64,000 nt of DNA from an uncultured Candidatus Micrarchaeota archaeon (GTDB lineage: Archaea; Micrarchaeota; Micrarchaeia; Anstonellales; Bilamarchaeaceae). This document shows positions 1 through 64,000 of the stretch, piece by piece (the stretch's first letter is position 1; every line of letters begins with the position of its first letter). The notes below the pieces were generated by a model, which did no database searches, was not told where the DNA came from, and saw only the letters and a list, made by a program, of their open reading frames with translations. The stretch is from contig OY970229.1 of assembly GCA_963714085.1 (NCBI GenBank), positions 256,001 to 320,000 on the forward strand. Direction: 5' to 3'. The translations under genes were made by a program, and so were the position numbers.

Positions 1-1999
1 TGTCAAGCGTCGCGCTGCTGAATATCGCGGCCGATACGTCTATCTTGTGCAGTATCCGCTCGCTCTCGAAGAACCTGAGGAGCCCCCAGAACGTCCATAG
101 GGCGTAATGGTAATAGCTCTCGTTGCCCCATGGGACCAACGATCGATCACCTTTCTGCATCATGCTGCCGGAGGAGTCTATGAGGCTGAACACGAAATCC
201 GGGAGCTCGCCCTTCTCCTTCTTTATCGGGACCTGCACGGGCCACCTGATCTTTAGTACCGACGGGATGAACGACCTGCTGAGCGGGTCCACGTGGAGCC
301 TCGCTGCCACCGCGTCCTCGATGGAATGCACATCCGGGTCGAACCTCTCGTGCACGAGCGGCAGGACCGGGAAGTTCCGGCCCGGGGCGCTGCCTTTCAG
401 CTTCAGAGGTATCCTTTTCGCCAGCAGCCGGTAATACGCGTCAAGCGCCTCGTCCCCCTTGATGTAGAACGGCACTCCGGCCGGCCCCGCGGTCCTGCCT
501 CCCATCCTGCCCCCCATTATCTTCTCTATGTCGTCCGGAGTGAGGTCGCCCCCGATGGGGACGCCTCCGAAGCCGACCTTCTTGTCCCCTTCCTCCTCCG
601 GGTCGCCCGGCCCTTCCGCGTCTTCGTCCTCCTCTTCCCCCTCAGCGCCGGGCTTGCCGCTTCCAGCCCCCGCGCCGTCCTGCTCGTCTTCCCCGCTTTG
701 GCCGCCTTTCCCTTTCTTATCGCTCTCTTTCTTCCCGGCCTTGCCTGCGCCTTTCCCCTCTTGTTCGCCGCCCTGCCCTTCGTCCTCCTCGCTTCCGTCG
801 GCTTTCCCTTTTTTATCGCTTTCTTTCTTCCCGGCGTTGCCTGCGCCTTTCCCCTCTTGTTCGCCGTCCTGCTCGTCTTCCCCGCTTTGGCCGCCTTTCC
901 CTTCCTTACCGCTCTCTTTCTTCCCGGCCTTGCCCTTTTGTTCCCCGCCTTCTCCGTCTTCTTCCTCCTTTTCGCCGCCTTCCCCATTTTTCCCGCCCTT
1001 GCCCTCCTGCTTCCCGTCCCCCTGCCCGCCTTCCTTCCCCTGCTCCCCGCCTGCACCGGACTCCTCCTTCCCTTTGCCCTTGGAGGGCTTGCCCTTCTTC
1101 CCGGATGACGACTTGTCGTCCGCGGAGCGCTTGTGCCTCGGCTTGTCCTGCGGGGTGATGTACTTCAGCGCCTCTTCGGCGTATAGCGCGGCGAGGTTGG
1201 CCCATTGCGCCCGGTCGTATATCGCGGCGGTGGTGAACGCCTCGCGCAGCTTCCCGAGCGACTCGGGGAGCTTCTCGTCCCTGGAGAAGAACTTCCTAAG
1301 CAGGCCCGTGTCGTCCTTGTCGCCGAACAGCCCGAGGTTGTGCATGACGAAAAGCGTGTACTCGGCGCCATAGTCCCCGCAGTGCTGACCCTGCAGGTAC
1401 CAGAACAGCATCTGGCCTGTCGGCCGCTCGTCAGACTGCGCCAGCAGGTTCGCCATGTTGTAGTTGTCTATCACGTCCATGACCGCGTTCGCGAGGTTCG
1501 CGGACATGGACTTGCAGAAATCGTCGCTGAATTTGTTTGCCGACTTGAGCTTGCCGTGTATCGGCTCTATGAAGGACGTGTAGTAGGCGACCTTGTCGTA
1601 GGGGCATCCGAACCCCGAGCCCCTGGGCAGCTCCCAGTGGCCCATCTCGTGGTATGCGGTGGTCCTGAGCAGCTCCATGCACGGGTCCGCCACGCCCCTC
1701 CTGTCCATGAACCTGAGCAGGTTCGGGTCCTCGTTGAACACGAGATGCGCGTCTATGACGAACCTCGCGTCCCACGTGTCCGGGTCTATGCCGGCGAACA
1801 GGGGCGTCCTCGCATGCTCCCTGGCCTCCAGAGTGATGACCGACTTCGTGGGGCCGTGCCTCTTGAAGAGGTCCTCGACCATGAGCTTGTATTCGAAAAG
1901 CTTCTCGGGCTTGAGCGCGAGGCTTGCCTTGAGCAGGTTCGGGTCGCTCCGCACGCGCGGCCTCGATGTCCCGTTCCCCTCACTTCTTTGCGCCATCAT
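1..1999 (-). CDS. Zincin-like metallopeptidase / G-E-K-rich linker / VWA domain protein, MoxR partner (3' end outside window)
   Basis: Not in the ORF track because there is no stop inside the window. Manual translation from ATG 1999 (MMAQRSEG...) gives HEMGH (HExxH) and NAVMDVIDN, a long acidic Gly-rich linker, then FSLIDSSGSM (DxSxS MIDAS motif). Overlaps the ankyrin gene stop. Confidence 0.8.
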   Translation of the reverse strand, partial: MMAQRSEGNGTSRPRVRSDPNLLKASLALKPEKLFEYKLMVEDLFKRHGPTKSVITLEAREHARTPLFAGIDPDTWDARFVIDAHLVFNEDPNLLRFMDRRGVADPCMELLRTTAYHEMGHWELPRGSGFGCPYDKVAYYTSFIEPIHGKLKSANKFSDDFCKSMSANLANAVMDVIDNYNMANLLAQSDERPTGQMLFWYLQGQHCGDYGAEYTLFVMHNLGLFGDKDDTGLLRKFFSRDEKLPESLGKLREAFTTAAIYDRAQWANLAALYAEEALKYITPQDKPRHKRSADDKSSSGKKGKPSKGKGKEESGAGGEQGKEGGQGDGKQEGKGGKNGEGGEKEEEDGEGGEQKGKAGKKESGKEGKGGQSGEDEQDGEQEGKGAGNAGKKESDKKGKADGSEEDEGQGGEQEGKGAGKAGKKESDKKGKGGQSGEDEQDGAGAGSGKPGAEGEEEDEDAEGPGDPEEEGDKKVGFGGVPIGGDLTPDDIEKIMGGRMGGRTAGPAGVPFYIKGDEALDAYYRLLAKRIPLKLKGSAPGRNFPVLPLVHERFDPDVHSIEDAVAARLHVDPLSRSFIPSVLKIRWPVQVPIKKEKGELPDFVFSLIDSSGSMMQKGDRSLVPWGNESYYHYALWTFWGLLRFFESERILHKIDVSAAIFSSATLD

Positions 2000-4900
2000 T
2001 CCACTTCCCGTAAAGGAATGCGGCTACTTCCGTGCGGCCTTTTCCCATGGCTTTTTCCCATGTCTCGTACCTCACTCTGGCCCCTTTCTCGACCAGAAGC
2101 CGGATAAAATTCAGCTGCCCCTCCTCTGCGGCATGGTCCATGTAGGCGGGCTCTATTCTCGCGCCCTTCTCAATCAGCCACCTGGCTATCCCTTCGTTCC
2201 TGATGCCCAGGGCGTATGCCAGCGGCGTCCTGCCCGACCATGTCCTCATGTTGGGGTTCACCCCGTTGTCCACGAGGAGCCGTATGCCCTTTTCGTATTC
2301 CAGGCCGTAGTCCCCGGCCATCTCGAGCAGGTCCCTCATGAGCATATGGCCTTCCGATTCCGCCAGGCTGGTGCCGCTGACCCAGGATGAGGGCAGCGCC
2401 ACGCGGGCCAGCCTCGTCAAGCCGACCGTGGCGCGCTCCGCGGCCGAACCGCTCGTGCCGATGTCGACATAATCATGCGCGGTGAATCCGCATCCGCCCA
2501 GCATTATCTCGTCTTGCCGCTTCCTTTCCATCAGGTATTCGAAGCATTCCCTGTTCCCGCTGGCCGCCGCGTGCATCGCGGTGTTCCAGCCGGCCTTGTT
2601 CCTCGCCGAAAACCAGCCGAGCTGGTGGGTCGAAGCGTATTCCAACACTTTTTCGAGGGTCTTGGCATTGCCCCGGGCCGCGCTCATCAGCAGCGTGGTG
2701 CCGTCCGTCGCTTTCCTGTACGGTTTCCCGGGCTGCGAAAGCAGTAACTCCACGGTCTCCGTGTGGCCTTTCGCGGCTGCCATCATGACCGCGGTCTCCC
2801 CGTTCGCCCCGTTCTCTGCAATGTTCCTCCATACCCTCCGGTTCGCCTTGTCTATCAATCCCGCCACGCCTACGACCGCGAGGCCCGTGGCGATGACCAT
2901 GAGGCCGCCGACAAAACCCTTGTCGTTGCTGGGGAGCATGGACCTCAGCATGTTCGTGAATCCGTATTTATACCAATCGTGTGCCATGCCCGCAACATCG
3001 ATTAAAATCCCTAAGCCGCTCCCGATGAGCCCCATGAACGCGGCATACTGTGAGAACGGTCCGGTCACGCGTGCTGCCCACGTCTTTGCCATTTCCGAGG
3101 CCGTCCTTCCCTTCCGCGCATGCACTTTCGCCCCGTGCTTGGCCAGGGCTTCTACTATCTTTGTATGCCCTTTCTGTGCGGCGAGCATCAATGCGGTCTC
3201 GTTCGAATCGTTCCTCGCATTGATCCTGGCGGGCCTGCTCCTTTTCGGGCCAGGTGATTTCGAAAGCAGGGCGACAACCGCCTCATCGTGTCCTTCTGCC
3301 GCCGCCTTCATGAGCGGGGTGTTACCGCAAAGATCCCTTGCGTTCGCGTTCGCGCCGTACCCGCGGAGCAGCGTTACCACGTCGCATTTCCCTTTCTCCG
3401 CGGCCTTCATGAGCGCGGTCTGCTGATAGCCGATCCGCACGTCCACCTTCGCGCCCTTCTCCAGGAGCAGCTTCGCGACCTCGAGGTCCCCATGCTCGGC
3501 CGCGAGCGCGAGCACGCTTGTGAGCTCCTTTTGCACGTTGACCTCCGCGCTAACCGCGTTCACGTCCGCCCCGAGCTCGACCAATTTCCTGGCGGACGCC
3601 GCCTTGCCGCACTCTATGGCGTGCATGAGCGCGGTCCTGCAATCCCCGTCGCGCTGCTCGATGTTCGCGGGTTTCGTGCCCCGGGTCAGCAGCACGTTCA
3701 CTGCTTCGGCCTCGCCGCTTTCCGCCGCGTAGAAGAGCGGCGTCTTCTTGTTATCGTTCGCGTTTGCACGGTTGACATCGGCGCCCGCGCCTATCAGGGC
3801 CTGTATTGCATCCGCATGCCCATTCTTGGCCGCCACGTCCAATGCGGTGAGCCCGTCATGCCTCGATGCATAGCGTATGCCGTCCTGATTCATCTTATGC
3901 CTCAGCACCCTTATGGAATGCGGGTCCCCGCGTTCCGCGGCGTACATCAGGGCGGTCCAGTTACGTCCGTCAGTCCAGCCAGGACGTGCGCCATTCTCGA
4001 GCAGCAATGCCACGATATCAGAATTTGCGTTCGCGGCGGCGAGCATCAGCGCGTTCGGCCCGTTATGCCCGGGCCCAGAGCACAGGTGGACGTCCGCCCT
4101 TGCGCTTAGCAGCTTATCCACCACGCTCATCTTCCCGCCCGCGGCGGCCCTCATGAGGGCGGTCCTGCCTTCCGCATCCATTGCGTCGATTCTTGCTCCG
4201 CGCTTGATGAGGATGGCGGCGGAATCGCCGTGTTCCGCGTGCATTAGCGGTGTGGATCTCGTCTGGTCAGGATGGTTCACGTCCGCGCCGTTGTCGAGCA
4301 GCATCGTGATGCATCCAGTATCGTTGCAGGAGGCGGCCAGCGCCAGGGCGGTCTCGCCCTTCTTGTTCGTATCGTCGACCCGCCTGCCCATGAATGTCAC
4401 GATCGACGCCGCGGCTTCCGGCTTGCGGTTGCGCACGGCCACCATCAGCGGCGTGTCGCCGTTGTTGTCGGCTATCCTCTCCAGCCCGCTCTTGGTGTCG
4501 ATGCTGAGCAATAGACCGGCCATGGTCGGCGGCGTCCCGTCATCCGAGCATATGGTGCTGAACATAGAGCCCGATGCGGCCGCATGCGTCACGGCGGTCC
4601 ATCCGTTTTTGTCCCGCATGGACAGGACCGCGTTCGCCCGGTCCTTGCCCAACGCAAGCAAAGCGACTAGAAGAGGGATCCCTTTGATGTCTTGCTTCGC
4701 CGCCTTCATCCAGGCGCTCTCCCCGTCCTTGTCCTGTGCCGCGGGGTCCGCGCCTTTTCCCAGCAATGTGCCGTATACCGAGACATCTTCCAGTCCAATC
4801 GCCTTCATCAGGGGTGTTTCCATATTCTCGTCCCTGGCGTTGGCATCCGCCCCCTTCTCCAGCAGCATTCCCGCTATCTTCCCGGTATCGGCGGCCCCGC

Positions 4901-5888
4901 TCCCGAGGCAGACCATCAGCGCGCTTCCCTTGGGGTTGTCGATATCCGGCTTCGCCCCTATGGCCAGCAGGGACTGGACCCGTTCGGCATTGCCTTGGCT
5001 GCACGCCGTGAACAGCGGGGTCATCCCCTTCTTGTTAGGGTGGTTTATGTCCGCGCCGGCCGCGACGAGAAGGCCGATGATGCCGAAGTTATCGGTACGG
5101 GACAGCGCCGTGTTCCCGTCGGCGTCCTCGGCGTTCGTATTGGCTGCATGCTTGATGAGGAGTTCGATCGATTCGATATTCCCGCTGTCCACCGCCTCCA
5201 TGAGCGGGGTCTGCTTCTTCTTGTCGCAATTGTGCGGGTTCGCCCCCTGCTCCAGGAGGACCCTGAGGCATCCGGTCCGGCCCTGGCGCGCGGCCAGGTA
5301 CACCGCGGACTGGGACTCTTCTTCCACGAGGTCCGGGTCGGCGTTGTTGTCGATGAGGAACCTGACCATGTCGTCCTCCCCCATGAGCGCGGCCACCATG
5401 AGCGCGGTGAGCTGCCCTTTCGGGGATTTCAGGTCGACATCTGCATTCTCGAGCAGGACCCCGGCCACCTCGATGTTCCCCTTGTCCGCAGCGACCATGA
5501 GTGGGCTGAACGGGAACCTGCCGCTGAGGAAGGACCCTGCGCAGGCGTCCACGTCCGCCCCGTTGTTCATGAGCAGTCTGACGATGCCGACATCGCCCGC
5601 CTCGGTCGCGAGTATCAGCGGGGTCTTGCCAGAGGCGTCCTTCGCCTCCATCTCCGCCCCGTTCCGGATGGCGATGATCGCGCCGTCCCTGTCCTTCTTT
5701 TTCACGCTCTCCAGCAGCCTTCCGTTGAATTCCTTCTGCTCCGCTGGGCCGAGCGTCCTCTTGAAACCCTTTATCTGGTCCCCGCTGGGCATCCTCCTGA
5801 TGAAGTCCGTCCTCTGGAACAGCGCCTTGTCCTTCCTCGCGAACGCGCCCGCGATGTCATCCCGGGTCTTCGGGTCTATAAGCGCCAT
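1980..5888 (-). CDS. Large ankyrin-repeat protein (1302 aa) with two predicted TM helices
   Basis: More than 20 ankyrin motifs (G.TPL..A...G...V..LL..GAD.N); hydrophobic segments AAFMGLIGSGLGILIDV and FVGGLMVIATGLAVVGVAGL; AGGTGG SD upstream. Confidence 0.92.
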   Translation of the reverse strand: MALIDPKTRDDIAGAFARKDKALFQRTDFIRRMPSGDQIKGFKRTLGPAEQKEFNGRLLESVKKKDRDGAIIAIRNGAEMEAKDASGKTPLILATEAGDVGIVRLLMNNGADVDACAGSFLSGRFPFSPLMVAADKGNIEVAGVLLENADVDLKSPKGQLTALMVAALMGEDDMVRFLIDNNADPDLVEEESQSAVYLAARQGRTGCLRVLLEQGANPHNCDKKKQTPLMEAVDSGNIESIELLIKHAANTNAEDADGNTALSRTDNFGIIGLLVAAGADINHPNKKGMTPLFTACSQGNAERVQSLLAIGAKPDIDNPKGSALMVCLGSGAADTGKIAGMLLEKGADANARDENMETPLMKAIGLEDVSVYGTLLGKGADPAAQDKDGESAWMKAAKQDIKGIPLLVALLALGKDRANAVLSMRDKNGWTAVTHAAASGSMFSTICSDDGTPPTMAGLLLSIDTKSGLERIADNNGDTPLMVAVRNRKPEAAASIVTFMGRRVDDTNKKGETALALAASCNDTGCITMLLDNGADVNHPDQTRSTPLMHAEHGDSAAILIKRGARIDAMDAEGRTALMRAAAGGKMSVVDKLLSARADVHLCSGPGHNGPNALMLAAANANSDIVALLLENGARPGWTDGRNWTALMYAAERGDPHSIRVLRHKMNQDGIRYASRHDGLTALDVAAKNGHADAIQALIGAGADVNRANANDNKKTPLFYAAESGEAEAVNVLLTRGTKPANIEQRDGDCRTALMHAIECGKAASARKLVELGADVNAVSAEVNVQKELTSVLALAAEHGDLEVAKLLLEKGAKVDVRIGYQQTALMKAAEKGKCDVVTLLRGYGANANARDLCGNTPLMKAAAEGHDEAVVALLSKSPGPKRSRPARINARNDSNETALMLAAQKGHTKIVEALAKHGAKVHARKGRTASEMAKTWAARVTGPFSQYAAFMGLIGSGLGILIDVAGMAHDWYKYGFTNMLRSMLPSNDKGFVGGLMVIATGLAVVGVAGLIDKANRRVWRNIAENGANGETAVMMAAAKGHTETVELLLSQPGKPYRKATDGTTLLMSAARGNAKTLEKVLEYASTHQLGWFSARNKAGWNTAMHAAASGNRECFEYLMERKRQDEIMLGGCGFTAHDYVDIGTSGSAAERATVGLTRLARVALPSSWVSGTSLAESEGHMLMRDLLEMAGDYGLEYEKGIRLLVDNGVNPNMRTWSGRTPLAYALGIRNEGIARWLIEKGARIEPAYMDHAAEEGQLNFIRLLVEKGARVRYETWEKAMGKGRTEVAAFLYGKWNDGAKK

Positions 5889-5889
5889 C

Positions 5890-7302
5890 TCAATCCACCT
5901 TCCCCGCCATGTTGTCCAGGAACTCGCCGTCCTGGCGCTCCATGGACTCCCTGAGCTTCCCGCCCATGATCCTCGCGCATACGGCGAATATCGGGTTCTC
6001 CCTCGCGCCCTCGTTCACGAATGCCACCATCTCCTGCATCTTCCTGTCGTTCTTCTTGCCCGCGAGCTCCATGAACTCCATGAGGAGTACGACCGCGGTG
6101 GTGAATTTGGAGGGGTCTATCATGCCCGGGAGCTCGTGGTCGAATATCGTGTCGAGTATGTCCTTGTGCGTCCTCTTGTGCTTGTCCTCCACGTCCTTGG
6201 GAAGGAAGCGGCGGTCGTAGCTGAGGGCGAGCTTGAGGCCGGCGACGTACGACTTCACGAACGCGTCCATCCCGACCGGCGCGATGTCCTTGCCTTGGGG
6301 CGAGCGCCTGCGGAGCTCTGTCTCTATGTCCATTATCTTGCACATCGCGAACGCGAGCTTGCCCGCGCTCTGCAGCGTCCTCACGGAGATGTCGGAGCAG
6401 TCCGATATCAGGGAGCCGGCCGCGTGGCTGCCTGGCGCGGCCTGCATATCCGCCCTCCAGGTCCTGGACTGCGCCTTGTCCACGGTCCGCTTGTTCGTGG
6501 AGTCCACGTTTATCTCCACGTATCGGAAGAGCTGGTACATGAACTCCTTGAGCACCGCGCCCGCCATCATCGCGTCGCGGTCCGAACGCCTGGCCTCGGT
6601 GAGGTACTTGTAGGAGCCGACCGCCTCCTTGCGCATGTCCCCGGGCGCCAGCTCGTTCTTCTCCAGGTCCTTCTCGCCTATGGAGAACACGTCCCCCTCG
6701 CCCAGGGGTATCTCGTCGGTGTTGATGATGAGCGGGATGCGGTCCAGCAGCGCGAGGTCCTCGCTGAACGTCCCTGTGTACCCGTCCTCCTCGTCCGTGG
6801 GGTTGCCTGTGGCGACCATCAGGAGGTACTCGTTGTTGCCCAGGTAGTACTTCCTGCCCCTTATCTCCACGTAGCCGTCCACTATGTTCAGGAACTGGTT
6901 CTGCAGCACGGCGGGAACGCGGTTGAGCTCGTCGATGAGCGTGAGGTTGAACCGTATCTTGTCCTTCGCGATCTGGTACACCTCTTCCTCGTTTTTCCCC
7001 TGGAGGTCGAGCTTGGTGAAGAGGTCCTTGAGCTGGAGGTTTATGTCGCCGCGGAGGTACAGCGCGTCCTCTTTGAATATCCCCCTCCAGATCGCCTCGG
7101 CGAGAAGCGTCTTGCCGGTCCCCCTGGAGCCTATGAGGTACATGTTCGTCTTGGATTGTATGCCCAGGGCCGCGACGTCGGTTATGGAGAAGCTCCTCGG
7201 GCCGACGCTGGCCAGGGGCGTCTTGTTCCTGAAGGAATCCGCCAGCTTGCCGGAGATCTGCCGGAAATGCTGGTAGAATTGCGTCTCTTTTTGAGTAACT
7301 AT
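5890..7302 (-). CDS. MoxR-like AAA+ ATPase
   Basis: Walker A GSRGTGKT, Walker B LIDELNR, ATGNP and ALLDR motifs. The first ATG (7143) lies on the strand just before Walker A; the frame is open to a likely ATA start at 7302 behind GGTGG. Confidence 0.85.
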   Translation of the reverse strand: MVTQKETQFYQHFRQISGKLADSFRNKTPLASVGPRSFSITDVAALGIQSKTNMYLIGSRGTGKTLLAEAIWRGIFKEDALYLRGDINLQLKDLFTKLDLQGKNEEEVYQIAKDKIRFNLTLIDELNRVPAVLQNQFLNIVDGYVEIRGRKYYLGNNEYLLMVATGNPTDEEDGYTGTFSEDLALLDRIPLIINTDEIPLGEGDVFSIGEKDLEKNELAPGDMRKEAVGSYKYLTEARRSDRDAMMAGAVLKEFMYQLFRYVEINVDSTNKRTVDKAQSRTWRADMQAAPGSHAAGSLISDCSDISVRTLQSAGKLAFAMCKIMDIETELRRRSPQGKDIAPVGMDAFVKSYVAGLKLALSYDRRFLPKDVEDKHKRTHKDILDTIFDHELPGMIDPSKFTTAVVLLMEFMELAGKKNDRKMQEMVAFVNEGARENPIFAVCARIMGGKLRESMERQDGEFLDNMAGKVD

Positions 7303-7449
7303 GATCCCACCCGGGATTGATGTGTATAAAACTACATTTAAATGTATTGTTTATTGATGGTAGTGCGCGGTTTGGACCCCGCGGGAATTCCCGATACGTT
7401 CCCGGCGCGCCGCGTATTTCCAGGCATGGGATTGCCCGTGCCCCATGGT

Positions 7450-8766
7450 GTGGACTACCCACGCCTAAAGGCGTGGGCTTCCTGTTTCATTGAAGATACT
7501 TGCCAGTTATGCTTATAACCAGTAGAGGTCTCTTCTCCGCAGGCCTTACTTCCCGGCGTCCCGCCGGTAGCTCGTTGGAGTATGTTCATCGCCGCATTGA
7601 GGTCCCTGTGCATGGATGCCCCGCATGGACAATCGTGCCACCTCTCCGCAAGCGTTTTTTTCCGTATCAGACCGCAGTTGCTGCACCTCTGGGATGTGTA
7701 AGCAGGATCCACCAGCACGACTTCGCAACCAGCTTCCGCCGCTTTGTAGCTGATCATGCTTGTGAACTCCGCCCAGCTGCAGTCCGATACCTCTTTTGCC
7801 AGGAAACCACGCGCTAATCCCTCGTTGTTGAGCGCTTCCATGGCTATGAATGAATGATTCTCCACAAGGGCGCGGCTTGCCTTGTGCAGGAAATCCCGCC
7901 TCTTGTCCGTTAATCTCTCGTATACTATCGCAACTGCTTTTCTGGCTTTGGCCCTGTTCGAGCTGCCCTTCTTCTTGTTCGACATCCTCCTTTGGGCGAG
8001 CTTCAGCCGTTCTTCTGCCAATCTGAGATTGCGCGGATTCTCTATTCGTGAGCCGTCGCTCAGATAGGCGAATGTCTCTATGCCAAGGTCAATCCCGACC
8101 TTAGGCATCTTGTTCCTCTCGGTTGTCTTTCTCTCGCATTCGGTCGTGAAAATCGCATGCCATTTTCCTGAAGCTGATTTCTTTATGGTCAGGGTCTTGA
8201 TCTCACCATTCATCTTCCTGTGTTTCCTGATTGCCACGCTCCCGATTCCTGACAACTCCAGCTTGTCTTTGAGGTTGAAGCCGAACTGGGGATAGGTGAA
8301 TGATTTCATCCGTTCAAATGATTTGAACCGTGGGAATCCTGCCTTCCTGCCGCCTTTTTTCCTGGCAACCACTCCTTTCAGGGATTTCACAAGCCTGTCT
8401 GCGACGTTCTGGGCTACCTGGGAGTAAAGCCCCGTATCCTTTGCCAGAATATAGAGCTGCTTTCGGGTTGGGAATTTCTTTGTTTCTTCGTAATGTTCCT
8501 TCGTGTGCTCCAGCAGGGAATTCCAGAGTGTTTTGCATTCATAAAAGTGGTGATTCAGAATCTTTTCCTGGCTTCTTGAAGGGTAAATCCTGTACTTCCA
8601 GGCCCGAGTCACTCTCATAAGAATTTGCCGGAAAGGCCGTTTATAAGCGTTTCCCGGGTGCATTTCCGCGGTGCTCACGACGGAGCTGACACATTCGGCC
8701 CTTTCATCCAACGGCTAAAGCCGTACCTTAGGTTTGACTTAGGATGGATTTTCCGGGCCTAAGCAA
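7450..8766 (-). mobile_element. IS200/IS605-family element, tnpB only (IS1341-like)
   Basis: Right-end hairpin GAAGCCCACGCCTTTAGGCGTGGGTAGTCCAC (minus, ending at 7450); left-end hairpin TCCAACGGC-TAAA-GCCGT..TGGA (8707-8748); TTTAA just outside the left end; no tnpA. Confidence 0.85.
7455..8618 (-). CDS. tnpB: RNA-guided endonuclease TnpB
   Basis: WKYRIYP N-terminus, GFPRFK, RuvC residues GIDLG / AMEAL / HRDLNAA, Zn ribbon CSNC..CPC; likely start ATG 8618 (MRVTRAWKYRIYP). Confidence 0.95.
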   Translation of the reverse strand: MRVTRAWKYRIYPSRSQEKILNHHFYECKTLWNSLLEHTKEHYEETKKFPTRKQLYILAKDTGLYSQVAQNVADRLVKSLKGVVARKKGGRKAGFPRFKSFERMKSFTYPQFGFNLKDKLELSGIGSVAIRKHRKMNGEIKTLTIKKSASGKWHAIFTTECERKTTERNKMPKVGIDLGIETFAYLSDGSRIENPRNLRLAEERLKLAQRRMSNKKKGSSNRAKARKAVAIVYERLTDKRRDFLHKASRALVENHSFIAMEALNNEGLARGFLAKEVSDCSWAEFTSMISYKAAEAGCEVVLVDPAYTSQRCSNCGLIRKKTLAERWHDCPCGASMHRDLNAAMNILQRATGGTPGSKACGEETSTGYKHNWQVSSMKQEAHAFRRG

Positions 8767-8795
8767 TTAAAACATATTCACTCTGAGATATAGCC

Positions 8796-9542
8796 ATGCT
8801 CGAAGTGGACAAGGTCACGGTCAGCGCCGGAGACAGGAAAGTCATAGATTCGGTCAGCCTCAGCGTGAAGCCCGGGGAGGTGCACGCGCTCATGGGCCCG
8901 AACGGCGCTGGCAAGTCCACGCTCGCCCTCGCGCTCATGGGATACCCCGGATTGACAGTCAAGGGGAGCGTGAAGCTCGAGGGCAAGGACATCACGAAGC
9001 TCGCCACGGACGAGCGGGCGAGGAAGGGCATGTTCCTCGGTTTCCAGTACCCCCAGGAGATAGAGGGAGTGAAGGTGAGCGGCCTCATCCGGAAGGCCAA
9101 AAGCGCGGACGGGGAGAAGCAGACCATGGACGCTATGATGGCAGGCATGAAGGCGCTTGAGAAAAGCATGGAGAGGGCCGGGCTCGGCAAGGAGTTCATG
9201 CAGAGGGAGCTCAACGTCGGATTCTCCGGCGGGGAGAAGAAGCGCCTCGAGATAGTGCAGATGATGGAGCTGAAGCCGAAGATAGCCATCCTCGACGAGA
9301 TAGACTCCGGGCTGGACGTGGACGGCGTGAGGCTGGTCGCCGGCGCCATAGAAGGCATGCGGGACGGCAAGCGCGCGTTCCTTATAATAACGCATTACCC
9401 CAGGCTGTTCAAGTACCTCAAGCCGGACTACGTGCACGTGATGGTGAAGGGGAGACTGGTGAAGACCGGCGGGCCGGAGCTGCTCAAGCTCCTGGATGAA
9501 AAAGGCTATTCGGCTTTCTCTAAAGGTGCCAAGGATGTATGA
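8796..9542 (+). CDS. sufC: Fe-S cluster assembly ATPase SufC
   Basis: GPNGAGKST, FQYP.EI.GV, NVGFSGGEKKRLE, LDEIDSGLDVD, ITHY motifs. Confidence 0.95.
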   Translation: MLEVDKVTVSAGDRKVIDSVSLSVKPGEVHALMGPNGAGKSTLALALMGYPGLTVKGSVKLEGKDITKLATDERARKGMFLGFQYPQEIEGVKVSGLIRKAKSADGEKQTMDAMMAGMKALEKSMERAGLGKEFMQRELNVGFSGGEKKRLEIVQMMELKPKIAILDEIDSGLDVDGVRLVAGAIEGMRDGKRAFLIITHYPRLFKYLKPDYVHVMVKGRLVKTGGPELLKLLDEKGYSAFSKGAKDV

Positions 9543-10758
9543 TGTCGACAGGATAAGGCAGGATTTCCCCATACTCAGGGAGAAGATAGGCGGGAAGGCC
9601 CTGGTCTACCTGGACTCGGCCGCGACGTCGCAGAAGCCGAAGCAGGTCATAGACACGGTGAGCGAGTTCTATTTGAAATCCAACGCGAACGTCGCCCGGG
9701 GATTGCACCGCCTCGGCGAGGAGGCGACGAGGAGATACGAGGAGGTGCGCTTCAAGTCCAAGGACTTCATCAACGCGAGGAGCGAGAAGGAGATACTCTT
9801 CGTGAAGAACACCACGGAAGCCGCGAACATGATCATGTACGGCTGGGGCATGAAGAACGTGAAACAGGGCGACAGGATAGTCACCACCATACTGGAGCAC
9901 CACAGCAACTTCGTGCCGTGGCAGCAATTAGCCAAGATGAAGAAGGCCAAGCTCGAGGTCATAGACATCGACGCGGAAGGATACCTGAAGGAGGACGAGC
10001 TGGACAAGATAAATGGAGCGAAGCTCGTGGCGCTCAGCGCGGCGTCCAATGTTTTAGGCACCCTGCCGGATGTGAAAAGGATATGCAGACTGGCGCGGGA
10101 CGCTGGCACGGTGAGCTTCGTGGACGGAGCCCAGTCCGTACCGTCCATGAAGACGGACGTGCGCGACATGGGATGCGACTTCCTCGCGTTCTCCGGCCAC
10201 AAGATGCTCGCGCCCTTCGGCACCGGGGTGCTCTATGGCAGGGAGGAGGTCCTCCAGGCGATGGACCCGTTCCTCTACGGAAGCGAGATGATACACAAGG
10301 TCACGGTGGAGGATTCCACCTGGAACGAGCTGCCCTACAAGTTCGAGGCCGGGACCCCGATAGTCGCGGAGACCATGGGGCTAGGCACGGCGATGGATTA
10401 CATGAAGAAGCTCGGCATGGACAGCATCAAGAGGCACAAGGAGGACGTCACCTCATATGCGCTCAAGCGCCTGGGAGAGACGAAGGGAGTGAACATACTC
10501 GGGCCCAAGGACGCCACCAAGCGCGCGGGCCTGGTCGCATTCGAATTGGAGAAGGTCCATCCGCACGACGTCGCGGCCATACTGGACGACTCCGGGATCG
10601 CGATACGCTCCGGCCACCACTGCGCCATGCCGCTGCATCTGCGCCTGAACATACCGGCGAGCAGCAGGGCCAGCTTCCACGTCTACACCAAGAAGGAGGA
10701 GATAGACGCGCTCATAACCGGGCTCGAGAAGGTCAAGATGATCTTCGGTGCGCAGTGA
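9535..10758 (+). CDS. sufS: Cysteine desulfurase SufS
   Basis: YLDSAATSQKP, DGAQ, SGHKM (PLP lysine), RSGHHCA; start ATG 9535 overlaps the sufC stop. Confidence 0.95.
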   Translation: MYDVDRIRQDFPILREKIGGKALVYLDSAATSQKPKQVIDTVSEFYLKSNANVARGLHRLGEEATRRYEEVRFKSKDFINARSEKEILFVKNTTEAANMIMYGWGMKNVKQGDRIVTTILEHHSNFVPWQQLAKMKKAKLEVIDIDAEGYLKEDELDKINGAKLVALSAASNVLGTLPDVKRICRLARDAGTVSFVDGAQSVPSMKTDVRDMGCDFLAFSGHKMLAPFGTGVLYGREEVLQAMDPFLYGSEMIHKVTVEDSTWNELPYKFEAGTPIVAETMGLGTAMDYMKKLGMDSIKRHKEDVTSYALKRLGETKGVNILGPKDATKRAGLVAFELEKVHPHDVAAILDDSGIAIRSGHHCAMPLHLRLNIPASSRASFHVYTKKEEIDALITGLEKVKMIFGAQ

Positions 10759-11141
10759 TGCCAGACCAGGAGCTTTACCAGGAGTTCATCATCGAATTGT
10801 TCAAGAACCCGCTCAACTACGGAACAATAGCGGACGCGGATTACAAGGCCGAGATGTACAACACCGCATGCGGCGACCGGGTCGTGATATACCTCAAAGT
10901 GAAGGACGGGAAGATAATAGACGCCAAGCACGACGGGAACGGATGCGCGATATCCCAGGCGAGCGCCTCGCTCTTCACCGAGCACATCCGCGGCATGGGC
11001 CTGGAGCAGGTAAAAAAGCTCGGCAAGGACGACGTGCTCGGGCTGCTCAAACTCGACCTGAGCAGGAACCCGACGCGCATACGCTGCGCGCTCCTTCCGC
11101 TGGACGCGCTCAAGAGGGCGCTCAAGGCCCCGGAAAAATGA
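10758..11141 (+). CDS. sufU: SufU/IscU-family Fe-S scaffold
   Basis: TGATG coupling at 10756-10760; NTACGD, GCAISQAS, RIRCALL. Confidence 0.92.
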   Translation: MPDQELYQEFIIELFKNPLNYGTIADADYKAEMYNTACGDRVVIYLKVKDGKIIDAKHDGNGCAISQASASLFTEHIRGMGLEQVKKLGKDDVLGLLKLDLSRNPTRIRCALLPLDALKRALKAPEK

Positions 11142-11163
11142 ATCCTGCGGGAATCGTGAGCAA

Positions 11164-11997
11164 ATGACCGACATCCTGCCCGCCATCGGCTCGTTCCTCT
11201 CCTTCGGGATCAACGGCACGGCCAACAAGAATTCCATGAACAAGGTGGGGCGGCACAAGGCGATAGTGTACGGCTATGCCATAATATCCATAATCCTCCT
11301 CGCCGGCGCTTTCGTCTTCCGGCTGGACCTGTCCATCCCGCGGCAGCTGCTCCCCCTGTATCTGCTGGAGATAGTCATCGGCGCCGGGGCGGTCATCGCG
11401 TACTACAAGGCCATGGACCTGGGGCGCGCGGCCAGCACCCTCGCGCTCTCCCAGTCCTACGTGCTCCTGGTCCTGCTCGCAGGCGTGCTGCTGCTCGGCG
11501 AGAAACTGAGCCTGTTGCAGATAGCGGGCTCGCTCATCATACTGTCCTCGGCCATCGCCATCAGCGTCTCAAAAGCAGGGAGGCTGGAGGGCGGGACGAT
11601 CATCCTGCCCATCACAATCGTCGGCTGGGCCGCGTATTACTCCATCATAAAGATTTTCGTGGACGCCATGGGGCCGTACAGCGCCACGGTCGTGCTCGAA
11701 TCCGGGATATTCGTCATGGTAGCGCTGTTCTACTTCGCCAGGGGCAAGGACCTCTCGTTCCCGGACAGGAAGGGATGGCCGAGCATCGGGGTGCAGCAGG
11801 TCACCGCGTGCATCGGCGCGGTCCTCTATTCCCTTTCCGTCCTCGAGATAGGGGCAGGGCTCACGGCGGCCATCGGGTCCGGCAGCCTGATAATCAATTC
11901 CGTGGCGTCCTACTTCTGGCTCGGCGAGAAGCTCGAGACCCACACCTATATCGCGATCGTCGCCATGGTGGTGGGATTGGTGCTGATAGCGCTGTGA
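11164..11997 (+). CDS. EamA/DMT-family transporter
   Basis: About 10 TM helices in two repeats, each ending in LGEKL. Confidence 0.85.
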   Translation: MTDILPAIGSFLSFGINGTANKNSMNKVGRHKAIVYGYAIISIILLAGAFVFRLDLSIPRQLLPLYLLEIVIGAGAVIAYYKAMDLGRAASTLALSQSYVLLVLLAGVLLLGEKLSLLQIAGSLIILSSAIAISVSKAGRLEGGTIILPITIVGWAAYYSIIKIFVDAMGPYSATVVLESGIFVMVALFYFARGKDLSFPDRKGWPSIGVQQVTACIGAVLYSLSVLEIGAGLTAAIGSGSLIINSVASYFWLGEKLETHTYIAIVAMVVGLVLIAL

Positions 11998-12166
11998 ACG
12001 CGTTCCAGGTGCGGTAAGGAGACGATTATACGTGCTCATATTCTTTTAGCGCTTTAAGAACCTCATTTGCGACAAGCCCGAAAGAAGGCACTTTCATTAG
12101 GAATCGCCCCGGCTCAATTTCAATGCCGTGAAATCCAGGTCTTCAGAACGTCCAGCCTGACCAGGT

Positions 12167-12190
12167 AAAGTTAACAAAATAGTTAACTTT
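12167..12190. promoter_or_regulatory. Palindromic operator upstream of the wHTH-nucleotidyltransferase gene
   Basis: AAAGTTAAC-N6-GTTAACTTT perfect 9-bp inverted repeat next to an AT-rich TATA-like stretch. Confidence 0.5.
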
Positions 12191-12225
12191 TAATAATCTT
12201 CTATTACATATATTCTACGATACGC

Positions 12226-13137
12226 ATGATGATGTTAGAAGAAAAATACATTAAGACATACATGAAATTCAAAAAGGGCAGGTTTAATGCCATCGACTTC
12301 GCACGATTGCACGGAATTTCTTCGCAGAGCTCAAAGGTGTTGATCCACAGACTGTCAAAAAACAACCAATTTTTTAGAGCGGCTAGAGGCGAGTATGTGG
12401 CTCTTAGCCCGGAGAGTTTTCTGAAACTCGAAGAGGTGGGAAGAAAAAACAAAAAAATGCTGCAGATCGTATTGGAATTGCTAAGGATATTCCCGGAGCT
12501 GAGGACGATAGTGCTTTATGGCTCCAGAATACGGGGCCAAGCTGACAAGCTTAGCGATTACGACGTATTGCTGATCCTCAAAGAAAAAACAGTGGAAACT
12601 ACCGAGTTGAGAGAACGGATTGAAAAAAAGCTGAGAATAAAGTTGCATCTCACAGTCTACTCGGAAAGAGGGTACAGGAATGCGGTGCTCTCAGAGCCGT
12701 ATATTCGTTTTTGGCTTTCAGAAGCCACGTATCTGGATGAAGGCAAAGTTCTTCAGTCCCCCCTTCCGCCGATACCCAAGATGGCATACCAGGAATGGCT
12801 ATCCACGGCGAAGACGTATATGGAAAATGCGAAGATCGCTGATCAAACTGGAAAGAGATGCAAGTATTATTTTACTGCCTTGGAAGTCCTAGAATTCATC
12901 AGGGCTGCTTTGCAATTGAGCTATGATTTCGGGGTTGTGAAGCAAAGACTCATCGATATTCTTGGATTGAAAATGGTAAAGAAAATACGGGTGATGGGTA
13001 AGTTGAGCACAAAGGATACAAAAGTTCTTGAGCATGCGTGCAGTATCGGATTTCGGACTGTAGCAGCGCTTCTTGATAAAATGGGGGACAATGAAACGGA
13101 TGTTTATTGGAAAGCCCAGCTTTCGGTGATTTCATAA
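12226..13137 (+). CDS. wHTH plus minimal nucleotidyltransferase (MNT) protein with helical C-terminal domain
   Basis: LYGSRIRG...SDYDVL Pol-beta motif; N-terminal LIHRLSK...RAARGEY resembles an AbiEi-type wHTH; lower GC than its flanks. Confidence 0.75.
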   Translation: MMMLEEKYIKTYMKFKKGRFNAIDFARLHGISSQSSKVLIHRLSKNNQFFRAARGEYVALSPESFLKLEEVGRKNKKMLQIVLELLRIFPELRTIVLYGSRIRGQADKLSDYDVLLILKEKTVETTELRERIEKKLRIKLHLTVYSERGYRNAVLSEPYIRFWLSEATYLDEGKVLQSPLPPIPKMAYQEWLSTAKTYMENAKIADQTGKRCKYYFTALEVLEFIRAALQLSYDFGVVKQRLIDILGLKMVKKIRVMGKLSTKDTKVLEHACSIGFRTVAALLDKMGDNETDVYWKAQLSVIS

Positions 13138-13484
13138 GCAGGAAACAAGAGATACGGGAGATGGCGAACCTTGTGGGGAATGCGGCGGCTCACGTAGCGC
13201 TCCTACCAGATGAAAAGTTCGCACAGAAAGAGGCGACCACATACTCTGATGATGCTGCAGATACGGCAAGGGAAAGGACATGGACGAAAAGCGAGATAAA
13301 CGATTTCACCATCCTCGCTAAGAAAAGGGCTGAAACGGAGATTAAAACTAGGATGAAGAGGTATGGGTTTTCTGAAAGCCAGATGCCTAATTTCGTTGCA
13401 AAAGCTGAAGTGTACATATCTTCATTTATCGATAAGGATATGAGAAAAATGAGAGGGAAAGATGACAAATTCCCATTTGTCTAG
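13134..13484 (+). CDS. Hypothetical protein, possible partner of the MNT gene
   Basis: Open frame coupled to the upstream stop; start is either ATA 13134 (after GGTGA) or ATG 13161. Confidence 0.65.
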   Translation: MSRKQEIREMANLVGNAAAHVALLPDEKFAQKEATTYSDDAADTARERTWTKSEINDFTILAKKRAETEIKTRMKRYGFSESQMPNFVAKAEVYISSFIDKDMRKMRGKDDKFPFV

Positions 13485-13610
13485 CCAGTAGATAGCCAGC
13501 TATCCGATAATCGCGCGGAACCGCAAGGATGTATCGGATAGAGCAGATTTTGGCTTATCCGATACCGTGAAAAATCAGCTACGTCGCTGGCCAGTCTCTG
13601 AGCCGAGATA

Positions 13611-14321
13611 TCAGTTCCTTCTTATATCGGATACGATGCACGCCTTTGCGCCGTATTCATATTGTAGCGCAGCCACCAAGTCCCTGTAATTCATCCTGCC
13701 CGAGAGGTGGTGCGCTGCTTGGTCTACGCCGCCGATGGAGAAATCCGCTTCCGGGTCCCCGAACCCTCCATTCTTCATTTTCCGCTCTAGCATACTGGCT
13801 GGGGATTCGATGACCACCATCGCCAGCCCCGCAAGGAACTCCGGAGACACGAACGGGCTGCAGGTCCCGAATTCCATGCCCGGAGGAAGCTCTTCCTTCG
13901 TGCACATCTCGAGCATCGGGGAATCGGGCACCAGGCCGCTGAGGTCGAGCCTCCCCTTTCCCGAGGCCACGACCAGGTACCGCTTATCCGGGGAGAACGC
14001 GTCTTTCACATAAAGCGCCTTCACGGTCGTTTCCACCGGGATGCCGGCCGCCCTGGCCTTCTCCTTGCAGGTGCTGGTGGTCTCGCTCGTGAACACGATG
14101 CTTGCCGTGCCCTCCCTGACGAACCTCGCAAGGACAGGTGACGTCACAAGCCTCTTTCCCATCTGGAGATCGTGCCAGTCGGTCGAGTCCCGGGCTATGG
14201 TCCTGACGCTGGAAATGCCTTCAGTGGGGAGTTTGAATCCGGCGCCCCCGAACCTGGGCCAGTCCGAGAACCGGGACAGGTTGGCACGGGTGCTTCTGAG
14301 TGTGTATCCGTTCACAATCAT
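13611..14321 (-). CDS. YbaK/ProX-like aminoacyl-tRNA deacylase domain protein
   Basis: TVKALYV (conserved Lys), RLDL, GMEFGTCSPF (G.xxG..SP motif). Confidence 0.6.
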   Translation of the reverse strand: MIVNGYTLRSTRANLSRFSDWPRFGGAGFKLPTEGISSVRTIARDSTDWHDLQMGKRLVTSPVLARFVREGTASIVFTSETTSTCKEKARAAGIPVETTVKALYVKDAFSPDKRYLVVASGKGRLDLSGLVPDSPMLEMCTKEELPPGMEFGTCSPFVSPEFLAGLAMVVIESPASMLERKMKNGGFGDPEADFSIGGVDQAAHHLSGRMNYRDLVAALQYEYGAKACIVSDIRRN

Positions 14322-14465
14322 GATTATACTTTAACTTACATCATATTTAACCTTTTCGGAAAGCGTGGCTTTGCGCCTTCACTCAAAGCCGCCTCCGCGA
14401 TGGAGTTCTGGTGCAAAACTGCTCCACTGCCAACCTTAATAAAAGAACGAATCGGAACACCCTTT

Positions 14466-15383
14466 ATGTCAGATGAAAGGACGGCTTATATCTACCTGGC
14501 CCTGACGATCCTATTATGGTCCGCGACCCCGGCGGTGGCGAAGCTCGGCCTGGTCGAGATAAACAACATGCAGATGCTTTTCTACAACAGCATAGTGGCC
14601 ATAATCTCGCTTTCCGCCCTTGTCCTCGTCCAAAAGAAGCAGCACCTGTTTTCCGAATATTCTAAAGCCGATTACCTTAGGATGTTCGGGATGGGGTTCC
14701 TCGGCCTCTACATGTACTATATCCTGCTCTACGGGAGCTTCAGCATAGCTCCGGCAGGAGAAGCCAACATGATAAACTACCTGTGGCCGGTTTTCGTGGT
14801 ATTATTCTCCATCTTGATCCTCAAGGAGAAGGCCACGCTGAAGACGCTCATCGCCATCCTCCTCAGTTTCGCCGGGGCTATCATCATCTTCACCAAGGGC
14901 GACCTCTCGGGCTTCCAAAACGGGTATACGCCCGGATATCTCCTGGCGCTGGGCGCTGCGGTCTGCTACGGACTCTTCTCGGTGCTCGGCAAGAAGCTCA
15001 ATTACGAGAAGTTCACCAGCATGCTCGTCTTCTACGTCTCCGCCTTCATCCTCATCACCCTGACTATGTTAACATTCTCGAAATTCGTGATCCCGAAATC
15101 GCCGACTACCTGGCTCGTTATAATATTTCTAGGAGGGTTCGCGAATTCGCTCGGTTCGGTGTTCTGGTTCAAGGCGCTGGAGAAGGGCAGGACGCACAGC
15201 CTGGCGAACCTGATTTATGCCACTCCGTTCGTCGCGCTGGTGTTCGTATTCCTCCTGGACAAGGAGGTCATCCCGGTGATTTCCATAATCGGGCTGGTTC
15301 TCATAGTGGCCGGGATATTTGTGCAGCTTGTCGGAAGCAAGACCAATGACGGGCGCCCATCGCGCTCTGATTCTGTTATCTAA
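14466..15383 (+). CDS. EamA/DMT-family transporter
   Basis: About 10 TM helices, NYLWP and ILKEK motifs; likely start ATG 14466. Confidence 0.88.
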   Translation: MSDERTAYIYLALTILLWSATPAVAKLGLVEINNMQMLFYNSIVAIISLSALVLVQKKQHLFSEYSKADYLRMFGMGFLGLYMYYILLYGSFSIAPAGEANMINYLWPVFVVLFSILILKEKATLKTLIAILLSFAGAIIIFTKGDLSGFQNGYTPGYLLALGAAVCYGLFSVLGKKLNYEKFTSMLVFYVSAFILITLTMLTFSKFVIPKSPTTWLVIIFLGGFANSLGSVFWFKALEKGRTHSLANLIYATPFVALVFVFLLDKEVIPVISIIGLVLIVAGIFVQLVGSKTNDGRPSRSDSVI

Positions 15384-15431
15384 AATAGGATAACGTGTGC
15401 ATTTAAAAACCGTTTCCATCACAATAGCATC

Positions 15432-16223
15432 ATGCATGCCCGACAATTATCCAAGCCTGGCCTTGATGTCGCAAAGGCGGTGATCAGGACCGGAGGCTTC
15501 CAGGTCTTTTACCATGCCTGCGGCAGGCCGGACCTTAGCGAAGATGGCGATCCTGACAACCACATCCGGGCTCATCATCGCGTGCGGGAGCATATTGGCG
15601 CCCACAACAATATCGAGCAAGGGTGCCGCTTGGCATTCGCTGGCGGCAACATAGGCATTCCGGGATTCCCCCGCGATGTAGCAGGTTTTGGCATCCTGCT
15701 CGAACACCATTGGCGTGTGAGTTATTATGAAGAAAAGAAGAAGGGCGGCTGGACCGGCCTGTGGGGCCTGCTCGACAAGGGAAGGATACCCAAACCATAT
15801 ATGAAGAAAGAAGCCGACATACCCTTCAAGATAGGGGAGGTGCTGACGCTCGACCAGGACGGCGAAGCCGCGTTCCTGCGCATGGTGTTGAGGCTGCGGC
15901 ACGCGATCGAGCATAGCTGCGGGGGCGGCAAGGACATGCAGCCGACGTTGACGCTGGTGGGGGGCAAGCCGGTGATAAGCGCGGTGGTCCGCCACCTCAG
16001 GGCAGAGCCCGAGGATTATTACCCGATGGTGCGGGCGATCCTTCCGCCGGACAGGTTTCCAAAAATAAACAGCATAATTCTAAGCGGAATCGAGCCGGGA
16101 GACGGGCTGATGCTGGTCTCCGGCCCGAAAGTCCGGGAGCTTGTAAGGACGAACAGGCAGTATGCCGATATATACCATGACAGGGCCATGTTGGAGGCCG
16201 TATTAGAGGCAAGCAAGATCTGA
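15432..16223 (+). CDS. Hypothetical protein
   Basis: 263-aa ORF with a TTTAAA box upstream; no recognised motif. Confidence 0.6.
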   Translation: MHARQLSKPGLDVAKAVIRTGGFQVFYHACGRPDLSEDGDPDNHIRAHHRVREHIGAHNNIEQGCRLAFAGGNIGIPGFPRDVAGFGILLEHHWRVSYYEEKKKGGWTGLWGLLDKGRIPKPYMKKEADIPFKIGEVLTLDQDGEAAFLRMVLRLRHAIEHSCGGGKDMQPTLTLVGGKPVISAVVRHLRAEPEDYYPMVRAILPPDRFPKINSIILSGIEPGDGLMLVSGPKVRELVRTNRQYADIYHDRAMLEAVLEASKI

Positions 16224-16283
16224 TTTCGATATTTTCGGTGCATCTTGCTTCGTCTATCGTTTGCCATGTAACCGATCTTATCA

Positions 16284-16328
16284 TTCATCCAACGTCTGAA
16301 GACGTTGGATTTCTCGGGTCTAAGTTAT
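16284..16328 (-). mobile_element. Solo IS200/IS605 left-end remnant
   Basis: TTCATCCAACGTCTGAAGACGTTGGATTTCTCGGGTCTAAG aligns with the tnpB element left end at 8703-8763. Confidence 0.65.
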
Positions 16329-16365
16329 TTAAACTCGAAGCAGCATTATACCATAGGATGAGTTC

Positions 16366-16605
16366 ATGGCATCGGAAGAGGAGGAGAAGGACAAGAAAAA
16401 AGCCGCTCCGCGGAAATTGTTCACTGACTTGGAGCAGCGCAAGCCGGTCGTGGTGAAAATCAAGATGCCGAAGCCCAAGATAGCCAAGGACCTGAACGCG
16501 CCCAAGCCGGCCCCCGTGCCGCAGAAAATATTCCACAGCCTGGACCAGCCCGCGCCGGCAGCGAAGCCCGCCAGACGGAAACGCAAAATCTTCGAGAATC
16601 TGTGA
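16366..16605 (+). CDS. Small Lys/Pro-rich hypothetical protein
   Basis: 79-aa ORF with host-like codon usage, convergent with the PPIase gene. Confidence 0.55.
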   Translation: MASEEEEKDKKKAAPRKLFTDLEQRKPVVVKIKMPKPKIAKDLNAPKPAPVPQKIFHSLDQPAPAAKPARRKRKIFENL

Positions 16606-16630
16606 ACGCGGCTCCGCCCATGGTGGGGGC

Positions 16631-17269
16631 TCACTGCACGTAGACCTTGGTCATCCTGTCGCCCTGCCGCAGCTGGTCGACGACGTCCATGCCCTCGGTG
16701 ACGTTGCCGAACACCGCGTACTGGCCGTCCAGGAAGTGCGCCTCGCCTATGACAACGTAGAACTGCGAGGAGGCGCTGTCCGGGTCCTGGGACCTCGCCA
16801 TGCCGAGCGCCCCGATGTTGTGCGTGAGCCCGGGGGCTATCTCGAGCGGGATGGTCTTATTCGAGCCGCCGGTCCCGTCCCCTTTCGGGTCGCCTCCTTG
16901 TATCACGAAACCCGCCACGTAGCGGTGGAACGTCAGCCCGTTGTAGAACCCTGAGTTCACGAGGCCCAGGAAGTTCCCTGCCGTTATCGGCGCCTGCTTC
17001 TGGAATATCTCGGCCTTGAAAGTGCCCTTCGTAGTCTCGAAAACCACTGTCGGATTGGTAACCATGCTCATGCCTCCTGAAATGTTCTGCGCCGCGTTCG
17101 TGGCGTTGCTGCTCGCCTGCTTGCCCACTGTCGGAGTGGTCTGCATGCCTCCTGAAAAGTTCTGCGCCGCGTTGAGCGTAGCGTTGCCAGCCTGCTGCGG
17201 CTGGCTCGTGCAGCCGGAAAGCGCCAGCACTATGAATAAAGCGGCCAGAATCATCAGTTTGTTTCCCAT
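16631..17269 (-). CDS. Cyclophilin-type peptidyl-prolyl isomerase, lipoprotein
   Basis: [40 protein letters not shown]; signal peptide [20 protein letters not shown]. Confidence 0.93.
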
Positions 17270-17323
17270 GTAACGCGCCTCTGGAATGGTTGGAACCAAA
17301 AAGTATAAATTGTTTGCGAAACG

Positions 17324-18094
17324 CTACAGCTCCGGCGCCTTCTTTATCGCGCGCACTATGTTCCTCGCGGCCTCGGCTATGTTCAGGACCCCTTTCTTCA
17401 GGTACCACTTGCGCCGCTCCGCCATGAGCTCGAGCAGGCCCTCGGGCGTCGTGCCATCGGTTATCTTGAAGTCGTACTCCTCTTCCATCCACGCCCTGAG
17501 CACCGGGCTGGCGAGTATCTTCGCAGCTATGACGTACGCGTACGCCTCCTCGTCCCCGTGCACGTTCACCGCGCCCTTTATCACCAGGGACTGCCGCTCC
17601 TCCTTCTCAGGGAACACCCCGCGGTAATCCGTTATGGTGAGTTCCTCATTCATGCGGATCCACTGGACGTCCCTGGTAGTGCCCGCGATCGGCGAGACCC
17701 GCGCAGCGTGCCTTCCCGAGAGCGAGTTTATCAGCGTGCTTTTGCCTATGTTCGGGTAGCCCAGGAGCAGCGCGCGCGCCGGGCGTTTTTTCGTCCTCGA
17801 GAGGATGGCCTCCAGCAGCGCCCTCTTGTCCTCCGGCACGGCGCTCTTGGCGCTTATCACGAACAGGCGGTCCGCGGTCTTCACCTTCGCGCCCTCCGGA
17901 AGAAGGTCCGCCTTGTTCGCGACTATGAGCAGCCGCGCGCTGCCGATCCATTTCTCGGTGAAGCGCAACCGGGTGCCCTCCACGTCGCGCGCGTCCACGA
18001 TCTCCACTATGACGTCAGCCTCGTGTATGAGCTTCCTGAGCGATGCCCACCTGTCGCGGGGACGATGGGCGCGGGCCCCCTTTGTATTGCGCAT
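17324..18094 (-). CDS. Circularly permuted GTPase, RbgA/YlqF family
   Basis: Motif order DAR, NKAD (G4), SA (G5), GYPNIGKS (G1), GTT (G2). Confidence 0.9.
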   Translation of the reverse strand: MRNTKGARAHRPRDRWASLRKLIHEADVIVEIVDARDVEGTRLRFTEKWIGSARLLIVANKADLLPEGAKVKTADRLFVISAKSAVPEDKRALLEAILSRTKKRPARALLLGYPNIGKSTLINSLSGRHAARVSPIAGTTRDVQWIRMNEELTITDYRGVFPEKEERQSLVIKGAVNVHGDEEAYAYVIAAKILASPVLRAWMEEEYDFKITDGTTPEGLLELMAERRKWYLKKGVLNIAEAARNIVRAIKKAPEL

Positions 18095-18130
18095 GGGTTG
18101 GTATTGTGCGGACGGGGTTATTAATTGACT

Positions 18131-18880
18131 TCATCCCACCCGCTTGGAGATCGACCAGAGGTGCTCGAAGTATTTCGTAAAGGACTCACGAACAAATTTG
18201 TCTTCCATAACGGTGGCGACTGGCGGGTCGCTGTACACCATGATGGCGACCTTGTCCGAGTAGACCAGGATCTCGGTGACCAGGTTCGAGGCAGAAGGGA
18301 GAAGGCGAAGCTGCGTACGCTTCGGGCTCGCGATGGGAAGGGACTCGATCCTGAAATCGCTGTTGAGCAGGAGCCTCTCCCTTACTTTTTTCCTCTTGAT
18401 CTGCATTATGAAATTCTTCCAGAATTCCGTCCCCATGATCTCCGTGGACGCGTTTGACACGCCCATGGCGAAATAATCGCCGGAGCTTATCACCTCGCGC
18501 AGCAGCCCCTTGAACGCCTTCGTGCCGCGGTATATCGTGGCGGACTGCCTCTGCCTGGATTTGGCGAGTTCCGCGGATATCTGCGGCGCCAGGACCGATA
18601 CGACTTTCTTCCGGCTCTCTAATTCGTTGGATTCACGCTCCAGCATCGCAGCAAGGGCCTCGGGAGGCGCGATTGCGAACCTGCGCTTCCCCTCCTCGTT
18701 TATGTAGGTGACGAGCCCGCGCTCGACCAGCTTGTCGAGGTTATCATAGATTATGTTGCGGTGGAAGCCGGTTATCCTCACCAGCTCGCTGGCTATCGCG
18801 GGGCCGTTCTTCAGCAGGGCCAGGAACACCTTCGCCTCGTTGCGGTTCAGGCCTATCCTCTCCAGGTCGGACGAGTCCAT
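18131..18880 (-). CDS. TrmB-family transcriptional regulator
   Basis: IGLNRNEAKVFLALL...IYDNLDKLVERGLV wHTH plus C-terminal effector domain; divergent from the TS-fusion operon. Confidence 0.88.
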   Translation of the reverse strand: MDSSDLERIGLNRNEAKVFLALLKNGPAIASELVRITGFHRNIIYDNLDKLVERGLVTYINEEGKRRFAIAPPEALAAMLERESNELESRKKVVSVLAPQISAELAKSRQRQSATIYRGTKAFKGLLREVISSGDYFAMGVSNASTEIMGTEFWKNFIMQIKRKKVRERLLLNSDFRIESLPIASPKRTQLRLLPSASNLVTEILVYSDKVAIMVYSDPPVATVMEDKFVRESFTKYFEHLWSISKRVG

Positions 18881-18969
18881 GGGTATGGAATGGAACGAAG
18901 GGGTTTTAATTGCTGTCATAGGTTATTGCGACAGAATAATAAATAGCAAGTGATAGAACATAGAACAGC

Positions 18970-20340
18970 ATGAGTGATGATGGAAACAACGGCCCGCGAG
19001 TTTTCATAGCCACATCCATTACCGACAAGATAGGAAAGGAGAAAGAGATCGAGCGCCTGCGGCAGATAGTTGAGATCATAGCCGACGTGGTCGAACGTCA
19101 CGGCGGCAGCACGCAGTGCGCTTTCAGGGAGGAGAACTGGCAGGATGAGAAACAGCCAGAGGTGTACGTGCGCCGGGATTTCAAGTGGTGCAGGGACTGC
19201 GATGGCGCAATTATCATAGCTGAGGATTCCCACGGTGTGCGGATAGAAGAGGGATGGCTTTCCGCGATGGAGAAGCCCATGCTTAGGCTGTTCGAAGGAA
19301 CTGCGAGCTTCCGCAGTGGGCTGGACCAACACTTGGGGATGCTGACTCCGGTCAGCGAGCTGGCATTCGATTGCTTGTCCGAACTCGAAACAGGGGTGGG
19401 GAAATTTGTCGGAACATTGACAGCCGGGCATAAACCGCATGCAGACCAGGTGATAGCCAGCGGCCTGGAGGACGCGTTCCATTCCCTGCTGGAAAGATTC
19501 GAGCACGGAGATGACGTGCGGGAGGCCGCGCCGCGGGGGCAGAGGAGCAAGGACCTGTTCAACTGCCAGGTGCTCATCGAGAATCCGCGGGACAGGCTCA
19601 TATTCAATCCGATAAGGAGAATCAACCTCGCTGCGATAATCGGGGAGACGCTCTGGTACCTGAGAGGGAGCGACTCCTTGGCAGAGATCGCTTATTACGT
19701 GCCGCAGATGGAGAGGTTCAGCGACGACGGGGCCACGATAAACAGCGCCTATGGCAAGCGGCTCGTGCACATGAAGGGGATAGTGGAACAGCTGCGCCTG
19801 GACCCGGACACGAAACGTGCGTATCATCCCATCCTCTTTCCCCACGACCTGGAGACGCTCCCGGATACGAAGGATTTCCCATGCAACCTCGGCGTGCAGT
19901 GGCTCAATCACGGGAACGGGCTCGATATGATAGGATACATGCGGTCATCCGACGTCTTCTGGGGCCTGCAGCACAACGTTTTCTTCTTCACGTTCCTGCA
20001 GGAGATGATGGCGCTTGAGACCGGCCTGCAGCTCGGGAGCTACCGGCACGTGGCTGGAGTGTTCAACATCTATGAGAGGCATTACGGGAAGGCAGAAAGG
20101 ATACGGCACGGCCCCAAAGAGGCCAGCACACCGATGTGCGCGCTCAGGAGCCTGGACGAATTGGAGGAACTGAAGCGGCAGGAGCCGCTCATCCGCAGCG
20201 GGAACGTCAAAACCCGGGAACTCGAGGATGGATTGCTGGAGGATTTCCGGCTCGTGCTGCTTCATAAACGGACAAAGGATGAAGGATACCTCCGGGCGCT
20301 TTCCACAAAGGCCATGAAAAGGATGGCGGTGGGACGATGA
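18970..20340 (+). CDS. Nucleoside-2-deoxyribosyltransferase-like domain fused to thymidylate-synthase-family domain
   Basis: N-terminal RRDFKWCRDCD..SHGVRIEEGW..MEKP; C-terminal ETLWY, SAYG.RL, DFPCN (catalytic Cys), MRSSD..GLQHN, NIYE. Confidence 0.85.
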   Translation: MSDDGNNGPRVFIATSITDKIGKEKEIERLRQIVEIIADVVERHGGSTQCAFREENWQDEKQPEVYVRRDFKWCRDCDGAIIIAEDSHGVRIEEGWLSAMEKPMLRLFEGTASFRSGLDQHLGMLTPVSELAFDCLSELETGVGKFVGTLTAGHKPHADQVIASGLEDAFHSLLERFEHGDDVREAAPRGQRSKDLFNCQVLIENPRDRLIFNPIRRINLAAIIGETLWYLRGSDSLAEIAYYVPQMERFSDDGATINSAYGKRLVHMKGIVEQLRLDPDTKRAYHPILFPHDLETLPDTKDFPCNLGVQWLNHGNGLDMIGYMRSSDVFWGLQHNVFFFTFLQEMMALETGLQLGSYRHVAGVFNIYERHYGKAERIRHGPKEASTPMCALRSLDELEELKRQEPLIRSGNVKTRELEDGLLEDFRLVLLHKRTKDEGYLRALSTKAMKRMAVGR

Positions 20341-21044
20341 GCGTGTTCAGGAGCAGGGAGTTCGCCCTGCGATGGCGGGAGCACGTTCAAGGCGCTGGCA
20401 GCATGATCAGGGCGAAACTCCTCAATCCCAGGCTGGAGGGCCTCATAGGGGGTATAAAGGGCAAGAACGTCCTGGACATCGGGTGCGGCGAGGGATTTTC
20501 TACAAAGCTCCTTGCCAACAAAGGAGCGAAAAGCGTTATCGGTGCGGACGTGAACCCGCATTCTGTCGGATTCGCCGCTCGGGACGTCAGGGAAGCGGTT
20601 TTCCTGGCCGCCAGCGTGGACAGGCTGCCGTTCCCGGATTCCAGCTTCGACCTCGCCTTGTGCTGCAACGTGCTGGTGAACTGCTCGGACGACGAAGTCA
20701 AGGGCGGGGTTAGCGAATTGCGCAGGGTGCTGGTCCCGGACGGCAAAGCCATCGTATCGATAATGCACCCGCTCTACTCGCTGTTCGGCAATGGGATGGG
20801 CGAAGAGGCGGAAAAAGCGAGGCGTTACCAGTTCAACGAGAAGATTTTAGTAGATACGATAGACGGGTTCAAGGATTTCTTCGATTACCGGAGGCCGCTT
20901 TGCTATTATGCCAACGCGTTCACCGATGGCGGCTTCCGCATACGTTCCTTCGACGAGGTGTTCGTTTCCGAATTCGACGGGATCGACGATAAGCACTGGA
21001 AGCGTATCGGGCTGCCGATATTCGCGGTGTTCGGATTGGGCTGA
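20337..21044 (+). CDS. Class I SAM-dependent methyltransferase
   Basis: VLDIGCGEG, LPFPDSSFD, RVL.P.G; ATGA overlap with the upstream gene. Confidence 0.9.
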   Translation: MSVFRSREFALRWREHVQGAGSMIRAKLLNPRLEGLIGGIKGKNVLDIGCGEGFSTKLLANKGAKSVIGADVNPHSVGFAARDVREAVFLAASVDRLPFPDSSFDLALCCNVLVNCSDDEVKGGVSELRRVLVPDGKAIVSIMHPLYSLFGNGMGEEAEKARRYQFNEKILVDTIDGFKDFFDYRRPLCYYANAFTDGGFRIRSFDEVFVSEFDGIDDKHWKRIGLPIFAVFGLG

Positions 21045-21045
21045 T

Positions 21046-21855
21046 TCAGCCCGCTCCGAGCAGCCCTGCCGCGATCATGATGATGCCGAGCAGGAACACG
21101 ATATAGGCCAGGTTTATCTTCTTCACCGCCTTCAGGATGATGTCCAATGCGAGATAGCCGAAGACGAAGCTCGAGAGCGCGAGCAGGATGCCGTCCACAA
21201 CGGGGAACGAGGCGATGCTGCCGCTGATGTAGAAGACCATCTCGGCGAGGACCACCGTGGGTATGCTGAGCAGGAAGCTCAGGTCGAAGCTGCTCTCGCT
21301 GTCGAAGCCGCGCCATATCAGGCCAGTGGTGCTCGTCCCTGCGCGGGAGACGCCCGGGAGTATGCTCAGCCCCTGGAGCAGGCCTGTGAAGATTCCGTCC
21401 TTCCAGTCCGCGCTCTCCGCCTTGCGCATGGCAGCGCCTTTCTGCCTGAGAAGCAGGAAGCCGGTCACGAGCAGGCCGAGGCCCATGATTGCGAAAAGCA
21501 GTCCTCCGTTGATGGACGGAAGGAATTTCTTCTCGATGAGCAGCAATGGCAATCCGACTATGCCGGTCCCGAGCAAAGCTGCGACTATGAAGCCTATTTT
21601 CCCGTCGGCGTGCGTCTTGAAGTCGAGGGGCTGCTTCAGGAACGCGGATAAGAGGCTCATTATCTCCTTGCGGAAATAGATTATCGCGGCAAGCACGGTC
21701 CCGATGTGCAGGTAGAGAAGGATCGCGATTACCGAGGACGGGTCGCCGTGTAGGAACTTCAGGTAGACGAAGGTGTCCTGGGTCTTGGAGCTGACCGGTA
21801 TCCATTCGGTTATCCCCTGCACCAGGCCCAGTATTATTATTGAGAGAATGTCCAT
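21046..21855 (-). CDS. uppP: Undecaprenyl-diphosphate phosphatase (BacA/UppP family)
   Basis: LGLVQGITEWIPVSS, GLLQGLSILPGVSRAG, SFLLSIP. Confidence 0.9.
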   Translation of the reverse strand: MDILSIIILGLVQGITEWIPVSSKTQDTFVYLKFLHGDPSSVIAILLYLHIGTVLAAIIYFRKEIMSLLSAFLKQPLDFKTHADGKIGFIVAALLGTGIVGLPLLLIEKKFLPSINGGLLFAIMGLGLLVTGFLLLRQKGAAMRKAESADWKDGIFTGLLQGLSILPGVSRAGTSTTGLIWRGFDSESSFDLSFLLSIPTVVLAEMVFYISGSIASFPVVDGILLALSSFVFGYLALDIILKAVKKINLAYIVFLLGIIMIAAGLLGAG

Positions 21856-21864
21856 TGCTACTGG

Positions 21865-23163
21865 TTACACCCGCGGTTTTTTTAAATGGTGGGCAGCTTC
21901 TTTTCGAACAGGTTGACTATGGATTGTATCCATTCTCTTGATTGAATCGATATCTAAAGAAAGTAAGGTCCTCAGATTTAAGGGGCGATAACCAATCAAC
22001 TCGATACTAACATTTATGGTCCGTTTATCCCCGTTTATGAACGGATAATCACGAATATCATTGTTGTGCTTATGGCCATGAATTATCCAACCGTCCCACC
22101 TGATGGGTATTTTGTTTGGATCGTGAATAAGAAGGAAATCGTGCCCGCCAAAATTGAGTATTTTATACTCTTTTTTATTGGGTAGACCAGCGTCATGGTT
22201 TCCACCAATATAAACGATTTTTCCGTTAAGTTGTCTGGTCCAATATGAATGCGAATGGGAACTCTTGCCATAAACCAGGTCTCCCAGGAAATACACTGTA
22301 TCACCGCTGTCGATTGTGTTATTCCAGTTATTGATGAGTACTCGGTTCATTTCTTCGGTATCTTTAGATAAAAAGGGACGGTAACAGTAGCGGATTATGT
22401 TCGTATGGTCAAGATGAAGGTCGGATACTATGAACGGATCATCGTGGGATAGTTTTGGTTTGTTTGTAAGTTCGGTCCCGGTCTTAAACCTTAGAAGCGC
22501 TAATGTTCGTTTCATCTGTCTTGAGCTTAATGCTTCTTCACGGCTCAGGAAACGTTTTTGCAAAAGGTCATACTCGAAGACTATCTTGCTTCGGTCGTTC
22601 AACAATGTTATCCTAGTGCCAAATCCGAGTAGATACGGGATTACTTTATTGTAGCGTTTCTTTCCGGTAAATAGCGATAAAACAGAATCGAGTATACCTT
22701 TATCGTCTTTGTTTAAGTAGTTCCAGATGAGAGTATAGCTTTTGTCGGATAGATGATTTCCGATAGTGATATGGAACCATGCTTCACCTTTCCTGTCGAA
22801 AGACTTTGTTTGAGGGGTTATTCTTAGCAACTTTGCCGTTATCTCCTTCTTGAATTTCAGTAGGGAATCCGAAGGGCGGACTTTGAATGCGATTACTTTT
22901 CCTCTCCCATCGGCGTTGTTTTTCCATTCATAACCGTCTACAGTGAATTCGAATGAATCGTACTTTTTTGCAGTTTCTTCTATGCAGTCTCTCAATTGGG
23001 ACAACCGAGTATTTCCAAGATTGAAAGTACCGTATAGAGTGAAATGAGGAACAGTATGAGTAAGTTTAAGGTGGCCTGCTTTCTTTGCATTGATGATAAT
23101 TTGGCGTAGTTTGAACTTCTCGGGACCCATTCGAATTTCTAATAGCACAATAAGATTCCTCAA
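21865..23163 (-). CDS. 2H phosphoesterase fused to calcineurin-like metallophosphoesterase
   Basis: Two HxT motifs (PHFTL, FHITI), then SDLHLDH, LGD, GNHD and HGHKH; markedly AT-rich. Confidence 0.85.
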   Translation of the reverse strand: MRNLIVLLEIRMGPEKFKLRQIIINAKKAGHLKLTHTVPHFTLYGTFNLGNTRLSQLRDCIEETAKKYDSFEFTVDGYEWKNNADGRGKVIAFKVRPSDSLLKFKKEITAKLLRITPQTKSFDRKGEAWFHITIGNHLSDKSYTLIWNYLNKDDKGILDSVLSLFTGKKRYNKVIPYLLGFGTRITLLNDRSKIVFEYDLLQKRFLSREEALSSRQMKRTLALLRFKTGTELTNKPKLSHDDPFIVSDLHLDHTNIIRYCYRPFLSKDTEEMNRVLINNWNNTIDSGDTVYFLGDLVYGKSSHSHSYWTRQLNGKIVYIGGNHDAGLPNKKEYKILNFGGHDFLLIHDPNKIPIRWDGWIIHGHKHNNDIRDYPFINGDKRTINVSIELIGYRPLNLRTLLSLDIDSIKRMDTIHSQPVRKEAAHHLKKPRV

Positions 23164-23344
23164 TCTCAGTTAATAAAATTACCCTTGGAAGTTCAGCATT
23201 CTATGAGTTCAAATTTGGGTCCGTCATACCAGCATAACAGAATCGTTATTTCCGTATTTTTAGAGAGTTTTTGGAATGCCGGGAGATATGAGGTCTACGA
23301 TATACCGTACACCCAACCGGCAGGTAGACTTTTTGCATCCACTT

Positions 23345-24019
23345 TCAGCTTCTCCTCTTGCCCATCAGCTTCAGCAGGTCCAGGAAGAGGTTCACGAAAT
23401 CCAGGTAGAGTGTGAGCGCCGCCAGCACTTCCTTTTTAGTCTCCTCTTCCGTGCCTTCCTCGTCCGGGAGCATCATCGCCTTGATCTTCTGCGTGTCGTA
23501 GGCCGCTAGGCCGGAGAAGACCACGACCCCGATTATGCTGACGATGAAATCAAGGGACGAGCTGTGGAGGAACAGGTTCGCCACAGATGCGATGACGATG
23601 CCGAAAAGCCCCATTATCAGGATGTGCCCCACGTTGGTGAGGTCGGTCTTCGTGAAATAGCCGAAAACGCTCATGAATGCGAACATCGCGGCGGCTATGA
23701 AGAAGACCATGCCGATGGACCCGAGCGTATAGACGAGGAATATCACGGAAAGCGTCAGGCCTGTGATGAAGCAGTAGAAGACGAAGACGAGCTCGCCCAG
23801 GAAGGCCGGGATGCGCTCGATGAACAGGACCAGCCCGCCCACGACCAGGATCTGGAAGATGAGCAGGCCGAAAAAGACCAGGCTGTTCCCTACGATGAGG
23901 TCGGACAGGCCCGGTTCGATTGAAACCACGTAGGCGGTCAGCCCCGAGACCACCAGTCCCAGGAACATCCAGAAATAGACCTTCTGGATGTACGTGTTCG
24001 TCTCTTGGACCGTATTCAT
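23345..24019 (-). CDS. Bax inhibitor-1/YccA-family membrane protein
   Basis: KVYFWMFLGL, AYDTQKIK, ALTLYLDFVNLF. Confidence 0.92.
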   Translation of the reverse strand: MNTVQETNTYIQKVYFWMFLGLVVSGLTAYVVSIEPGLSDLIVGNSLVFFGLLIFQILVVGGLVLFIERIPAFLGELVFVFYCFITGLTLSVIFLVYTLGSIGMVFFIAAAMFAFMSVFGYFTKTDLTNVGHILIMGLFGIVIASVANLFLHSSSLDFIVSIIGVVVFSGLAAYDTQKIKAMMLPDEEGTEEETKKEVLAALTLYLDFVNLFLDLLKLMGKRRS

Positions 24020-24141
24020 GAGCGGACATATACGGCAAAGACGATTTAATCATATCAGTTCAGGGAATCCTCAGGCGCCATGGGACGGCCTTTCATCAGA
24101 TTTATAAGTTATAAGCACGTCATCTGATGCAAGGTGGAATA

Positions 24142-25560
24142 ATGTCCGAAGACAAGCTGCTGAAGACTCTTAACCCGCATCAGAGGGCGTACGTGGATCT
24201 GGACCTCGCCAACCCGGCGAACGGGGAATACATGCTCGGCGCGTTCCGTCTCGTCCCTGCGGACGGGTGCAACGTGCTCCAGGCGGCCTGCGAGGTCGCC
24301 GCGGAATCGTCCACCGGGACCAATTTCCTGGTGAAGACCGAGACCCCGTTCTCCAAGCGGATGAACGCGCTGGTCTACAAGGTGGATTATGCGAAGAAGC
24401 TGGTATTCATCGCCTATCCGTGGAGGCTTTTCGACAGGCACGGGAACGTCCAGAACATACTGACGTACATCGTCGGGAACGTGCTCGGGATGAAGCAGGT
24501 CTCTGAGCTGAAGCTCATCGACGTCTGGTTCCCGCCGTCCATGCTCGAGCAGTACGACGGGCCGAGCTACACCCTGGACGACATGAGGGCGTACCTGAAC
24601 GCCTACGGAAGGCCGATCCTCGGCACCATAGTGAAGCCCAAGATGGGGCTCACGTCCGCGGAATACGCCGAGGTCTGCTACGACTTCTGGGTCGGCGGTG
24701 GCGACTTCGTGAAGAACGACGAGCCGCAGGCTGACCAGGACTTCTGCCCCTATGACAAGATGGTGAGGCACGTGAAGAAGGCCATGGACGCGGCCGTGAA
24801 GAAGACAGGGAAGAAGAAGGTCCACTCGTTCAACGTGTCCGCGGCGGACTTCGACATCATGATATCCAGGTGCGAGATGATACGCAATGCCGGGTTCGAG
24901 CCAGGGAGCTACGCCTTCCTCATAGACGGCCTGACCGCGGGCTGGATGGCGGTGCAGACCCTGAGGAGGAGGTATCCGGACGTGTTCATACACTTCCACC
25001 GCGCGGGCCATGGCGCCTTCACGAGGCCGGAGAACCCGATAGGCTTCTCCGTGCTGGTGCTCTCCAAATTCGCAAGATTGGCCGGCGCCTCCGGCGTGCA
25101 CACCGGCACGGCCGGGGTCGGGAAGATGGCCGGGAGCCCGGAGGAGGACATAATCTCCGCGCACAACATCCTGCGCTTCAAGGAGATGGGGCACATCTTC
25201 GAGCAGAGCTGGGCCACGATACCGGATAATAACAGGTACGCGCAGGAGCTAGTGCGCAACGACCTTGCGCACAAGGTCATACTCAAGGAGGACGACTGGC
25301 GCGGCATAAAGAAATGCTGCCCCATAGTGTCCGGCGGCCTCAACCCGACGCTCCTGGCCGAGTTCATAGACCTCATGGGGGGCGTGGACTTCATAACCAC
25401 CATGGGCGCGGGCTGCAACGCGCATCCGGAAGGAACGCAGGCCGGTGCGACCGCGCTGGTCCAGGCGTGCGAGGCTTATTCCAAAGGCATAGACATCAGG
25501 AAATACGCCAAGAACCATAAGGAGCTGGCGGAAGCGATAGAGTTCTTCTCGAAGAAGTAG
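24142..25560 (+). CDS. rbcL: RuBisCO large subunit, form II/III
   Basis: AAESSTGT, GTIVKPK, GGDFVKNDEPQ, HFHRAGHG, GKM, PIVSGG; an insert before the SGG strand as in form II/III; GGTGG SD before ATG 24142. Confidence 0.93.
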   Translation: MSEDKLLKTLNPHQRAYVDLDLANPANGEYMLGAFRLVPADGCNVLQAACEVAAESSTGTNFLVKTETPFSKRMNALVYKVDYAKKLVFIAYPWRLFDRHGNVQNILTYIVGNVLGMKQVSELKLIDVWFPPSMLEQYDGPSYTLDDMRAYLNAYGRPILGTIVKPKMGLTSAEYAEVCYDFWVGGGDFVKNDEPQADQDFCPYDKMVRHVKKAMDAAVKKTGKKKVHSFNVSAADFDIMISRCEMIRNAGFEPGSYAFLIDGLTAGWMAVQTLRRRYPDVFIHFHRAGHGAFTRPENPIGFSVLVLSKFARLAGASGVHTGTAGVGKMAGSPEEDIISAHNILRFKEMGHIFEQSWATIPDNNRYAQELVRNDLAHKVILKEDDWRGIKKCCPIVSGGLNPTLLAEFIDLMGGVDFITTMGAGCNAHPEGTQAGATALVQACEAYSKGIDIRKYAKNHKELAEAIEFFSKK

Positions 25561-25586
25561 CGGCTTCGGTTAGAAGCGTCAGGCGC

Positions 25587-25766
25587 TTATCTTCGCCTCC
25601 TCTTCGCGGCCGGCTTGACCGCGATCCTTGCCTCGCGCTCCTCCATGTTGTGGTTGTCGTCAACCCCCCTGTCCTGCGTCGCCGCGAGCGCCAGATTGTC
25701 CCCGAGAAGCGAATTGTTCAGCCTTTTAGCGTCCTTGAGGCTCTCGGCCTTCCTTTTCTTGGACAT
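25587..25766 (-). CDS. Small basic hypothetical protein
   Basis: GGTGATATGC-ATG SD and start; about 59 aa. Confidence 0.5.
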   Translation of the reverse strand: MSKKRKAESLKDAKRLNNSLLGDNLALAATQDRGVDDNHNMEEREARIAVKPAAKRRRR

Positions 25767-25891
25767 GCATATCACCGATGGATCGAACCAGGCAAGAGTT
25801 AAGAACCGATTGCAGCGGATATCCGCGGGGCTTGCGATGAGTCGCCATATATGGCAAATAGAGAAGGATTATAAAAGGTTCCGGGCATAAC

Positions 25892-26908
25892 ATGCTTATG
25901 ACATATGAGTCAACACTAGCCCTGGCTGAGGGTTACCTCAGAAAGCACATCGTGCCAGAGGCGGAGTTCGGCCTCGCGCACACCATAGAGACGGACGACT
26001 GGATGTTCCTGGCGGACCCTCGCGTACCCGACAGGCGCATGCAGCTCACGCTCGCGCATACGGGCTCCTACAACGATTGCCTCTCCATCGCGGAGAGGCT
26101 GTACCTCGACATCAGTTCGCGCAATCCGGAACTGGGACCCGCGATGGCCATGAGCACGGGCGCCGACGTGCACAACTGGGTGCAGATACGCGACCCGGAG
26201 ACCCGCGAGATGGCGCAGATAGACGCCACGCCCTGGTTCGCGCGCCTGAACCCGGGGCACGATGGCGCTGAATGGCAGTACGAGCCGCTGCCGATGCTGG
26301 TCCAGCTGATGATGATCCCATTCAGCGTCAGGAAGACAAGGCACGACAGGTTCATCACCGTGGGGCTGGAGGGGATCCTGCCGAGGTGCAGGGACGCAGC
26401 GGAGAAGGACGGCCCCGCGGCAGGTGAGGACGGGCCGCTATTCAGCTTCATTTTCCAGATCCGGAAGGACCTAGGCTTCGGGACCAAGCCGGAACAGGCG
26501 ATGCACGTCTTCATCGACGTCCTGGATATCGACCGGCTGCACGGATCGCTCAAGTCCAAGGGGTCGATGGACGACCTGATTGCGGCCAGGGCGATAAGGG
26601 CCGGTTTCACCGCCTTCTCGGACGAGGGGACCGCGTTCCTCGCGCTTAGCAGCATGGGGGCCATGCACCAGGCGGCCGGGCAGACGCGGGATACTGAGCT
26701 TTTCGCGGAGTTCGACCGTTCTGTGCCGACCATCTTGAAATTATTGTCCGGCGCGGGCTCGCCGCTTCCCATCGCGGGGAGGCTGGACCAGGAGCTGGAC
26801 GTGGCCAACGGGAGAATCAACGCGAGCGACGGCAGGAAATACCGCGATTTCATCAGATTGCTGGACAGGAAGCTGCAGGAGCCGAGAAAGAGGATACGAA
26901 CGGGATGA
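25892..26908 (+). CDS. Hypothetical protein with possible transglutaminase-like Cys-His-Asp triad
   Basis: NDCLS...VHNWV...QIDATP spacing. Confidence 0.55.
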   Translation: MLMTYESTLALAEGYLRKHIVPEAEFGLAHTIETDDWMFLADPRVPDRRMQLTLAHTGSYNDCLSIAERLYLDISSRNPELGPAMAMSTGADVHNWVQIRDPETREMAQIDATPWFARLNPGHDGAEWQYEPLPMLVQLMMIPFSVRKTRHDRFITVGLEGILPRCRDAAEKDGPAAGEDGPLFSFIFQIRKDLGFGTKPEQAMHVFIDVLDIDRLHGSLKSKGSMDDLIAARAIRAGFTAFSDEGTAFLALSSMGAMHQAAGQTRDTELFAEFDRSVPTILKLLSGAGSPLPIAGRLDQELDVANGRINASDGRKYRDFIRLLDRKLQEPRKRIRTG

Positions 26909-26936
26909 TATCCCTAGCATAAAACCAGATAATAAG

Positions 26937-28610
26937 TGCAGGGGACGAAATCTCCGGGCAGGTCTGACCTTTCCTTAGCGCTGCGATGTCAAATTTGGCA
27001 TCAAGTAAAATATAGCCCATCTGCCGGAGTTAACCGGTTGCTGCCCATATATAGCACGACCTAACAGGAGCTGGCAAAATTAATTCAAAATATTGCTAGG
27101 CAATGATAACTGAGGATTTGAGCATTGATCCTCTCTTATCGTTAATCTTCATCCTGCTAAACTGATACAGAAACCATAAAACTATAATCATTCGATTACG
27201 TTATCGTTCTATATCAGGAAAAGTAATCTACTTCGATTCTGCGAGCTGCTTGACCTGTTCAAGCACTCCTAAATCGAATACTTCTTCAAAAGGAGCATTA
27301 AAGTTGTTCACGCAGAACTTATGCAGCATTTTTCTCGCAATTTCATGTACATGCTCCGGATCGCTTTCAGTCAACATCGGCACAGGACCGAAACCGATTC
27401 CTTGTAATGCCTGGAGTATAAGCGCCTCGGATCCACCGTGTTCGGTGACCTTATTCAGAACACCTGCTGATTCACCTTGAACAGCAACATACATCATTAA
27501 TGCCAACTGATGAAAAGGTCGTTTACCATATGAGAGCTCTGCGCTAAGCGGAAACACTTCCTCACTTATCGCTAGCCTGGACTTCAGCTTAGCATGGATC
27601 AGTTCGTGGAAGATTAGGTCGTAGAGCATATCATGGATCGCTTTTTCTCTGTCATCTTCGGTCTTAAACTTGTTGTTCGCACGTGCATCACGGACGTACA
27701 ACGCAATCGCAAGCAGCATCTTGAGGGCATTCTGCTCTGGAACACCCCCATCCAAAGAGATCCGCCTAGCGAGTGAGAAGTATTCATCGGCAGAAGGCTC
27801 GGCGGGAGTAATGAATGCCTGAATGTCATTAGCATGTTGGTCTAATACGACCTGTGGAATTTGAAATGATTTAGAAAGCATCCCGGTTTTCAGATGTTCT
27901 CTGCCCATTTCATATTGTGCAAATTCACGCAGTTTGTCCTCATAAATCAGAATAACCTTCGCTTCATTGAAAGTTCGCCCTAGGATGCCATCCTTAACCT
28001 CTCCTTCTGTCCTTGACAGGACATAGACGTGAGTATCGCCTACAAGGGAATTCTTTCGTACCGTTCCCACAACTACATCTTCGTCTGGAAAGCTTATCAG
28101 AAGGATTTGATCCTTATCTCGGATAAAATGTTCTCCTTCAGGCCTGGAAGCTAACTTCCCGGCAAGTGATTTTACCGCAGGGTTGAGGGCAAACGAAAGC
28201 TGACGTTCCCAATTATCCAAGGAGGTTTCACTAATACTCAGCTTTTCTTTCCGAAGCCAATCGCTAAATTCTTTCATAGACTCCTCTGAAGTACCCATGC
28301 GCTTTGATCCAAAAACACTACGGCAGTTTGCGGCAGCGATTGCGTAAGGCATCGCAACCAGAGGGATTAGGACCTGACGTCTTGAATAAGTTTGCATATG
28401 TATATAATAATGGCTAAACTTTATAAAACGAATTTATCTTTGCCCTCGACCCTCGCTTTAAAAGCTCTGCTCTCCAGACCGTCTTTCGGTCGGACGGACC
28501 CATTGGCCTGAACTCAGGCCAGATCTGAAAGCGCTAGGGCAGGATTTGAGACCAGCTCTGAGGACACCACCAGGGTAAGACCTCAGAGCAGATCAGAATG
28601 CAGGGGACGA
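26937..28610. mobile_element. Non-autonomous mini-element in tandem with the large element
   Basis: Bounded by TGCAGGGGACGA (tRNA-Leu 3' end) at 26937 and 28599. The left ~95 bp resemble 28599-28700 and the right ~150 bp resemble 48446-48594. One cargo gene, no integrase. Confidence 0.75.
27228..28397 (-). CDS. Putative exported HExxH metallopeptidase-like protein
   Basis: N-terminal SRRQVL (twin-Arg-like), hydrophobic stretch and Cys; FHELIH...SEE; lower GC. Confidence 0.6.
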   Translation of the reverse strand: MQTYSRRQVLIPLVAMPYAIAAANCRSVFGSKRMGTSEESMKEFSDWLRKEKLSISETSLDNWERQLSFALNPAVKSLAGKLASRPEGEHFIRDKDQILLISFPDEDVVVGTVRKNSLVGDTHVYVLSRTEGEVKDGILGRTFNEAKVILIYEDKLREFAQYEMGREHLKTGMLSKSFQIPQVVLDQHANDIQAFITPAEPSADEYFSLARRISLDGGVPEQNALKMLLAIALYVRDARANNKFKTEDDREKAIHDMLYDLIFHELIHAKLKSRLAISEEVFPLSAELSYGKRPFHQLALMMYVAVQGESAGVLNKVTEHGGSEALILQALQGIGFGPVPMLTESDPEHVHEIARKMLHKFCVNNFNAPFEEVFDLGVLEQVKQLAESK

Positions 28611-28611
28611 G
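28519..28611 (+). repeat. 93-bp direct repeat (att arm plus core), copy 1
   Basis: Identical to 48502-48594 except 28530 A vs 48513 C. Confidence 0.95.
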
Positions 28612-28706
28612 TTCCCCGAGCAGGTCTGAGGTCTGAACCGTCTTTAGCGCTCTGATGTCAAATTTGGCATCAGTCATAAAATAGTCCGTCGGCCGGAAGT
28701 GATGGC

Positions 28707-29906
28707 ATGGCGGATATAGATTTGTATAACTACCCGAGAAGGCTGAAAAGTGCGATTGATAAGGCGGATAAAGACGCGAAGGTCTGCCCGGACAACAAGC
28801 GGGACATCGTCTCTTTTTCCAAGATCCGGCTCGCGAAGGGTTCGAGCCACGGGCGGGTCGCCAAGGTAGTCTATTGCATGACGAAGTGGGCGAGATGGCT
28901 GGGAAAACCGTTCAGGGAAGCGACCAAAGACGAGCTTATCATGGCCGTGGGCAGCCTGGAAGACGAGGAGCTGTCCGAGTACACGAAATATGATCTGAAA
29001 ATCGTCCTGAAGATGTTCTACAAGTGGCTGGAAGGCAACGACGAGGTGATGCCCGCCAAGATAATCTGGCTCAAGCCGAAGATAAAGAACGAGAGCCACA
29101 AACTGCCGGAGGAACTGCTTAATGAAGAGGAGATTTTGAAGATAGCCGAGGCTACCGAGAACGTCAGGGATAAGGCGTTCGTGCTTATCCTGTATGAATC
29201 CGGCTGCAGAATAGGGGAATTGCTTACTTTGAGGATGAAAAACATCCAATTTGACCAGTACGGGGCCATCCTAAGGGTAAATGGAAAGACGGGGGACAGA
29301 CGGGTAAGGGTTATTAGCTCGGCCCCAGCCTTGGCTTCGTGGATCGGGCTTCACCCTATGGGAAAAGAGCCTGACGCCATGTTATGGCATTCGACCTGGA
29401 GAAACATCAATAGAGGCCAGAGGAACCTGTGCCATGGAACGGTTTACACCTTGCTTAAGCAGTATGCAGCCAAAGCAGGGATAAAGAAACGGATTTATCC
29501 GCACTTATTCAGGCATTCCAGGGCTACTTCTTTGGCTTGTAAATTGACCGAGGCACAGATGAAAGAGCATTTTGGGTGGGTGCAGGGCTCGGATATGGCA
29601 GCCACATATGTTCATCTTTCCGGGCGGGATGTTGACAATGCTCTTCTGAAATTGCAGGGACTGGTTCAAACTCAAGAGACAAAATCCGAGAAACTCAGTG
29701 TACGAGTATGTCCACGGTGCAAGGATCACAATTCGCCGGTCTCGAAATATTGTACTAAGTGCGGCCTTCCACTGGACGAGAACATGATAGCGAAAATCGA
29801 GGAGATGAAAGGGAAGAGTAATAACCTGATGAACCGGCTGATGGATGACGACGAATTCAAGAATTTCATGGTAAAGAGGATATCAGACCTTGGGCTTAGC
29901 CTTTGA
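28707..29906 (+). CDS. Tyrosine recombinase/integrase with C-terminal Zn ribbon
   Basis: YESGCRIGE (R), NGKTG (K), HLFRHS (HxxR), FGW, TYVH (Y); CPRC...CTKCG. Confidence 0.95.
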   Translation: MADIDLYNYPRRLKSAIDKADKDAKVCPDNKRDIVSFSKIRLAKGSSHGRVAKVVYCMTKWARWLGKPFREATKDELIMAVGSLEDEELSEYTKYDLKIVLKMFYKWLEGNDEVMPAKIIWLKPKIKNESHKLPEELLNEEEILKIAEATENVRDKAFVLILYESGCRIGELLTLRMKNIQFDQYGAILRVNGKTGDRRVRVISSAPALASWIGLHPMGKEPDAMLWHSTWRNINRGQRNLCHGTVYTLLKQYAAKAGIKKRIYPHLFRHSRATSLACKLTEAQMKEHFGWVQGSDMAATYVHLSGRDVDNALLKLQGLVQTQETKSEKLSVRVCPRCKDHNSPVSKYCTKCGLPLDENMIAKIEEMKGKSNNLMNRLMDDDEFKNFMVKRISDLGLSL

Positions 29907-30293
29907 TTTGCTTTCCTCTATGAGTTTATTGAGTTTAACCGCCCAAGCCGGGAGCTGCTTTTCGAGCTCTTTTTGTTCGGAGTCTGACATGATTGAAATC
30001 AGATTGAAGGACTACTTATTGGTTGATGGAAAATTTGATGCTGGGATGTTAAAGGTTCGAATCGTCCGAAAATGGCATATGCTCGGAAATCTGATTTCGG
30101 GTCAGTGCGCCTTACAAGGGAAGGTAACAACCTTTTTCGACCTTCGACACAGGTCGACTAGCGCCTAATGGCGTTAGAGCGTCATGGGCTAATCTTCAAA
30201 TAGGCTGCAGTCTAATATGATAATAGCGAGGAAAGGAACTGGAATCGAACAGCCCAGGAAAAGATAAAAGAATATTGGAAAGCGGACGAAATA

Positions 30294-31130
30294 GTGATTT
30301 ATATGGACCGCATCGATCAAGCATTAGCGAATCAAATACTAGACATGGGAAAGTTAATTCACATGTGGGGAGTTGAGGATGCGAGTTCATCTTTAAACTC
30401 AGCAAAAAGAGATTATTCAGCTAATGATTATAACCACGCAGTCGATTCGATGACTGATTGTAGCGAACGAATAGCCAAAGGCACCATTTTGTTACACCTA
30501 ATAGCTCTAGACCCCAAAAAGTTCAGATTCAATTTGAGACGTAAGAAAGAACTTCTTGATAACTACTCCCATTACCGTTCTCTTATTGAAAAAGGTATCG
30601 GGCACGATACGCCGAAGATTTTTCATGAAATATTGAGCTATTATTCGGAATCTACTGGGACTGTCGATTACCAGGCCTTTCAAGCATTCGAGAAAAATTT
30701 AGGTTGCGATGAAGATGGTATACTGAAAAACTTGGATAAGATTAAATATGACGAAGTCCATGCAGCTGTTACCGCGGCTCTTAACCAAATAAAAACATCA
30801 ACAGAATCCTCAGTTGGTTCAACTGCCGATGCGATGCTCGCAAATTCCGGAATGTTTAATCCGGTTGCAGCATCACTAGGCATCGAGAAAAAAACTGCGT
30901 TAGATACATATGAGAAGCATCACCTACTGGATCTTGATTCCGACGTATTAATACATACGAAAATATTTTCCTACTGGTATAGGAACTCAATCAGATACCG
31001 AGACAATCCCAAAAGAATAGATTTTAACAAAGAAGAATATCGTTGGTTTGTCGATGTGATTCCCGAGAACTTCGCGCTATTTGAAAAGGACATTGCCATA
31101 CTGCGTGGAATCTCTCGTAAAAAGGATTGA
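30294..31130 (+). CDS. Putative HEPN-domain protein, possibly 5'-truncated
   Basis: SAKRDYSANDYNHAV...CSERIAKG and SIRYRD resemble the HEPN helical pattern; frame is open without a start back to 30216. Confidence 0.5.
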   Translation: MIYMDRIDQALANQILDMGKLIHMWGVEDASSSLNSAKRDYSANDYNHAVDSMTDCSERIAKGTILLHLIALDPKKFRFNLRRKKELLDNYSHYRSLIEKGIGHDTPKIFHEILSYYSESTGTVDYQAFQAFEKNLGCDEDGILKNLDKIKYDEVHAAVTAALNQIKTSTESSVGSTADAMLANSGMFNPVAASLGIEKKTALDTYEKHHLLDLDSDVLIHTKIFSYWYRNSIRYRDNPKRIDFNKEEYRWFVDVIPENFALFEKDIAILRGISRKKD

Positions 31131-31134
31131 GAAA

Positions 31135-31875
31135 ATGAATGATGAAACTACCAAGAAACTTCAAGAGATTCGGAACCGGTTCGACAAACTAGAAGAAGCT
31201 GTTAAAATTAAAGACGTCGCTATCAGAAAGATAGTTGATGAAGTTGGCTTAGCTAATGTAAAACCGCGTAGCCTTGCTCACTATCTTCTTCTATGGGGGT
31301 TATTCTCAAAATCCAATGTTATTGATAAAGAGTTGCGGCGTGAGCTTGAAGAAAGTAATCCTTGGCCTTTTTTTATTCTACTCAGGCATCAACTTGAGAT
31401 GTCTGCTACGGTAAATTGGGTACTAAAAAATGAAGATGTTGAAAAAATTGCATTTGGAACAAAACCTTACGATAAAGAAGACAAACGACTTGGAATGCCC
31501 ATAGGGTATCTTTCTAGGCCAGATATCGTGTGGCTTAACATTCCACATATAATGGACTTAATCCGGGAAATGGATAAAGAAATTAGGAAAAAAAGATCTC
31601 CCAATGATATTGAAAAGGATGGTTTTACATCAATTGAAGCAATTTATGGATTATTATCAGATTTATGCCACCCAAACGCCTTCGGACTTCATCTTTTTTT
31701 TAATTCAGCAGCGCGCACACCAAGAAAATTTACTACACACCCAAAATTTGAAGGTGAGCAACTAGATTATTGCACAAAATTTTATATTGAAATCTCAGAA
31801 TTCCTTATAACAGCGTTAGAGCTATACGTTTCTCATATTGAGGAAAAAATTGAAGAACTAGCAAAAAGAGTCTGA
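31135..31875 (+). CDS. Hypothetical helical protein (HEPN-like/DUF5677-like)
   Basis: ILLRHQLE...IYGLLSDLCHPN pattern; AT-rich. Confidence 0.55.
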   Translation: MNDETTKKLQEIRNRFDKLEEAVKIKDVAIRKIVDEVGLANVKPRSLAHYLLLWGLFSKSNVIDKELRRELEESNPWPFFILLRHQLEMSATVNWVLKNEDVEKIAFGTKPYDKEDKRLGMPIGYLSRPDIVWLNIPHIMDLIREMDKEIRKKRSPNDIEKDGFTSIEAIYGLLSDLCHPNAFGLHLFFNSAARTPRKFTTHPKFEGEQLDYCTKFYIEISEFLITALELYVSHIEEKIEELAKRV

Positions 31876-32237
31876 TAAGCATGGTAGGGTACGAGAATCA
31901 TAAGTGGAAGTCGAATCCCTTCGTGATCGACCCGGTGCCGGACAGACACCTCCATAATCGAGGACATCCGCTCTAAGGTGGAGCTTCTTTAGTAATTTGA
32001 TAGAAAATCTGATATTCTAATCTCAAAGGTTCAAATCTCTGGCAGCACATACTTTGCTGCCTGTTGCGCCCTAACCACTACCCTAATTAACTTTGACGCT
32101 CTCTTTTGCATGGGATTGCCTTTTGGGGGGAGTCTGAACCCTAGTAAGCTCAGACGATGATACCCATTGGCATAACTAGCAATTAAGCATTTCTACAGAG
32201 CCATAAAACTTATAATCCTTAGACAAGTAAGGAAATC

Positions 32238-32744
32238 ATGAAGAATACGCTATGCCTCATCCTATGTTTGACGTTGTTGGGTAGTGGTTGCGTATCCAAA
32301 GAGGGCCCCATAACCCAGCCCACAACAGGTTCGAATGAAGTGAATTGTAATAATATCCTCACCCCCGAACTGATAATTGTTATGCTTAACGGCTCCGCCT
32401 CTTGGGTGTATGGCCCGCAAATGCAACCTGGTTTTAAGTTCTCTTCAGAGTTCATGAATAACCCGCCAGTTTGTCACTATGGAAATGCCATGGGGCAGAA
32501 TGTGAATCACCTCTACTGCCAACCCTACGAGCATGGAACGCATATAGTATATGCGAGTGCAGAAAGAACGAATGTGAGCAGTAATGGAACAATCAGCAGC
32601 CATGAATGTTATATTATAAATGTAAATGAGCTTGCACCAGGAGACGAAACGCCTCCCGAATTTCAAGCTGAGCTTAAGATGTACCCGAATGCAATTGCGT
32701 ATCAGGCGTGGGATATAGTCAATGTAACGTGTGAACCGTGCTAA
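32238..32744 (+). CDS. Putative lipoprotein
   Basis: MKNTLCLILCLTLLGSG-C lipobox-like signal. Confidence 0.7.
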   Translation: MKNTLCLILCLTLLGSGCVSKEGPITQPTTGSNEVNCNNILTPELIIVMLNGSASWVYGPQMQPGFKFSSEFMNNPPVCHYGNAMGQNVNHLYCQPYEHGTHIVYASAERTNVSSNGTISSHECYIINVNELAPGDETPPEFQAELKMYPNAIAYQAWDIVNVTCEPC

Positions 32745-32853
32745 ACGAAATAATGCGACCAAAGCGGGCCGCAAATCTGGTTTTGAATGCCGACTGTCAG
32801 ATTAGATTAGTACTAAGAATCAGCGTAAGCTCTGCGCAATTCAAGCTCTGAAA

Positions 32854-33750
32854 TTAAATCTTGAGGTGTGCTCTCAGGGCGGGAACAATTCGGTAATAAC
32901 AGATGAAACAGACACCACCATAGATATAACCGAAGTAGTGAGTGAGTATATCAACAAAACTTCCATTAACGGCTGGATTTGGCGGGAATATTAATAGCGG
33001 CGATGCAAAGAAAAGAAGGACTAGGATTGTCAAAAAAAGATAATTGGCGGGGTTGTCTGTTTTTTCGGATTGTATCTGTTTCAAAATTTCGTGTATTTCA
33101 TTTTTATCGAAGTATATACACCCGATCATAAAAGCAAAAATGATGCATGGATACAGTATATTTTGGTAGTAAGGGAGATAAATGACTGCTAGAAGAAACG
33201 CAGGGTACAAGATAAAAATAAGAAGCACCCCGTCTTTCAATAAATCTTTCCCAATTTTTTTACTTGCAAACAGAACAAGAATGAATAGAGTAAAAGCAAA
33301 AATTCCAGCCTCGATACCGGATAATCCTTGAGAAGTTTGCTCCTTTTGGAAATACCCCGGGGAAACGATTGGTGAGAGGTAAGTGACTAAGAAAAAGGTT
33401 AATGCGAGAATAATTATGAGATATAAGTAATTCCGTTTTTCGTTTATCTTAGTCAGTACCAATAACTGGGGGATGACAAATAAGAAATATGCAATCAGGT
33501 TATTTGAGTAATGGGTAAAATTAGTATGGACAAAGTTTGACGTGAAATATTGCCACCAACTGGGGTTTTTCATTTGAAGGACTAGCAGATCATGGATGTT
33601 CGATGGAACAAACATCAAAAGCGTGGCTATGCATGGCAACGCCAGAATAATTGCTAAATCAATCGGGCTGATAAGACTGAGTGTACCTCGAAGTTCGGTA
33701 AATATGTTTGCGATTTTTTGTATGTTGATTGATAATTTGGGTATTCTCAT
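32854..33750 (-). CDS. Rhomboid-family intramembrane protease-like protein
   Basis: WWQYFTSNFVH..FTHYSNN, QGLSG (GxSG), THYFG; multiple TM helices. Confidence 0.7.
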   Translation of the reverse strand: MRIPKLSINIQKIANIFTELRGTLSLISPIDLAIILALPCIATLLMFVPSNIHDLLVLQMKNPSWWQYFTSNFVHTNFTHYSNNLIAYFLFVIPQLLVLTKINEKRNYLYLIIILALTFFLVTYLSPIVSPGYFQKEQTSQGLSGIEAGIFAFTLFILVLFASKKIGKDLLKDGVLLIFILYPAFLLAVIYLPYYQNILYPCIIFAFMIGCIYFDKNEIHEILKQIQSEKTDNPANYLFLTILVLLFFASPLLIFPPNPAVNGSFVDILTHYFGYIYGGVCFICYYRIVPALRAHLKI

Positions 33751-33818
33751 AGCGGTACCCTGTTATAAGGCATGATTGGTGATGTAAAACTTTAAATTAA
33801 TGCCTGCGATTTGAGAAT

Positions 33819-33953
33819 TCATTCAGAGTTGTACCTATCCTTCAAAAACAGATACGCTAACCCTAATATAACGCCTGCCCCGGCAACAGCAAACAAACTT
33901 ACCCCCATAACCAACGCGATTGAAAGCGCGCTGGATAAAATATCCATATTCAT
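33819..33953 (-). CDS. 44-aa single-pass membrane peptide
   Basis: Manual translation MNMDILSSALSIALVMGVSLFAVAGAGVILGLAYLFLKDRYNSE; GAGGT upstream of the ATG. Confidence 0.5.
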   Translation of the reverse strand: MNMDILSSALSIALVMGVSLFAVAGAGVILGLAYLFLKDRYNSE

Positions 33954-34036
33954 GACCTCGTTTATTTACTACTTGTTTTTTCAGTCTATTTAAATGTGTG
34001 TTAACACGTAGACATCCAAGACTGAAGAGACGGCCG

Positions 34037-34071
34037 AGACTGCGAATCTCTCGTAGAGATTCGTAGTCTGA
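34037..34071. repeat. 15-bp imperfect inverted repeat site
   Basis: AGACTGCGAATCTCT-CGT-AGAGATTCGTAGTCT(GA); degenerate copies at 34896-34961. Confidence 0.8.
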
Positions 34072-34165
34072 GCTTTGACTACATGCCCCATATTCAGATT
34101 ATTATTCCATTCAGAATATCTTTAACAGTAATATTAATATAATCGGAATATCATACGGGTATATT

Positions 34166-34897
34166 ATGGTCATGGAACGCAAGGGCTCCCGACGGCACCA
34201 AAAAACCGGATTCCTCGGATTGTTCAGGAAGAAGCTGAAGAACAAAAAACAATGGAAAGCGGATTGCGACTGGAAGGTCAGCGGAGAGAAGGACGGCATT
34301 GTTTATTACGCGGTGATAGACTTCCGTTTAAAAGAAAAAAGCGGATTGCTTTTCGATGAGAACGGGGTGGCTTACCATAAGGCCAGGTTCGAGGCGGACA
34401 CGGGCTTTGACGCGATCGATGGCGAGGATCACAGGACTTTCGATAGGGAACTTGTAGGGAATACCTGCTTGGCGAGCGGAATGATGAACCGATGCAGCCA
34501 ACTGCTGGAAGACACCTATACGGTCATGCCAAAGAAAGGCGCGAAAACCTGGAGGGAGTTTCTCGTATATTTCAACAGAAATAAGAGAAGGATTTGCGAT
34601 GAGGTGAACGAGATAGTGTCCGAGGCCGAGTACGCCGGTGATGTTTACGGTAAGAAAAAGCAGAGCAAAGACAAGATAATCAATGAGATTGCAAGGAAAA
34701 CCTTTGAACCGATAGAACCCTCAACGCTGGACCGATTTGATGTCTTCAAGGCGTGGTATACCGAAAAACTGAGGGGTCTGGATTATGCGAATATGGCCAA
34801 CAGAGTGGAATGGAAAGAAGAAGGGAAGATACGGGCGCTGGTAGTACGGGAATTAGAGGAACATGGATTTGTGAGAACAAAAGAAGAAAAACGATGA
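34166..34897 (+). CDS. Hypothetical protein flanked by palindromic sites
   Basis: 243-aa ORF, basic N-terminus, higher GC than neighbouring cargo. Confidence 0.7.
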   Translation: MVMERKGSRRHQKTGFLGLFRKKLKNKKQWKADCDWKVSGEKDGIVYYAVIDFRLKEKSGLLFDENGVAYHKARFEADTGFDAIDGEDHRTFDRELVGNTCLASGMMNRCSQLLEDTYTVMPKKGAKTWREFLVYFNRNKRRICDEVNEIVSEAEYAGDVYGKKKQSKDKIINEIARKTFEPIEPSTLDRFDVFKAWYTEKLRGLDYANMANRVEWKEEGKIRALVVRELEEHGFVRTKEEKR

Positions 34898-34961
34898 ATC
34901 GGGATTTCTTGCCGAGATTCGCAATCTGATTGCGAAACTTTATCAGAGATTCACAGTCTGA
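34896..34961. repeat. Two tandem degenerate copies of the 34037 palindromic site
   Basis: ...CGAGATTCGCAATCTGA and GATTGCGAAACTTT-ATC-AGAGATTCACAGTCTGA, with a 32-bp period. Confidence 0.7.
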
Positions 34962-34976
34962 TTATGGATCCCTAGA

Positions 34977-35801
34977 TTAATTTTCAAAGACTTCGAACTC
35001 TTGCATATACCACCAATGAGTTCCATCTGTTTGATCTGCGGTAATTCGCAGGTATCTGGCATCAACTGAAGTGAAATTGTATTGAATTGGAACTTGTGGG
35101 GGACTCGAAGTTTCAGTTACTAACCTAGTCCAGTTATTACCGTCAAATGAATAATCAATATGCCACTTGACCGGGAAGTCAGACCATGAAGCGCCAGGAT
35201 TTGCGTATATCACAATTCTTCCAACGTTTGTTTGCGAACCGAGATCAACCTCCCACCAATTACCTGCATAATTAGCAGTGTTGGTTGCAAAACGATGCGC
35301 ATCCGTGTAAGTTGTAATATCGCCGTCTAGTGCCCCTTCCGCAGTTTGACTGTTTATGCTAGCTGTTGCGGTCTTACCTAACGCAAGATTAGTTCCTTGT
35401 GTTGTTATATCTGTACTTCGATTATACGAAATGCCTTGCTCTGTTTGAGACGTGGATATATTTGTTTCGTTATTCTGTTCTGAATTAATATTCGAAGAGC
35501 TACTAGCTTGTGTTTGGGCTGTTGGACAATCTCCACATTTGCTACATCTATATGATTGAATCCTCTTTTGTAAGGCTGGACTACCCCCACCGTATTCAAG
35601 TAAATCACAAACTTCTTGGCAATGGTCCTGATTTAGACCCGAGTCAGTCCGATTAACCATGCATAGAGCAACACAATAACTATTATCACTGTCGAGTATC
35701 CCTCTTCCAGGGCAATTTAAGCCAGTTTTCGAAGAGCTACCAGTGCATCCAAAAACTAAAAACAAACTTACCAAAATAAAAATAATGCAGATTTTATTCA
35801 T
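34977..35801 (-). CDS. Lipoprotein with C-terminal discoidin (F5/8 type C) domain
   Basis: LVFG-C signal; NLALGKTATAS..ALDGD..WWEVDLG..ARYLRI..EFEVF. Confidence 0.85.
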   Translation of the reverse strand: MNKICIIFILVSLFLVFGCTGSSSKTGLNCPGRGILDSDNSYCVALCMVNRTDSGLNQDHCQEVCDLLEYGGGSPALQKRIQSYRCSKCGDCPTAQTQASSSSNINSEQNNETNISTSQTEQGISYNRSTDITTQGTNLALGKTATASINSQTAEGALDGDITTYTDAHRFATNTANYAGNWWEVDLGSQTNVGRIVIYANPGASWSDFPVKWHIDYSFDGNNWTRLVTETSSPPQVPIQYNFTSVDARYLRITADQTDGTHWWYMQEFEVFEN

Positions 35802-36012
35802 ACGTTCTCCCTCAATAAATGATAATGCTCGGTTGTTTAAATATTTGCGTAGTCGACCTGTAGTAAGAGCTAACTCTGATTTTACGAATTTGACGCTTAA
35901 TTCCCTTGTATTTCCCTATAATTTCCCTAATCCCACGTCTGAGAGCTTTTTAACATGGAAATATCCACTGTCTCATTCAAGAATTTTATAACACCTAAAA
36001 TCCAACTATATC

Positions 36013-36216
36013 ATGGCTGACCCGTCTGTGATCGTGGATAAACTGCTCAATTACCTTTCAAAAGAACCGGCCTCAACCCACCAGATCGTATGCGCTACGA
36101 AGCTGCACAACCAAACCGTTAAGAAATACCTCCGGATAATCGAGGATGTCCAGAATTCGCCGAAGTTGAAGAAAGAAGTGCGCGGAATACGGGTATTTTT
36201 CAGAAAAGACGTTTAA
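36013..36216 (+). CDS. Small winged-HTH protein
   Basis: STHQIVCATKLHNQTVKKYL helix-turn-helix plus beta wing. Confidence 0.7.
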   Translation: MADPSVIVDKLLNYLSKEPASTHQIVCATKLHNQTVKKYLRIIEDVQNSPKLKKEVRGIRVFFRKDV

Positions 36217-36385
36217 GTCATTTTTGGTGAAAAATAACATATTTTCAGGTAAAATATGTGAAAACACACATAGATTTTGCTCCCATTATATCGCTATAGC
36301 ACTTCAAAACGTAGTTTTCAAGAAACATTTATAAACATTTTCATACACAATAGATATTAGGGTAAAATGATCGAAAGGTCATGGG

Positions 36386-37468
36386 ATGGGTTTCCAACCA
36401 ATCGCAACGGAGGTTTCCAGCAAAAACCGGATACTCCTAGATGAATTGGCCCTTACGTCCAGGTTCTCTAATAAAAACAGCCTTGGTTGCCGCCAGTTGG
36501 CCGGAGAACGCGTCCTGGAAGCGATAAAACGGCTTCCTGAGGGTCATCCGTCCGAGAACCTATTCATCTGCGGTCCTTCGGGTTCGGGCAAAACCGCCCT
36601 GGTCAGGTGGGCTGTGGACAAAATGGAACAAACTCAAAGGATATTATGTATATACTCCAACTGCCACAGATACAACACCTCGATGTCCATATTTACCAGG
36701 ATTGCGGATGCTTTGGGCGAACCGGTTTCAAGAAGGGGGCGGGCAGTCGATGAGATATTCGACCATATTGTAAAGCTCATGCGCTACTCAAAGAAGCCCG
36801 TCCTTCTCGTTCTTGATGATATTGAAGCGCTTGTCCAGTACGATGGCGCCCGGATACTCCAGAATATCGCGCATTTGGAGGAAGAAAACGTCCATTTCGC
36901 CATTATCGGGATATCCGATAACGAAACCGCGCTTTCGAAGCTTCCGCAAGAAACCCGCGAAGTACTAAGGTTCACAAAAGTAGAGATTCCCCAGTTCACT
37001 CGCGAGGAGCTGCTGGCCCTTCTTAAGGAACGTGCATCCATGGGTTTGCGGCCTGGTTCTTACGACAGTTCGCTGATAGAAGCAATAGCGGGCATAAGCG
37101 AGGCGGTCAATGGAGGAGGTCGTTTCGCTCTTGAAATCTTATGGAGGGCTGCGAGAAGTTCGGAGGAACGGGGACTTGACTCGATACCCCAGCAGGAACT
37201 GGAACGCATAAAGGACAGCTTAGGGCTCCAAGAACGGGAGTTATCCCAGGGCGAGCTTGAAATAGTCAGATTGCTCAAGGACGGCCCTAAAACATCCTCG
37301 ATGCTTTACGCATTGTTCTGGAGGAAAATATCGAAATCCCAGCGGCAGATACGCAACTACATTCATTCCATGGAAGAAAAGGGCATTGTCGAGACCCGAT
37401 TTGTGCGAGGCAAGTACAACTACGGCTCAACGATCATACAACTTAGCGGAGGCTGGGAGCATGACTAA
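36386..37468 (+). CDS. cdc6: Orc1/Cdc6-family replication initiator
   Basis: NLFICGPSGSGKT, YSNC, LVLDDIE, ELLALLKERA, C-terminal wHTH. Confidence 0.88.
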   Translation: MGFQPIATEVSSKNRILLDELALTSRFSNKNSLGCRQLAGERVLEAIKRLPEGHPSENLFICGPSGSGKTALVRWAVDKMEQTQRILCIYSNCHRYNTSMSIFTRIADALGEPVSRRGRAVDEIFDHIVKLMRYSKKPVLLVLDDIEALVQYDGARILQNIAHLEEENVHFAIIGISDNETALSKLPQETREVLRFTKVEIPQFTREELLALLKERASMGLRPGSYDSSLIEAIAGISEAVNGGGRFALEILWRAARSSEERGLDSIPQQELERIKDSLGLQERELSQGELEIVRLLKDGPKTSSMLYALFWRKISKSQRQIRNYIHSMEEKGIVETRFVRGKYNYGSTIIQLSGGWEHD

Positions 37469-37640
37469 CGGGTTAATGATATCGAAAACGAGAGTTAAGA
37501 TGTTTCTCAAGAAGCAGGATATGCGAGTTTCGGAGAATTTTTACCGGGCTTTGGATGATGAGATTCAAGCTATCCTTTTGAAAGTGACAAAGCGAGCCAA
37601 GAGCGATAAACGCACAACCGTTCTTGCGCGTGATGTTTAG
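37461..37640 (+). CDS. Small histone-fold protein (59 aa)
   Basis: MTNGLMISKTRVKMFLKKQDMRVSENFYRALDDEIQAILLKVTKRAKSDKRTTVLARDV: MRVS loop, long helix 2, RTTV..RD signature, short helix 3; overlaps the cdc6 stop. Confidence 0.85.
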   Translation: MTNGLMISKTRVKMFLKKQDMRVSENFYRALDDEIQAILLKVTKRAKSDKRTTVLARDV

Positions 37641-37779
37641 CACAAATAACCGACGATATTTATAGCAATTGCGAATTCAATTGTTCTAAGCCTTAAAACG
37701 CTTGAATCCAGCCGCTGGTGGGCCTGTTTTTTCGCCTTTCCGACAATTGCAAATCGCAATTGTTCATACGATTTGGGCG

Positions 37780-40035
37780 TCAATTCGCTTGAATTCGCTC
37801 AGAAACTCGTGCGGAATTATTGAATAATCTATCGAGGGTTTCTTTAATTTCAGTTCGAAGTATGACGTTGCCGTAAGGATCATAAGTTGATTTAAGCTCA
37901 CGGTTCGTCACCAAAATATAGTAAGTTTTGAACTCGGCTTTAACCTTATCGAATTTCTGTTTCAATGTTTTTTCCTCATCGTGTGAACCTGTTTCAACTT
38001 CAAACGCTATGTTCTCCTTGTCAAAAACAACCACGTCCGGCTTGACGGTATCATAGAGTAACGCGTTCTTTCCGTACTTCTCAATCTCCATCTGCAGTAT
38101 CCTGCAAAAATAGTAATGCTCCGGCCCCTGATTGGTTGGGGGCTTGACGAGCGTTTTTTGTCCTTTGCCCGGGCCAAACGGATTCGTGTCCAATTCAACA
38201 TAGCCGTGTTCCCTGCACATCCTGGCCTGCTCCTCGGTCAGATCCTTGACGAAGAAAAAACCCTCCCTGAGATTGAACCGCTTGGGTGGCCGTTGCACCG
38301 GCCTGTCTACGGTCTCGATTTTCCCGCTCGTTTGCTTCGGATCGGTGGTGAACAGGTTGTGCATGATCTCCGGTACCGTTATCTGGAACTTGAAATTCCC
38401 CTCCTCGCTTAACAGCAGGCCACTCCCCTTGTTGCATTTTATCAGGTAATCCCTTTCCTCTGCGTTCAGCTTCAGCGAGGCGCTAATAGCCTCTATGTTG
38501 CTGGTGCTCTGCTTCATCAGGATTTTCGTGGCCGACAGGTTGAGTATAGATTTTCCCGCGTCCGCCTTGTCGAAGTCCTCTATCTCCTGGGTTATGAATC
38601 CGAGCCCGACCCCGTATTTTCTCGCCGCCTTGATGTATTCAAGGACGTAATCCTCGGCGTTCTTGCTGCGCAGCAGCCCCCAGCCCTCGTCTATGAAGAT
38701 GAATTTCGGGGCCTTGTCCGCCTTCATCCTGCGCGAAACGAAGCCGAGGATGATGAACATGGCCAGGGGTTTAAGCGGCATCGGGATTTTACTCAAATCG
38801 AAGTTCACGATCCTGGCCTTCAGTTCCACGTTGGTGCGCCGGTCAAGGAAAGCGAAGAACCCGTTTTTGGAGTACATCGAAAGCCTGTTGACCAGAACCT
38901 CCAGCGTCCGGATATCTCTCGACCCCTTTTTCCTCTCCTTGTACATCTTCACGCTTTCGTCGTAAACGTCCGAGAACGTGGGCGGCTCGTTCTTCCAGGT
39001 CTTCTCTTCGAGCGGCAATATTCCGGATTCCTCGTAAGCCCTCGGAAGCAGCCGGTTGAGCGCTCCCTTCTGCGATTCCGTGAGGCCGCCGACTATTATG
39101 TCAAAGGCGGCTATCAGTTCCAGCATTTTTGCCTGGAAGCTCTGGTCGCCCAAATCGAACAGGTTGATGCTGTCCTCGGAATCCTGCGCTATCTGGACGT
39201 TCTGCCCTCCCAGCGACGCCACTGTTCCCGCATATTCGGCGTTCGGGTCTATGATGAATATGTCCGCTCCGGCATTGAAGAGGATCTGGACTATGAGGGA
39301 TTTGGCTGTGTAGCTCTTGCCCGAGCCGCTGGTTCCAAGGATGAAGAAGTGCTTGTTGCTGTACTTGTCAAAGTCCAGGTGTATCCTGTTGAGGGTTTCC
39401 AGCTCGTTCCCAAGGAAAACCCCCACCTTATCGGGTTTTGCCGGAGATATGAACGGGAATGTGGCCGCCAGGGAGTTGGTGGGGAATTCCTGCTGCACTC
39501 CCAGCTTGTCAGTGCCCAATGGGAGGCAGGAGCGCAGCGCCGGGGCCATCCGGAAATTGGCTGTTTTCGGTATGATCATTATGGCGTTCATGTTGGCCTT
39601 GCATTTTTCGGTCAACAGGTCGAGCTTGTCCAGGGAACTCTCCTTGTTGTTCACGTACAGCGACACGCGGAACAGCTTCTCCTCGCCCTTGTACAAGAGC
39701 TCGTGCAGATGCCGGGTGTCCGACAGCTTGATCTCCAGCGCCGGATTGGGCGTGCCTTTCTCCGTGCTCATGAACAGGTCTGCGGTCTGCTTGTTGATCT
39801 GGTCGTAGAGGAATATTATCGTCTGGTCTATGCTTGAGGGCTCGATGTGCAGGGAAATGTCGTAATTCTCGTTCTTGGACAGGAACGACCTGAGCCAGCC
39901 ATCATCTATTTTACGCGGGTACCCCACCGCTTCGATGACGCGGTAATAATATTCGTTCACCTTCGCATAATCCTTGCGGACCTCCATGTACGAGGGCATT
40001 ATGAGGCAAGTGAGAAGCTCGTCGTCGTTTATCAT
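37780..40035 (-). CDS. virB4: VirB4/TraC-family ATPase with C-terminal PD-(D/E)xK-like domain
   Basis: NKHFFILGTSGSGKS, IIDPNAEY, INLFD, FIDEGW, ARKYG..ITQ; C-terminal KPDVVV..IAFEVETG. Confidence 0.88.
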   Translation of the reverse strand: MINDDELLTCLIMPSYMEVRKDYAKVNEYYYRVIEAVGYPRKIDDGWLRSFLSKNENYDISLHIEPSSIDQTIIFLYDQINKQTADLFMSTEKGTPNPALEIKLSDTRHLHELLYKGEEKLFRVSLYVNNKESSLDKLDLLTEKCKANMNAIMIIPKTANFRMAPALRSCLPLGTDKLGVQQEFPTNSLAATFPFISPAKPDKVGVFLGNELETLNRIHLDFDKYSNKHFFILGTSGSGKSYTAKSLIVQILFNAGADIFIIDPNAEYAGTVASLGGQNVQIAQDSEDSINLFDLGDQSFQAKMLELIAAFDIIVGGLTESQKGALNRLLPRAYEESGILPLEEKTWKNEPPTFSDVYDESVKMYKERKKGSRDIRTLEVLVNRLSMYSKNGFFAFLDRRTNVELKARIVNFDLSKIPMPLKPLAMFIILGFVSRRMKADKAPKFIFIDEGWGLLRSKNAEDYVLEYIKAARKYGVGLGFITQEIEDFDKADAGKSILNLSATKILMKQSTSNIEAISASLKLNAEERDYLIKCNKGSGLLLSEEGNFKFQITVPEIMHNLFTTDPKQTSGKIETVDRPVQRPPKRFNLREGFFFVKDLTEEQARMCREHGYVELDTNPFGPGKGQKTLVKPPTNQGPEHYYFCRILQMEIEKYGKNALLYDTVKPDVVVFDKENIAFEVETGSHDEEKTLKQKFDKVKAEFKTYYILVTNRELKSTYDPYGNVILRTEIKETLDRLFNNSARVSERIQAN

Positions 40036-40902
40036 TCAGCGCACCTCCTTATCCGTGTTGAACGAATCATAGATCGTTATCCTGGAAAGATAGTCGTCGC
40101 CTATCTCGACATAGCCCTCGAAATACGACATGAGCAGCGATATGAGCTGGTTGTTCGTCAATCGTATGGCAACGAGCCCGCAGTAGCCCAGCCGTTCCTG
40201 TATCAACTCGGCCCGAAGATTCAGCTCCTTTACCTGGTCGTCCTCCTTGATTCGCCTGGTCATTGTGCGCTTATTTTCCAATGGGACTACGACGTAGTAG
40301 ATGCGCTCCTTTATGGCATGGCTTTCTATGAATTCGGTTTCGTATTTCCGGAATTCCTCGTATAGTTTCTTGAGGTTTTTAGCCCCGGACTTTTCTATGC
40401 GGGAATACTGGGCTGAATAATCCGGCTTCACGGAATTGACTGTGCGGACGATTATCTGTATCGGGAACGTGAGCTGGTTGAGGAATTCCCTGTAATTGAG
40501 GATCAGGGAGCGCTTTCTGGAATCGTCCATCAGCTCGAAGTTCACCGGCTTCACCAATACCACGGCGCGGAGCTCGCCGTTTTTCAGGAACATGGCGTTT
40601 CTTTCGATTTTTTTGACTTCTATGAACCCCTTCACCTTGGCGTCTAGGTACCCGCCAAGCCGTATGTCGGTCATGAACCCCAGCCAGGTCAGCAACTTGG
40701 TTTCTAAGTCGAAAATGGCGAAGCATACGCCAATCAACACGAATATCGATACCAGTGCGATTCTGGCTTCCTCAGGCAACGGCAAGCGATACGCCAAAGC
40801 AGCGATGACGAGGAACAATACGATGTACCCGAATTGCTTCAAGTCGAGATTGAGGAATATTTTCTCCTTGTATCTGATTGTGTCAGGTATGTCGTAACCC
40901 AT
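40036..40902 (-). CDS. PrgI/VirB3-like membrane protein fused to a TrsD-like domain
   Basis: YDIPDTIRYKEKIFLNLDLKQFGY plus 2 TM helices; PVNFELM..FLNQLTFPIQI. Confidence 0.8.
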   Translation of the reverse strand: MGYDIPDTIRYKEKIFLNLDLKQFGYIVLFLVIAALAYRLPLPEEARIALVSIFVLIGVCFAIFDLETKLLTWLGFMTDIRLGGYLDAKVKGFIEVKKIERNAMFLKNGELRAVVLVKPVNFELMDDSRKRSLILNYREFLNQLTFPIQIIVRTVNSVKPDYSAQYSRIEKSGAKNLKKLYEEFRKYETEFIESHAIKERIYYVVVPLENKRTMTRRIKEDDQVKELNLRAELIQERLGYCGLVAIRLTNNQLISLLMSYFEGYVEIGDDYLSRITIYDSFNTDKEVR

Positions 40903-40906
40903 AGTA

Positions 40907-41860
40907 TCACAGGAATGCAAGCAGCATGGCAACCTTCCAGCCTATTGATACAGCCGCGTTCAGGACGCGTAAAACGACCGGTACGAGCGAAAACACCGCC
41001 AATAGGTAGATCAACACGTTCACGAGCCCGATAAGCCCAAAACCAAGCATCAGGGCTATTCCCTGCACGAATCCACCGGCCAATACCGGATCCCCTGAAT
41101 TGAACAGGTATGTTAATGCGAGGATAAGCACTGCGTCAATGCTCGTCATGAAGATGATTATTACGATGAATTTCAGCATGAACAGGCCCCATTCCCTTGT
41201 GAACGGGATGAAATAGAGGAAAATCGCTATGGGAAACAGCAAAAGCAAGAAGGGAATCATCAAATAACGAATTATCAGGGTGAAGAACGTCAGGGCCGCA
41301 GCTGACAGGAAATTGAATGAAAGCACCATGGCGAACACAAGCGAGGAGAAAACGACCTGTATGCTCAGGAGATTGGCGAATGACGAATCGTATATTGACG
41401 TAGTTATGTACTGATTCAACTCGACAATCATCTTGAAGATGCTGAAGGAAAACGCGAGGGCGATAATGAGATATAGGACATTCTGGATCCAGAGTTTCGC
41501 CTTCGCACGTTTTTCAACATCCGCTGCCGTAGCGATATAATACGCACCAACCCCCATGAGCGCAAGGGTGTAAAGGCTCTCAAGAATGCTCATGATCTTC
41601 GCGTATGGAGTGCAGAAAAGGTCCAGATTAGGCCCGGTCACAATGAAAATCAACGAGTTATCGAGAAATTCCTTTGCCGAATATACGAATCCACTAACCA
41701 GGGAAGAGAAAAACTTCTCAACTATGCAGGTCGGCAGGTTGAAGATGACCTGAAGAAAGTTGGCATTATCCGGGCAGGATTGGTTAGTTATACTCACGTC
41801 AATGGAAGCGGAGTAAACGATTGAACTAATTACCAGCAATAAAACCAGGTACTTAAGCAA
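40907..41860 (-). CDS. VirB6/TrbL-like polytopic membrane protein
   Basis: Multiple TM helices, IIRYLMIPFLLLLFPIAIFLYFIP.T..W pattern, position in the tra operon. Confidence 0.7.
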   Translation of the reverse strand: MLKYLVLLLVISSIVYSASIDVSITNQSCPDNANFLQVIFNLPTCIVEKFFSSLVSGFVYSAKEFLDNSLIFIVTGPNLDLFCTPYAKIMSILESLYTLALMGVGAYYIATAADVEKRAKAKLWIQNVLYLIIALAFSFSIFKMIVELNQYITTSIYDSSFANLLSIQVVFSSLVFAMVLSFNFLSAAALTFFTLIIRYLMIPFLLLLFPIAIFLYFIPFTREWGLFMLKFIVIIIFMTSIDAVLILALTYLFNSGDPVLAGGFVQGIALMLGFGLIGLVNVLIYLLAVFSLVPVVLRVLNAAVSIGWKVAMLLAFL

Positions 41861-43010
41861 CAGGCATCACCCTCTTGACGGTTAGATAGATGACGTATAC
41901 GACTATGGCGAACAAAGCGGCATCGAACAAAGAATCGAAGAAACCAGGCTGGATTGGTTCGACTTTCGGGATTTTCGGGCTATTGGAGAGGTTCGAGTTA
42001 TTGCAGCCGAAGATGGTTTTCGATGAGAAATGGTCGGCTATCGTAAAGGAGCAATTCGCGGAATATGGGGCCAATATCGTAAAATTGGATCCATTCTGCT
42101 CCAAAACACTAAGCCCGTAAGCCGAAGTCTTGTTTGCCGGAACGATTTCTTTGACAAGAATGTTGTACGGCCCCTCATCCCTTATCGTGTAGAGGTACTT
42201 CGTTTCGTAGAAGCTGGAATTCCCTATGCGAAAAAACACGTTGGAATCGTTCGCTTTGATCCTGATTTCCGTTAGGTTGTTGTAGTATGCCAGAATCGCA
42301 TAATTCGAGGTCGGATTGAAGGGCACATATTTGATGTTTTTGGAATCCGAAACAGTCAGAGAATCCTTGAAACTGGCTGTGATGTAGTAATCGCAGCTAA
42401 CCGAACAGCTGTGACGGGAGCAATGTCTTATCAAGGTATAGCGATCCACCAGATATTCGCTTCGGACCGTGAGGTAAGCGGTCATTGCCGAGCTCGTATT
42501 TTGGACTGAGATTGAATAGTCGTACCCGCAAATCCTGAATTTATCATTACAATCTCCTGGTAGCATTCTAGTATCGACAACGAAACTGAAACTCTGCCTT
42601 ATCAACGGCTGGCTGGAGGCATTTACAAGATAAGTTCCATTATCGTAGACTGAGGGATCCAAGTAAGCAATGCTAATCCAGGCATCCTTGATATTAGCCG
42701 AACTTTTGGAGGCATTTGGAGGGTATTTTCCGAATCGGATAGCGTTATTCCATTGCCATATTTGATCAAAAGAGTCGTTAGTTATGGATTCGGCTATGAA
42801 AAGCTTCTTGTCCTCGGTGGTATTGAACGCATTTGATAATAGGCAGATTTCGCCGAAATTCCAGTCGCAGTAGTGGAGAATCGTATCAGCGGGTTTTGAT
42901 GGCGCGGAATAGGCGGTCGCAACAGTATAATCGTGATAGGGGTAACTAGGACAGCTCGGGACCGCTACGGATAGGCCAATCAAGAACAGGAAAAATACGG
43001 CCTTATCCAC
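41853..43010 (-). CDS. Secreted Cys-containing protein with C-terminal membrane anchor
   Basis: Signal peptide, many N-x-S/T sequons, C-terminal TM; coupled within the tra operon. Confidence 0.75.
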   Translation of the reverse strand: MDKAVFFLFLIGLSVAVPSCPSYPYHDYTVATAYSAPSKPADTILHYCDWNFGEICLLSNAFNTTEDKKLFIAESITNDSFDQIWQWNNAIRFGKYPPNASKSSANIKDAWISIAYLDPSVYDNGTYLVNASSQPLIRQSFSFVVDTRMLPGDCNDKFRICGYDYSISVQNTSSAMTAYLTVRSEYLVDRYTLIRHCSRHSCSVSCDYYITASFKDSLTVSDSKNIKYVPFNPTSNYAILAYYNNLTEIRIKANDSNVFFRIGNSSFYETKYLYTIRDEGPYNILVKEIVPANKTSAYGLSVLEQNGSNFTILAPYSANCSFTIADHFSSKTIFGCNNSNLSNSPKIPKVEPIQPGFFDSLFDAALFAIVVYVIYLTVKRVMPVA

Positions 43011-43221
43011 AATAATGACCTCCGGAGAACATGGAGCCGATTAAAGGGGCAAGATAGACGATGCAGAGGCCGATGATCACGCCCAGGATTACGTCTTTCC
43101 ACTGCTTTCGGAATATCGGATCCTGGCTGATGGTCAGCATAAGGCCGGAATACGCAATCATCACGATCCCGGCGACTGTGGCTAATAGCTTGATGCTGTC
43201 CGCTATGGCCTCAAGGGTCAA
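43003..43221 (-). CDS. TrbC/VirB2-like pilin
   Basis: Two hydrophobic helices separated by a charged loop (..IAYSG...KQWKDVILGVIIGL..LAP). Confidence 0.7.
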   Translation of the reverse strand: MTLEAIADSIKLLATVAGIVMIAYSGLMLTISQDPIFRKQWKDVILGVIIGLCIVYLAPLIGSMFSGGHYCG

Positions 43222-43222
43222 G

Positions 43223-43522
43223 CTACCACCCGCAGATACCCGAGGAATTGACCAGGTTCTTGACCAGCACCGGGGCCAGCCAGATGATGACCAGGCCGAT
43301 TATAACCCCGCTTAATAGCGCCTTGGCCGCGTTTCGCTCTGTCATCTCGTGCGAGCTCGCAAGGGTGAACCCCGCGTATGCGGCTACAAGAACGCCAGCT
43401 ACCGTGCCAAAAACCTGAATCATGTTGTAAAGCCGGCAGACGGGCTGATCGCTCGGAATGACCAGATCCGCGAAGCTCAAACCTAACAAAAGCAGGCCTA
43501 TGGCTAGATATTTCCTATTCAA
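43223..43522 (-). CDS. TrbC/VirB2-like pilin with signal peptide
   Basis: VAGVLVAAYAG...ERNAAKALLSGVIIGLVIIWLAP; GAGGTGA SD before TTG. Confidence 0.75.
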   Translation of the reverse strand: MNRKYLAIGLLLLGLSFADLVIPSDQPVCRLYNMIQVFGTVAGVLVAAYAGFTLASSHEMTERNAAKALLSGVIIGLVIIWLAPVLVKNLVNSSGICGW

Positions 43523-44339
43523 CCGTATCACCTCGTATGATTATCCTGAATTCGGGATTTTTCTTCTGAAATCCGATTTTCGACTTGATGAAATCCAGAT
43601 AAGCCGGATTGATCTCGTACCCTATGGATTTCCTGCCCAGGTTTCGAGCTGCACGGATGGATGTGCCGCTGCCGAGAAATGGATCCAGGCAGGTTTCGCC
43701 TTCATAGGTGTACAATCTGATCAAGGCTTCTGGAAGCGCGATGGGAAACATGGCCGGATGGTCGTCCTTGTTATGCTTATTCTTGGTTTCCGGGACCATT
43801 TCCCAGATATCATTGCCCCAATGGGATCTGGCATACTCCAAATCGATCTTTGAGGCGGCTTTTTCCTCTTTTGAGATTCTTTTGAAGTCGAATTTGCCCT
43901 TTCTGAAAACAAGGATATGCTCGTAGATGTTGTTCGGATAGTAGTACATCGGATAGGGATGTTGGATGAACGTCCCGAACCGCTTGGAGCTTCCCAGGCC
44001 CGAAGGCTTCTTCCAGAGGATATCTTCCCGGTATTCAAAGCCGCTTTTCTGGAGAATGCCTACGAAATGGCATGGGATGGGGTACTTCTTCTCCCCGCTG
44101 ATGATGTCCGAGATGTTCACGCAGATGTAACGGCCGTTGTCAAGGACGCGGTAGCATTCTTTGAATATCTGGTACATGGCCCGGAGGTAGGCCTCGTATT
44201 CGTTGATGGAGCCGATGTTCTCGGTTCCATAGTCCTTGACATTGAAATAAGGCGGGCTGGTTACAATGAGCTGTATCGAGCCGTCCTTTATCTCAGCCAT
44301 GTTCCGCGAATCGCCGATAACCACGGTGCTTTGGGCCAT
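43515..44339 (-). CDS. DNA N4-cytosine/N6-adenine methyltransferase (beta class)
   Basis: VTSPPY, HPAMFP, LDPFLGSG, GYEIN. Confidence 0.92.
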   Translation of the reverse strand: MAQSTVVIGDSRNMAEIKDGSIQLIVTSPPYFNVKDYGTENIGSINEYEAYLRAMYQIFKECYRVLDNGRYICVNISDIISGEKKYPIPCHFVGILQKSGFEYREDILWKKPSGLGSSKRFGTFIQHPYPMYYYPNNIYEHILVFRKGKFDFKRISKEEKAASKIDLEYARSHWGNDIWEMVPETKNKHNKDDHPAMFPIALPEALIRLYTYEGETCLDPFLGSGTSIRAARNLGRKSIGYEINPAYLDFIKSKIGFQKKNPEFRIIIRGDTVE

Positions 44340-44550
44340 GGCTACATAGATATCTCATTGGGCTATTTTATGATTGATGCGAAATTTGATGGCGGGATGA
44401 GAAAAGAAGATTTGTTGTAACGAGCTGGACCGAACTACTCTCCAGTTCAGCTATGTTTCGGGGCATGTCACTCAGTCAGTGATCATTAGCTGATGTTATA
44501 CGACGATTAGCACGGAGTGTAGAGAAGAAATGACAACTATCTGATTAGCA

Positions 44551-45534
44551 TCAGTCACTTACATCCTCCGCTTCTAGAGACAATTCGAGTATGTAATCAT
44601 AAAATCTCTTTTTGAGATGCCCCCGTTCTATCCTATGATAATCTTTGGATAGGCTCGTAAGCAACAGGATAAGATCTGATCTTACTTTCGGAATTGCCTC
44701 TTCAAATGGAACTGCTAAAGATACCTCGCTCCACCTGACAAGGAAGTAGTATATCCTATAAAACTCGCCTAAAAACTGGGAAAATGTATATTCATTTCCT
44801 CCGATTACAACGAATTTTCTTTCGCCTGAGTCATAGAAGATATTGGAATGAGAAATCTTATCTCTAAAAATTTTTGAGGTCTGCCCTTTACCGAATATAG
44901 ACCTATTTTCAAGTGGTATCGCTAGCACTTCTTCTAAAACATGATTTATGAGCCCCACAGTGGCATGTTCACCATTACCTCTATTGATTTGCCCCATAAA
45001 TTGTTTAGTTTTATCTTTGAATTTTAACTTACCGTTCTGTTCAGTTAAATACCAAAATAATTTCCTATCCACACTGAATGCAATTAACTCGTATAAATTA
45101 ACAAATGTCCAAAGTAATACTGGTGCCAGCAGAATTTCAGGGATTGCGGATTTTCTATTCTCTATTTCACTTACTACTTCTGAAAGGAAAAATAGTTGAC
45201 CGGATAGTTCTAAAAAATCTTCAAGTTTTGTTGATTGAGTAGAAACTAAAAAAGCTATGACTTTTTCATCATCGCCACTTGTAATATACCGATTTTCCTT
45301 ATTTATCTTTTCAGATGTACTTCTTGTAATATCAATGAAGGTCGATAATTGTTCTGTATTAAGTACTATGTCGATATTATTTGCACAGTTCGAAAAATAA
45401 TTTGAGACAACTATTGGCGATCTAGATAAAAGTACTTTTTCTAAACGGAAAAGGAATTCATTATGGGTTAGTCGTGATGGAAATGCAATATAATCTTTTT
45501 GTGCAAGATATTTGATAAATTGTCCTTCTTCCAT
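44551..45534 (-). CDS. Hypothetical protein with RxxxxH motif (putative HEPN)
   Basis: IFRDKISHSN; very AT-rich; next to the RM module. Confidence 0.55.
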   Translation of the reverse strand: MEEGQFIKYLAQKDYIAFPSRLTHNEFLFRLEKVLLSRSPIVVSNYFSNCANNIDIVLNTEQLSTFIDITRSTSEKINKENRYITSGDDEKVIAFLVSTQSTKLEDFLELSGQLFFLSEVVSEIENRKSAIPEILLAPVLLWTFVNLYELIAFSVDRKLFWYLTEQNGKLKFKDKTKQFMGQINRGNGEHATVGLINHVLEEVLAIPLENRSIFGKGQTSKIFRDKISHSNIFYDSGERKFVVIGGNEYTFSQFLGEFYRIYYFLVRWSEVSLAVPFEEAIPKVRSDLILLLTSLSKDYHRIERGHLKKRFYDYILELSLEAEDVSD

Positions 45535-45664
45535 AATGATGTTATATTGGTATCTGAATTTAACACTACCCGGCATCGGCTCGTATCTTCTTCTTTTCTA
45601 GGGAAGGTGTTGTTCCTAAAGAGTACTGATTTATTCCTTCGCTGCACATATTTTGCAGAATACT

Positions 45665-46072
45665 ATGGCCGATGTCCTAACAAAGAAGCAAAGAAGCTAC
45701 AATATGTCCAGAATCAGGGCTGTGGATACTAAACCGGAACTCACCTTACGGCATTTTCTTTATGCTGCGGGCATGCGGGGTTATCGTCTCCACTATCCTC
45801 TCTTAGGCAAACCAGATGTCGTTTTTGTGAAAAAGAAGGTTGGAATATTCATAGATGGCTGTTTTTGGCATAACTGCCCGAATGATTTTGTTGTCCCAAA
45901 AACACGACGCGCATTCTGGCTTAAAAAAATTAATGGCAATGTTAAACGCGATAAAGAAGTTAATGTCAAACTGACAATGATGGGGTGGAAAGTCATCCGA
46001 ATCTGGGAGCATGAGATAATGCATTCGCCTAAAGCAGTTCTATTAAGAATCCGAAACCTCATCGGAGAATAA
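45665..46072 (+). CDS. vsr: Very short patch repair endonuclease
   Basis: RSYNMSRI..DTKPE, GKPDVV, FIDGCFWH, FW..KI..N..RD, IWEHE. Confidence 0.95.
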   Translation: MADVLTKKQRSYNMSRIRAVDTKPELTLRHFLYAAGMRGYRLHYPLLGKPDVVFVKKKVGIFIDGCFWHNCPNDFVVPKTRRAFWLKKINGNVKRDKEVNVKLTMMGWKVIRIWEHEIMHSPKAVLLRIRNLIGE

Positions 46073-47065
46073 GGTATTCTGAAGAGCATATGGAGTTGCT
46101 CTTTTGGGTTTATTTCTAAGCGTATCGACAACGGACTTTGCCAAAATTTCGATTACTGGCACTGCAACAGAATTTCCGAATTGTTTGTATGCTCTAGTAT
46201 CAGAAACCGGGATTTTGAATGAATCTGGATAGCCTTGCAGTCTTGCACATTCTCTAGGCGTAAGTCGTCTTGGATTTTTGCCTTTCTGTGGAATAAGTAT
46301 TTCACTTCCATCCTTATAGTATCTAGCCGATAGAGTGCGTGTGTAACTATTCAGATCTACAAGACCAAATCCAAATCCATTACCCTTTTCACGGTGCTTT
46401 TTAGCATAGTTTTGAAGGTACTCCCATAAATGGTCAGTTAGAGTGTACTTATCAGGAACGTTAGTTTCTAGGATATCTTTCACCTTTGGATTTTTGTCAG
46501 GTATCTCAGGAAATTTATAATCAATAGTTCTGTCTCTGAACCCAACCATGAACACTCTCTCTCGATTCTGCGGGACTAGGCTTTTTGCATTTATTACCTT
46601 ATAATGAAAGGAATACCCGAGTTCTTCGAGTGTTTTCCTTATGACCTTAAAGGTTCTTCCTGCGTCATGTCTCTCTAAATTCTTAACATTTTCAAGGAAA
46701 AAGGCCTCAGGTTTTCGTTCATTGATTATTCTTGCAATCTCATAAAAGAGATTTCCCTGAGTTTCGTCGTCAAATCCATGTGGTTTGCCAAGACTATTTT
46801 TTTTTGATACACCTGCAATAGAAAAAGGCTGGCACGGAAAACCGCCACATAAAATATTAAATTCTGGTATTTCAGAAGATGATACTTCCTTTATATCTCC
46901 GATAAATAAACCATGCGAACCAAAATTTTCAGAATAGGTTATTCCTGCATATTTGTCAAAATCATTTGTCCAAGCACATTCTGCTCCTGCGCTCTCGAAA
47001 CCTAAACGTATGCCTCCAATACCAGCAAATAAATCAATGAAGGTTATCCTCTTTGCCTTCGTCAT
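46043..47065 (-). CDS. dcm: DNA cytosine-5 methyltransferase, Dcm/M.EcoRII-like
   Basis: DLFAGIGG, GFPCQPFS.AGVSKKNSLG, ENVKNL, QNRER, TLSARYYKDG, QFGNSV. Confidence 0.95.
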   Translation of the reverse strand: MTKAKRITFIDLFAGIGGIRLGFESAGAECAWTNDFDKYAGITYSENFGSHGLFIGDIKEVSSSEIPEFNILCGGFPCQPFSIAGVSKKNSLGKPHGFDDETQGNLFYEIARIINERKPEAFFLENVKNLERHDAGRTFKVIRKTLEELGYSFHYKVINAKSLVPQNRERVFMVGFRDRTIDYKFPEIPDKNPKVKDILETNVPDKYTLTDHLWEYLQNYAKKHREKGNGFGFGLVDLNSYTRTLSARYYKDGSEILIPQKGKNPRRLTPRECARLQGYPDSFKIPVSDTRAYKQFGNSVAVPVIEILAKSVVDTLRNKPKRATPYALQNTLFSDEVSDS

Positions 47066-47075
47066 AATCGCGCCT

Positions 47076-48155
47076 CTATAGATACTTTACTACAAGCTCA
47101 GTACCGTATTTGCCCGCAATGTTCTTTATCTCTTTTGGAAGATTTCCAAGTTCCTTTAATTTATCTTCCGTAATCGTAGTACGATCGAAAGTTTTGAAAA
47201 GAGAATACGGCAATCTAATGGTTTGAGTAGTCTGTCCTCCCATCCCGGGTCCGCCTGCCATGAGATTCCAGCTAGAGGATAATAGAATATCGCTTAAGGT
47301 AATGTACTTCCATCCAACAAATTCTCCCGTCGCGGTCATTTCCCGTATTAAATAGATTGCATTGGCATCATTCGGCAAACACACACGCAGTAACATAAGT
47401 ATTCGTCCGACATCTATCCCGAAAAAACGACCATTGCCATCAGCGGCAGGGAATTTTTCCTTTATCTCAATCGGCAGTATATGTTTTTGGGACAAGCTAA
47501 GCATAAACCAATCAACGTCGTATGGGTCATTGAGAGGTTTCTTTAAAATTCCTTTAAGAAGACCTGAATAAAATAACTCGTTAAGAAGAAGGGTTAGAAG
47601 CACCTCTTCATTACCTAAAAGAAGCTTCTCTTTTATGTGTGGGTCCCAACCACCCATATTAGTACCAACTCTTCCGCCACGTCCTCCCCACTTACTAAAG
47701 AACGCCATTGGTTCTTGTGACTCGAACCTACCATTCTTAAAGGCATAGAATTTCCATTGAACGACATTATGATTTCCTGATTTAATGTCATTTAACGGCA
47801 GAGTGCCATCAGCTGTAGTAGCTATAGCATAAACTACCCCTGCTCCAGCATTATTCAAGAACTCAGATATAGCATGAAATGGACGGTATCTGCTGCCTAA
47901 AAGAGTTTGAGGTTCGGTACTGATATCTGAAGTTCGTAGAATCTTGGGGTGAATAAAAAATGAGAACCGATATTTAAAAAAATCATCTTCCTTAGGAGAC
48001 AATAGCCAGCATCCTGAGAAAAACTTTTCATTGGCATCAGATCCGAACTTTCCTAGAGATATCTCATCGAAAAATATGCTTTGTGCCAATAACCCCTTGG
48101 CCTTGTTTTTCGGCCATAAGCCCTCTAAAATGCCTACAATATCTGAAGCAGCCAT
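47076..48155 (-). CDS. Putative type II restriction endonuclease
   Basis: PYDVD...IEIKEK PD-(D/E)xK-like motif; co-oriented directly upstream of the C5 methyltransferase. Confidence 0.65.
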   Translation of the reverse strand: MAASDIVGILEGLWPKNKAKGLLAQSIFFDEISLGKFGSDANEKFFSGCWLLSPKEDDFFKYRFSFFIHPKILRTSDISTEPQTLLGSRYRPFHAISEFLNNAGAGVVYAIATTADGTLPLNDIKSGNHNVVQWKFYAFKNGRFESQEPMAFFSKWGGRGGRVGTNMGGWDPHIKEKLLLGNEEVLLTLLLNELFYSGLLKGILKKPLNDPYDVDWFMLSLSQKHILPIEIKEKFPAADGNGRFFGIDVGRILMLLRVCLPNDANAIYLIREMTATGEFVGWKYITLSDILLSSSWNLMAGGPGMGGQTTQTIRLPYSLFKTFDRTTITEDKLKELGNLPKEIKNIAGKYGTELVVKYL

Positions 48156-48351
48156 ACAGGTACTTACATTTTAGTTCTTATAAAGATTAGTTTTCGGGCA
48201 ACCTTGCTCCTGAATAAGCCAAATGACCACTTAAACGGGCAAAACAAAGCGGACTACCGAGTATTTAGGTTTTTAAGCCAGTCAGATTATCAATTCATCA
48301 ATATTTGAGAAATCATCAAATAAGCAAAAAAAGATCCTAACTCCGAGGTTA

Positions 48352-48372
48352 TGACCCCGGGGAGATTTGAAC
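48352..48372 (-). other. Isolated 3' fragment of a different tRNA (relict att site)
   Basis: Minus strand G-TTCAAAT-CTCCC-CGGGGTC-A = T loop, 5-nt T stem, 7-nt acceptor strand, discriminator. Confidence 0.6.
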
Positions 48373-48501
48373 CGTACAGTTGGGTCCGAAATGGTTTGAT
48401 TTGAGTCCTAGACGCGACACTTGCTTCCAAGCCTCTCTTTTTAACCTCTGCTCTTCAGATGAGGATTCGGCAAGAACGGACCCCTCTGGCTCAAACTGAG
48501 A

Positions 48502-48594
48502 CCAGATCTGAACGCGCTAGGGCAGGATTTGAGACCAGCTCTGAGGACACCACCAGGGTAAGACCTCAGAGCAGATCAGAATGCAGGGGACGAG
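48502..48594 (+). repeat. 93-bp direct repeat (att arm plus core), copy 2
   Basis: Matches 28519-28611; the last 13 bp are the tRNA-Leu 3' end. Confidence 0.95.
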
Positions 48595-48665
48595 ATTCGA
48601 ACTCGCGTAGGTACTAAACCACTAGCCCCTCAAGCTAGCACGTTTGGCCGCTCCGTCACCCCTGC
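48582..48665 (-). tRNA. tRNA-Leu(GAG)
   Basis: GCAGGGG/CCCCTGC-A acceptor, anticodon stem CTAGC-TTGAGGG-GCTAG, variable arm, GTTCGAATC T loop; 84 nt, CCA not encoded. Confidence 0.95.
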
Positions 48666-48754
48666 GTGAAAACGTCAGACGGACATTAGCAGGGGGCGCT
48701 GTGCTCGGAACGCCGAGCAGACGCGCCCCTGCGCGCTTAATGAAAATAAAAAAA

Positions 48755-49375
48755 TCATTCCTTCTTCTTCGCGCTCTTCTTCTTGGCCGGCTTCGCCTTC
48801 TTGGCGGGCTTCTCGCCCATGGCCTCGAGCAGCGTGTCGATGTCGCCCTGGAGCTCGTCGCAGGCCCGCAATACAACTTCCTGCGCAGGCGCGTGGTAGA
48901 AGCTCTCCACGATCATCTTGAGCTTTCCATCCGCGACCCCGTAGCTCACGAGCCCGGACTGGTATTTGGCGTGCTGCATGCCGCGGCCCAGGCGCGCCTT
49001 GGCTTCCAGCCTTATGTGCTGCCCGGGGCCAAGCGTGACGACGACGATATCGTCCTGCGCTATCTTCGCTTCCTTGTCCGAGCTCTTCATGTCCTTGGCG
49101 TACACGACCTTGGGTCCGCTCTCGTCGAGAGTGAACACGACCTCCCCGCTCTCGGGGAAGTCCTCGGGGGTGGATATCGGCATCAGGCCCAGCCTGTGCG
49201 CGATGTACTCGTCCCACATGGACGTCGTGTTGTCGTAGAAGGTCACCTGGTCCATGGCCAGGACCGGCACGCGGTTCATGGTATAGCGCCGCAGCGTGTT
49301 TGCGAACGCTGTGGACACGCCGTCAATGACGAATTCGATCCGGTTCTCGTGCTTCTTATCGAGTTTGAGTTCCAT
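48755..49375 (-). CDS. rpoD: DNA-directed RNA polymerase subunit D (Rpo3)
   Basis: FANTLRR..VPVLA, DEYIAHRLGLMPI, G.G.QHAKY. Confidence 0.95.
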   Translation of the reverse strand: MELKLDKKHENRIEFVIDGVSTAFANTLRRYTMNRVPVLAMDQVTFYDNTTSMWDEYIAHRLGLMPISTPEDFPESGEVVFTLDESGPKVVYAKDMKSSDKEAKIAQDDIVVVTLGPGQHIRLEAKARLGRGMQHAKYQSGLVSYGVADGKLKMIVESFYHAPAQEVVLRACDELQGDIDTLLEAMGEKPAKKAKPAKKKSAKKKE

Positions 49376-49379
49376 AAGC

Positions 49380-49829
49380 TCAGACCCTTCTTCCCCTTCT
49401 TCCGCCCTTCCTCTTCATGGAATCGGTCGGCAGTGGAGTTACATCCTCTATCTTCCCGATGCGTACGCCGCTGCGCGCGACGGTACGTATGACGGCCTGC
49501 GCTCCGGCGCCGGGGGATTTCGACCCGACCCCTCCTGGGGCGCGTATCCGCACATGCACGTAGAATATGCCCTTGTTCTTGAGGTTCGTCACCACGCTGG
49601 TGGCAGCCTGCATCGCCGCGTACGGCCGCCCCTCCTCCCTGTCGGACTTGACCATCATGCCGCCCGAGGCCCATGCGAGGGTCTCGGCGCCGCTGATGTC
49701 GGTCGCGGTTATGATGGTGTCGTTCTTGGATGAGAACACGTGGAGCACTGCGGTCCTGCGGGGACCCATCTTCACCGGGGCAGCCGGTATTTCCTTCCTC
49801 TCTTCTACCTTCTTCTCTTCTTCAACCAT
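49380..49829 (-). CDS. rps11: 30S ribosomal protein S11
   Basis: [36 protein letters not shown]. Confidence 0.97.
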
Positions 49830-49838
49830 TCAAACACC

Positions 49839-50420
49839 TTATAATGACGGCTCGGGGGACGTTGGCGGCTCCGGGGGCGCGACTGGCCCGGCCGATGCCG
49901 GCTTGGCTTCCGGGGCCTTGGGCTCGGCCGATTTCACCGAGATGTCTATGGGCTTGGCATAGCCGAGCGACGGTTCTTCGGCGACCGTCACGACGTATCC
50001 CGGGGTCTGCACCCGCCTGCCTGAGAGCGTTATGAATCCGTGCGTTATCAATTGCCTGCTCTGCTGCATGGTCCGCGCGAGGCCCTTGCGGACGACGAGC
50101 GTCTGGAGCCTCCTCTCGAGCAGGTCCTTGACCTTGAGCCCGAGCACGTCGTCGATCGCGGCGCTGTCTTTGAGCAGCCCTATGCGCACGAGCTTGGACA
50201 GGACCTTCTGGCCGTCGGCCTTCCTTTCCGATTCGGAAAGGGAAAGCAGTCGCCTCGCCTCGCGCCTGGAGCGCCTGAGCGCGCTGTCCATCATCCAGAG
50301 CTCCCTCATGCACTTGAGGCCGTATTCGGTCTTCATGGTGCTGTCGTGCAGCAACCGCTCGGCTTCCCAGAGCATCTTGGGCCTCTCATACTTGTTCCTG
50401 AGTTTTGGTGGGTCTCCCAT
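49839..50420 (-). CDS. rps4: 30S ribosomal protein S4
   Basis: MGDP, YGLK..RELW, LERRLQTLV.RKGLA, RQLITHG. Confidence 0.97.
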   Translation of the reverse strand: MGDPPKLRNKYERPKMLWEAERLLHDSTMKTEYGLKCMRELWMMDSALRRSRREARRLLSLSESERKADGQKVLSKLVRIGLLKDSAAIDDVLGLKVKDLLERRLQTLVVRKGLARTMQQSRQLITHGFITLSGRRVQTPGYVVTVAEEPSLGYAKPIDISVKSAEPKAPEAKPASAGPVAPPEPPTSPEPSL

Positions 50421-50432
50421 GTGAACACCTCA

Positions 50433-51149
50433 TCATTTCTTCTCCGCTGGCTTTGCTGCCGGGGCCGGCTTGGCCGGTGCCGGCGCAGACTTGGCTCCGG
50501 GCGCGGCTTTCGACTCCGCCGGCTTGGCCGCCGCTCCGGGCGCCGCAGCCGCGGCGGGCTTCCCCGCTCCCGCAGCCTCTCCGGCCTTCGTGGCCTGCTG
50601 CTGGGCGATGATGGCCTTCCTGAGCACACCGACCGCCATTCCGGTCCTTCCGGTGTTGCGGGTCTTCTGGCCGCGCACCTTCTGGCCGTAGGAATGCCTG
50701 TATCCCTTCCATGTGTAGAGCTTCTTCTCGCTCTCCACGTCCTCGCGGACCGCGAAGAGCAGGTCGTTCATTATCGCGTGCTTGTCCGTGCCATCCAACC
50801 TGTCGGCCTTGCGGTTGAGCATGAATTTGGGCACCGCGGGATAGTTGTGCAGGTTAAAGAGTATCATGTCTATCTTCTCTATCTTGGCGTCGTCGAGCTC
50901 CCCGACCCGGGTGTCCGGGGATATCCCCAGCTCGGAAGAGAGCACGTTGGCTACCGGGACCGCGAGGCACTGCCCGATGCCGCGCACGTGCGTGAGCGCC
51001 CTTCTCAGGTGGACCTGGCCCTTGATGTCCTTGCCCGCTATGCGGACGATTCCCCTGAAGCCCTCCTTCTCCGGCTCCTCCGGCTTGACAGGTTTCTTCT
51101 CCTGCTTCACGGCGACCTCTTTGTTCTTCTTCGGTGGAGTTTTAGCCAT
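50433..51149 (-). CDS. rps13: 30S ribosomal protein S13
   Basis: GIVRIAG.DI.G, P.FMLNR, WKGYRH..GQKVRGQKTR.TGR. Confidence 0.97.
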   Translation of the reverse strand: MAKTPPKKNKEVAVKQEKKPVKPEEPEKEGFRGIVRIAGKDIKGQVHLRRALTHVRGIGQCLAVPVANVLSSELGISPDTRVGELDDAKIEKIDMILFNLHNYPAVPKFMLNRKADRLDGTDKHAIMNDLLFAVREDVESEKKLYTWKGYRHSYGQKVRGQKTRNTGRTGMAVGVLRKAIIAQQQATKAGEAAGAGKPAAAAAPGAAAKPAESKAAPGAKSAPAPAKPAPAAKPAEKK

Positions 51150-51154
51150 AATAT

Positions 51155-51412
51155 CTACACTCTTGTTATGTTCTCGACCTCTATCTGGCTTACGCCCTCT
51201 ATCTTAGCTATGTTCTCTTCGAGCACGTCCATGCCGCCCTTCTCGTCGTTGAGCAGCAAGGTCGCGCGCATTATCTTTATCCCGAAAGGGCCGTCCTCTA
51301 TGCTGGAGGACCGTATCTTCGCGAGCTTCTCTATGCCCTCGCGCACGGCCTTCTCCTTGGAGGCGTCGTCGAGGAATATCTTTATGTCCGCGGCCACGTT
51401 GTACTCTTCCAT
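51155..51412 (-). CDS. ef1b: Elongation factor 1-beta
   Basis: VAADIKIF, GPFGIK, GG.D.LEE.I..IEGVS..EV; ATG 51412. Confidence 0.85.
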   Translation of the reverse strand: MEEYNVAADIKIFLDDASKEKAVREGIEKLAKIRSSSIEDGPFGIKIMRATLLLNDEKGGMDVLEENIAKIEGVSQIEVENITRV

Positions 51413-51416
51413 AATA

Positions 51417-51563
51417 TCATGGCCCCTCGAATCCGCACTTGCACTTGTAGGCATTGAGGTTCTCCCTGCAGAAGTGGCAGCGCACCAGCTTGTCGCCGCA
51501 CGACGGGCAGGGGAACTCAGCGAACCGCTTCGTGTTCCTTCCGCATGAATTGCATCTCTTCAA
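51417..51563 (-). CDS. Zn-ribbon small protein (DUF1610 family)
   Basis: Manual translation (TTG start after AGGTGG): CNSCG...FPCPSCG...RCHFCR..YKCKCGFEGP; usual neighbour of aEF-1beta. Confidence 0.85.
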   Translation of the reverse strand: MKRCNSCGRNTKRFAEFPCPSCGDKLVRCHFCRENLNAYKCKCGFEGP

Positions 51564-51702
51564 ATAACCACCTATATAGCACAAACACTGGATAATACGG
51601 GGTAAAATCGCAGGAATTATTTAAGATGCTTAGATATTTAAACGTGCCGTTGCTCCTGCAAAACCCCGATCCGGCCGGAAAACCCGGGTAAAACCCGGAT
51701 AT

Positions 51703-52884
51703 TCATACCAACCCGCGGGTGAGCTGACCGATCACCATATCCGTGGAGCGCCTGATTCCGGTTGGGAACGGGCTCAGCACCGTCCTTCCAGCGAGCATGT
51801 CGTACATCTTGGCGCAAAGCTGCACCTCGCTATGTAAGGGCGAGCGGTTCTCGGTCAGGATGGCTGCTGAGAGCTCGTACAGGTCGAACTCATTGAAACC
51901 GTATGGCGGCTTCAATCCGGGCGCGTAATTGATCACCGGCTTCCCGGCCAGGAGCGCGGTGATGAGCATGTCGCTGGTTCCGACCACGAGGTCTGCGCTG
52001 TACATGAGCTGTTTCAGCGTATAATCGTTTTGCGGGTCCGGGCCGTTCTCGGGATTGTGCAGCACCCCGGAGAACCTGGCCGAATCGTGCCTTTTGAATA
52101 CCGCCATGGCGTCCTCCCATATGGAGGGATGCGGCCTCACCACCACGTTTATATCCATCGGGTAGTCCGTCAGCGTGTCCGCGGCCTTGAGGAAGGAATC
52201 GAGCGCGCTCTGCGCTGTGAATCCGATACCGGCGTCCACCGGGTTGCTGATGAAGACCACCAGCTTCGCGCCTTTGGTGAATCCCGAGAACACGGGCTTC
52301 GCGAGGAGCGCCTCCCTCGTAGCGGGGCCGTATCCCTCGAACTCCGCCTTGGTGTGCTCGAAATAGGGGTTGCCGGTGATCTCGATGTTCGCGCCGTCGT
52401 AGTTGACGCGGGAGAACACCCCCGCGAGCGCCTGCCCGTCTATCACCCCGATCGTCGTCGGTATGTGCGCGAAGAGGTTTGTGATGCGCCTCTCGGCTCC
52501 GGGCTCGCATGCGAGGTCGCTGAACGGCTCGGCGTAGTTGCCCCACGTGTCCAGGACCGCGACGCGGTTCATGCGCGCCATGGAGCCTAGCCTCCACGCG
52601 AGCTGCTCGAGCGTCAGCTCCCCGTTTTTGGATTGGAGCGAGGTGCCGGTCAGTATCACGCCCGGCTGCCTGAAAAGCGAGACGTGCGATGCGGCGGAGT
52701 CCGGGTCCGATGCGACCTTGTCGGGCTCGATTTTCATTGCTCTGAATGCCCTGGCCGCATCAGGGCCCGAGATGACGTGCACCTTGTCGCCAGATTCCCT
52801 CAGGCGGAGTATCACCGGGGATATCGCCTCCGCCCCTCCACTCGTCGATGCCACCGCGATTACCTTTTTCCCTGGAAGTTCCAT
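51703..52884 (-). CDS. GT-B-fold / UDP-GlcNAc-epimerase-like hypothetical protein
   Basis: ITGNPYF, VRPHP, ADLVVG..ALLAGKPVI motifs. Confidence 0.65.
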   Translation of the reverse strand: MELPGKKVIAVASTSGGAEAISPVILRLRESGDKVHVISGPDAARAFRAMKIEPDKVASDPDSAASHVSLFRQPGVILTGTSLQSKNGELTLEQLAWRLGSMARMNRVAVLDTWGNYAEPFSDLACEPGAERRITNLFAHIPTTIGVIDGQALAGVFSRVNYDGANIEITGNPYFEHTKAEFEGYGPATREALLAKPVFSGFTKGAKLVVFISNPVDAGIGFTAQSALDSFLKAADTLTDYPMDINVVVRPHPSIWEDAMAVFKRHDSARFSGVLHNPENGPDPQNDYTLKQLMYSADLVVGTSDMLITALLAGKPVINYAPGLKPPYGFNEFDLYELSAAILTENRSPLHSEVQLCAKMYDMLAGRTVLSPFPTGIRRSTDMVIGQLTRGLV

Positions 52885-53052
52885 AGTCTTGCCTCTTGAT
52901 GTTGCTTGCGGTCACGCAGGATGACCGTGGCTGATAAGTGCCACAAAGTAATTATAAATGTAGTTGAATCCGCCGAACCCCGCCACTGATGGCGCGCGCG
53001 GGGATATCCTTGGGATACGGGAAGAATAAAGCCAGGCCCTCGTAGCCTGACC

Positions 53053-53101
53053 TGGACAGAACAGGAGGCTCGCGGAGATCGGTGTTCCGGCGAGGGCGAT
53101 T
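53053..53101 (+). repeat. 49-bp direct repeat, copy 1
   Basis: TGGACAGAACAGGAGGCTCGCGGAGATCGGTGTTCCGGCGAGGGCGATT, identical to 54583-54631. Confidence 0.95.
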
Positions 53102-53239
53102 ATTCAGTCCTGCGCCTCGACTGGTAAAAATCCGCTTTTGCCCGGTTTCTGGGGGCTCGGCCCGACATGCGGGGGTGGCACCGTGGCAACGAGAGAGCTT
53201 GGCTTTCGTGGGAGCGCCGGTGCAAAACCTGCGAGAGCA

Positions 53240-54466
53240 TCACTTCATGAAAAACCGCACGCCATCGGCGATTGTTTTCTTCTTCTTGTCTATTGATTTG
53301 AATGCATGCGCCTGTTTTTCACTCATCTGCGGGCCGTACTTAGCTTCGATTACCGCATCCTCGGTTATGAAGTCCAGTTCGGTCCCATTCTCGTTATAGT
53401 ATTCGGGTTTCTCATTTTTAATCTCGAGAAAAACGAGGTTCTCGTACGAAGCCCCGGAATCCTTATCCCCGCTGATAAGATTCTTTATTGCAACGTCGCC
53501 CGCGTAGATCTTCTTCGGAGAGACCATTTTTTCATTGTATGATTTTGTGCATCGCTCTATGGAGTAGAACAGGTACGCTTTCTCGAAATATCCGATATAC
53601 TGCTTCACACTATCCACTGAGATGTTAAGGAGCTTGTGGATTTTGGTGTAGCTCGTCGGTTTGCCCACGCGCATGCAGAGAAGGGCGAACATCTCAAGGA
53701 TGACCTTTTCATTCTTGATTTTGTGGTAGGCGATTATATCCTTGTATATTATGCTTTCGACAAGTTCGTTGAGGTATTCCTTGTCCTCGGTCAGGACATA
53801 ATGCGGAATGCCTCCGAGGCGCAGGTAATCACGGAAAAGCCCGTCTAATTTCGCACGGTCCGACTTCTTGGCCTGTGCGTTTCTGAAAACAAGAAATTCC
53901 TGGAATGACAGTGGCATGATTTCGATGGTTTTCGTTCTTCCTGTAAGCGCGGCACGTTTGTCTCTCATCATCGTGGCCATGGACGAAGAGCAGACGACCC
54001 TGGCGTTTTCCAGGTCGTAGATGCTTTTAAGCTCGTTCTCGAATCCCTCTTTCGTTGCCACTTCGTCGATAAAGAAATAGAACCTGGCATCTGTGGACTT
54101 TTTGTGCAGCTCCCGGTATTTCTCCATCAGGTCATGGATAGAAAAGGTCCTGAGGGCGAAGGAATCGAGATTCACGAAGAAAATGCTGGTTGCCGGTGTA
54201 CCTCCGGACAATAGCTTCGAGATGGCTTGCCGCATTATGGTTGTTTTGCCGATCCTCCTAAGACCGGTGAGGAATATGATTTCACGGTCATCGATGTTTT
54301 CGAGTATTTTATCGACATAGCGATGCCTTGGGATGCTGTTCTCCGTAAAAGGCTGTTCCCACCAGGGATTTTGTTTGAATAGTTCGGATTCGACATTTTC
54401 TTTTATCACGTACGACCATGATTGCATTTCATTGCTCCGCTTCGATACGTCCGTCTTGGGCCCCAT
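53240..54466 (-). CDS. AAA_14/DUF4143-family ATPase (start uncertain)
   Basis: QNPWW, GLRRIGKT, FIDEV, LTGR..PLSF.EF, GG.P, KK.Y, ELDF..IEAK. Confidence 0.9.
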   Translation of the reverse strand: MGPKTDVSKRSNEMQSWSYVIKENVESELFKQNPWWEQPFTENSIPRHRYVDKILENIDDREIIFLTGLRRIGKTTIMRQAISKLLSGGTPATSIFFVNLDSFALRTFSIHDLMEKYRELHKKSTDARFYFFIDEVATKEGFENELKSIYDLENARVVCSSSMATMMRDKRAALTGRTKTIEIMPLSFQEFLVFRNAQAKKSDRAKLDGLFRDYLRLGGIPHYVLTEDKEYLNELVESIIYKDIIAYHKIKNEKVILEMFALLCMRVGKPTSYTKIHKLLNISVDSVKQYIGYFEKAYLFYSIERCTKSYNEKMVSPKKIYAGDVAIKNLISGDKDSGASYENLVFLEIKNEKPEYYNENGTELDFITEDAVIEAKYGPQMSEKQAHAFKSIDKKKKTIADGVRFFMK

Positions 54467-54582
54467 GAGTTAGGAATGCACTGCAAGATTTAAAAGACTT
54501 ACGGTGGCACCGTAAACTTTTGCCGTTAAGTATGCGTTTTGACCGCACACCATCCGGTTGATCCGTTTAGCATTTTCACGCG

Positions 54583-54631
54583 TGGACAGAACAGGAGGCT
54601 CGCGGAGATCGGTGTTCCGGCGAGGGCGATT
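54583..54631 (+). repeat. 49-bp direct repeat, copy 2
   Basis: Identical to 53053-53101. Confidence 0.95.
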
Positions 54632-54665
54632 TCAATCAGCGACTTATTTTGAAGGAAAGCCAGGC

Positions 54666-57600
54666 TCAGGCCGGCGGCGGATTCTGCGGCGGGGCTGCCG
54701 GAGGCGACTGCCTCGTGTGCCAGGGCTTGCGCGGCGGCCTGCCGGCGGTGAGGAACTCGTATGCCAGGAAAGCCAGGACCATGGCCGCGGATATCAGCAC
54801 CGGCATCCACCAGTAGCTCTCCAGTCCCGGGGACTGAGGCTGGGCCTGGGCAGTGCTTTGCGCGGATTGGCTTGATGGGGGCTGGGCTGACATGTTGAGG
54901 AGTAGCGTAGCGGAGGTGCCTCCGTGGGCCACGTCCACCATGTAATAGCCCTGCAGCTGGAACGACAGCATGGCTTCGCCGTTCGCGTCCGTGGTGACCT
55001 GGGAACTCGTCCCGTTGGGGCCGTATATCTGGAGCGTGGCGTTCGCCAGCGGGAAGCCGCCCACCGTGAGCAGGATCACTCCCTGGCTGCTCGGGCCCTC
55101 GTTGCCTCCGGTTATGTTCGGGACGTCGCACGAGTTGGCCACGCAGAACTGGCCCTGTTTGCAGTCCGTGTCCGCGCAGCATTGGTATTGGTGCCAGACG
55201 TGGTTCTCGGCGTAGCCGCATGAGCTCATCGCCGGCTCGCAGGTCGCGACCGTGGTGTTGCAGTAGTACGTGGACGGGCATTGCGCGTCAGAGGTGCAGT
55301 TGACCTGCGGCGGCGGGGGAATCGGGGTCACCGGCGTTGTGACGTTCGCCGGGGCCGCCGCGGCGCATGTCGTGTACGTGAAGTTGTTGACTCCGGACCT
55401 GTAGCCCTGCTTGGAGGCGTCGATCTCGTAGCTCCCGTTCGCGGCTAGGTGGAACACCGTGGTGTCGTCGCTTCCAGTCGTCTGCGAGTAAAGCGTCCCC
55501 TCGTACGGTTTCGTGAGCACGAGCTTGACGTCGACGCCCGATGTGGACGAGGTCACGGTCACCTCGTCGGACGGGCATGGCGCCATGGAATAGGAGAGCA
55601 GCAGCGATGGCTGGGTGTATTGCACCGACGCGAATCCTCCGCCGCCTCCTCCGCCCCCTCCGTACGAAGGCGGCGGCGACGGTGACGGCGCCGGGGCGGA
55701 TATCGTGAAGCCGTAGTTGGGCGACGAGTTCGTATTGCCGTAGATGTCGGTGCAGGTCACGCGCCAGACGTGCGCTCCGACTGCGGCCGACAGCACCGAC
55801 TGGTCGGGCGTGCCGCTCAGGACCGACCCGTTGTTGTATTCGGGCGCCGCGTCCAGATAGAGCGAGCAGTTCAGCTCAGGAGATGGCGGATCAACAGCCG
55901 TGAAGTTGAAGGTCACGTCGATGGGCGCGCTTGACGAGTAGATGGCTCCGTTCGGGGGGCTCAGCTGCCCTATGTTCGGCAGGAGCGTGCTGGAGTTGAA
56001 GTACCAGGTATCGCTGGCCCCGGTGTTGCCCGCGTTGTCCGTGCACGCGACGTACCAGGTGTGGCTGCCGTCGGCTATGTCGCTGGCCGTGATGGTGGTC
56101 CCGGTGTCGTTCAGCACCGAGGGGTCGGACGTGTTCTGTGCGCCGTCTATGAAGACCGAGCAGTTCATCGTGGTGGCGAGGTTGTCCGTCGCCGTGAAGT
56201 TGAATGCGACTGTCGACGAGTCGAGCAATGACAGGTTTGCCGGCGAGCTCAGGGTCACGGACGGGGGTGTCAGGTCCACGGTGAAGGTCTTCGTGAGGCT
56301 CGAGCCCACGTAGGGTGCGCCATCCACGCATGAGACGTTCCAGTAATGGAGCCCCTCGCCCAGGCCGGAGTAGCCCAGCGTGGTGAGGGTGTCGTTCGAT
56401 GCCGTGGTCGAGTTGACCACCGACCCGTCGATGCTGAGGTTGCAAGAGGCGCTAGCGAAGAACTGGTCCGTCTCGTTGAAGGTGAAGCCCAGTGCCGCGG
56501 AGGAGGTGTTGATGCCCATGGGCGGGGAAACCAGGATCACGGTCGGGCCCACCGTGGCGACCGCGAAGCCCCATGGCGGGCTTGTGCCGGTATTATTGGC
56601 GGCGTCCGTGCAGGAGACGCTCCAGGTGTGGGGGCCGCCGACCAGGCCGGAGTCGCCCATGTCAGCCGGTACGCTGTTCGTAGCGGTGGTCGAGTTGACC
56701 TGGTAGCCGTCCATGGTGAGGTTGCATGAGGCCGTCGGGTAGACCGGGTCCGTCTCGTTGAAGCTGAAGTCCAATGACGTCGCGGTGGTGATGTTGTTGT
56801 TGGCCGGGGAGTTGAGGACGACCGTGGGCGCTGTGGTGACGATCGTGAAGTTCCAGGCCGCGCTCGGGCCGGTGTTGCCCGCGTTGTCCGTGCACGCGAC
56901 GTACCAGGTGTGGTTGCCGTCGGTGATGTTGCTGATCGTGAAGAGCGTCGGGGTGCTGTTCAGCACCGAGGGGTTGGTGCTGTTCTGGACGTTGTCGAGG
57001 TATATGGAGCAGTTCGTCGCATTGGCCAGGTTGTCCGTCGCGGTGAAGTTGAAGCTGACCGTGGCTGAGTTGAGCAATGAGAGGTTGTACGGGGAATTGA
57101 GGGCGACGCCCGGTGCCGTGGTGTCCACCGTGAAGCTCCTGGCCGCGCTCGTGTTCGTATTATTGGCCGGATCCATGCAGGTGACGTTCCAGTAGTGGAT
57201 CCCCTGGCCGAGAGGCGAGTCGCCCATCGAGGTCAGGCTGCTGTTCGCCGCCGTGGTGGAGTTGGCCACCGAGCCGTCCACCGTGAGGTTGCATGAGGCG
57301 TTCGTGTAGAAGTGGTCGGTCACGTTGAACGTGAAGCTCAATGCCGTCGAGGACGTGTTGAGGCCGCTTATCGGCGAGACGAGGACCACCGACGGGAGCG
57401 TGGATACGAGCGTGAAGTTCCATACCTGGCTCGTTCCAATGTTGCCCGCGCTGTCCGTGCACACCACGTACCAGGCGTGGCTCGCGTCGGTTATGTTGCT
57501 GATCGTGAAGAGCGTCGGAGTGCTGTTCAGCACCGAGGCGTTGGTCCTGTTCAGGTGGTTGTCTAGGTATATGGAGCAGTTCGTCGTGGAAGCCAGGTTG

Positions 57601-60600
57601 TCCGTCGCCGTGAAGTTGAATGCGACCGTGGTCGAGGTGGATATGGACTGGTTGGCCGGGGAGCTGAGGGTGACGTTCGGCGGCTCTGTGTCCACCGTGA
57701 AGCTCCTGGTCGCGCTCGTGCCCGTATGATTGGCCGCGTCTATGCAGGAGACGTTCCAGCTGTAGGCCCCCTCGCCCAGGCCGGAGTAGCCCAATGTGGT
57801 GAGGGTGTTGTTCAATGCCGTGGTCGAGTTGACCGGTATGCCGTTTATTGTGAGGTTGCATACTGCGCTTGCGAAGACGTCGGTCTCGTTGAAGGCGAAG
57901 TTCAGCGCCGTCGCCGAGGTGTTGAGGCCCATGACGGGCGAGCTCGGGACCACCAGCGGCGGGGTGGTCGCCACGGTGAAGCTGTTCGTCGCGCTCGTGT
58001 TCGTGTTATTGGCCGCGTTCGTGCAGGTGACGTTCCAGTAATGGACCGCCTGGCCCAGGCCGGAGTAGCCCAGCGTGATGAGGCTGCCGTTGGTCGCGGT
58101 CGTGGAGTTGCGGACCGTGCCGTCTATAGTGAGGTTGCATGACGCGTTCGGGTAGACCGGGTCGGTCTCGTTGAATGTGAAGTTGAGCGCCGTCACGGAC
58201 GTGATGTTGTTGTTGGCCGGGGAGACCAGGGTGACCGTGGGCGCGGCGGTGTCGACCGTGAGGTTCCTTGCCACGCTCGTGCCGTTGTTGCCCGCGTTGT
58301 CCGTGCACACCACGTACCAGGTGTGGCTGCCGTCGTCTATGCTGCCTATCGTGAAGAGCGTCGGGGTATTGTTGGCGGTCAGGAAGTTGGTCTGGCCGAG
58401 GCTCCCGTCTATGTAGATGGAGCAGCTCATCCTTAAGGCCATGTTGTCCACAGCGGTGAAGTTGAAGACCACGGTGGCTGAATTGAAGACCGAGAGGTTG
58501 GCCGGGGAGTTGGGGGTGACGTTCGGCGGTGTCAGGTCCACGGTGAAGGTCCTGGTGAGGCTCTTGCCTACGAAGCTGACCGGGTTCACGCAGGAGACGT
58601 TCCAGCTGTGGGCCCCCTGGCTCAGGGGCGAATAGCCCATCGTGGTCAGGCTGCCGTTGGTCGCGGTCGTGGAGTTGCGGACCGTGCCGTCTATGCTGAG
58701 GTTGCACGTCTCGGTCGGGAAGACGTCGGTCTCGATGAAGACGAAGGGCAGCGACGTCGAGGACGTGTTGAGGCCCGTGGGCGGGGAGGAGAGGATCACC
58801 GTCGCGGCGGTGGTCCCGACTATGAAGCTCCTGGGACCGCTCGTTCCGGTGTTGTTCGCGCCGTTGGTGCAGGACACGCTCCAGGTGTGGGGGCCGCTCA
58901 GGAGGCCGGAATAGCTCATCGTGGTCAGGGTGTTGTTCGAAGCCGTGGTGGAGTTCCTGGACGTGCCGTCTATGCGGAGATTGCACGACGCGTTCGGGAA
59001 CACGTCGGTCTCGATGAAGCTGAAGCTTATCGCGGTCGCCGAGGTGTTGAGCCCGTCGGCCGGGGACTGGGGCGCCACGCTCGGGCCGCTGGTGACCACC
59101 GTGAACGTCCTGGTCTCGCTCGTGCCGTTGTTGCCCGCGTTGTCCGTGCACGCGACGTACCAGGTGTGGCTGCCGTCGCCTATGCCGTTTGCCGAGAGTA
59201 TGGTCTGCGTGTTATTGGCCGTGGGCGCGTACTGGCTGAAGGCGTTGTCGATGTAGAGCGAGCAGTTCATGGCGCTGGCCAGGTTGTCGGTCGCATTGAA
59301 GTAGAAGGATACCGCGGAGGAGTTGAACAGCGACTGGTTGGCCGGGGAGGTCAGGTTCACCGTCGGGGGGGCCGTGTCCACCGTGAAGCTCCTGGTCGCG
59401 CTCGTGTTAGCGTTGTTCGCGCCGTTCACGCAGGTGACGTTCCAGTAGTGGATCCCCTGGCCGAGAGGCGAGTCGCCCATCGAGGTCAGGCTGCTGTTCG
59501 TGGCAGTGGTGGAGTTGGCCACCGAGCCGTCCACGGTGAGGTTGCATGAGGCGTTCGTGTAGAAGTGGTCGGTCATGTTGAACGTGAAGCTCAATGCCGT
59601 CGAGGATGTGTTTAGGCCGCTTATCGGCGAGACGAGGACCACTGCTGGGAACGTGGATACGAGCGTGAAGTTCCAGGTCGCGCTGGTGGCGGTGTTGTTG
59701 GCCGCGTTCCTGCAGGTGACGCTCCAGTTGTGGTTCCCGTCGCCTATGCCGGAGTAGCCCATGGTGGTGGGCGTGTTGTTCGTCGCGGTGGTGGAGTTGC
59801 GGACCGTGCCGTCTATGCTGAGGTTGCAGGACGCGTTCGCGAAGACCGGGTCGGTCTCGTTGAACGTGAAGTTCAATGAAGTCGAGGACGTGGTGAAGCC
59901 GCTGATCGGGGAGCTCAGGTTGACGGTCGGGGCGGTGGTGACGACGCTGAATGTCCGGTTCTCGCTCGTGTTCGTATTGTTCGCGTTGTCCGTGCACGCG
60001 ACGTACCAGGTATAGGTCCCGTCGGCTATGCTGATTATCGTGAAGGAGGCCGGCGTGTTGTTGATCGCGGAGCTGGTCCTGTTCAGGACGTTGTCGATGT
60101 ATATGGAGCAGCTCATCACAGGGGCGAGGTTGTCCTGGGCCGTGAAGTTGAAGGCTAGCGTGGTCATGTTATACAGCGACTGGTTGGCCGGGGTGGCCAG
60201 GTTCACCGTCGGGGCGGTCGTGTCCACCGTGAAGCTCCTGGTGGCGCTCGTGTTCGCGTTGTTGATGCCGTCCGCGCAGGATACGCTCCAGGTGTGGAGC
60301 CCCTGCGCCAGGGGCGAGTCGCCCAGCGTGGCCGGGGTGCTGTTCGTCGCGGTGGTGGAGTTGACCACCGAGCCGTCGACGCTCAGGTTGCATGCTGCGC
60401 CCGGGTAGATCGGGTCGGTCTCGGTGAAGTTGAAGTTCAACGCGGTCGATGAGGTGTTGAGGCCCGGGATCGGCGAGTTCAGGACCACCGTGGGCGCGGT
60501 GGTTATCACGGTGAAGTTCCAGGTCGCGCTCGCGTTCGCGTTGTTGGCCGCATCCCTGCAGGTGACGTTCCAGTGGTGGGTCCCGTCGGAGAGGCCGGAG

Positions 60601-63600
60601 TAGCCCAGCGTGGTCGGGGTGTTGTTCGTCGCGGTCGTGGAGTTGCGGATCGTGCCGTCTATGCTGAGGTTGCATGACGCGTTCGGGTAGACCGGGTCGG
60701 TCTCGTTGAAGGTGAAACCCAGCGAATTCGAGGAGGTGTTGATGCCGCTCGTCGGGGAGTCGAGGACGACCGTGGGCGCGGTCGTGACCACGCTGAAGTT
60801 CCCGGTCGCGCTCACATTGCTGTTGTTGGCGTTGTCCGTGCAGTTGACGTACCAGGTGTGGCTCCCGTCGGTTATGCCGCTGACGTTGAAGACGGTGGCT
60901 GTGTTGTTGCTCACCGAGGAGTTGGTCCGGTTCGGGGCGCTGTCCAGGAAGAGCGAGCAGCTCATCTTCTGGGCCAGGTTGTCCTGAGCCGTGAAGTTGA
61001 ATGCGACCGTGGACGAGTTGACCGGGGCCAGGTTCGCCGGCGAGTTGAGGCTCACGGACGGCGGGGTCGTGTCGAGCGTGAAGCTCCTGGTCGCGCTCGT
61101 GTTCGCGTTGTTGCTGGAGTCCACGCAGGATATGTTCCAGTAGTGGAGCCCGTCGGGCAGGCCGGAGTAGCTCACGGTCGCCAGGGTGTCGTTCAATGCG
61201 GCCGTGGAGGCGCGGAATGAGCCATCCACCGTGAGGTTGCACGAGGCGGTCGGGTAGACGGTGTCGGTCTCGATGAAACTGAAGTTCAATGTCGCAGCGG
61301 AGATATTGATGCCGTTGGCCGGGGAGACGAGGGATATCATCGGGGCTATGGTGGTGACTGTGAAGAGCCAGGTCACGCTCGCGTTGGTGTTATTGGCGCC
61401 ATCCGTGCAGGAGACGCTCCAGTTGTGGGCCCCGTCGGCCAGGCCGGAGTAGCCCAGGCCCGTGAGGGTGTTGTTAGCCGCGATCGTGGAGTTGCGTACG
61501 GCGCCGTCGACGCTGAGGCTGCACGATGCGTTCGTGAAGACCGGGTCGGTCTCGTTGAAGGTGAAGTTGATGGACTTGGCCGTGGTGATGTTGCCGCTGG
61601 CCGGCGAGCTGAGCGTCACGGTCGGCGCGGTCGTGACCACGGTGAAGCTCCTGTTGCCGCTCGTGCCGTTGTTGCCCGCGTTGTCCGTGCACGAGACGTA
61701 CCAGGTGTGGCTGCCGTCGGTTATGTTGCTGACCGTGAAGAGCGTCGCCGTGTGGTTGGACACCGATGCGTTGGTCGCGTTCGAATCGCCGTCCAGGTAG
61801 AGCGAGCAGCCCATCTTGGAGGCGAGGTTGTCCGTCGCGGTGAAGTTGAATGTGATCGTGGATTTGTTATACAGCGACTGGTCTGCCGGCGAGCTCGGGC
61901 TCACGGTCGGCTCTGTCACGTCCACCGTGAAGCTCCTGGGCGCGCTCGTGCCGGTGTGGTTGGCCGCGTTGGTGCAGGAGACGTTCCAGCTGTGGGCCCC
62001 TTCGGCTGCGGTGTAGCCCAGGGTCGTCGCGGTGCTGTTGTTGGCGGTGGTGGAGTTGACCGCCGAGCCGTCGATACTCAGGTTGCATGCAGCGGTCGCG
62101 AAGAGGCTGTCCGTCTCGTTGAAGGTGAAGTTCAATGACGTCGATGAGGTGTTGAGGCCGTTTATCGGGGAGACGAGGGACACCGACGGGACCGAGGTGG
62201 CCGCGGTGAAGATCCTGGTCTCGCTCGTATTCGCGTTGCCCGCGTTGTCCGTGCACGAGACGTACCAGGTGTGGTTGCCGTCGCTCATGTTGCTGACCGT
62301 GAAGAGCGTCGCTGTGTTGTTCAGCACCGAGACGTTGGTCCTGTTCAGGACGTTGTCGAGGTACAAGGAGCAGTTCATCGTGGAAGCCAGGTTATCTATC
62401 GCGGTGAAGTTGAATGCGACCGTGGACGAGGTGTATATGGACTGGTTGGCCGGGGAGTTGAGGGTCACGTTCGGCGGCTCTGTGTCCACCATGAAGCCCC
62501 TGGGCGCGCTTATGGCGGTATCATTGGCCGCGTTCGTGCAGGTGACGCTCCAGTTGTGGGCCCCTTCGGCTGCGGTGTAGCCCAGGGTCGTCGCGGTGCT
62601 GTTGTTGGCGGTGGTGGAGTTGACCGCCGAGCCGTCTACGCTCAGGTTGCATGCAGCGGTCGCGAAGACCGGGTCGGTCTCGTTGAAGACGAAGTTCAAC
62701 GCTGTCGAGGAGGTGTTGAGGCCCGAAACAGGCGAAATGAGGTACACGGTCGGGGCGGCCGGGGCAGACGTGAAGCTCCAGGTCGCGCTCGTGGCGGTGT
62801 TGTTCGCCGCGTTCGTGCAGGTGACGTTCCAGTTGTGGGTCCCCTGGGATATGCCGGAGACGCCCAGCGTGGCCGGGGTGTCGTTGGTCGCGGTCGTGGA
62901 GTTGCGGATCGTGCCGTCTATGGTGAGGTTGCATGGCACGGTCGCGTAGACCGGGTCGGTCTCGTTGAACGTGAAGCTCAATGACGTCGCGTTGGTTATG
63001 AAGCCGCTGATCGGCGAGGCGAGGTACACGGTCGGGGACGTGGAGACGACGCTGAAGCTCCTGGTCTCGCTCGTGCCGGTGTTGTTCGCGTTGTCGGTGC
63101 ACGCTACGTACCACGTGTGGTCCCCGTCGTCTATGCTGCCGGTCGTCAGGACGGTCGCGGTGTTGTTGTTCGTCGCTGGATGGACCAGGGCCAGGGCGTC
63201 GTCGATGAAGATGGAGCAGCTCATTTTCGAGGCCAGGTTGTCCTGAGCCGTGAAGTTGAAGGAGACCGTGGACGAACCGAGCTGGGACTGGTTGGACGGG
63301 GAGTTGAGGGCGATTGTCGGCGGGGTGGTGTCGACCGTGAAGTTCCTTGTCGTGCTGTTGCCCGGGTGGTTGGCCGCATTTGTGCATGAGACGTTCCACC
63401 TGTGGGCACCCTGGCTCGTGACGTTATAGCCCAGGGTCGTCAGGCTGCTGTTCGTGGCAGTGGTGGAGTTGACCACCGAGCCGTCCACCGTGAGGTTGCA
63501 TGACGCGTTCGTGAAGGCCGGGTCGGTCTCGTTGAAGGTGAAGTTCAGCGCGGTCGCCGAGGTGTTGAGGCCGTTTATCGGGGAGACCAGGGACACTGTC

Positions 63601-64000
63601 GGGCCCGTGGTGCTGACGATGAAGCTCCACGTCTCGCTTATGCCCGTATTGTTGACCGCATTGGTGCAGGAGACGTTCCAATAGTGGATTCCAGCGCCCA
63701 GGCCGGAGTAGCCCAGCGTGGTGAGGCTGCCGTTGGTCGCGGTCGTGGAGTTGCGGACCGTGCCGTCGATGGTAAGGTCGCATGAGACGCTCGGGTAGAC
63801 CGGGTCGGTCTCGTTGAAGATGAAGTTCAGCGAGGTAGCCGAGGTGATGTTGCCGCTGGCCGGGGATATCAGGGTCACTGTCGGTGATGTGATGATGACG
63901 CTCAAATCCCTGGTTTCGCTCGTGTCCGTGTTGTTCGCGTTGTCGGTGCATTGGACGTACCAGGTGTGGTCCCCGTCGGCTATGCCGCTGATTGTGAAGG
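54666..64000 (-). CDS. Giant repetitive cell-surface glycoprotein (5' end outside window)
   Basis: Over 3,100 codons of ~95-aa Ig-like repeats (P.V.L.SP..F.F..TD...C.L.IDG...HxWxVxCxD), then Pro/Gly linker, Cys-rich region, C-terminal TM and short tail. Confidence 0.9.
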   Translation of the reverse strand, partial: FTISGIADGDHTWYVQCTDNANNTDTSETRDLSVIITSPTVTLISPASGNITSATSLNFIFNETDPVYPSVSCDLTIDGTVRNSTTATNGSLTTLGYSGLGAGIHYWNVSCTNAVNNTGISETWSFIVSTTGPTVSLVSPINGLNTSATALNFTFNETDPAFTNASCNLTVDGSVVNSTTATNSSLTTLGYNVTSQGAHRWNVSCTNAANHPGNSTTRNFTVDTTPPTIALNSPSNQSQLGSSTVSFNFTAQDNLASKMSCSIFIDDALALVHPATNNNTATVLTTGSIDDGDHTWYVACTDNANNTGTSETRSFSVVSTSPTVYLASPISGFITNATSLSFTFNETDPVYATVPCNLTIDGTIRNSTTATNDTPATLGVSGISQGTHNWNVTCTNAANNTATSATWSFTSAPAAPTVYLISPVSGLNTSSTALNFVFNETDPVFATAACNLSVDGSAVNSTTANNSTATTLGYTAAEGAHNWSVTCTNAANDTAISAPRGFMVDTEPPNVTLNSPANQSIYTSSTVAFNFTAIDNLASTMNCSLYLDNVLNRTNVSVLNNTATLFTVSNMSDGNHTWYVSCTDNAGNANTSETRIFTAATSVPSVSLVSPINGLNTSSTSLNFTFNETDSLFATAACNLSIDGSAVNSTTANNSTATTLGYTAAEGAHSWNVSCTNAANHTGTSAPRSFTVDVTEPTVSPSSPADQSLYNKSTITFNFTATDNLASKMGCSLYLDGDSNATNASVSNHTATLFTVSNITDGSHTWYVSCTDNAGNNGTSGNRSFTVVTTAPTVTLSSPASGNITTAKSINFTFNETDPVFTNASCSLSVDGAVRNSTIAANNTLTGLGYSGLADGAHNWSVSCTDGANNTNASVTWLFTVTTIAPMISLVSPANGINISAATLNFSFIETDTVYPTASCNLTVDGSFRASTAALNDTLATVSYSGLPDGLHYWNISCVDSSNNANTSATRSFTLDTTPPSVSLNSPANLAPVNSSTVAFNFTAQDNLAQKMSCSLFLDSAPNRTNSSVSNNTATVFNVSGITDGSHTWYVNCTDNANNSNVSATGNFSVVTTAPTVVLDSPTSGINTSSNSLGFTFNETDPVYPNASCNLSIDGTIRNSTTATNNTPTTLGYSGLSDGTHHWNVTCRDAANNANASATWNFTVITTAPTVVLNSPIPGLNTSSTALNFNFTETDPIYPGAACNLSVDGSVVNSTTATNSTPATLGDSPLAQGLHTWSVSCADGINNANTSATRSFTVDTTAPTVNLATPANQSLYNMTTLAFNFTAQDNLAPVMSCSIYIDNVLNRTSSAINNTPASFTIISIADGTYTWYVACTDNANNTNTSENRTFSVVTTAPTVNLSSPISGFTTSSTSLNFTFNETDPVFANASCNLSIDGTVRNSTTATNNTPTTMGYSGIGDGNHNWSVTCRNAANNTATSATWNFTLVSTFPAVVLVSPISGLNTSSTALSFTFNMTDHFYTNASCNLTVDGSVANSTTATNSSLTSMGDSPLGQGIHYWNVTCVNGANNANTSATRSFTVDTAPPTVNLTSPANQSLFNSSAVSFYFNATDNLASAMNCSLYIDNAFSQYAPTANNTQTILSANGIGDGSHTWYVACTDNAGNNGTSETRTFTVVTSGPSVAPQSPADGLNTSATAISFSFIETDVFPNASCNLRIDGTSRNSTTASNNTLTTMSYSGLLSGPHTWSVSCTNGANNTGTSGPRSFIVGTTAATVILSSPPTGLNTSSTSLPFVFIETDVFPTETCNLSIDGTVRNSTTATNGSLTTMGYSPLSQGAHSWNVSCVNPVSFVGKSLTRTFTVDLTPPNVTPNSPANLSVFNSATVVFNFTAVDNMALRMSCSIYIDGSLGQTNFLTANNTPTLFTIGSIDDGSHTWYVVCTDNAGNNGTSVARNLTVDTAAPTVTLVSPANNNITSVTALNFTFNETDPVYPNASCNLTIDGTVRNSTTATNGSLITLGYSGLGQAVHYWNVTCTNAANNTNTSATNSFTVATTPPLVVPSSPVMGLNTSATALNFAFNETDVFASAVCNLTINGIPVNSTTALNNTLTTLGYSGLGEGAYSWNVSCIDAANHTGTSATRSFTVDTEPPNVTLSSPANQSISTSTTVAFNFTATDNLASTTNCSIYLDNHLNRTNASVLNSTPTLFTISNITDASHAWYVVCTDSAGNIGTSQVWNFTLVSTLPSVVLVSPISGLNTSSTALSFTFNVTDHFYTNASCNLTVDGSVANSTTAANSSLTSMGDSPLGQGIHYWNVTCMDPANNTNTSAARSFTVDTTAPGVALNSPYNLSLLNSATVSFNFTATDNLANATNCSIYLDNVQNSTNPSVLNSTPTLFTISNITDGNHTWYVACTDNAGNTGPSAAWNFTIVTTAPTVVLNSPANNNITTATSLDFSFNETDPVYPTASCNLTMDGYQVNSTTATNSVPADMGDSGLVGGPHTWSVSCTDAANNTGTSPPWGFAVATVGPTVILVSPPMGINTSSAALGFTFNETDQFFASASCNLSIDGSVVNSTTASNDTLTTLGYSGLGEGLHYWNVSCVDGAPYVGSSLTKTFTVDLTPPSVTLSSPANLSLLDSSTVAFNFTATDNLATTMNCSVFIDGAQNTSDPSVLNDTGTTITASDIADGSHTWYVACTDNAGNTGASDTWYFNSSTLLPNIGQLSPPNGAIYSSSAPIDVTFNFTAVDPPSPELNCSLYLDAAPEYNNGSVLSGTPDQSVLSAAVGAHVWRVTCTDIYGNTNSSPNYGFTISAPAPSPSPPPSYGGGGGGGGGFASVQYTQPSLLLSYSMAPCPSDEVTVTSSTSGVDVKLVLTKPYEGTLYSQTTGSDDTTVFHLAANGSYEIDASKQGYRSGVNNFTYTTCAAAAPANVTTPVTPIPPPPQVNCTSDAQCPSTYYCNTTVATCEPAMSSCGYAENHVWHQYQCCADTDCKQGQFCVANSCDVPNITGGNEGPSSQGVILLTVGGFPLANATLQIYGPNGTSSQVTTDANGEAMLSFQLQGYYMVDVAHGGTSATLLLNMSAQPPSSQSAQSTAQAQPQSPGLESYWWMPVLISAAMVLAFLAYEFLTAGRPPRKPWHTRQSPPAAPPQNPPPA

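Follow-up and report, generated by a model that had tools for sequence, protein, structure and literature searches.

A single-gene unit with both arms of a neighbouring 20-kb integrative element, and without an integrase, at a tRNA-Leu gene of a Micrarchaeota archaeon

Att cores, arms and the neighbouring element at tRNA-Leu(GAG)

Here we report the analysis of a tRNA-Leu(GAG) locus in a 64-kb stretch of Micrarchaeota DNA (the window), in which three copies of the tRNA 3' end, at positions 26937, 28599 and 48582, delimit two segments, a unit of 1,662 bp and an element of 20 kb. The intact tRNA-Leu(GAG) gene lies at 48582..48665 on the minus strand (Rfam tRNA, 50.1 bits), and its last 13 bases form the proximal att core (48582-48594). 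The core sequence, TGCAGGGGACGAG, recurs exactly in the middle core (28599..28611, plus strand, 13/13 bases) and with one mismatch in the distal core (26937..26949, plus strand), which bounds the small unit on its left and is presumably the oldest copy; the additional att core that the original prediction placed at 26937 is indeed present and matches 12 of the 13 bases of the tRNA 3' end. Other core-like matches, with two mismatches, occur at 18703 and 26874, within the chance expectation (mean 1.59). The GC content drops from ~0.62 in the host-like DNA left of 26937 to 0.44 exactly at the small unit, and is low throughout the large element.

A tyrosine integrase gene, P0002 (399 aa; 28707..29906, plus strand; Phage_integrase, 2.5e-20; C-terminal zinc ribbon), stands at the left end of the large element and encodes the only candidate recombinase for both segments. 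A 92-aa ORF at 29890-30168 may encode a directionality factor. The low-GC body of the element (29907..48432, no strand assigned) encodes a Cdc6/Orc-like ATPase, a VirB4/TraG-like ATPase (TraG P-loop, 8.3e-23), a PrgI-like protein scoring below the Pfam cut-off, two DNA methylases, Vsr, a rhomboid and an F5/8-type-C protein. Its Phage_integrase match, the att repeats that place it at a tRNA gene and its transfer-type ATPase make this neighbour an integrative element; it is putatively conjugative, and remains only putatively so because no relaxase was recognised among its genes.

The small unit has both arms of the 20-kb element and one ORF, and it lacks an integrase. Its ORF has no family match, and a tblastn search for integrase remnants at E values up to 100 gave 15- and 24-residue matches (E of 1.6 and 6.3), with nothing below 1.6. 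The proposed anatomy of a unit with both arms and no integrase was thus borne out by the core, arm and ORF comparisons together with tblastn.

The left arm of the small unit (26950..27030, plus strand) is of the integrase-proximal type and contains CAGGTCTGA and TTAGCGCT; its counterpart in the large element spans 28612..28700 on the same strand. Comparison of 26937-27028 with 28599-28697 gave 87% identity over 31 nt and 80% over 69 nt, at spacings of 1662 and 1669. An inverted repeat, GATGTCAAATTTGGCATCA, is found only in these two left arms (26984-27003 and 28653-28672), where both strands score at each site against a chance expectation of 0.02 matches. This identity of 80-87% and the common inverted repeat agree with the predicted sharing of motifs between the left arm of the small unit and the region upstream of the integrase. 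Each repeat is accompanied by a TATA-like sequence: ATAAAATAG at 28676-28684, 23-31 nt ahead of the integrase ATG, and GTAAAATATAG at 27005-27015 in the small unit. No plus-strand ORF of at least 50 aa starts after the left arm of the small unit, and its promoter/operator is an orphan because no gene follows it.

The right arms (28452..28598 in the small unit and 48433..48581 in the large element, both on the plus strand) are closer still, with 98.9% identity over 93 nt between 28519-28611 and 48502-48594, comprising 80 nt of arm and the 13-nt core. The near-identical 93 nt had been correctly described, but the more diverged stretch behind them measures ~65-80 nt rather than ~55, because weaker homology extends back to ~28452/48433. 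The right arm of the small unit holds two hairpins, in which compensatory changes among 20 copies leave 86.4% of cells paired, with 22 double changes; none of 500 shuffles scored as high, and slid controls reached at most 44.8% paired. RNAalifold by itself recovered, besides a 3-bp stem, only the hairpin nearer to the core, and an Rfam search of 26000-49500 at E <= 1 gave tRNA only, with no known RNA gene in the right arm.

We considered whether the right arm could be native host DNA lying 3' of tRNA-Leu. This was excluded: the junction matches in only 24 of 99 family genomes, and in this genome the arm occurs in three places only, the other tRNA-Leu genes lacking it. Judged by these comparisons, the arms come from mobile elements rather than from the host. 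A chance repeat is excluded by the core, arm and inverted-repeat matches. A transposon or MITE is excluded as well, since the boundaries are direct copies of the tRNA end, without terminal inverted repeats or target duplication, and so is a phage satellite, since the small unit has no integrase, regulator or packaging function. Where the two segments meet, the order of right arm, core and left arm (28452-28700) is attP-like, and this junction is a strong, imperfect palindrome with a single-strand fold z of -6.0.

The cargo gene and similar units in related genomes

The sole ORF between the arms of the small unit, P0001 (389 aa; 27228..28397, minus strand), is preceded by TTTATAAA at 28420-28427, 23-30 nt upstream of its ATG, a promoter read from the sequence. 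No Pfam or NCBIfam match was found for P0001. The protein has a twin-arginine-like SRR..L motif and a lipobox-like Cys, both kept in the homologue P0004, and its H264-E265-x-x-H268 and E280 do not vary among 11 members of its family. The AlphaFold model (pLDDT 87.2) aligned with dipeptidyl-peptidase III (DPP III) and a DPP III-like Fe/pterin enzyme at Z scores of 9.9-10.0 over ~250 residues, and with DPP III chains at Z scores of 9.9, 7.2 and 5.8; a Foldseek search of the PDB gave no match at E <= 0.001. Set beside the M49 dipeptidyl-peptidase III family and its two zinc motifs, P0001 offers the HExxH, the downstream Glu and the modelled fold but no match at the level of sequence families, and is at most a candidate member. 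P0001 is therefore predicted to be an HExxH...E protein that is exported by way of its Tat/lipobox signal and has a modelled fold resembling DPP III, and the label of an exported peptidase-like gene given to it beforehand was reasonable in view of its signal motifs, invariant HExxH and modelled fold.

Searches of the genome contigs and metagenome contigs found no relatives of P0001 with context; a single homologue, carried by a contig of 1,596 bp, came from a word-index search. In genus g15, P0001 homologues lie in a conserved chromosomal neighbourhood with a GC content of 0.41-0.44, without arms or tRNA, and this armless setting suggests that P0001 is foreign cargo. Nothing in the small unit resembles a transfer gene, P0001 being its only gene and its interior having no tblastx match to the large element.

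To follow the arms beyond this locus, arm profiles were run on related Micrarchaeota genomes, all of them from different species. Besides the unit of the window, we found 17 integrase-less units with a left and a right arm, 627-4179 bp long, in 13 genomes; further units of ~0.9-2.9 kb lie on 12 metagenome contigs. The search for the same arms around other cargo, which had been put forward as a check, was thus positive, and these genomes did not show a unique deletion remnant lacking cargo variants. Unit ends consist of copies of the tRNA 3' end with arms, ~40-100 nt long on the left and ~160 nt on the right, and at least seven units run straight up to a tRNA-Leu-type gene. The pattern of right end and core belongs largely to one lineage, with 16 of 18 distinct loci titled Micrarchaeota or Micrarchaeia, and the mini-element at 26937-28611 probably belongs to a Micrarchaeota family of tyrosine-integrase elements that targets tRNA-Leu genes. 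The apparent retention of both ends among these units is in part an effect of search selection, because units that have lost an arm go unrecognised.

None of the 30 ORFs in the 17 related units matches an integrase family. By tblastn against the P0002 integrase, 16 of these units have no trace of it, and the remaining one (G086:C34) keeps residues 1-32; the integrase gene itself starts ~10 nt past the left arm. The cargo is unrelated from unit to unit, except that two pairs are homologous and some ATPases are more weakly similar, and includes AAA_14/DUF4143 ATPases, TrmB, TFIIB, Fic, LysE, nucleotidyltransferase, ankyrin and deaminase proteins, with the ORFs of the 18 units on either strand relative to the arms. 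No identical cassette was found in two contexts among the genomes searched, all of which are different species.

Tandem accumulation at tRNA-Leu, also anticipated in the original prediction, was observed both as three units in G062:C29 and as three segments stacked at the tRNA-Leu(TAA) gene of this genome. The distal cores are the more degenerate ones in the window and in G062:C29. At the same host boundary in a same-genus species (G001:C52), the left host gene (25892-26908 in the window) has an orthologue, after which come a degenerate core, ~40 nt of a left arm and cargo of another kind.

Origin and movement of the small unit

The small unit is bounded by attL- and attR-type flanks, namely the cores at 26937 and 28599 with arms homologous to those of the integrase-bearing neighbour, and carries no transfer genes. 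We read positions 26937-28611 as a mini-element of the CIME (cis-mobilizable element) type, flanked by att sites and devoid of an integrase, with a probability of about 70%. The order of events, the origin by deletion and any present-day excision of the unit are what we infer from this arrangement. A related element would first have inserted at the 3' end of tRNA-Leu(GAG) and then lost its integrase and backbone, retaining a core, the presumed integrase sites, the promoter/operator, one distal cargo gene and the right arm. The 20-kb element would later have entered the regenerated tRNA end, displacing the older unit outward and producing the attP-like junction at 28452-28700. By their sequence, the units look like decay products of full elements, because of the orphan promoter/operator, the variable truncation of the left arm (38 to 98 profile positions retained) and the integrase stub of one relative; since the unit of the window holds no integrase pseudogene, its own origin by deletion rests on the orphan promoter and on the relatives. 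Decay of full elements is a route to CIMEs described in PMC5704250, and integrase loss after integration is treated as an accepted route for archaeal elements in the accounts of PMC6563490 and PMC8371274.

P0002 could act on the small unit because both ends of the unit match the type of its neighbour. In trans, recombination between 26937 and 28599 would excise the small unit alone; in cis, recombination between 26937 and 48582 would excise both segments as one composite. The runs holding the locus, X1 (share 0.73) and X2 (share 0.16), comprise low-depth contigs only, and these contain no joints, a result that is neutral on circles or empty sites; one loose end, which at 28611 continues into the tRNA, can be read either way, given the 99% identity of the two right arms at that point.

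An unlikely alternative is that the unit is the leftover of a dead element, with disused att sites, kept by useful cargo or by slow deletion, so that the stack would be a fossil record rather than a working array. The orphan promoter/operator, the mismatch in the distal core and the stub kept in G086:C34 are in keeping with such a fossil, as are the X1 and X2 contigs, which show no joint or circle and are neutral on circles. No P0002-like integrase was detected in two of five unit-bearing genomes, G062 (81% complete) and G089 (88% complete), the units of which may be stranded, and integrase-less integrated elements are ascribed to integrase loss in a review of archaeal recombinases (PMC8371274). 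Disuse is harder to reconcile with arms that keep 74-88% identity among integrase-less units across genera differing by ~20 points in genome GC, with two right-arm hairpins preserved by compensatory changes in 20 copies, with a right arm 99% identical to that of the neighbour over 93 nt, and with one boundary that holds different units in two same-genus species.

It is improbable that the small unit instead forms the left portion of one 21.66-kb element (26937-48594) which moves only as a whole, with the middle att as an internal att-like duplication. Joint transfer of a CIME and an ICE is documented in bacteria, according to PMC5704250, and, as in the window, four integrase-bearing elements (G001:C40, L053, L022 and L074) are directly preceded by the right arm of another unit, which would suit composites that move jointly; the cargo of the preceding unit, however, differs in every case. 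The left arm of the small unit is nearer to an arm in G001 (91% over 69 nt) than to that of its neighbour (about 80%), and elsewhere P0001 occurs without any relative of the large element. A similar 21.6-kb element in G093:C1 has no small two-armed unit directly beside its left arm; the closest right-arm end and core on the upstream side are ~7.7 kb off, by a distantly related integrase (30.8% identity).

Comparison with known systems

The small unit is a real example of a kind already described, that of CIMEs and tandem accretion in bacteria, defined on streptococcal ICESt1/ICESt3-type elements (PMC5704250, section 2.3; PMC6323972, introduction). As in CIMEs, a small unit bounded by attL-/attR-type sites, devoid of integration or transfer genes, stands in tandem with an integrase-bearing element at a tRNA 3' end; the newer element adjoins the intact target, and three alternative excision products are expected. 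The locus differs from CIMEs in its archaeal host (Micrarchaeota, DPANN), in a partner that can be called conjugative only putatively, from its VirB4/TraG-like ATPase and PrgI-like protein, in the single gene of the window unit, and in relatives with multi-unit stacks that have no integrase nearby. Archaeal arrays that re-use one tyrosine-recombinase site also stand in tandem at a tRNA-type site; in the accounts of PMC6563490 and PMC8371274, those are multi-gene elements of at least 2.6 kb defined by their integrase, and nothing is described there like the present families, whose units of 0.6-4 kb lack an integrase and have conserved arms.

DPANN archaea have tiny genomes, and to our knowledge little is known about gene exchange among them. 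A tRNA-Leu-targeting family appears to leave behind, or perhaps to traffic, small att-flanked units with accessory genes for exported proteases, ATPases, regulators, toxin-like Fic and nucleotidyltransferase proteins, and transporters. By their conserved ends, such islets can be recognised from sequence in metagenome-assembled genomes, where repeated arms break assemblies and the units otherwise pass as ordinary chromosome in annotation. If mobility is confirmed, the CIME/accretion mechanism would be extended from Firmicutes-type bacteria to archaea.

The original prediction had gone further and called the array integron-like. That term did not hold: there is no IntI-type integrase and no attI or attC, and the cargo has its own promoter and stands in either orientation. 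P0002 scored 44.7 and 35.9 bits on two integron-integrase models with cut-offs of 265 and 435. What the locus shares with mobile integrons is that small accessory-gene units stack at one site through a tyrosine recombinase, and that the recombination sites have abundant dyad symmetry, which is a resemblance only. The site is a tRNA 3' end with arms of ~100 and ~160 nt, not attI/attC, and the integrase rides a 20-kb element rather than a fixed platform; integron cassettes are mostly promoterless and in one orientation, unlike the units described here.

A functional parallel could nevertheless be imagined in which one- to three-gene units are made and trafficked as such, inserted at tRNA-Leu capture platforms by integrases acting in trans, and are not mere decay products. 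This proposal seems quite unlikely to us. It accords with the abundance of small units whose ends follow one pattern and whose accessory genes are intact and varied, with stacks that occur without any integrase in cis, with the lack of an integrase trace in 16 of 17 related units though the gene starts ~10 nt past the left arm, with the imperfect but strong palindrome of the attP-like junction, and with the covarying right-arm hairpins. It does not explain the variable extents of the left arm and the one integrase stub, or why the left arm should hold an integrase promoter, useless to a cassette; mixed gene orientation, cargo with its own promoter and the P0002 scores, far under the integron-integrase cut-offs, also count against it. 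Scans of IMG/VR with the right end plus core and with the left-end motif gave 0 matches each, and thus no free small circles or attP forms, and crossover at the core alone cannot put new cargo between arms. It is a speculative and rather doubtful extension that Micrarchaeota tRNA-Leu 3' ends are gene-capture platforms on which the integrases of ICE-like elements or unseen plasmids insert, remove and reorder units in trans; if true, they would be a functional integron parallel built from attP-type arms and a main route of accessory-gene exchange in these genome-reduced symbionts.

With the sites of lambda-type (heterobivalent) integrases, the locus shares a short core common to the tRNA, long arms and reiterated motifs. 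These motifs (TCTGAG/CTCAGA and CAGRTCTGA) are plausible sites for the integrase or an accessory protein. The left arm differs from lambda-type sites in being partly a promoter/operator module that is also found inside the element: a second inverted-repeat and TATA module lies at ~44359-44389 on the minus strand, upstream of an N6/N4 methylase gene, and therefore the left arm need not be a recombination site throughout its length.

Architecture of the tRNA-Leu(GAG) locus

The genome around the window is a single contig of 1.57 Mb with ~62% GC, and searches of the window with ARAGORN and Rfam returned one tRNA gene, tRNA-Leu(GAG) (48582-48665, minus strand). The 13 bases at its 3' end, TGCAGGGGACGAG, have an identical copy at 28599 and a one-mismatch copy at 26937. 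The right-hand flanks of the cores at 26937 and 28599 (left arms) are homologous to each other (31 nt at 87% and 69 nt at 80% identity, spacing 1662/1669) and share the inverted repeat GATGTCAAATTTGGCATCA, of which no further copy occurs in the window with up to three mismatches allowed (chance expectation 0.02 matches). The left-hand flanks of the cores at 28599 and 48582 (right arms) are 98.9% identical over 93 nt, with weaker homology extending back to ~28452/48433, and GC falls to 0.37-0.55 across ~27000-48600. The cores, both pairs of arms and the GC drop therefore bear out the locus as originally predicted, including 93 near-identical nucleotides in the right arms, but the diverged part is somewhat longer than the ~55 bp proposed. 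Additional low-GC patches lie to the left of the small unit (7000-9000, 12000-13000 and 22000-23000; 0.41-0.55 vs ~0.62), and the arm profiles have no match in them.

The large element (28599-48594) starts with P0002, a 399-aa tyrosine integrase with a C-terminal zinc ribbon. Its other products include ATPases of Cdc6/Orc-like and VirB4/TraG-like type, two DNA methylases, Vsr, a rhomboid, an F5/8-type-C protein and a PrgI-like protein that scores under the Pfam cut-off; no relaxase was recognised in it. The element is of an integrated plasmid- or ICE-like kind.

The small unit (26937-28611) holds, as proposed, a single gene and no trace of an integrase between its arms, and its interior does not resemble the large element anywhere. 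Its sole ORF, P0001 (27228-28397, minus strand, 389 aa), is preceded by the palindromic TTTATAAA 23-30 nt upstream of the ATG. P0001 has no match in Pfam or NCBIfam and belongs to a rare family: a word-index search returned one other protein, and an exhaustive HMMER search of 1.84 billion representatives found 10 other relatives at E <= 0.001. P0001 and its closest homologue share an SRR..L motif and a lipobox-like Cys, and residues H264, E265, H268 and E280 are invariant across the 11 sequences. Foldseek with the AlphaFold model (pLDDT 87.2) gave nothing at E <= 0.001, and an exhaustive structural aligner matched the model to a DPP III-like Fe/pterin enzyme (Z 10.0, 255 residues aligned) and to dipeptidyl-peptidase III chains (Z 9.9, 7.2 and 5.8; unrelated rows score ~5). 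Calling P0001 exported and peptidase-like is a fair label because of these motifs, invariant residues and structural matches, and it is used here as a prediction that assigns no family membership. The cargo appears to be of foreign origin. Genus g15 holds its nearest homologues in genomes, in a mutually syntenic chromosomal context with a GC content of 0.41-0.44, and neither arms nor tRNA genes were found within those loci.

Integrase-less units with conserved arms in Micrarchaeota

A DNA search with the whole small unit matched 10 of 61 genomes, its own included, each time through the arms alone, and the junction at 28440-28710 matched 24 of 99 family genomes, from 5 of 23 genera. An exact-pattern scan covering one genome per prokaryote species yielded 18 distinct loci, 16 of them titled Micrarchaeota or Micrarchaeia; the remaining two are titled "archaeon" and Promethearchaeota (9.4-kb contig). 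The arms are element DNA that recurs in many genomes, and these titles place the host among the Micrarchaeota (DPANN). The Promethearchaeota-titled contig (L053, 9,429 bp), the sole match outside Micrarchaeota-titled records and possibly a binning error, carries at 330-6879 a compact 6.4-kb integrase-bearing family member in the order left arm, integrase, cargo including an AAA_14-like ATPase, and right arm, preceded by the right arm of another unit.

Arm profiles, first built from copies in the window's genome and the same-genus genome G001 and then rebuilt from 35 right-arm and 18 left-arm copies, were both mapped onto the fetched loci, which were also examined by tblastn for integrase and by ARAGORN for tRNAs; the comparison genomes are all different species. 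This gave 18 units of 627-4179 bp bounded by a left and a right arm, in a catalogue biased towards well-preserved ends since recognition needs both arms. The window's unit is one of them, and the other 17, three of which contain a partial left arm in their interior and could each be a pair of units, are spread over 13 genomes. Among their 30 ORFs none matched integrase families and 18 had some Pfam match: AAA_14/DUF4143 ATPases, cytidine deaminase, TrmB, TFIIB, Fic, SAM methyltransferase, LysE, Pol-beta-type nucleotidyltransferase, DUF2703, ankyrin and others. Only one unit (G086, contig C34) keeps integrase residues 1-32. The expectation that relatives would carry the same arms around different cargo was borne out, the cargo being unrelated from unit to unit save for two homologous pairs (one of 558/545 aa at 57%, one of ATPases at 65%) and weaker similarities involving ATPases and TrmB.

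At least seven units directly adjoin a tRNA-Leu-type gene, several such genes being intron-bearing, and in G062 (contig C29) three tandem units stand beside the tRNA, and the 16 kb examined there contain no integrase. A related integrase was not detectable in two of five unit-bearing genomes, which are 81% and 88% complete. Metagenomes added 12 contigs with integrase-less units of ~0.9-2.9 kb, and one more integrase-bearing element with a right arm directly ahead of it. Unit ends are stereotyped: the left end is a core followed by (G)CCTCTGAGCAGCTCTGAGGTCTGA, the right end a hairpin, CTCAGAGCAGATCTGAA and a core, and the core sequence varies with the targeted tRNA-Leu isoacceptor.

In G001, the orthologue of the left host gene is 55% identical and the unit boundary falls at the same place (ATAAGAAG vs ATAATAAG in the window), followed by a degenerate core, ~40 nt of left arm and a different gene on the opposite strand, without an integrase. 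Another G001 contig opens with a right arm 94% identical to that of the window's large element and then tRNA-Leu(GAG). Contig C40 of G001 repeats the window's architecture with a different core: left arm, AAA_14/DUF4143 ATPase and deaminase, right arm, core, left arm, and an integrase with 77% identity over the 80 residues present before the contig end.

Signs of constraint and a predicted regulatory module in the arms

The arms of integrase-less units are 74-88% identical between genera. Two right-arm hairpins have been kept through compensatory changes in 20 copies: over 16 pairs, 86.4% of cells are paired, with double changes in 6 pairs (22 cells). None of 500 shuffles reached this value, a control inflated by the kinship of the copies, and slid controls gave at most 44.8% paired. 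As single-stranded DNA, the attP-like junction folds far better than shuffles (z = -6.0). Either DNA structure or inverted protein-binding sites could account for this dyad symmetry. Some right arms have extra small perfect hairpins between the conserved blocks, for example GGCAATC..GATTGCC and GAGCCGC..GCGGATC (L016 in G001:C40, 420-500; L021 in G062:C29, 7860-8010; L074, 680-870), and the right arm may thus grow by adding palindromic modules.

The left-arm inverted repeat and a TATA element form a module 23-31 nt before the integrase ATG. The module also lies within the large element at 44359-44389 (minus strand), ~20 nt before the start (44339) of the N6/N4 DNA methylase gene, and ahead of an integrase paralogue beside a tRNA-Glu gene elsewhere in the genome; because of these three positions, it is a predicted promoter/operator. 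The copy ahead of the methylase suggests one element-encoded regulator for both the integrase and the methylase operon. The small unit's copy drives no gene, since no plus-strand ORF of at least 50 aa follows it. Two integrase paralogues lie elsewhere in the genome: one with 61% identity to P0002 at 1308139-1309606, beside tRNA Glu-CTC (the one preceded by the module), and one with 42% identity at 1287834-1289329, beside tRNA Asn-GTT.

Class, origin and related stacks

The small unit is a real integrase-less, CIME-like (cis-mobilizable element) unit that has come to stand, by tandem accretion, beside an ICE-like element at tRNA-Leu(GAG). Micrarchaeota carry a family-wide set of units of this kind, to which it belongs. 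It has the structure by which CIMEs, themselves defined in bacteria, are recognised (definition in PMC5704250, section 2.3, and also in PMC6323972). The proposed integron-like reading fails, as integrase type, site type and cassette organisation all differ from those of integrons; no paper linking integrons and attC with archaea and Micrarchaeota was found in the open-access collection searched. The neighbour's integrase may plausibly mobilise the unit. The runs that contain the locus exist only as low-depth contigs; these show no circle, no empty site and no composite junction, which carries no weight either way, and no free attP form was found in IMG/VR.

PMC5704250 describes how CIMEs arise: an element integrates and decays, and a new one then accretes at the end of the target that integration has regenerated. 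By this route, the small unit would be the decayed element and the large one the newcomer. Left-arm retention differs among units (38 to 98 profile positions) and the degenerate cores are the distal ones; besides the small unit's module that drives no gene, variable retention, the integrase stub in one relative and these cores fit such a history. For archaea, PMC6563490 and PMC8371274 report that tyrosine-recombinase sites can be used again in tandem and that an integrase can be lost once its element has integrated; the passages concerned describe no families of sub-4-kb integrase-less units with conserved arms. Judging by titles and abstract openings, no paper on Micrarchaeota integrase/tRNA mobile elements in the open-access collection searched deals with such units.

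Outside the window, the same contig has a second stack at tRNA-Leu(TAA) (487073-498410, within locus L059, 486500-499000). Cores TGCAGGAGGAAG at 487073, 487753, 489623 and 498325 (the tRNA end) bound three segments, all without a P0002-like integrase. The first (0.68 kb) combines a DUF4389 gene and a tRNA-like fragment with a window-type right arm, the second (1.87 kb) encodes a Na+/H+ exchanger, and the third (8.7 kb) encodes two radical-SAM proteins, an oxidoreductase, an aminotransferase and a TPR-glycosyltransferase. The second and third segments have a different left-arm type, core plus ATGCCGAGACCAGGRCTCGGAACAGAAC, also present ahead of a P0002-like integrase in G090 (contig C18). A ~0.9-kb unit at 637424-638337 (locus L060), with the same core and this second arm type, adjoins the end of an intron-bearing tRNA-Leu-type gene and holds one 203-aa ORF with no Pfam match.

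Follow-up and report, generated by a model that had tools for sequence, protein, structure and literature searches.

The window analysed here, 64,000 nucleotides of a Micrarchaeota genome (G000), carries an integrative element of about 20 kb and of conjugative type, located at tRNA-Leu. Its backbone runs in the order integrase, winged helix (wHTH), Orc1/Cdc6, VirB4-like ATPase, pilins and methylase, and is about 77% identical at the DNA level to that of the closest relative (G109). The tyrosine integrase gene (28707..29906, plus strand; PF00589, 2.5e-20) encodes a C-terminal zinc ribbon with weak matches, and relatives of this integrase are present in 103 of 301 genomes of the phylum. The stretch under study is the element's variable cargo slot, bounded on one side by the integrase gene and on the other by a conserved wHTH gene of 67 aa (36013..36216, plus strand; HTH_5 at 7e-4, under the Pfam cut-off), which is the first backbone gene past the slot and is present in 7 of the relatives examined. 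In four relatives the slot measures 329-414 nt; in three others it extends over 0.9-9.2 kb. The contents are unrelated genes: a cargo hot spot is located directly 3' of the integrase gene. Two methylases are encoded by the element: an N6/N4 enzyme that relatives retain in their backbone, and a C5 enzyme accompanied by Vsr.

The left att copy of a 113-nt direct repeat (28499..28611) matches 48502-48594 over 93 nt at 99% identity and contains four copies of TCTGA/TCAGA (TCWGA) together with the final 13 nt of tRNA-Leu. The right repeat copy (48482-48594) overlaps tRNA-Leu(GAG) (48582-48665), the pair spanning 48482..48665 on the minus strand. The integrase-proximal arm (28612..28706, plus strand) has TCTGA at 28625, 28632 and 28651 and then a palindromic promoter box (28644-28687) about 30 nt before the integrase ATG; its TCTGAggTCTGA pair is kept in G109 and in a same-genus copy. 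Over about 130 nt, the att region here has 7 TCWGA copies. Upstream of the integrase gene in 25 relatives, 16 matches to TCWGA are located at -71 to -105 and none between -15 and -70, and the place of the motif beside the tRNA-derived core is kept in about 12 of the 25 (by reading of the printed list). Att copies in the integrase family are of the form GNTCTGAG, with G at -2 in 26 of 31. On this comparison, TCWGA is a conserved att-arm feature of the integrase family.

Six cargo spacers (29907-30293, 31876-32237, 32745-32853, 33751-34165, 34898-34976 and 35802-36012) total 1,563 nt. The cargo genes are mutually unrelated by Pfam and of mixed orientation on both strands, as an earlier reading of the sequence alone had stated, and each is preceded by its own TATA-like sequence (by eye). 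A small ORF of 35 codons, read by eye, is antisense to the integrase 3' end (29884..29991, minus strand), with TCWGA copies 29983 and 29999 in its start region and the TGA of the copy at 29883 as its stop. Conservation of 29934-30053 extends to G109 and to metagenome relatives, and an 11-nt inverted repeat (29995..30098; arms 29995-30005 and 30088-30098, with TCWGA in both) surrounds promoter box C (30009-30053, leftward). Two overlapping cargo ORFs follow (30294..31875, plus strand), 30294-31130 and 31081-31875, the second with a weak DUF5677 match. In spacer 2 lies a P-loop ATPase gene of which a truncated 5' end remains (31877..31968, plus strand), 78-79% identical in DNA to the beginnings of full-length genes of another genome (G282; L049, L053); this remnant shows what appears to be untidy deletion, not cassette exchange. 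A conserved non-coding piece (32122..32206, plus strand) contains the hairpin GTCTGA-N12-TCAGAC (32132-32155) and recurs in two other Micrarchaeota genomes, one copy being in a housekeeping context. By reading of the alignment, the stem in one relative (G066) is ATCTA...TAGAT, with two compensatory changes; since pairing is kept and the TCWGA letters are lost, structure is favoured over sequence recognition for that pair. The remaining cargo consists of an ORF of 168 aa (32238..32744, plus strand) whose N-terminus is lipoprotein-like and which matches no family, an ORF with a rhomboid domain (32854..33750, minus strand; PF01694, 1.2e-6), an orphan gene of 243 aa (34166..34897, plus strand) and an ORF whose secreted product carries an F5/8 type C (discoidin) domain (34977..35801, minus strand; PF22633, 1.1e-16; PF00754, 1.3e-15). 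The orphan has a GC content of 48%, compared to 37-40% for its neighbours, no homologue in 400 sampled genomes of the phylum with the query used, and a predicted protein with no confident look-alike and no recognisable fold or family.

Each of the 17 motif positions listed in the sequence-only reading is an exact TCTGA or TCAGA, and the excess that it described in the cargo spacers is genuine: 17 copies are present in 1,563 nt (9 in 4,543 nt of cargo coding sequence) against a mean of 4.05 (sd 1.91) in 2,000 dinucleotide-preserving shuffles, giving z = 6.8. TCTGA/TCAGA is the top-enriched of 512 strand-collapsed 5-mers, the highest z of any 5-mer in 500 shuffles being 6.15, and no further interrupted palindrome is enriched in these spacers, leaving TCWGA as the lone outlier. 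An 18th copy, missing from the earlier list, is found at 33823 and may be inside a small minus-strand ORF (read by eye). Because the copies at 34067, 34925, 34943 and 34957 fall within two copies of one duplicated palindromic element, independent events number fewer than 17. The inverted motif pairs reported earlier were also recovered, with three instances of TCTGA-N11/12/13-TCAGA (starts 29983, 32133 and 34925) compared to a mean of 0.135 under random placement (P = 0.00015). The cargo stop attributed to the motif is likewise present, as the TGA at 31873-31875 ends ORF 31081-31875 (AGTCTGA); between 29800 and 36100, no motif copy besides those at 31871 and 29883 ends an ORF taken as real. 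Five of the 17 copies (32797, 32847, 34925, 34943 and 34957) are in 3'-to-3' spacers, where promoters are not expected, and the motif occurs in mixed settings, at one stop codon, at one start region, in hairpin stems and in a hairpin loop; both observations count against the binding-site explanation favoured below.

Equal enrichment in host spacers had been named beforehand as one finding that would count against the sequence-only reading. In 102,526 nt of host intergenic DNA (crude ORF calling; expectation from a maximal-order Markov model), 163 copies were observed vs 162.1 expected; because host spacers are without enrichment, this objection falls away. The motif ranks 267 of 512 in host intergenic DNA, and its density by GC class in host spacers is 0.4-2.6 per kb vs 10.9 per kb in the cargo spacers. 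Backbone spacers of the element contain 1 copy vs 1.9 expected, and the integrase-downstream spacers of 29 metagenome loci are not enriched (62 observed vs 54.6 expected). The same spacers are not enriched in 7 of 9 genome relatives, and in the two exceptions the copies sit inside genuine att repeats; the TCWGA-rich spacers of loci L038 and L040 are att repeats separating stacked units. The enrichment is confined to the cargo block. Genome-wide, the host is depleted of TCWGA (1,363 observed vs 1,852 expected; ratio 0.74, rank 11 of 512), several non-palindromic 5-mers being depleted to an equal degree.

Beyond the 5-mer, the cargo copies have the consensus A[A/G]TCTGA[T/A], with A at -2 in 14 of 18 copies vs G in 26 of 31 att copies (Fisher p about 1e-7). 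The -2 position has 0.75 bit of information (above the 99.9th percentile of the null), and the A bias is also seen in single copies that are not in duplicated elements. The 1,563 nt of spacers contain 10 copies of A[AG]TCTGA vs 0.58 in shuffles (maximum 4 in 3,000), and 25.7 kb of relatives' integrase-downstream spacers contain 5. AGTCTGA has five copies, all on the plus strand and at unit boundaries (29981, 31869, 32131, 34065 and 34955); counting both strands, 44 copies exist genome-wide. In 24 alignments of spacers to att sequences, two stand out: a promoter box shared with spacer 1 (z 3.4) and a weak 24-nt match (z 4.2). Judged by their extended motifs, the cargo sites are not degenerate att-arm copies. 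At five of nine start codons (integrase, rhomboid, 34166, F5/8 and wHTH) the motif centre is 70-76 nt upstream, a placement with a scan-corrected P of 0.009 that was noticed post hoc among 9 starts, some called by eye, and that is not seen in G109 cargo (by-eye reading). The TCTGA that precedes the wHTH start by 75 nt (35938..35942, plus strand) is at the same position in cargo-free loci L033, L034 and L035 and is not present in L031, L041 and L045.

The strongest palindromes bracket the orphan gene. Palindromic element PE-L (34037..34071), in a divergent promoter region, is a perfect hairpin with a 15-bp stem and a 3-nt loop, its right arm ending in AGTCTGA (-22.9 kcal/mol, z -5.0; none of 200 shuffles folds equally well). 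PE-R (34913..34971; folding z -2.45) contains GAGATTCnnAnTCTGA twice in direct orientation and a degenerate inverted copy. Its segment 34946-34971 is identical at 25 of 26 positions to G109 (L031, 5417-5442), forming a 26-nt island, with the motif at its centre, embedded in flanks unrelated to those of this closest relative. The gene at 34166-34897 is flanked by palindromic repeats of about 40 nt, and by direct 16-nt repeats that are 14/16 identical. In G109 the repeat is present once; the sequence to its left is similar to the left junction, and that to its right matches the right junction. This one unit does look cassette-like; deletion between direct repeats explains the indel equally well. 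With one mismatch allowed, the 16-nt core pattern has nine matches in G000, of which three, beside 34166-34897, are true copies of the element and six are scattered one-mismatch single sites.

The explanation that we favour, and hold tentatively, is that the motif copies are putative palindromic sites, specific to this block and placed at gene boundaries, that bind protein or form hairpins. The excess would arise from short self-complementary sites with the core TC-W-GA and an A two bases upstream, namely AATCWGATT, GTCWGAC and the palindromic element of about 40 nt that occurs twice. Such sites lie where independently acquired genes meet; they would bind a sequence-specific DNA-binding protein, some of them also folding as hairpins, and would punctuate and regulate transcription of the cargo block. 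Candidate binders are the 67-aa wHTH protein and the orphan protein encoded at 34166-34897. Cargo turnover would proceed by ordinary hot-spot replacement and deletion, plus one repeat-bounded gene-sized indel.

It is unlikely, if a serious contender, that the copies share no function and that the excess sums a duplicated palindrome, a promoter inverted repeat, a structural hairpin, a stop codon, relics and chance, TCWGA recurring because it is self-complementary and easily fits palindromes. The heterogeneous contexts are consistent with this, as are the four copies contributed by PE-L and PE-R and the two by the 11-nt inverted repeat, the G066 hairpin that covaries away from TCWGA, and an enrichment peculiar to a single element. 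However, TCWGA stands alone among interrupted palindromes in being enriched, the -2 A bias reaches single copies beyond the duplicated elements, the start-codon placement is non-random, and the top 5-mer would have to coincide by chance with the att hallmark.

Integrase-driven gene capture, as proposed in the sequence-only reading, would make this an integron- or shufflon-like array in which TCWGA copies are pseudo-att sites for insertion, excision and inversion of cassettes. Parts of that proposal stand: the enrichment is local, its top-ranked 5-mer is the att-arm core, and the slot starts right at the end of the integrase gene as a hot spot of 329 nt to 9.2 kb among relatives. The five plus-strand AGTCTGA copies at unit boundaries, and the gene at 34166-34897 between direct repeats with a single copy in G109, also agree with it. 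Nevertheless, we consider an array improbable. Integron-like capture is unsupported because the motif differs from the docking-site version (A rather than G at -2) and relatives lack it, neither the 29 metagenome loci nor 7 of the 9 genome relatives being enriched. In addition, 22 of the 24 spacer-att alignments are unremarkable, and cargo boundaries did not consistently coincide with the motif, TCWGA being within about 10 nt of the left cargo boundary in only 2 of 7 sequences. The truncated remnant in spacer 2, the genes on both strands with TATA-like upstream sequences of their own, and the adequacy of direct-repeat deletion at 34166 also argue against an array. The testable defining features of integrons and shufflons were not found, and no inversion or excision joints were seen in the low-depth contigs available.

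A small REP/MITE-like palindromic mobile element, surviving as remnants after seeding the cargo intergenic regions, is a very improbable source of the motif. PE-L, PE-R and the single G109 copy are indeed intergenic palindromes of about 35-40 nt, whatever the orientation of neighbouring genes, and the 26-nt island is conserved between non-homologous flanks; however, the copies in G000 are limited to the three beside 34166-34897, the 26-mer (≤3 mismatches) is found in G000 and G109 only among 99 family genomes, and the ends of the resident TnpB element (6 copies) are unrelated, nor does it target TCAGA. Least credible of all is that TCWGA is the target of an element methyltransferase (43515-44339 or 46043-47065) and its clusters epigenetic control sites: the palindrome is of a type recognised by such enzymes, the element has both the backbone-conserved N6/N4 methylase and the C5 methylase with Vsr, and the host genome is depleted of the motif, but PDB and NCBIfam matches are generic (specificity is not readable from sequence), TCSGA is not co-enriched with TCWGA, relatives with the same methylase show no spacer enrichment, and non-palindromic 5-mers are depleted equally in the host.

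With respect to known systems, the 11-nt TCWGA inverted repeat flanking an 82-nt promoter segment near a tyrosine recombinase gene resembles R64 shufflon and fimS switches. It differs from them in having neither alternative gene ends nor multiple conserved 19-bp sites, and in the very short length of the segment; the inverted form was not seen in the low-depth contigs. The att repeats between stacked units in L038 and L040 recall CIME-type tandem accretion at att sites, from which the cargo spacers differ in their motif flank and in having no att similarity except the spacer 1 promoter box and one weak match. As in integron attC arrays, the integrase gene adjoins unrelated genes, a short motif recurs at boundaries, and imperfect palindromes enclose one gene, for which a relative has an "empty" single-copy counterpart. 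Unlike in such arrays, genes are on both strands with their own TATA-like sequences, most junctions show no shared attC-like structure, the cargo motif is not the version found in the integrase's own att sites, relatives are without the motif, and the integrase belongs to a tRNA-targeting element. TCWGA is repeated in the att region, its position kept beside the tRNA-derived core, like lambda-type arm or accessory-factor sites, a description that suits the att copies and not the cargo copies. SXT/R391 are integrative conjugative elements with variable-region hot spots, and here too unrelated accessory genes, varying in number by relative, are found between two conserved landmarks. In contrast to SXT/R391, the host is archaeal (Micrarchaeota), the slot directly follows the integrase gene, and a 7-mer is strongly over-represented in the slot spacers of this one element.

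The host genome is a single contig of 1.57 Mb with a GC content of 57%. The element described here is low in GC, approximately 20 kb in length, and bounded by 113-nt direct repeats (the att repeats; 28499-28611 and 48482-48594), which are 99% identical over their inner 93 nt. The right copy shares the last 13 nt of tRNA-Leu(GAG) (48582-48665): the integrase att site is a tRNA-Leu 3' end, as for element integrases. Downstream of tRNA-Leu the att repeat contains a hairpin (GCTCTGAGG...CCTCAGAGC; 28545-28595), the inner stem letters of which change while pairing is kept in same-genus copies (loci compared: L059, L060, L062, L063, and L064). The cargo slot lies between the gene for a tyrosine integrase with a zinc ribbon (28707-29906; Pfam PF00589) and that for a 67-aa winged-helix (wHTH) protein (36013-36216; a weak Pfam match), and contains six larger ORFs with starts at 30294, 31081, 32238, and 34166 (+) and at 32854 and 34977 (-). 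Elsewhere in the element, Pfam identifies an Orc1/Cdc6-type ATPase, a VirB4/TraG-like ATPase, a PrgI-like protein, two type IV secretion system (T4SS) pilins, an N6/N4 methylase, and Vsr with a C5 methylase. PADLOC gave no match for the six cargo proteins, two unassigned methylase-adjacent proteins, or the protein of a neighbouring satellite cassette, and Rfam at a permissive threshold found the tRNA alone in 26500-49000. Members of this integrase family are widespread in the phylum, occurring in 103 of 301 sampled genomes (E <= 1e-30). To our knowledge, the mobile elements of DPANN archaea are scarcely described, and the matches listed by a full-text literature search included no paper on Micrarchaeota integrative elements.

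A promoter-like box of approximately 30-45 nt, consisting of a GATGTCAAATTTGGCATC-type palindrome followed by a TATA-like ATAAAATAG, is present in four copies (26975-27003, 28644-28687, 30009-30053 [-], and 44360-44404 [-]). Three of these stop approximately 28-32 nt before a start codon, belonging respectively to the integrase gene, a small antisense ORF, and the methylase/T4SS operon. The remaining copy sits in the satellite cassette. This recurrence suggests that one regulator acts on the integration and transfer genes. Relatives have palindromes of their own at the equivalent place upstream of the integrase gene.

The spacers of the cargo slot are rich in TCTGA/TCAGA (TCWGA). All 17 copies counted in the sequence-only reading are exact, and these fall in six hand-defined spacers totalling 1,563 nt, whereas the coding DNA of the cargo (4,543 nt) has 9. 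Dinucleotide shuffles predict 4.05 +/- 1.91 copies in the spacers (z = 6.8), the motif ranks first in enrichment among 512 collapsed 5-mers, and the highest z reached by any 5-mer in 500 shuffles is 6.15. The enrichment is not host-wide: host intergenic DNA, which was also compared by GC class, has 163 copies against 162.1 expected (rank 267 of 512), and the backbone spacers of the element are at expectation (1 copy compared with 1.9). In 2-kb windows across the genome, TCWGA peaks at this element, at an att-like remnant close to 487 kb, and at a second integrase element, which is located at tRNA-Glu. The latter (G000, the host genome, 1308139-1314240 and beyond, outside the window) encodes an integrase 62% identical to the one described here and has an att repeat at approximately 1314196-1314240; a spacer repeat of approximately 70 nt (TAAATAG...ACCTCAGAACCGCCCTCAGTGGAAGG) occurs in three copies at 1312525, 1314105, and 1315055.

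The cargo copies have an extended consensus, A[A/G]TCTGA[T/A], and A[AG]TCTGA occurs 10 times in the 1.56 kb of cargo spacers. Inverted pairs 11-13 nt apart had been pointed out, and three such pairs are present, a non-random arrangement (P = 1.5e-4). It was likewise correctly stated that one copy supplies a TGA stop at 31873. Stop codons as a general explanation were rejected, since the motif copies at 31871 and 29883 (-) are the only ones whose TGA terminates an ORF judged real. The motif centre lies 70-76 nt upstream of five of nine start codons (scan-corrected P = 0.009), although 5 of the 17 copies sit in 3'-to-3' spacers. Host promoters show a similar bump in distance with no common sequence, and a host-wide upstream element at -50/-73 was rejected: the histogram bumps are small and the 14 host promoters listed have no common motif. 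C/D box sRNAs combine a box D (CUGA) with a box C (RUGAUGA) lying 30-80 nt before it, and have D'/C' boxes in between. Reading CTGA as box D gave eight loose candidates in 29800-36400, none with proper internal boxes in a spacer, and this candidate was also rejected. By eye, a possible 44-codon single-pass membrane ORF (33822-33955 [-]) lies upstream of the rhomboid gene; an unlisted 18th motif copy (33823) would fall at its end.

The contents of the spacers are varied. Spacer 1 (29907-30293) holds the start of the conserved small antisense ORF, with an 11-nt inverted repeat around the promoter box of this ORF. The ORF itself (approximately 35 codons; 29884-29991 [-]) is opposite the integrase 3' end, and its start region is conserved in the closest relative (G109) and at least five metagenome relatives. 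Spacer 2 (31876-32237) is a mosaic. At 31877-31968 it retains the beginning of a P-loop ATPase gene, truncated here but full-length in another genome (G282), where it adjoins an AIPR/AbiU-like gene. A conserved non-coding piece, at 32122-32206, recurs in two other genomes, one of which has it in a housekeeping context. A 22-mer from this piece was found in only 2 other records of the genome contigs searched. Its GTCTGA/TCAGAC stem is ATCTA/TAGAT in the housekeeping-context relative, which amounts to two compensatory changes in one alignment (A2) read by eye against a single relative. In spacer 6 (35802-36012), a TCTGA lies 75 nt upstream of the wHTH start, a position kept in three cargo-free relatives.

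Spacers 4 and 5 (33751-34165 and 34898-34976) contain palindromic elements of approximately 40 nt, PE-L (34037-34071) and PE-R (34913-34971), on either side of an orphan gene (34166-34897). PE-L has a perfect 15-bp stem (z -5.0), and AGAGATTCryAGTCT is found four times in the two elements together, once in inverted orientation. The PE core occurs as a single copy in G109, where its left flank resembles that of PE-L and its right flank matches that of PE-R at 9 of 10 positions; the 26-mer island is found only in the host genome and G109 among 99 family genomes. The orphan gene has a GC content of 48%, compared with 37-40% for its neighbours. Its protein, used as a query, found no homologue in 400 sampled genomes of the phylum and no match to the neighbouring 223-aa protein of G109, and its atlas scores are at most 0.86. 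34166-34897 is a repeat-bounded gain or loss the size of one gene, with which site-directed insertion and deletion between direct repeats agree equally well.

The integrase-wHTH interval is 329-414 nt in four relatives (L033, L034, L035, and L045), 860 nt in L041, 4.0 kb in G109 (L031; integrase 82% identical), 6.1 kb here, and 9.2 kb in L037, and none of the cargo proteins recurs in relatives sharing the backbone, which identifies this stretch as a hot spot for cargo. DNA homology with G109 is limited to four pieces: the integrase gene, the antisense ORF with its promoter box (29934-30053), the 26-nt island (34946-34971; 25 of 26 positions), and, starting at 35910, the region upstream of the wHTH gene. 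In metagenome relatives with integrases 80-90% identical, the conserved module stops at approximately 30055-30085 and unrelated DNA follows, which in some close relatives is devoid of any backbone genes of the window. Two metagenome loci (L069 and L072) have an integrase/small ORF/promoter-box module 80-82% identical to that here, and the next 4-10 kb contain nothing matching the wHTH, Orc1, or T4SS proteins of this element. The integrase module has apparently been combined with different element bodies. In the interval from the integrase stop to the small antisense ORF (29894-29934) there is a second insertion point, where L031, L070, L071, L073, and L120 carry 300-950 additional bases (in G109, an HNH-domain gene). 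Two same-genus genomes (G413 and G414) match only the att repeat and host flanks, with no cargo; in these, the att repeat is at several contig ends.

The name "att-arm motif" given to TCWGA is justified, since TCWGA adjoins the tRNA-derived core and is conserved in the att regions of relatives. In 25 non-identical regions upstream of integrase genes it occurs 16 times at -71 to -105, adjoining the core, and never between -15 and -70; an att alignment across several genomes places it within conserved blocks and a covarying stem, and in L038 and L040 the TCWGA-rich spacers are att repeats separating stacked small elements. The extended att motif beside the core is GNTCTGAG, a signature that could aid in delimiting such elements in metagenomes. 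The cargo copies lack this arm-type extended motif of the integrase family: at base -2, two positions before TCWGA, G is found in 1 of 18 cargo copies and 26 of 31 att copies (Fisher p = 6e-8), and A in 14 of 18 and 2 of 31, respectively (p = 4e-7). Similarity of the spacers to attL/attR was rejected, as local alignment with shuffles gave only two matches among 24 tests: the common promoter box (z 3.4) and a weak 24-nt match (z 4.2). The spacers of relatives are not enriched. Seven of nine genome relatives have observed/expected ratios of 0.6-1.3 in cargo and other spacers (with crude ORF calling), and in 29 metagenome loci, which include two apparently duplicated pairs, the spacers of the 8 kb that follow the integrase have 62 copies compared with 54.6 expected, with A[AG]TCTGA found 5 times in 25.7 kb rather than 10 times in 1.56 kb. 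Because the flanks differ, the spacers barely align with att, and the spacers of relatives are unenriched, the cargo copies are not the degenerate integrase sites that had been proposed. Nor does the left cargo boundary coincide consistently with the motif: it has TCWGA within approximately 10 nt in two of seven aligned sequences.

The motif enrichment is real and local, with an extended consensus and a palindromic arrangement. We tentatively favour, at somewhat less than even odds, block-specific palindromic sites, candidates for protein binding or hairpin formation, that would mark gene boundaries in the cargo block. These sites form a local cis-element set, and a binding protein, if found, would reveal the way in which an archaeal element controls or insulates genes that it has newly acquired. 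A second reading, somewhat less likely, is that the excess is a mixture with no common function. Capture of cargo by the integrase ranks third and is improbable: TCWGA adjoins the core of att itself, but the cargo copies differ from att at the -2 base. Its fuller form, in which a DPANN integrase uses TC-W-GA-cored tRNA att and downstream secondary sites to capture and shed single genes, integron-like but independently evolved, is more improbable still; the orphan gene, flanked by 16-nt direct repeats and with its site unoccupied in the closest relative, would then be an instance of such capture, and the system, if real, the first integron-like one in archaea. REP-like and methylation readings are minor; methylases are encoded in the element, and their specificity could not be assigned from PDB/NCBIfam matches.

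Two further candidates were rejected. Restriction-type avoidance would be in line with a host-genome TCWGA ratio of 0.74, yet this ranks merely 11th of 512, and TCWGA is undepleted in host intergenic DNA and the element backbone. Genome-wide, TCWGA is the most depleted interrupted-palindrome 5-mer (1,363 observed, 1,852 expected), and the ratios for GATC and CTAG are 0.65 and 0.47. An IS200/IS605-type target or end does not account for the motif: the six copies of the TnpB element have unrelated flanks and no TCAGA target. This TnpB-only element (7449-8777) is present at five other genome sites with 82-90% protein identity; the genome has, in addition, two copies that are more distant and a pair of short fragments.

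An integron- or shufflon-like array had also been proposed, and the defining features tested are absent. Integron cassettes are mostly promoterless single ORFs in uniform orientation, whereas the cargo genes here, correctly described as unrelated and of mixed orientation, are complete ORFs on both strands (four + and two -), with TATA-like sequences, as judged by eye, upstream of most. Each integron cassette terminates in attC, which is imperfectly palindromic and has conserved core sites; a comparable palindrome is found at two junctions only (PE-L and PE-R), and the other cargo junctions have in common just a 5-7-nt core. Integron integrases are of the IntI type, with a characteristic extra domain and an adjacent attI; Pfam assigns PF00589 and a zinc ribbon to the integrase here. 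Related integron platforms bear arrays with the same kind of sites, but the 29 metagenome loci (62 compared with 54.6) and seven of nine genome loci (ratio near 1) do not. Shufflons have several conserved inverted crossover repeats between invertible segments encoding alternative gene ends; here, no conserved 19-bp-type repeat recurs across the cargo junctions, and the genes are complete and unrelated. Contigs from one run of public reads (depth 2-5) showed no strand-switch joints and, across 26900-46899, no joints, indels, or variants, a depth at which rare rearrangements could escape; loose contig ends at 28500, 28511, and 28611 are other att-repeat copies. On present evidence, the claim of an integron-like system should be dropped.

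The resemblance is instead to integrative and conjugative elements (ICEs). These lie at a tRNA gene between att repeats and encode an integrase and transfer functions, as this element does with its 113-nt repeat, tRNA-Leu(GAG), integrase, VirB4/TraG-like ATPase, and two T4SS pilin genes. The element has a clear modular plan, in which a variable slot separates the integrase module from the replication/transfer backbone. In ICE hot spots, conserved backbone genes flank unrelated inserted genes that differ between relatives, and the cargo slot has this form, with conserved integrase and wHTH landmarks and variable, unrelated genes between them.
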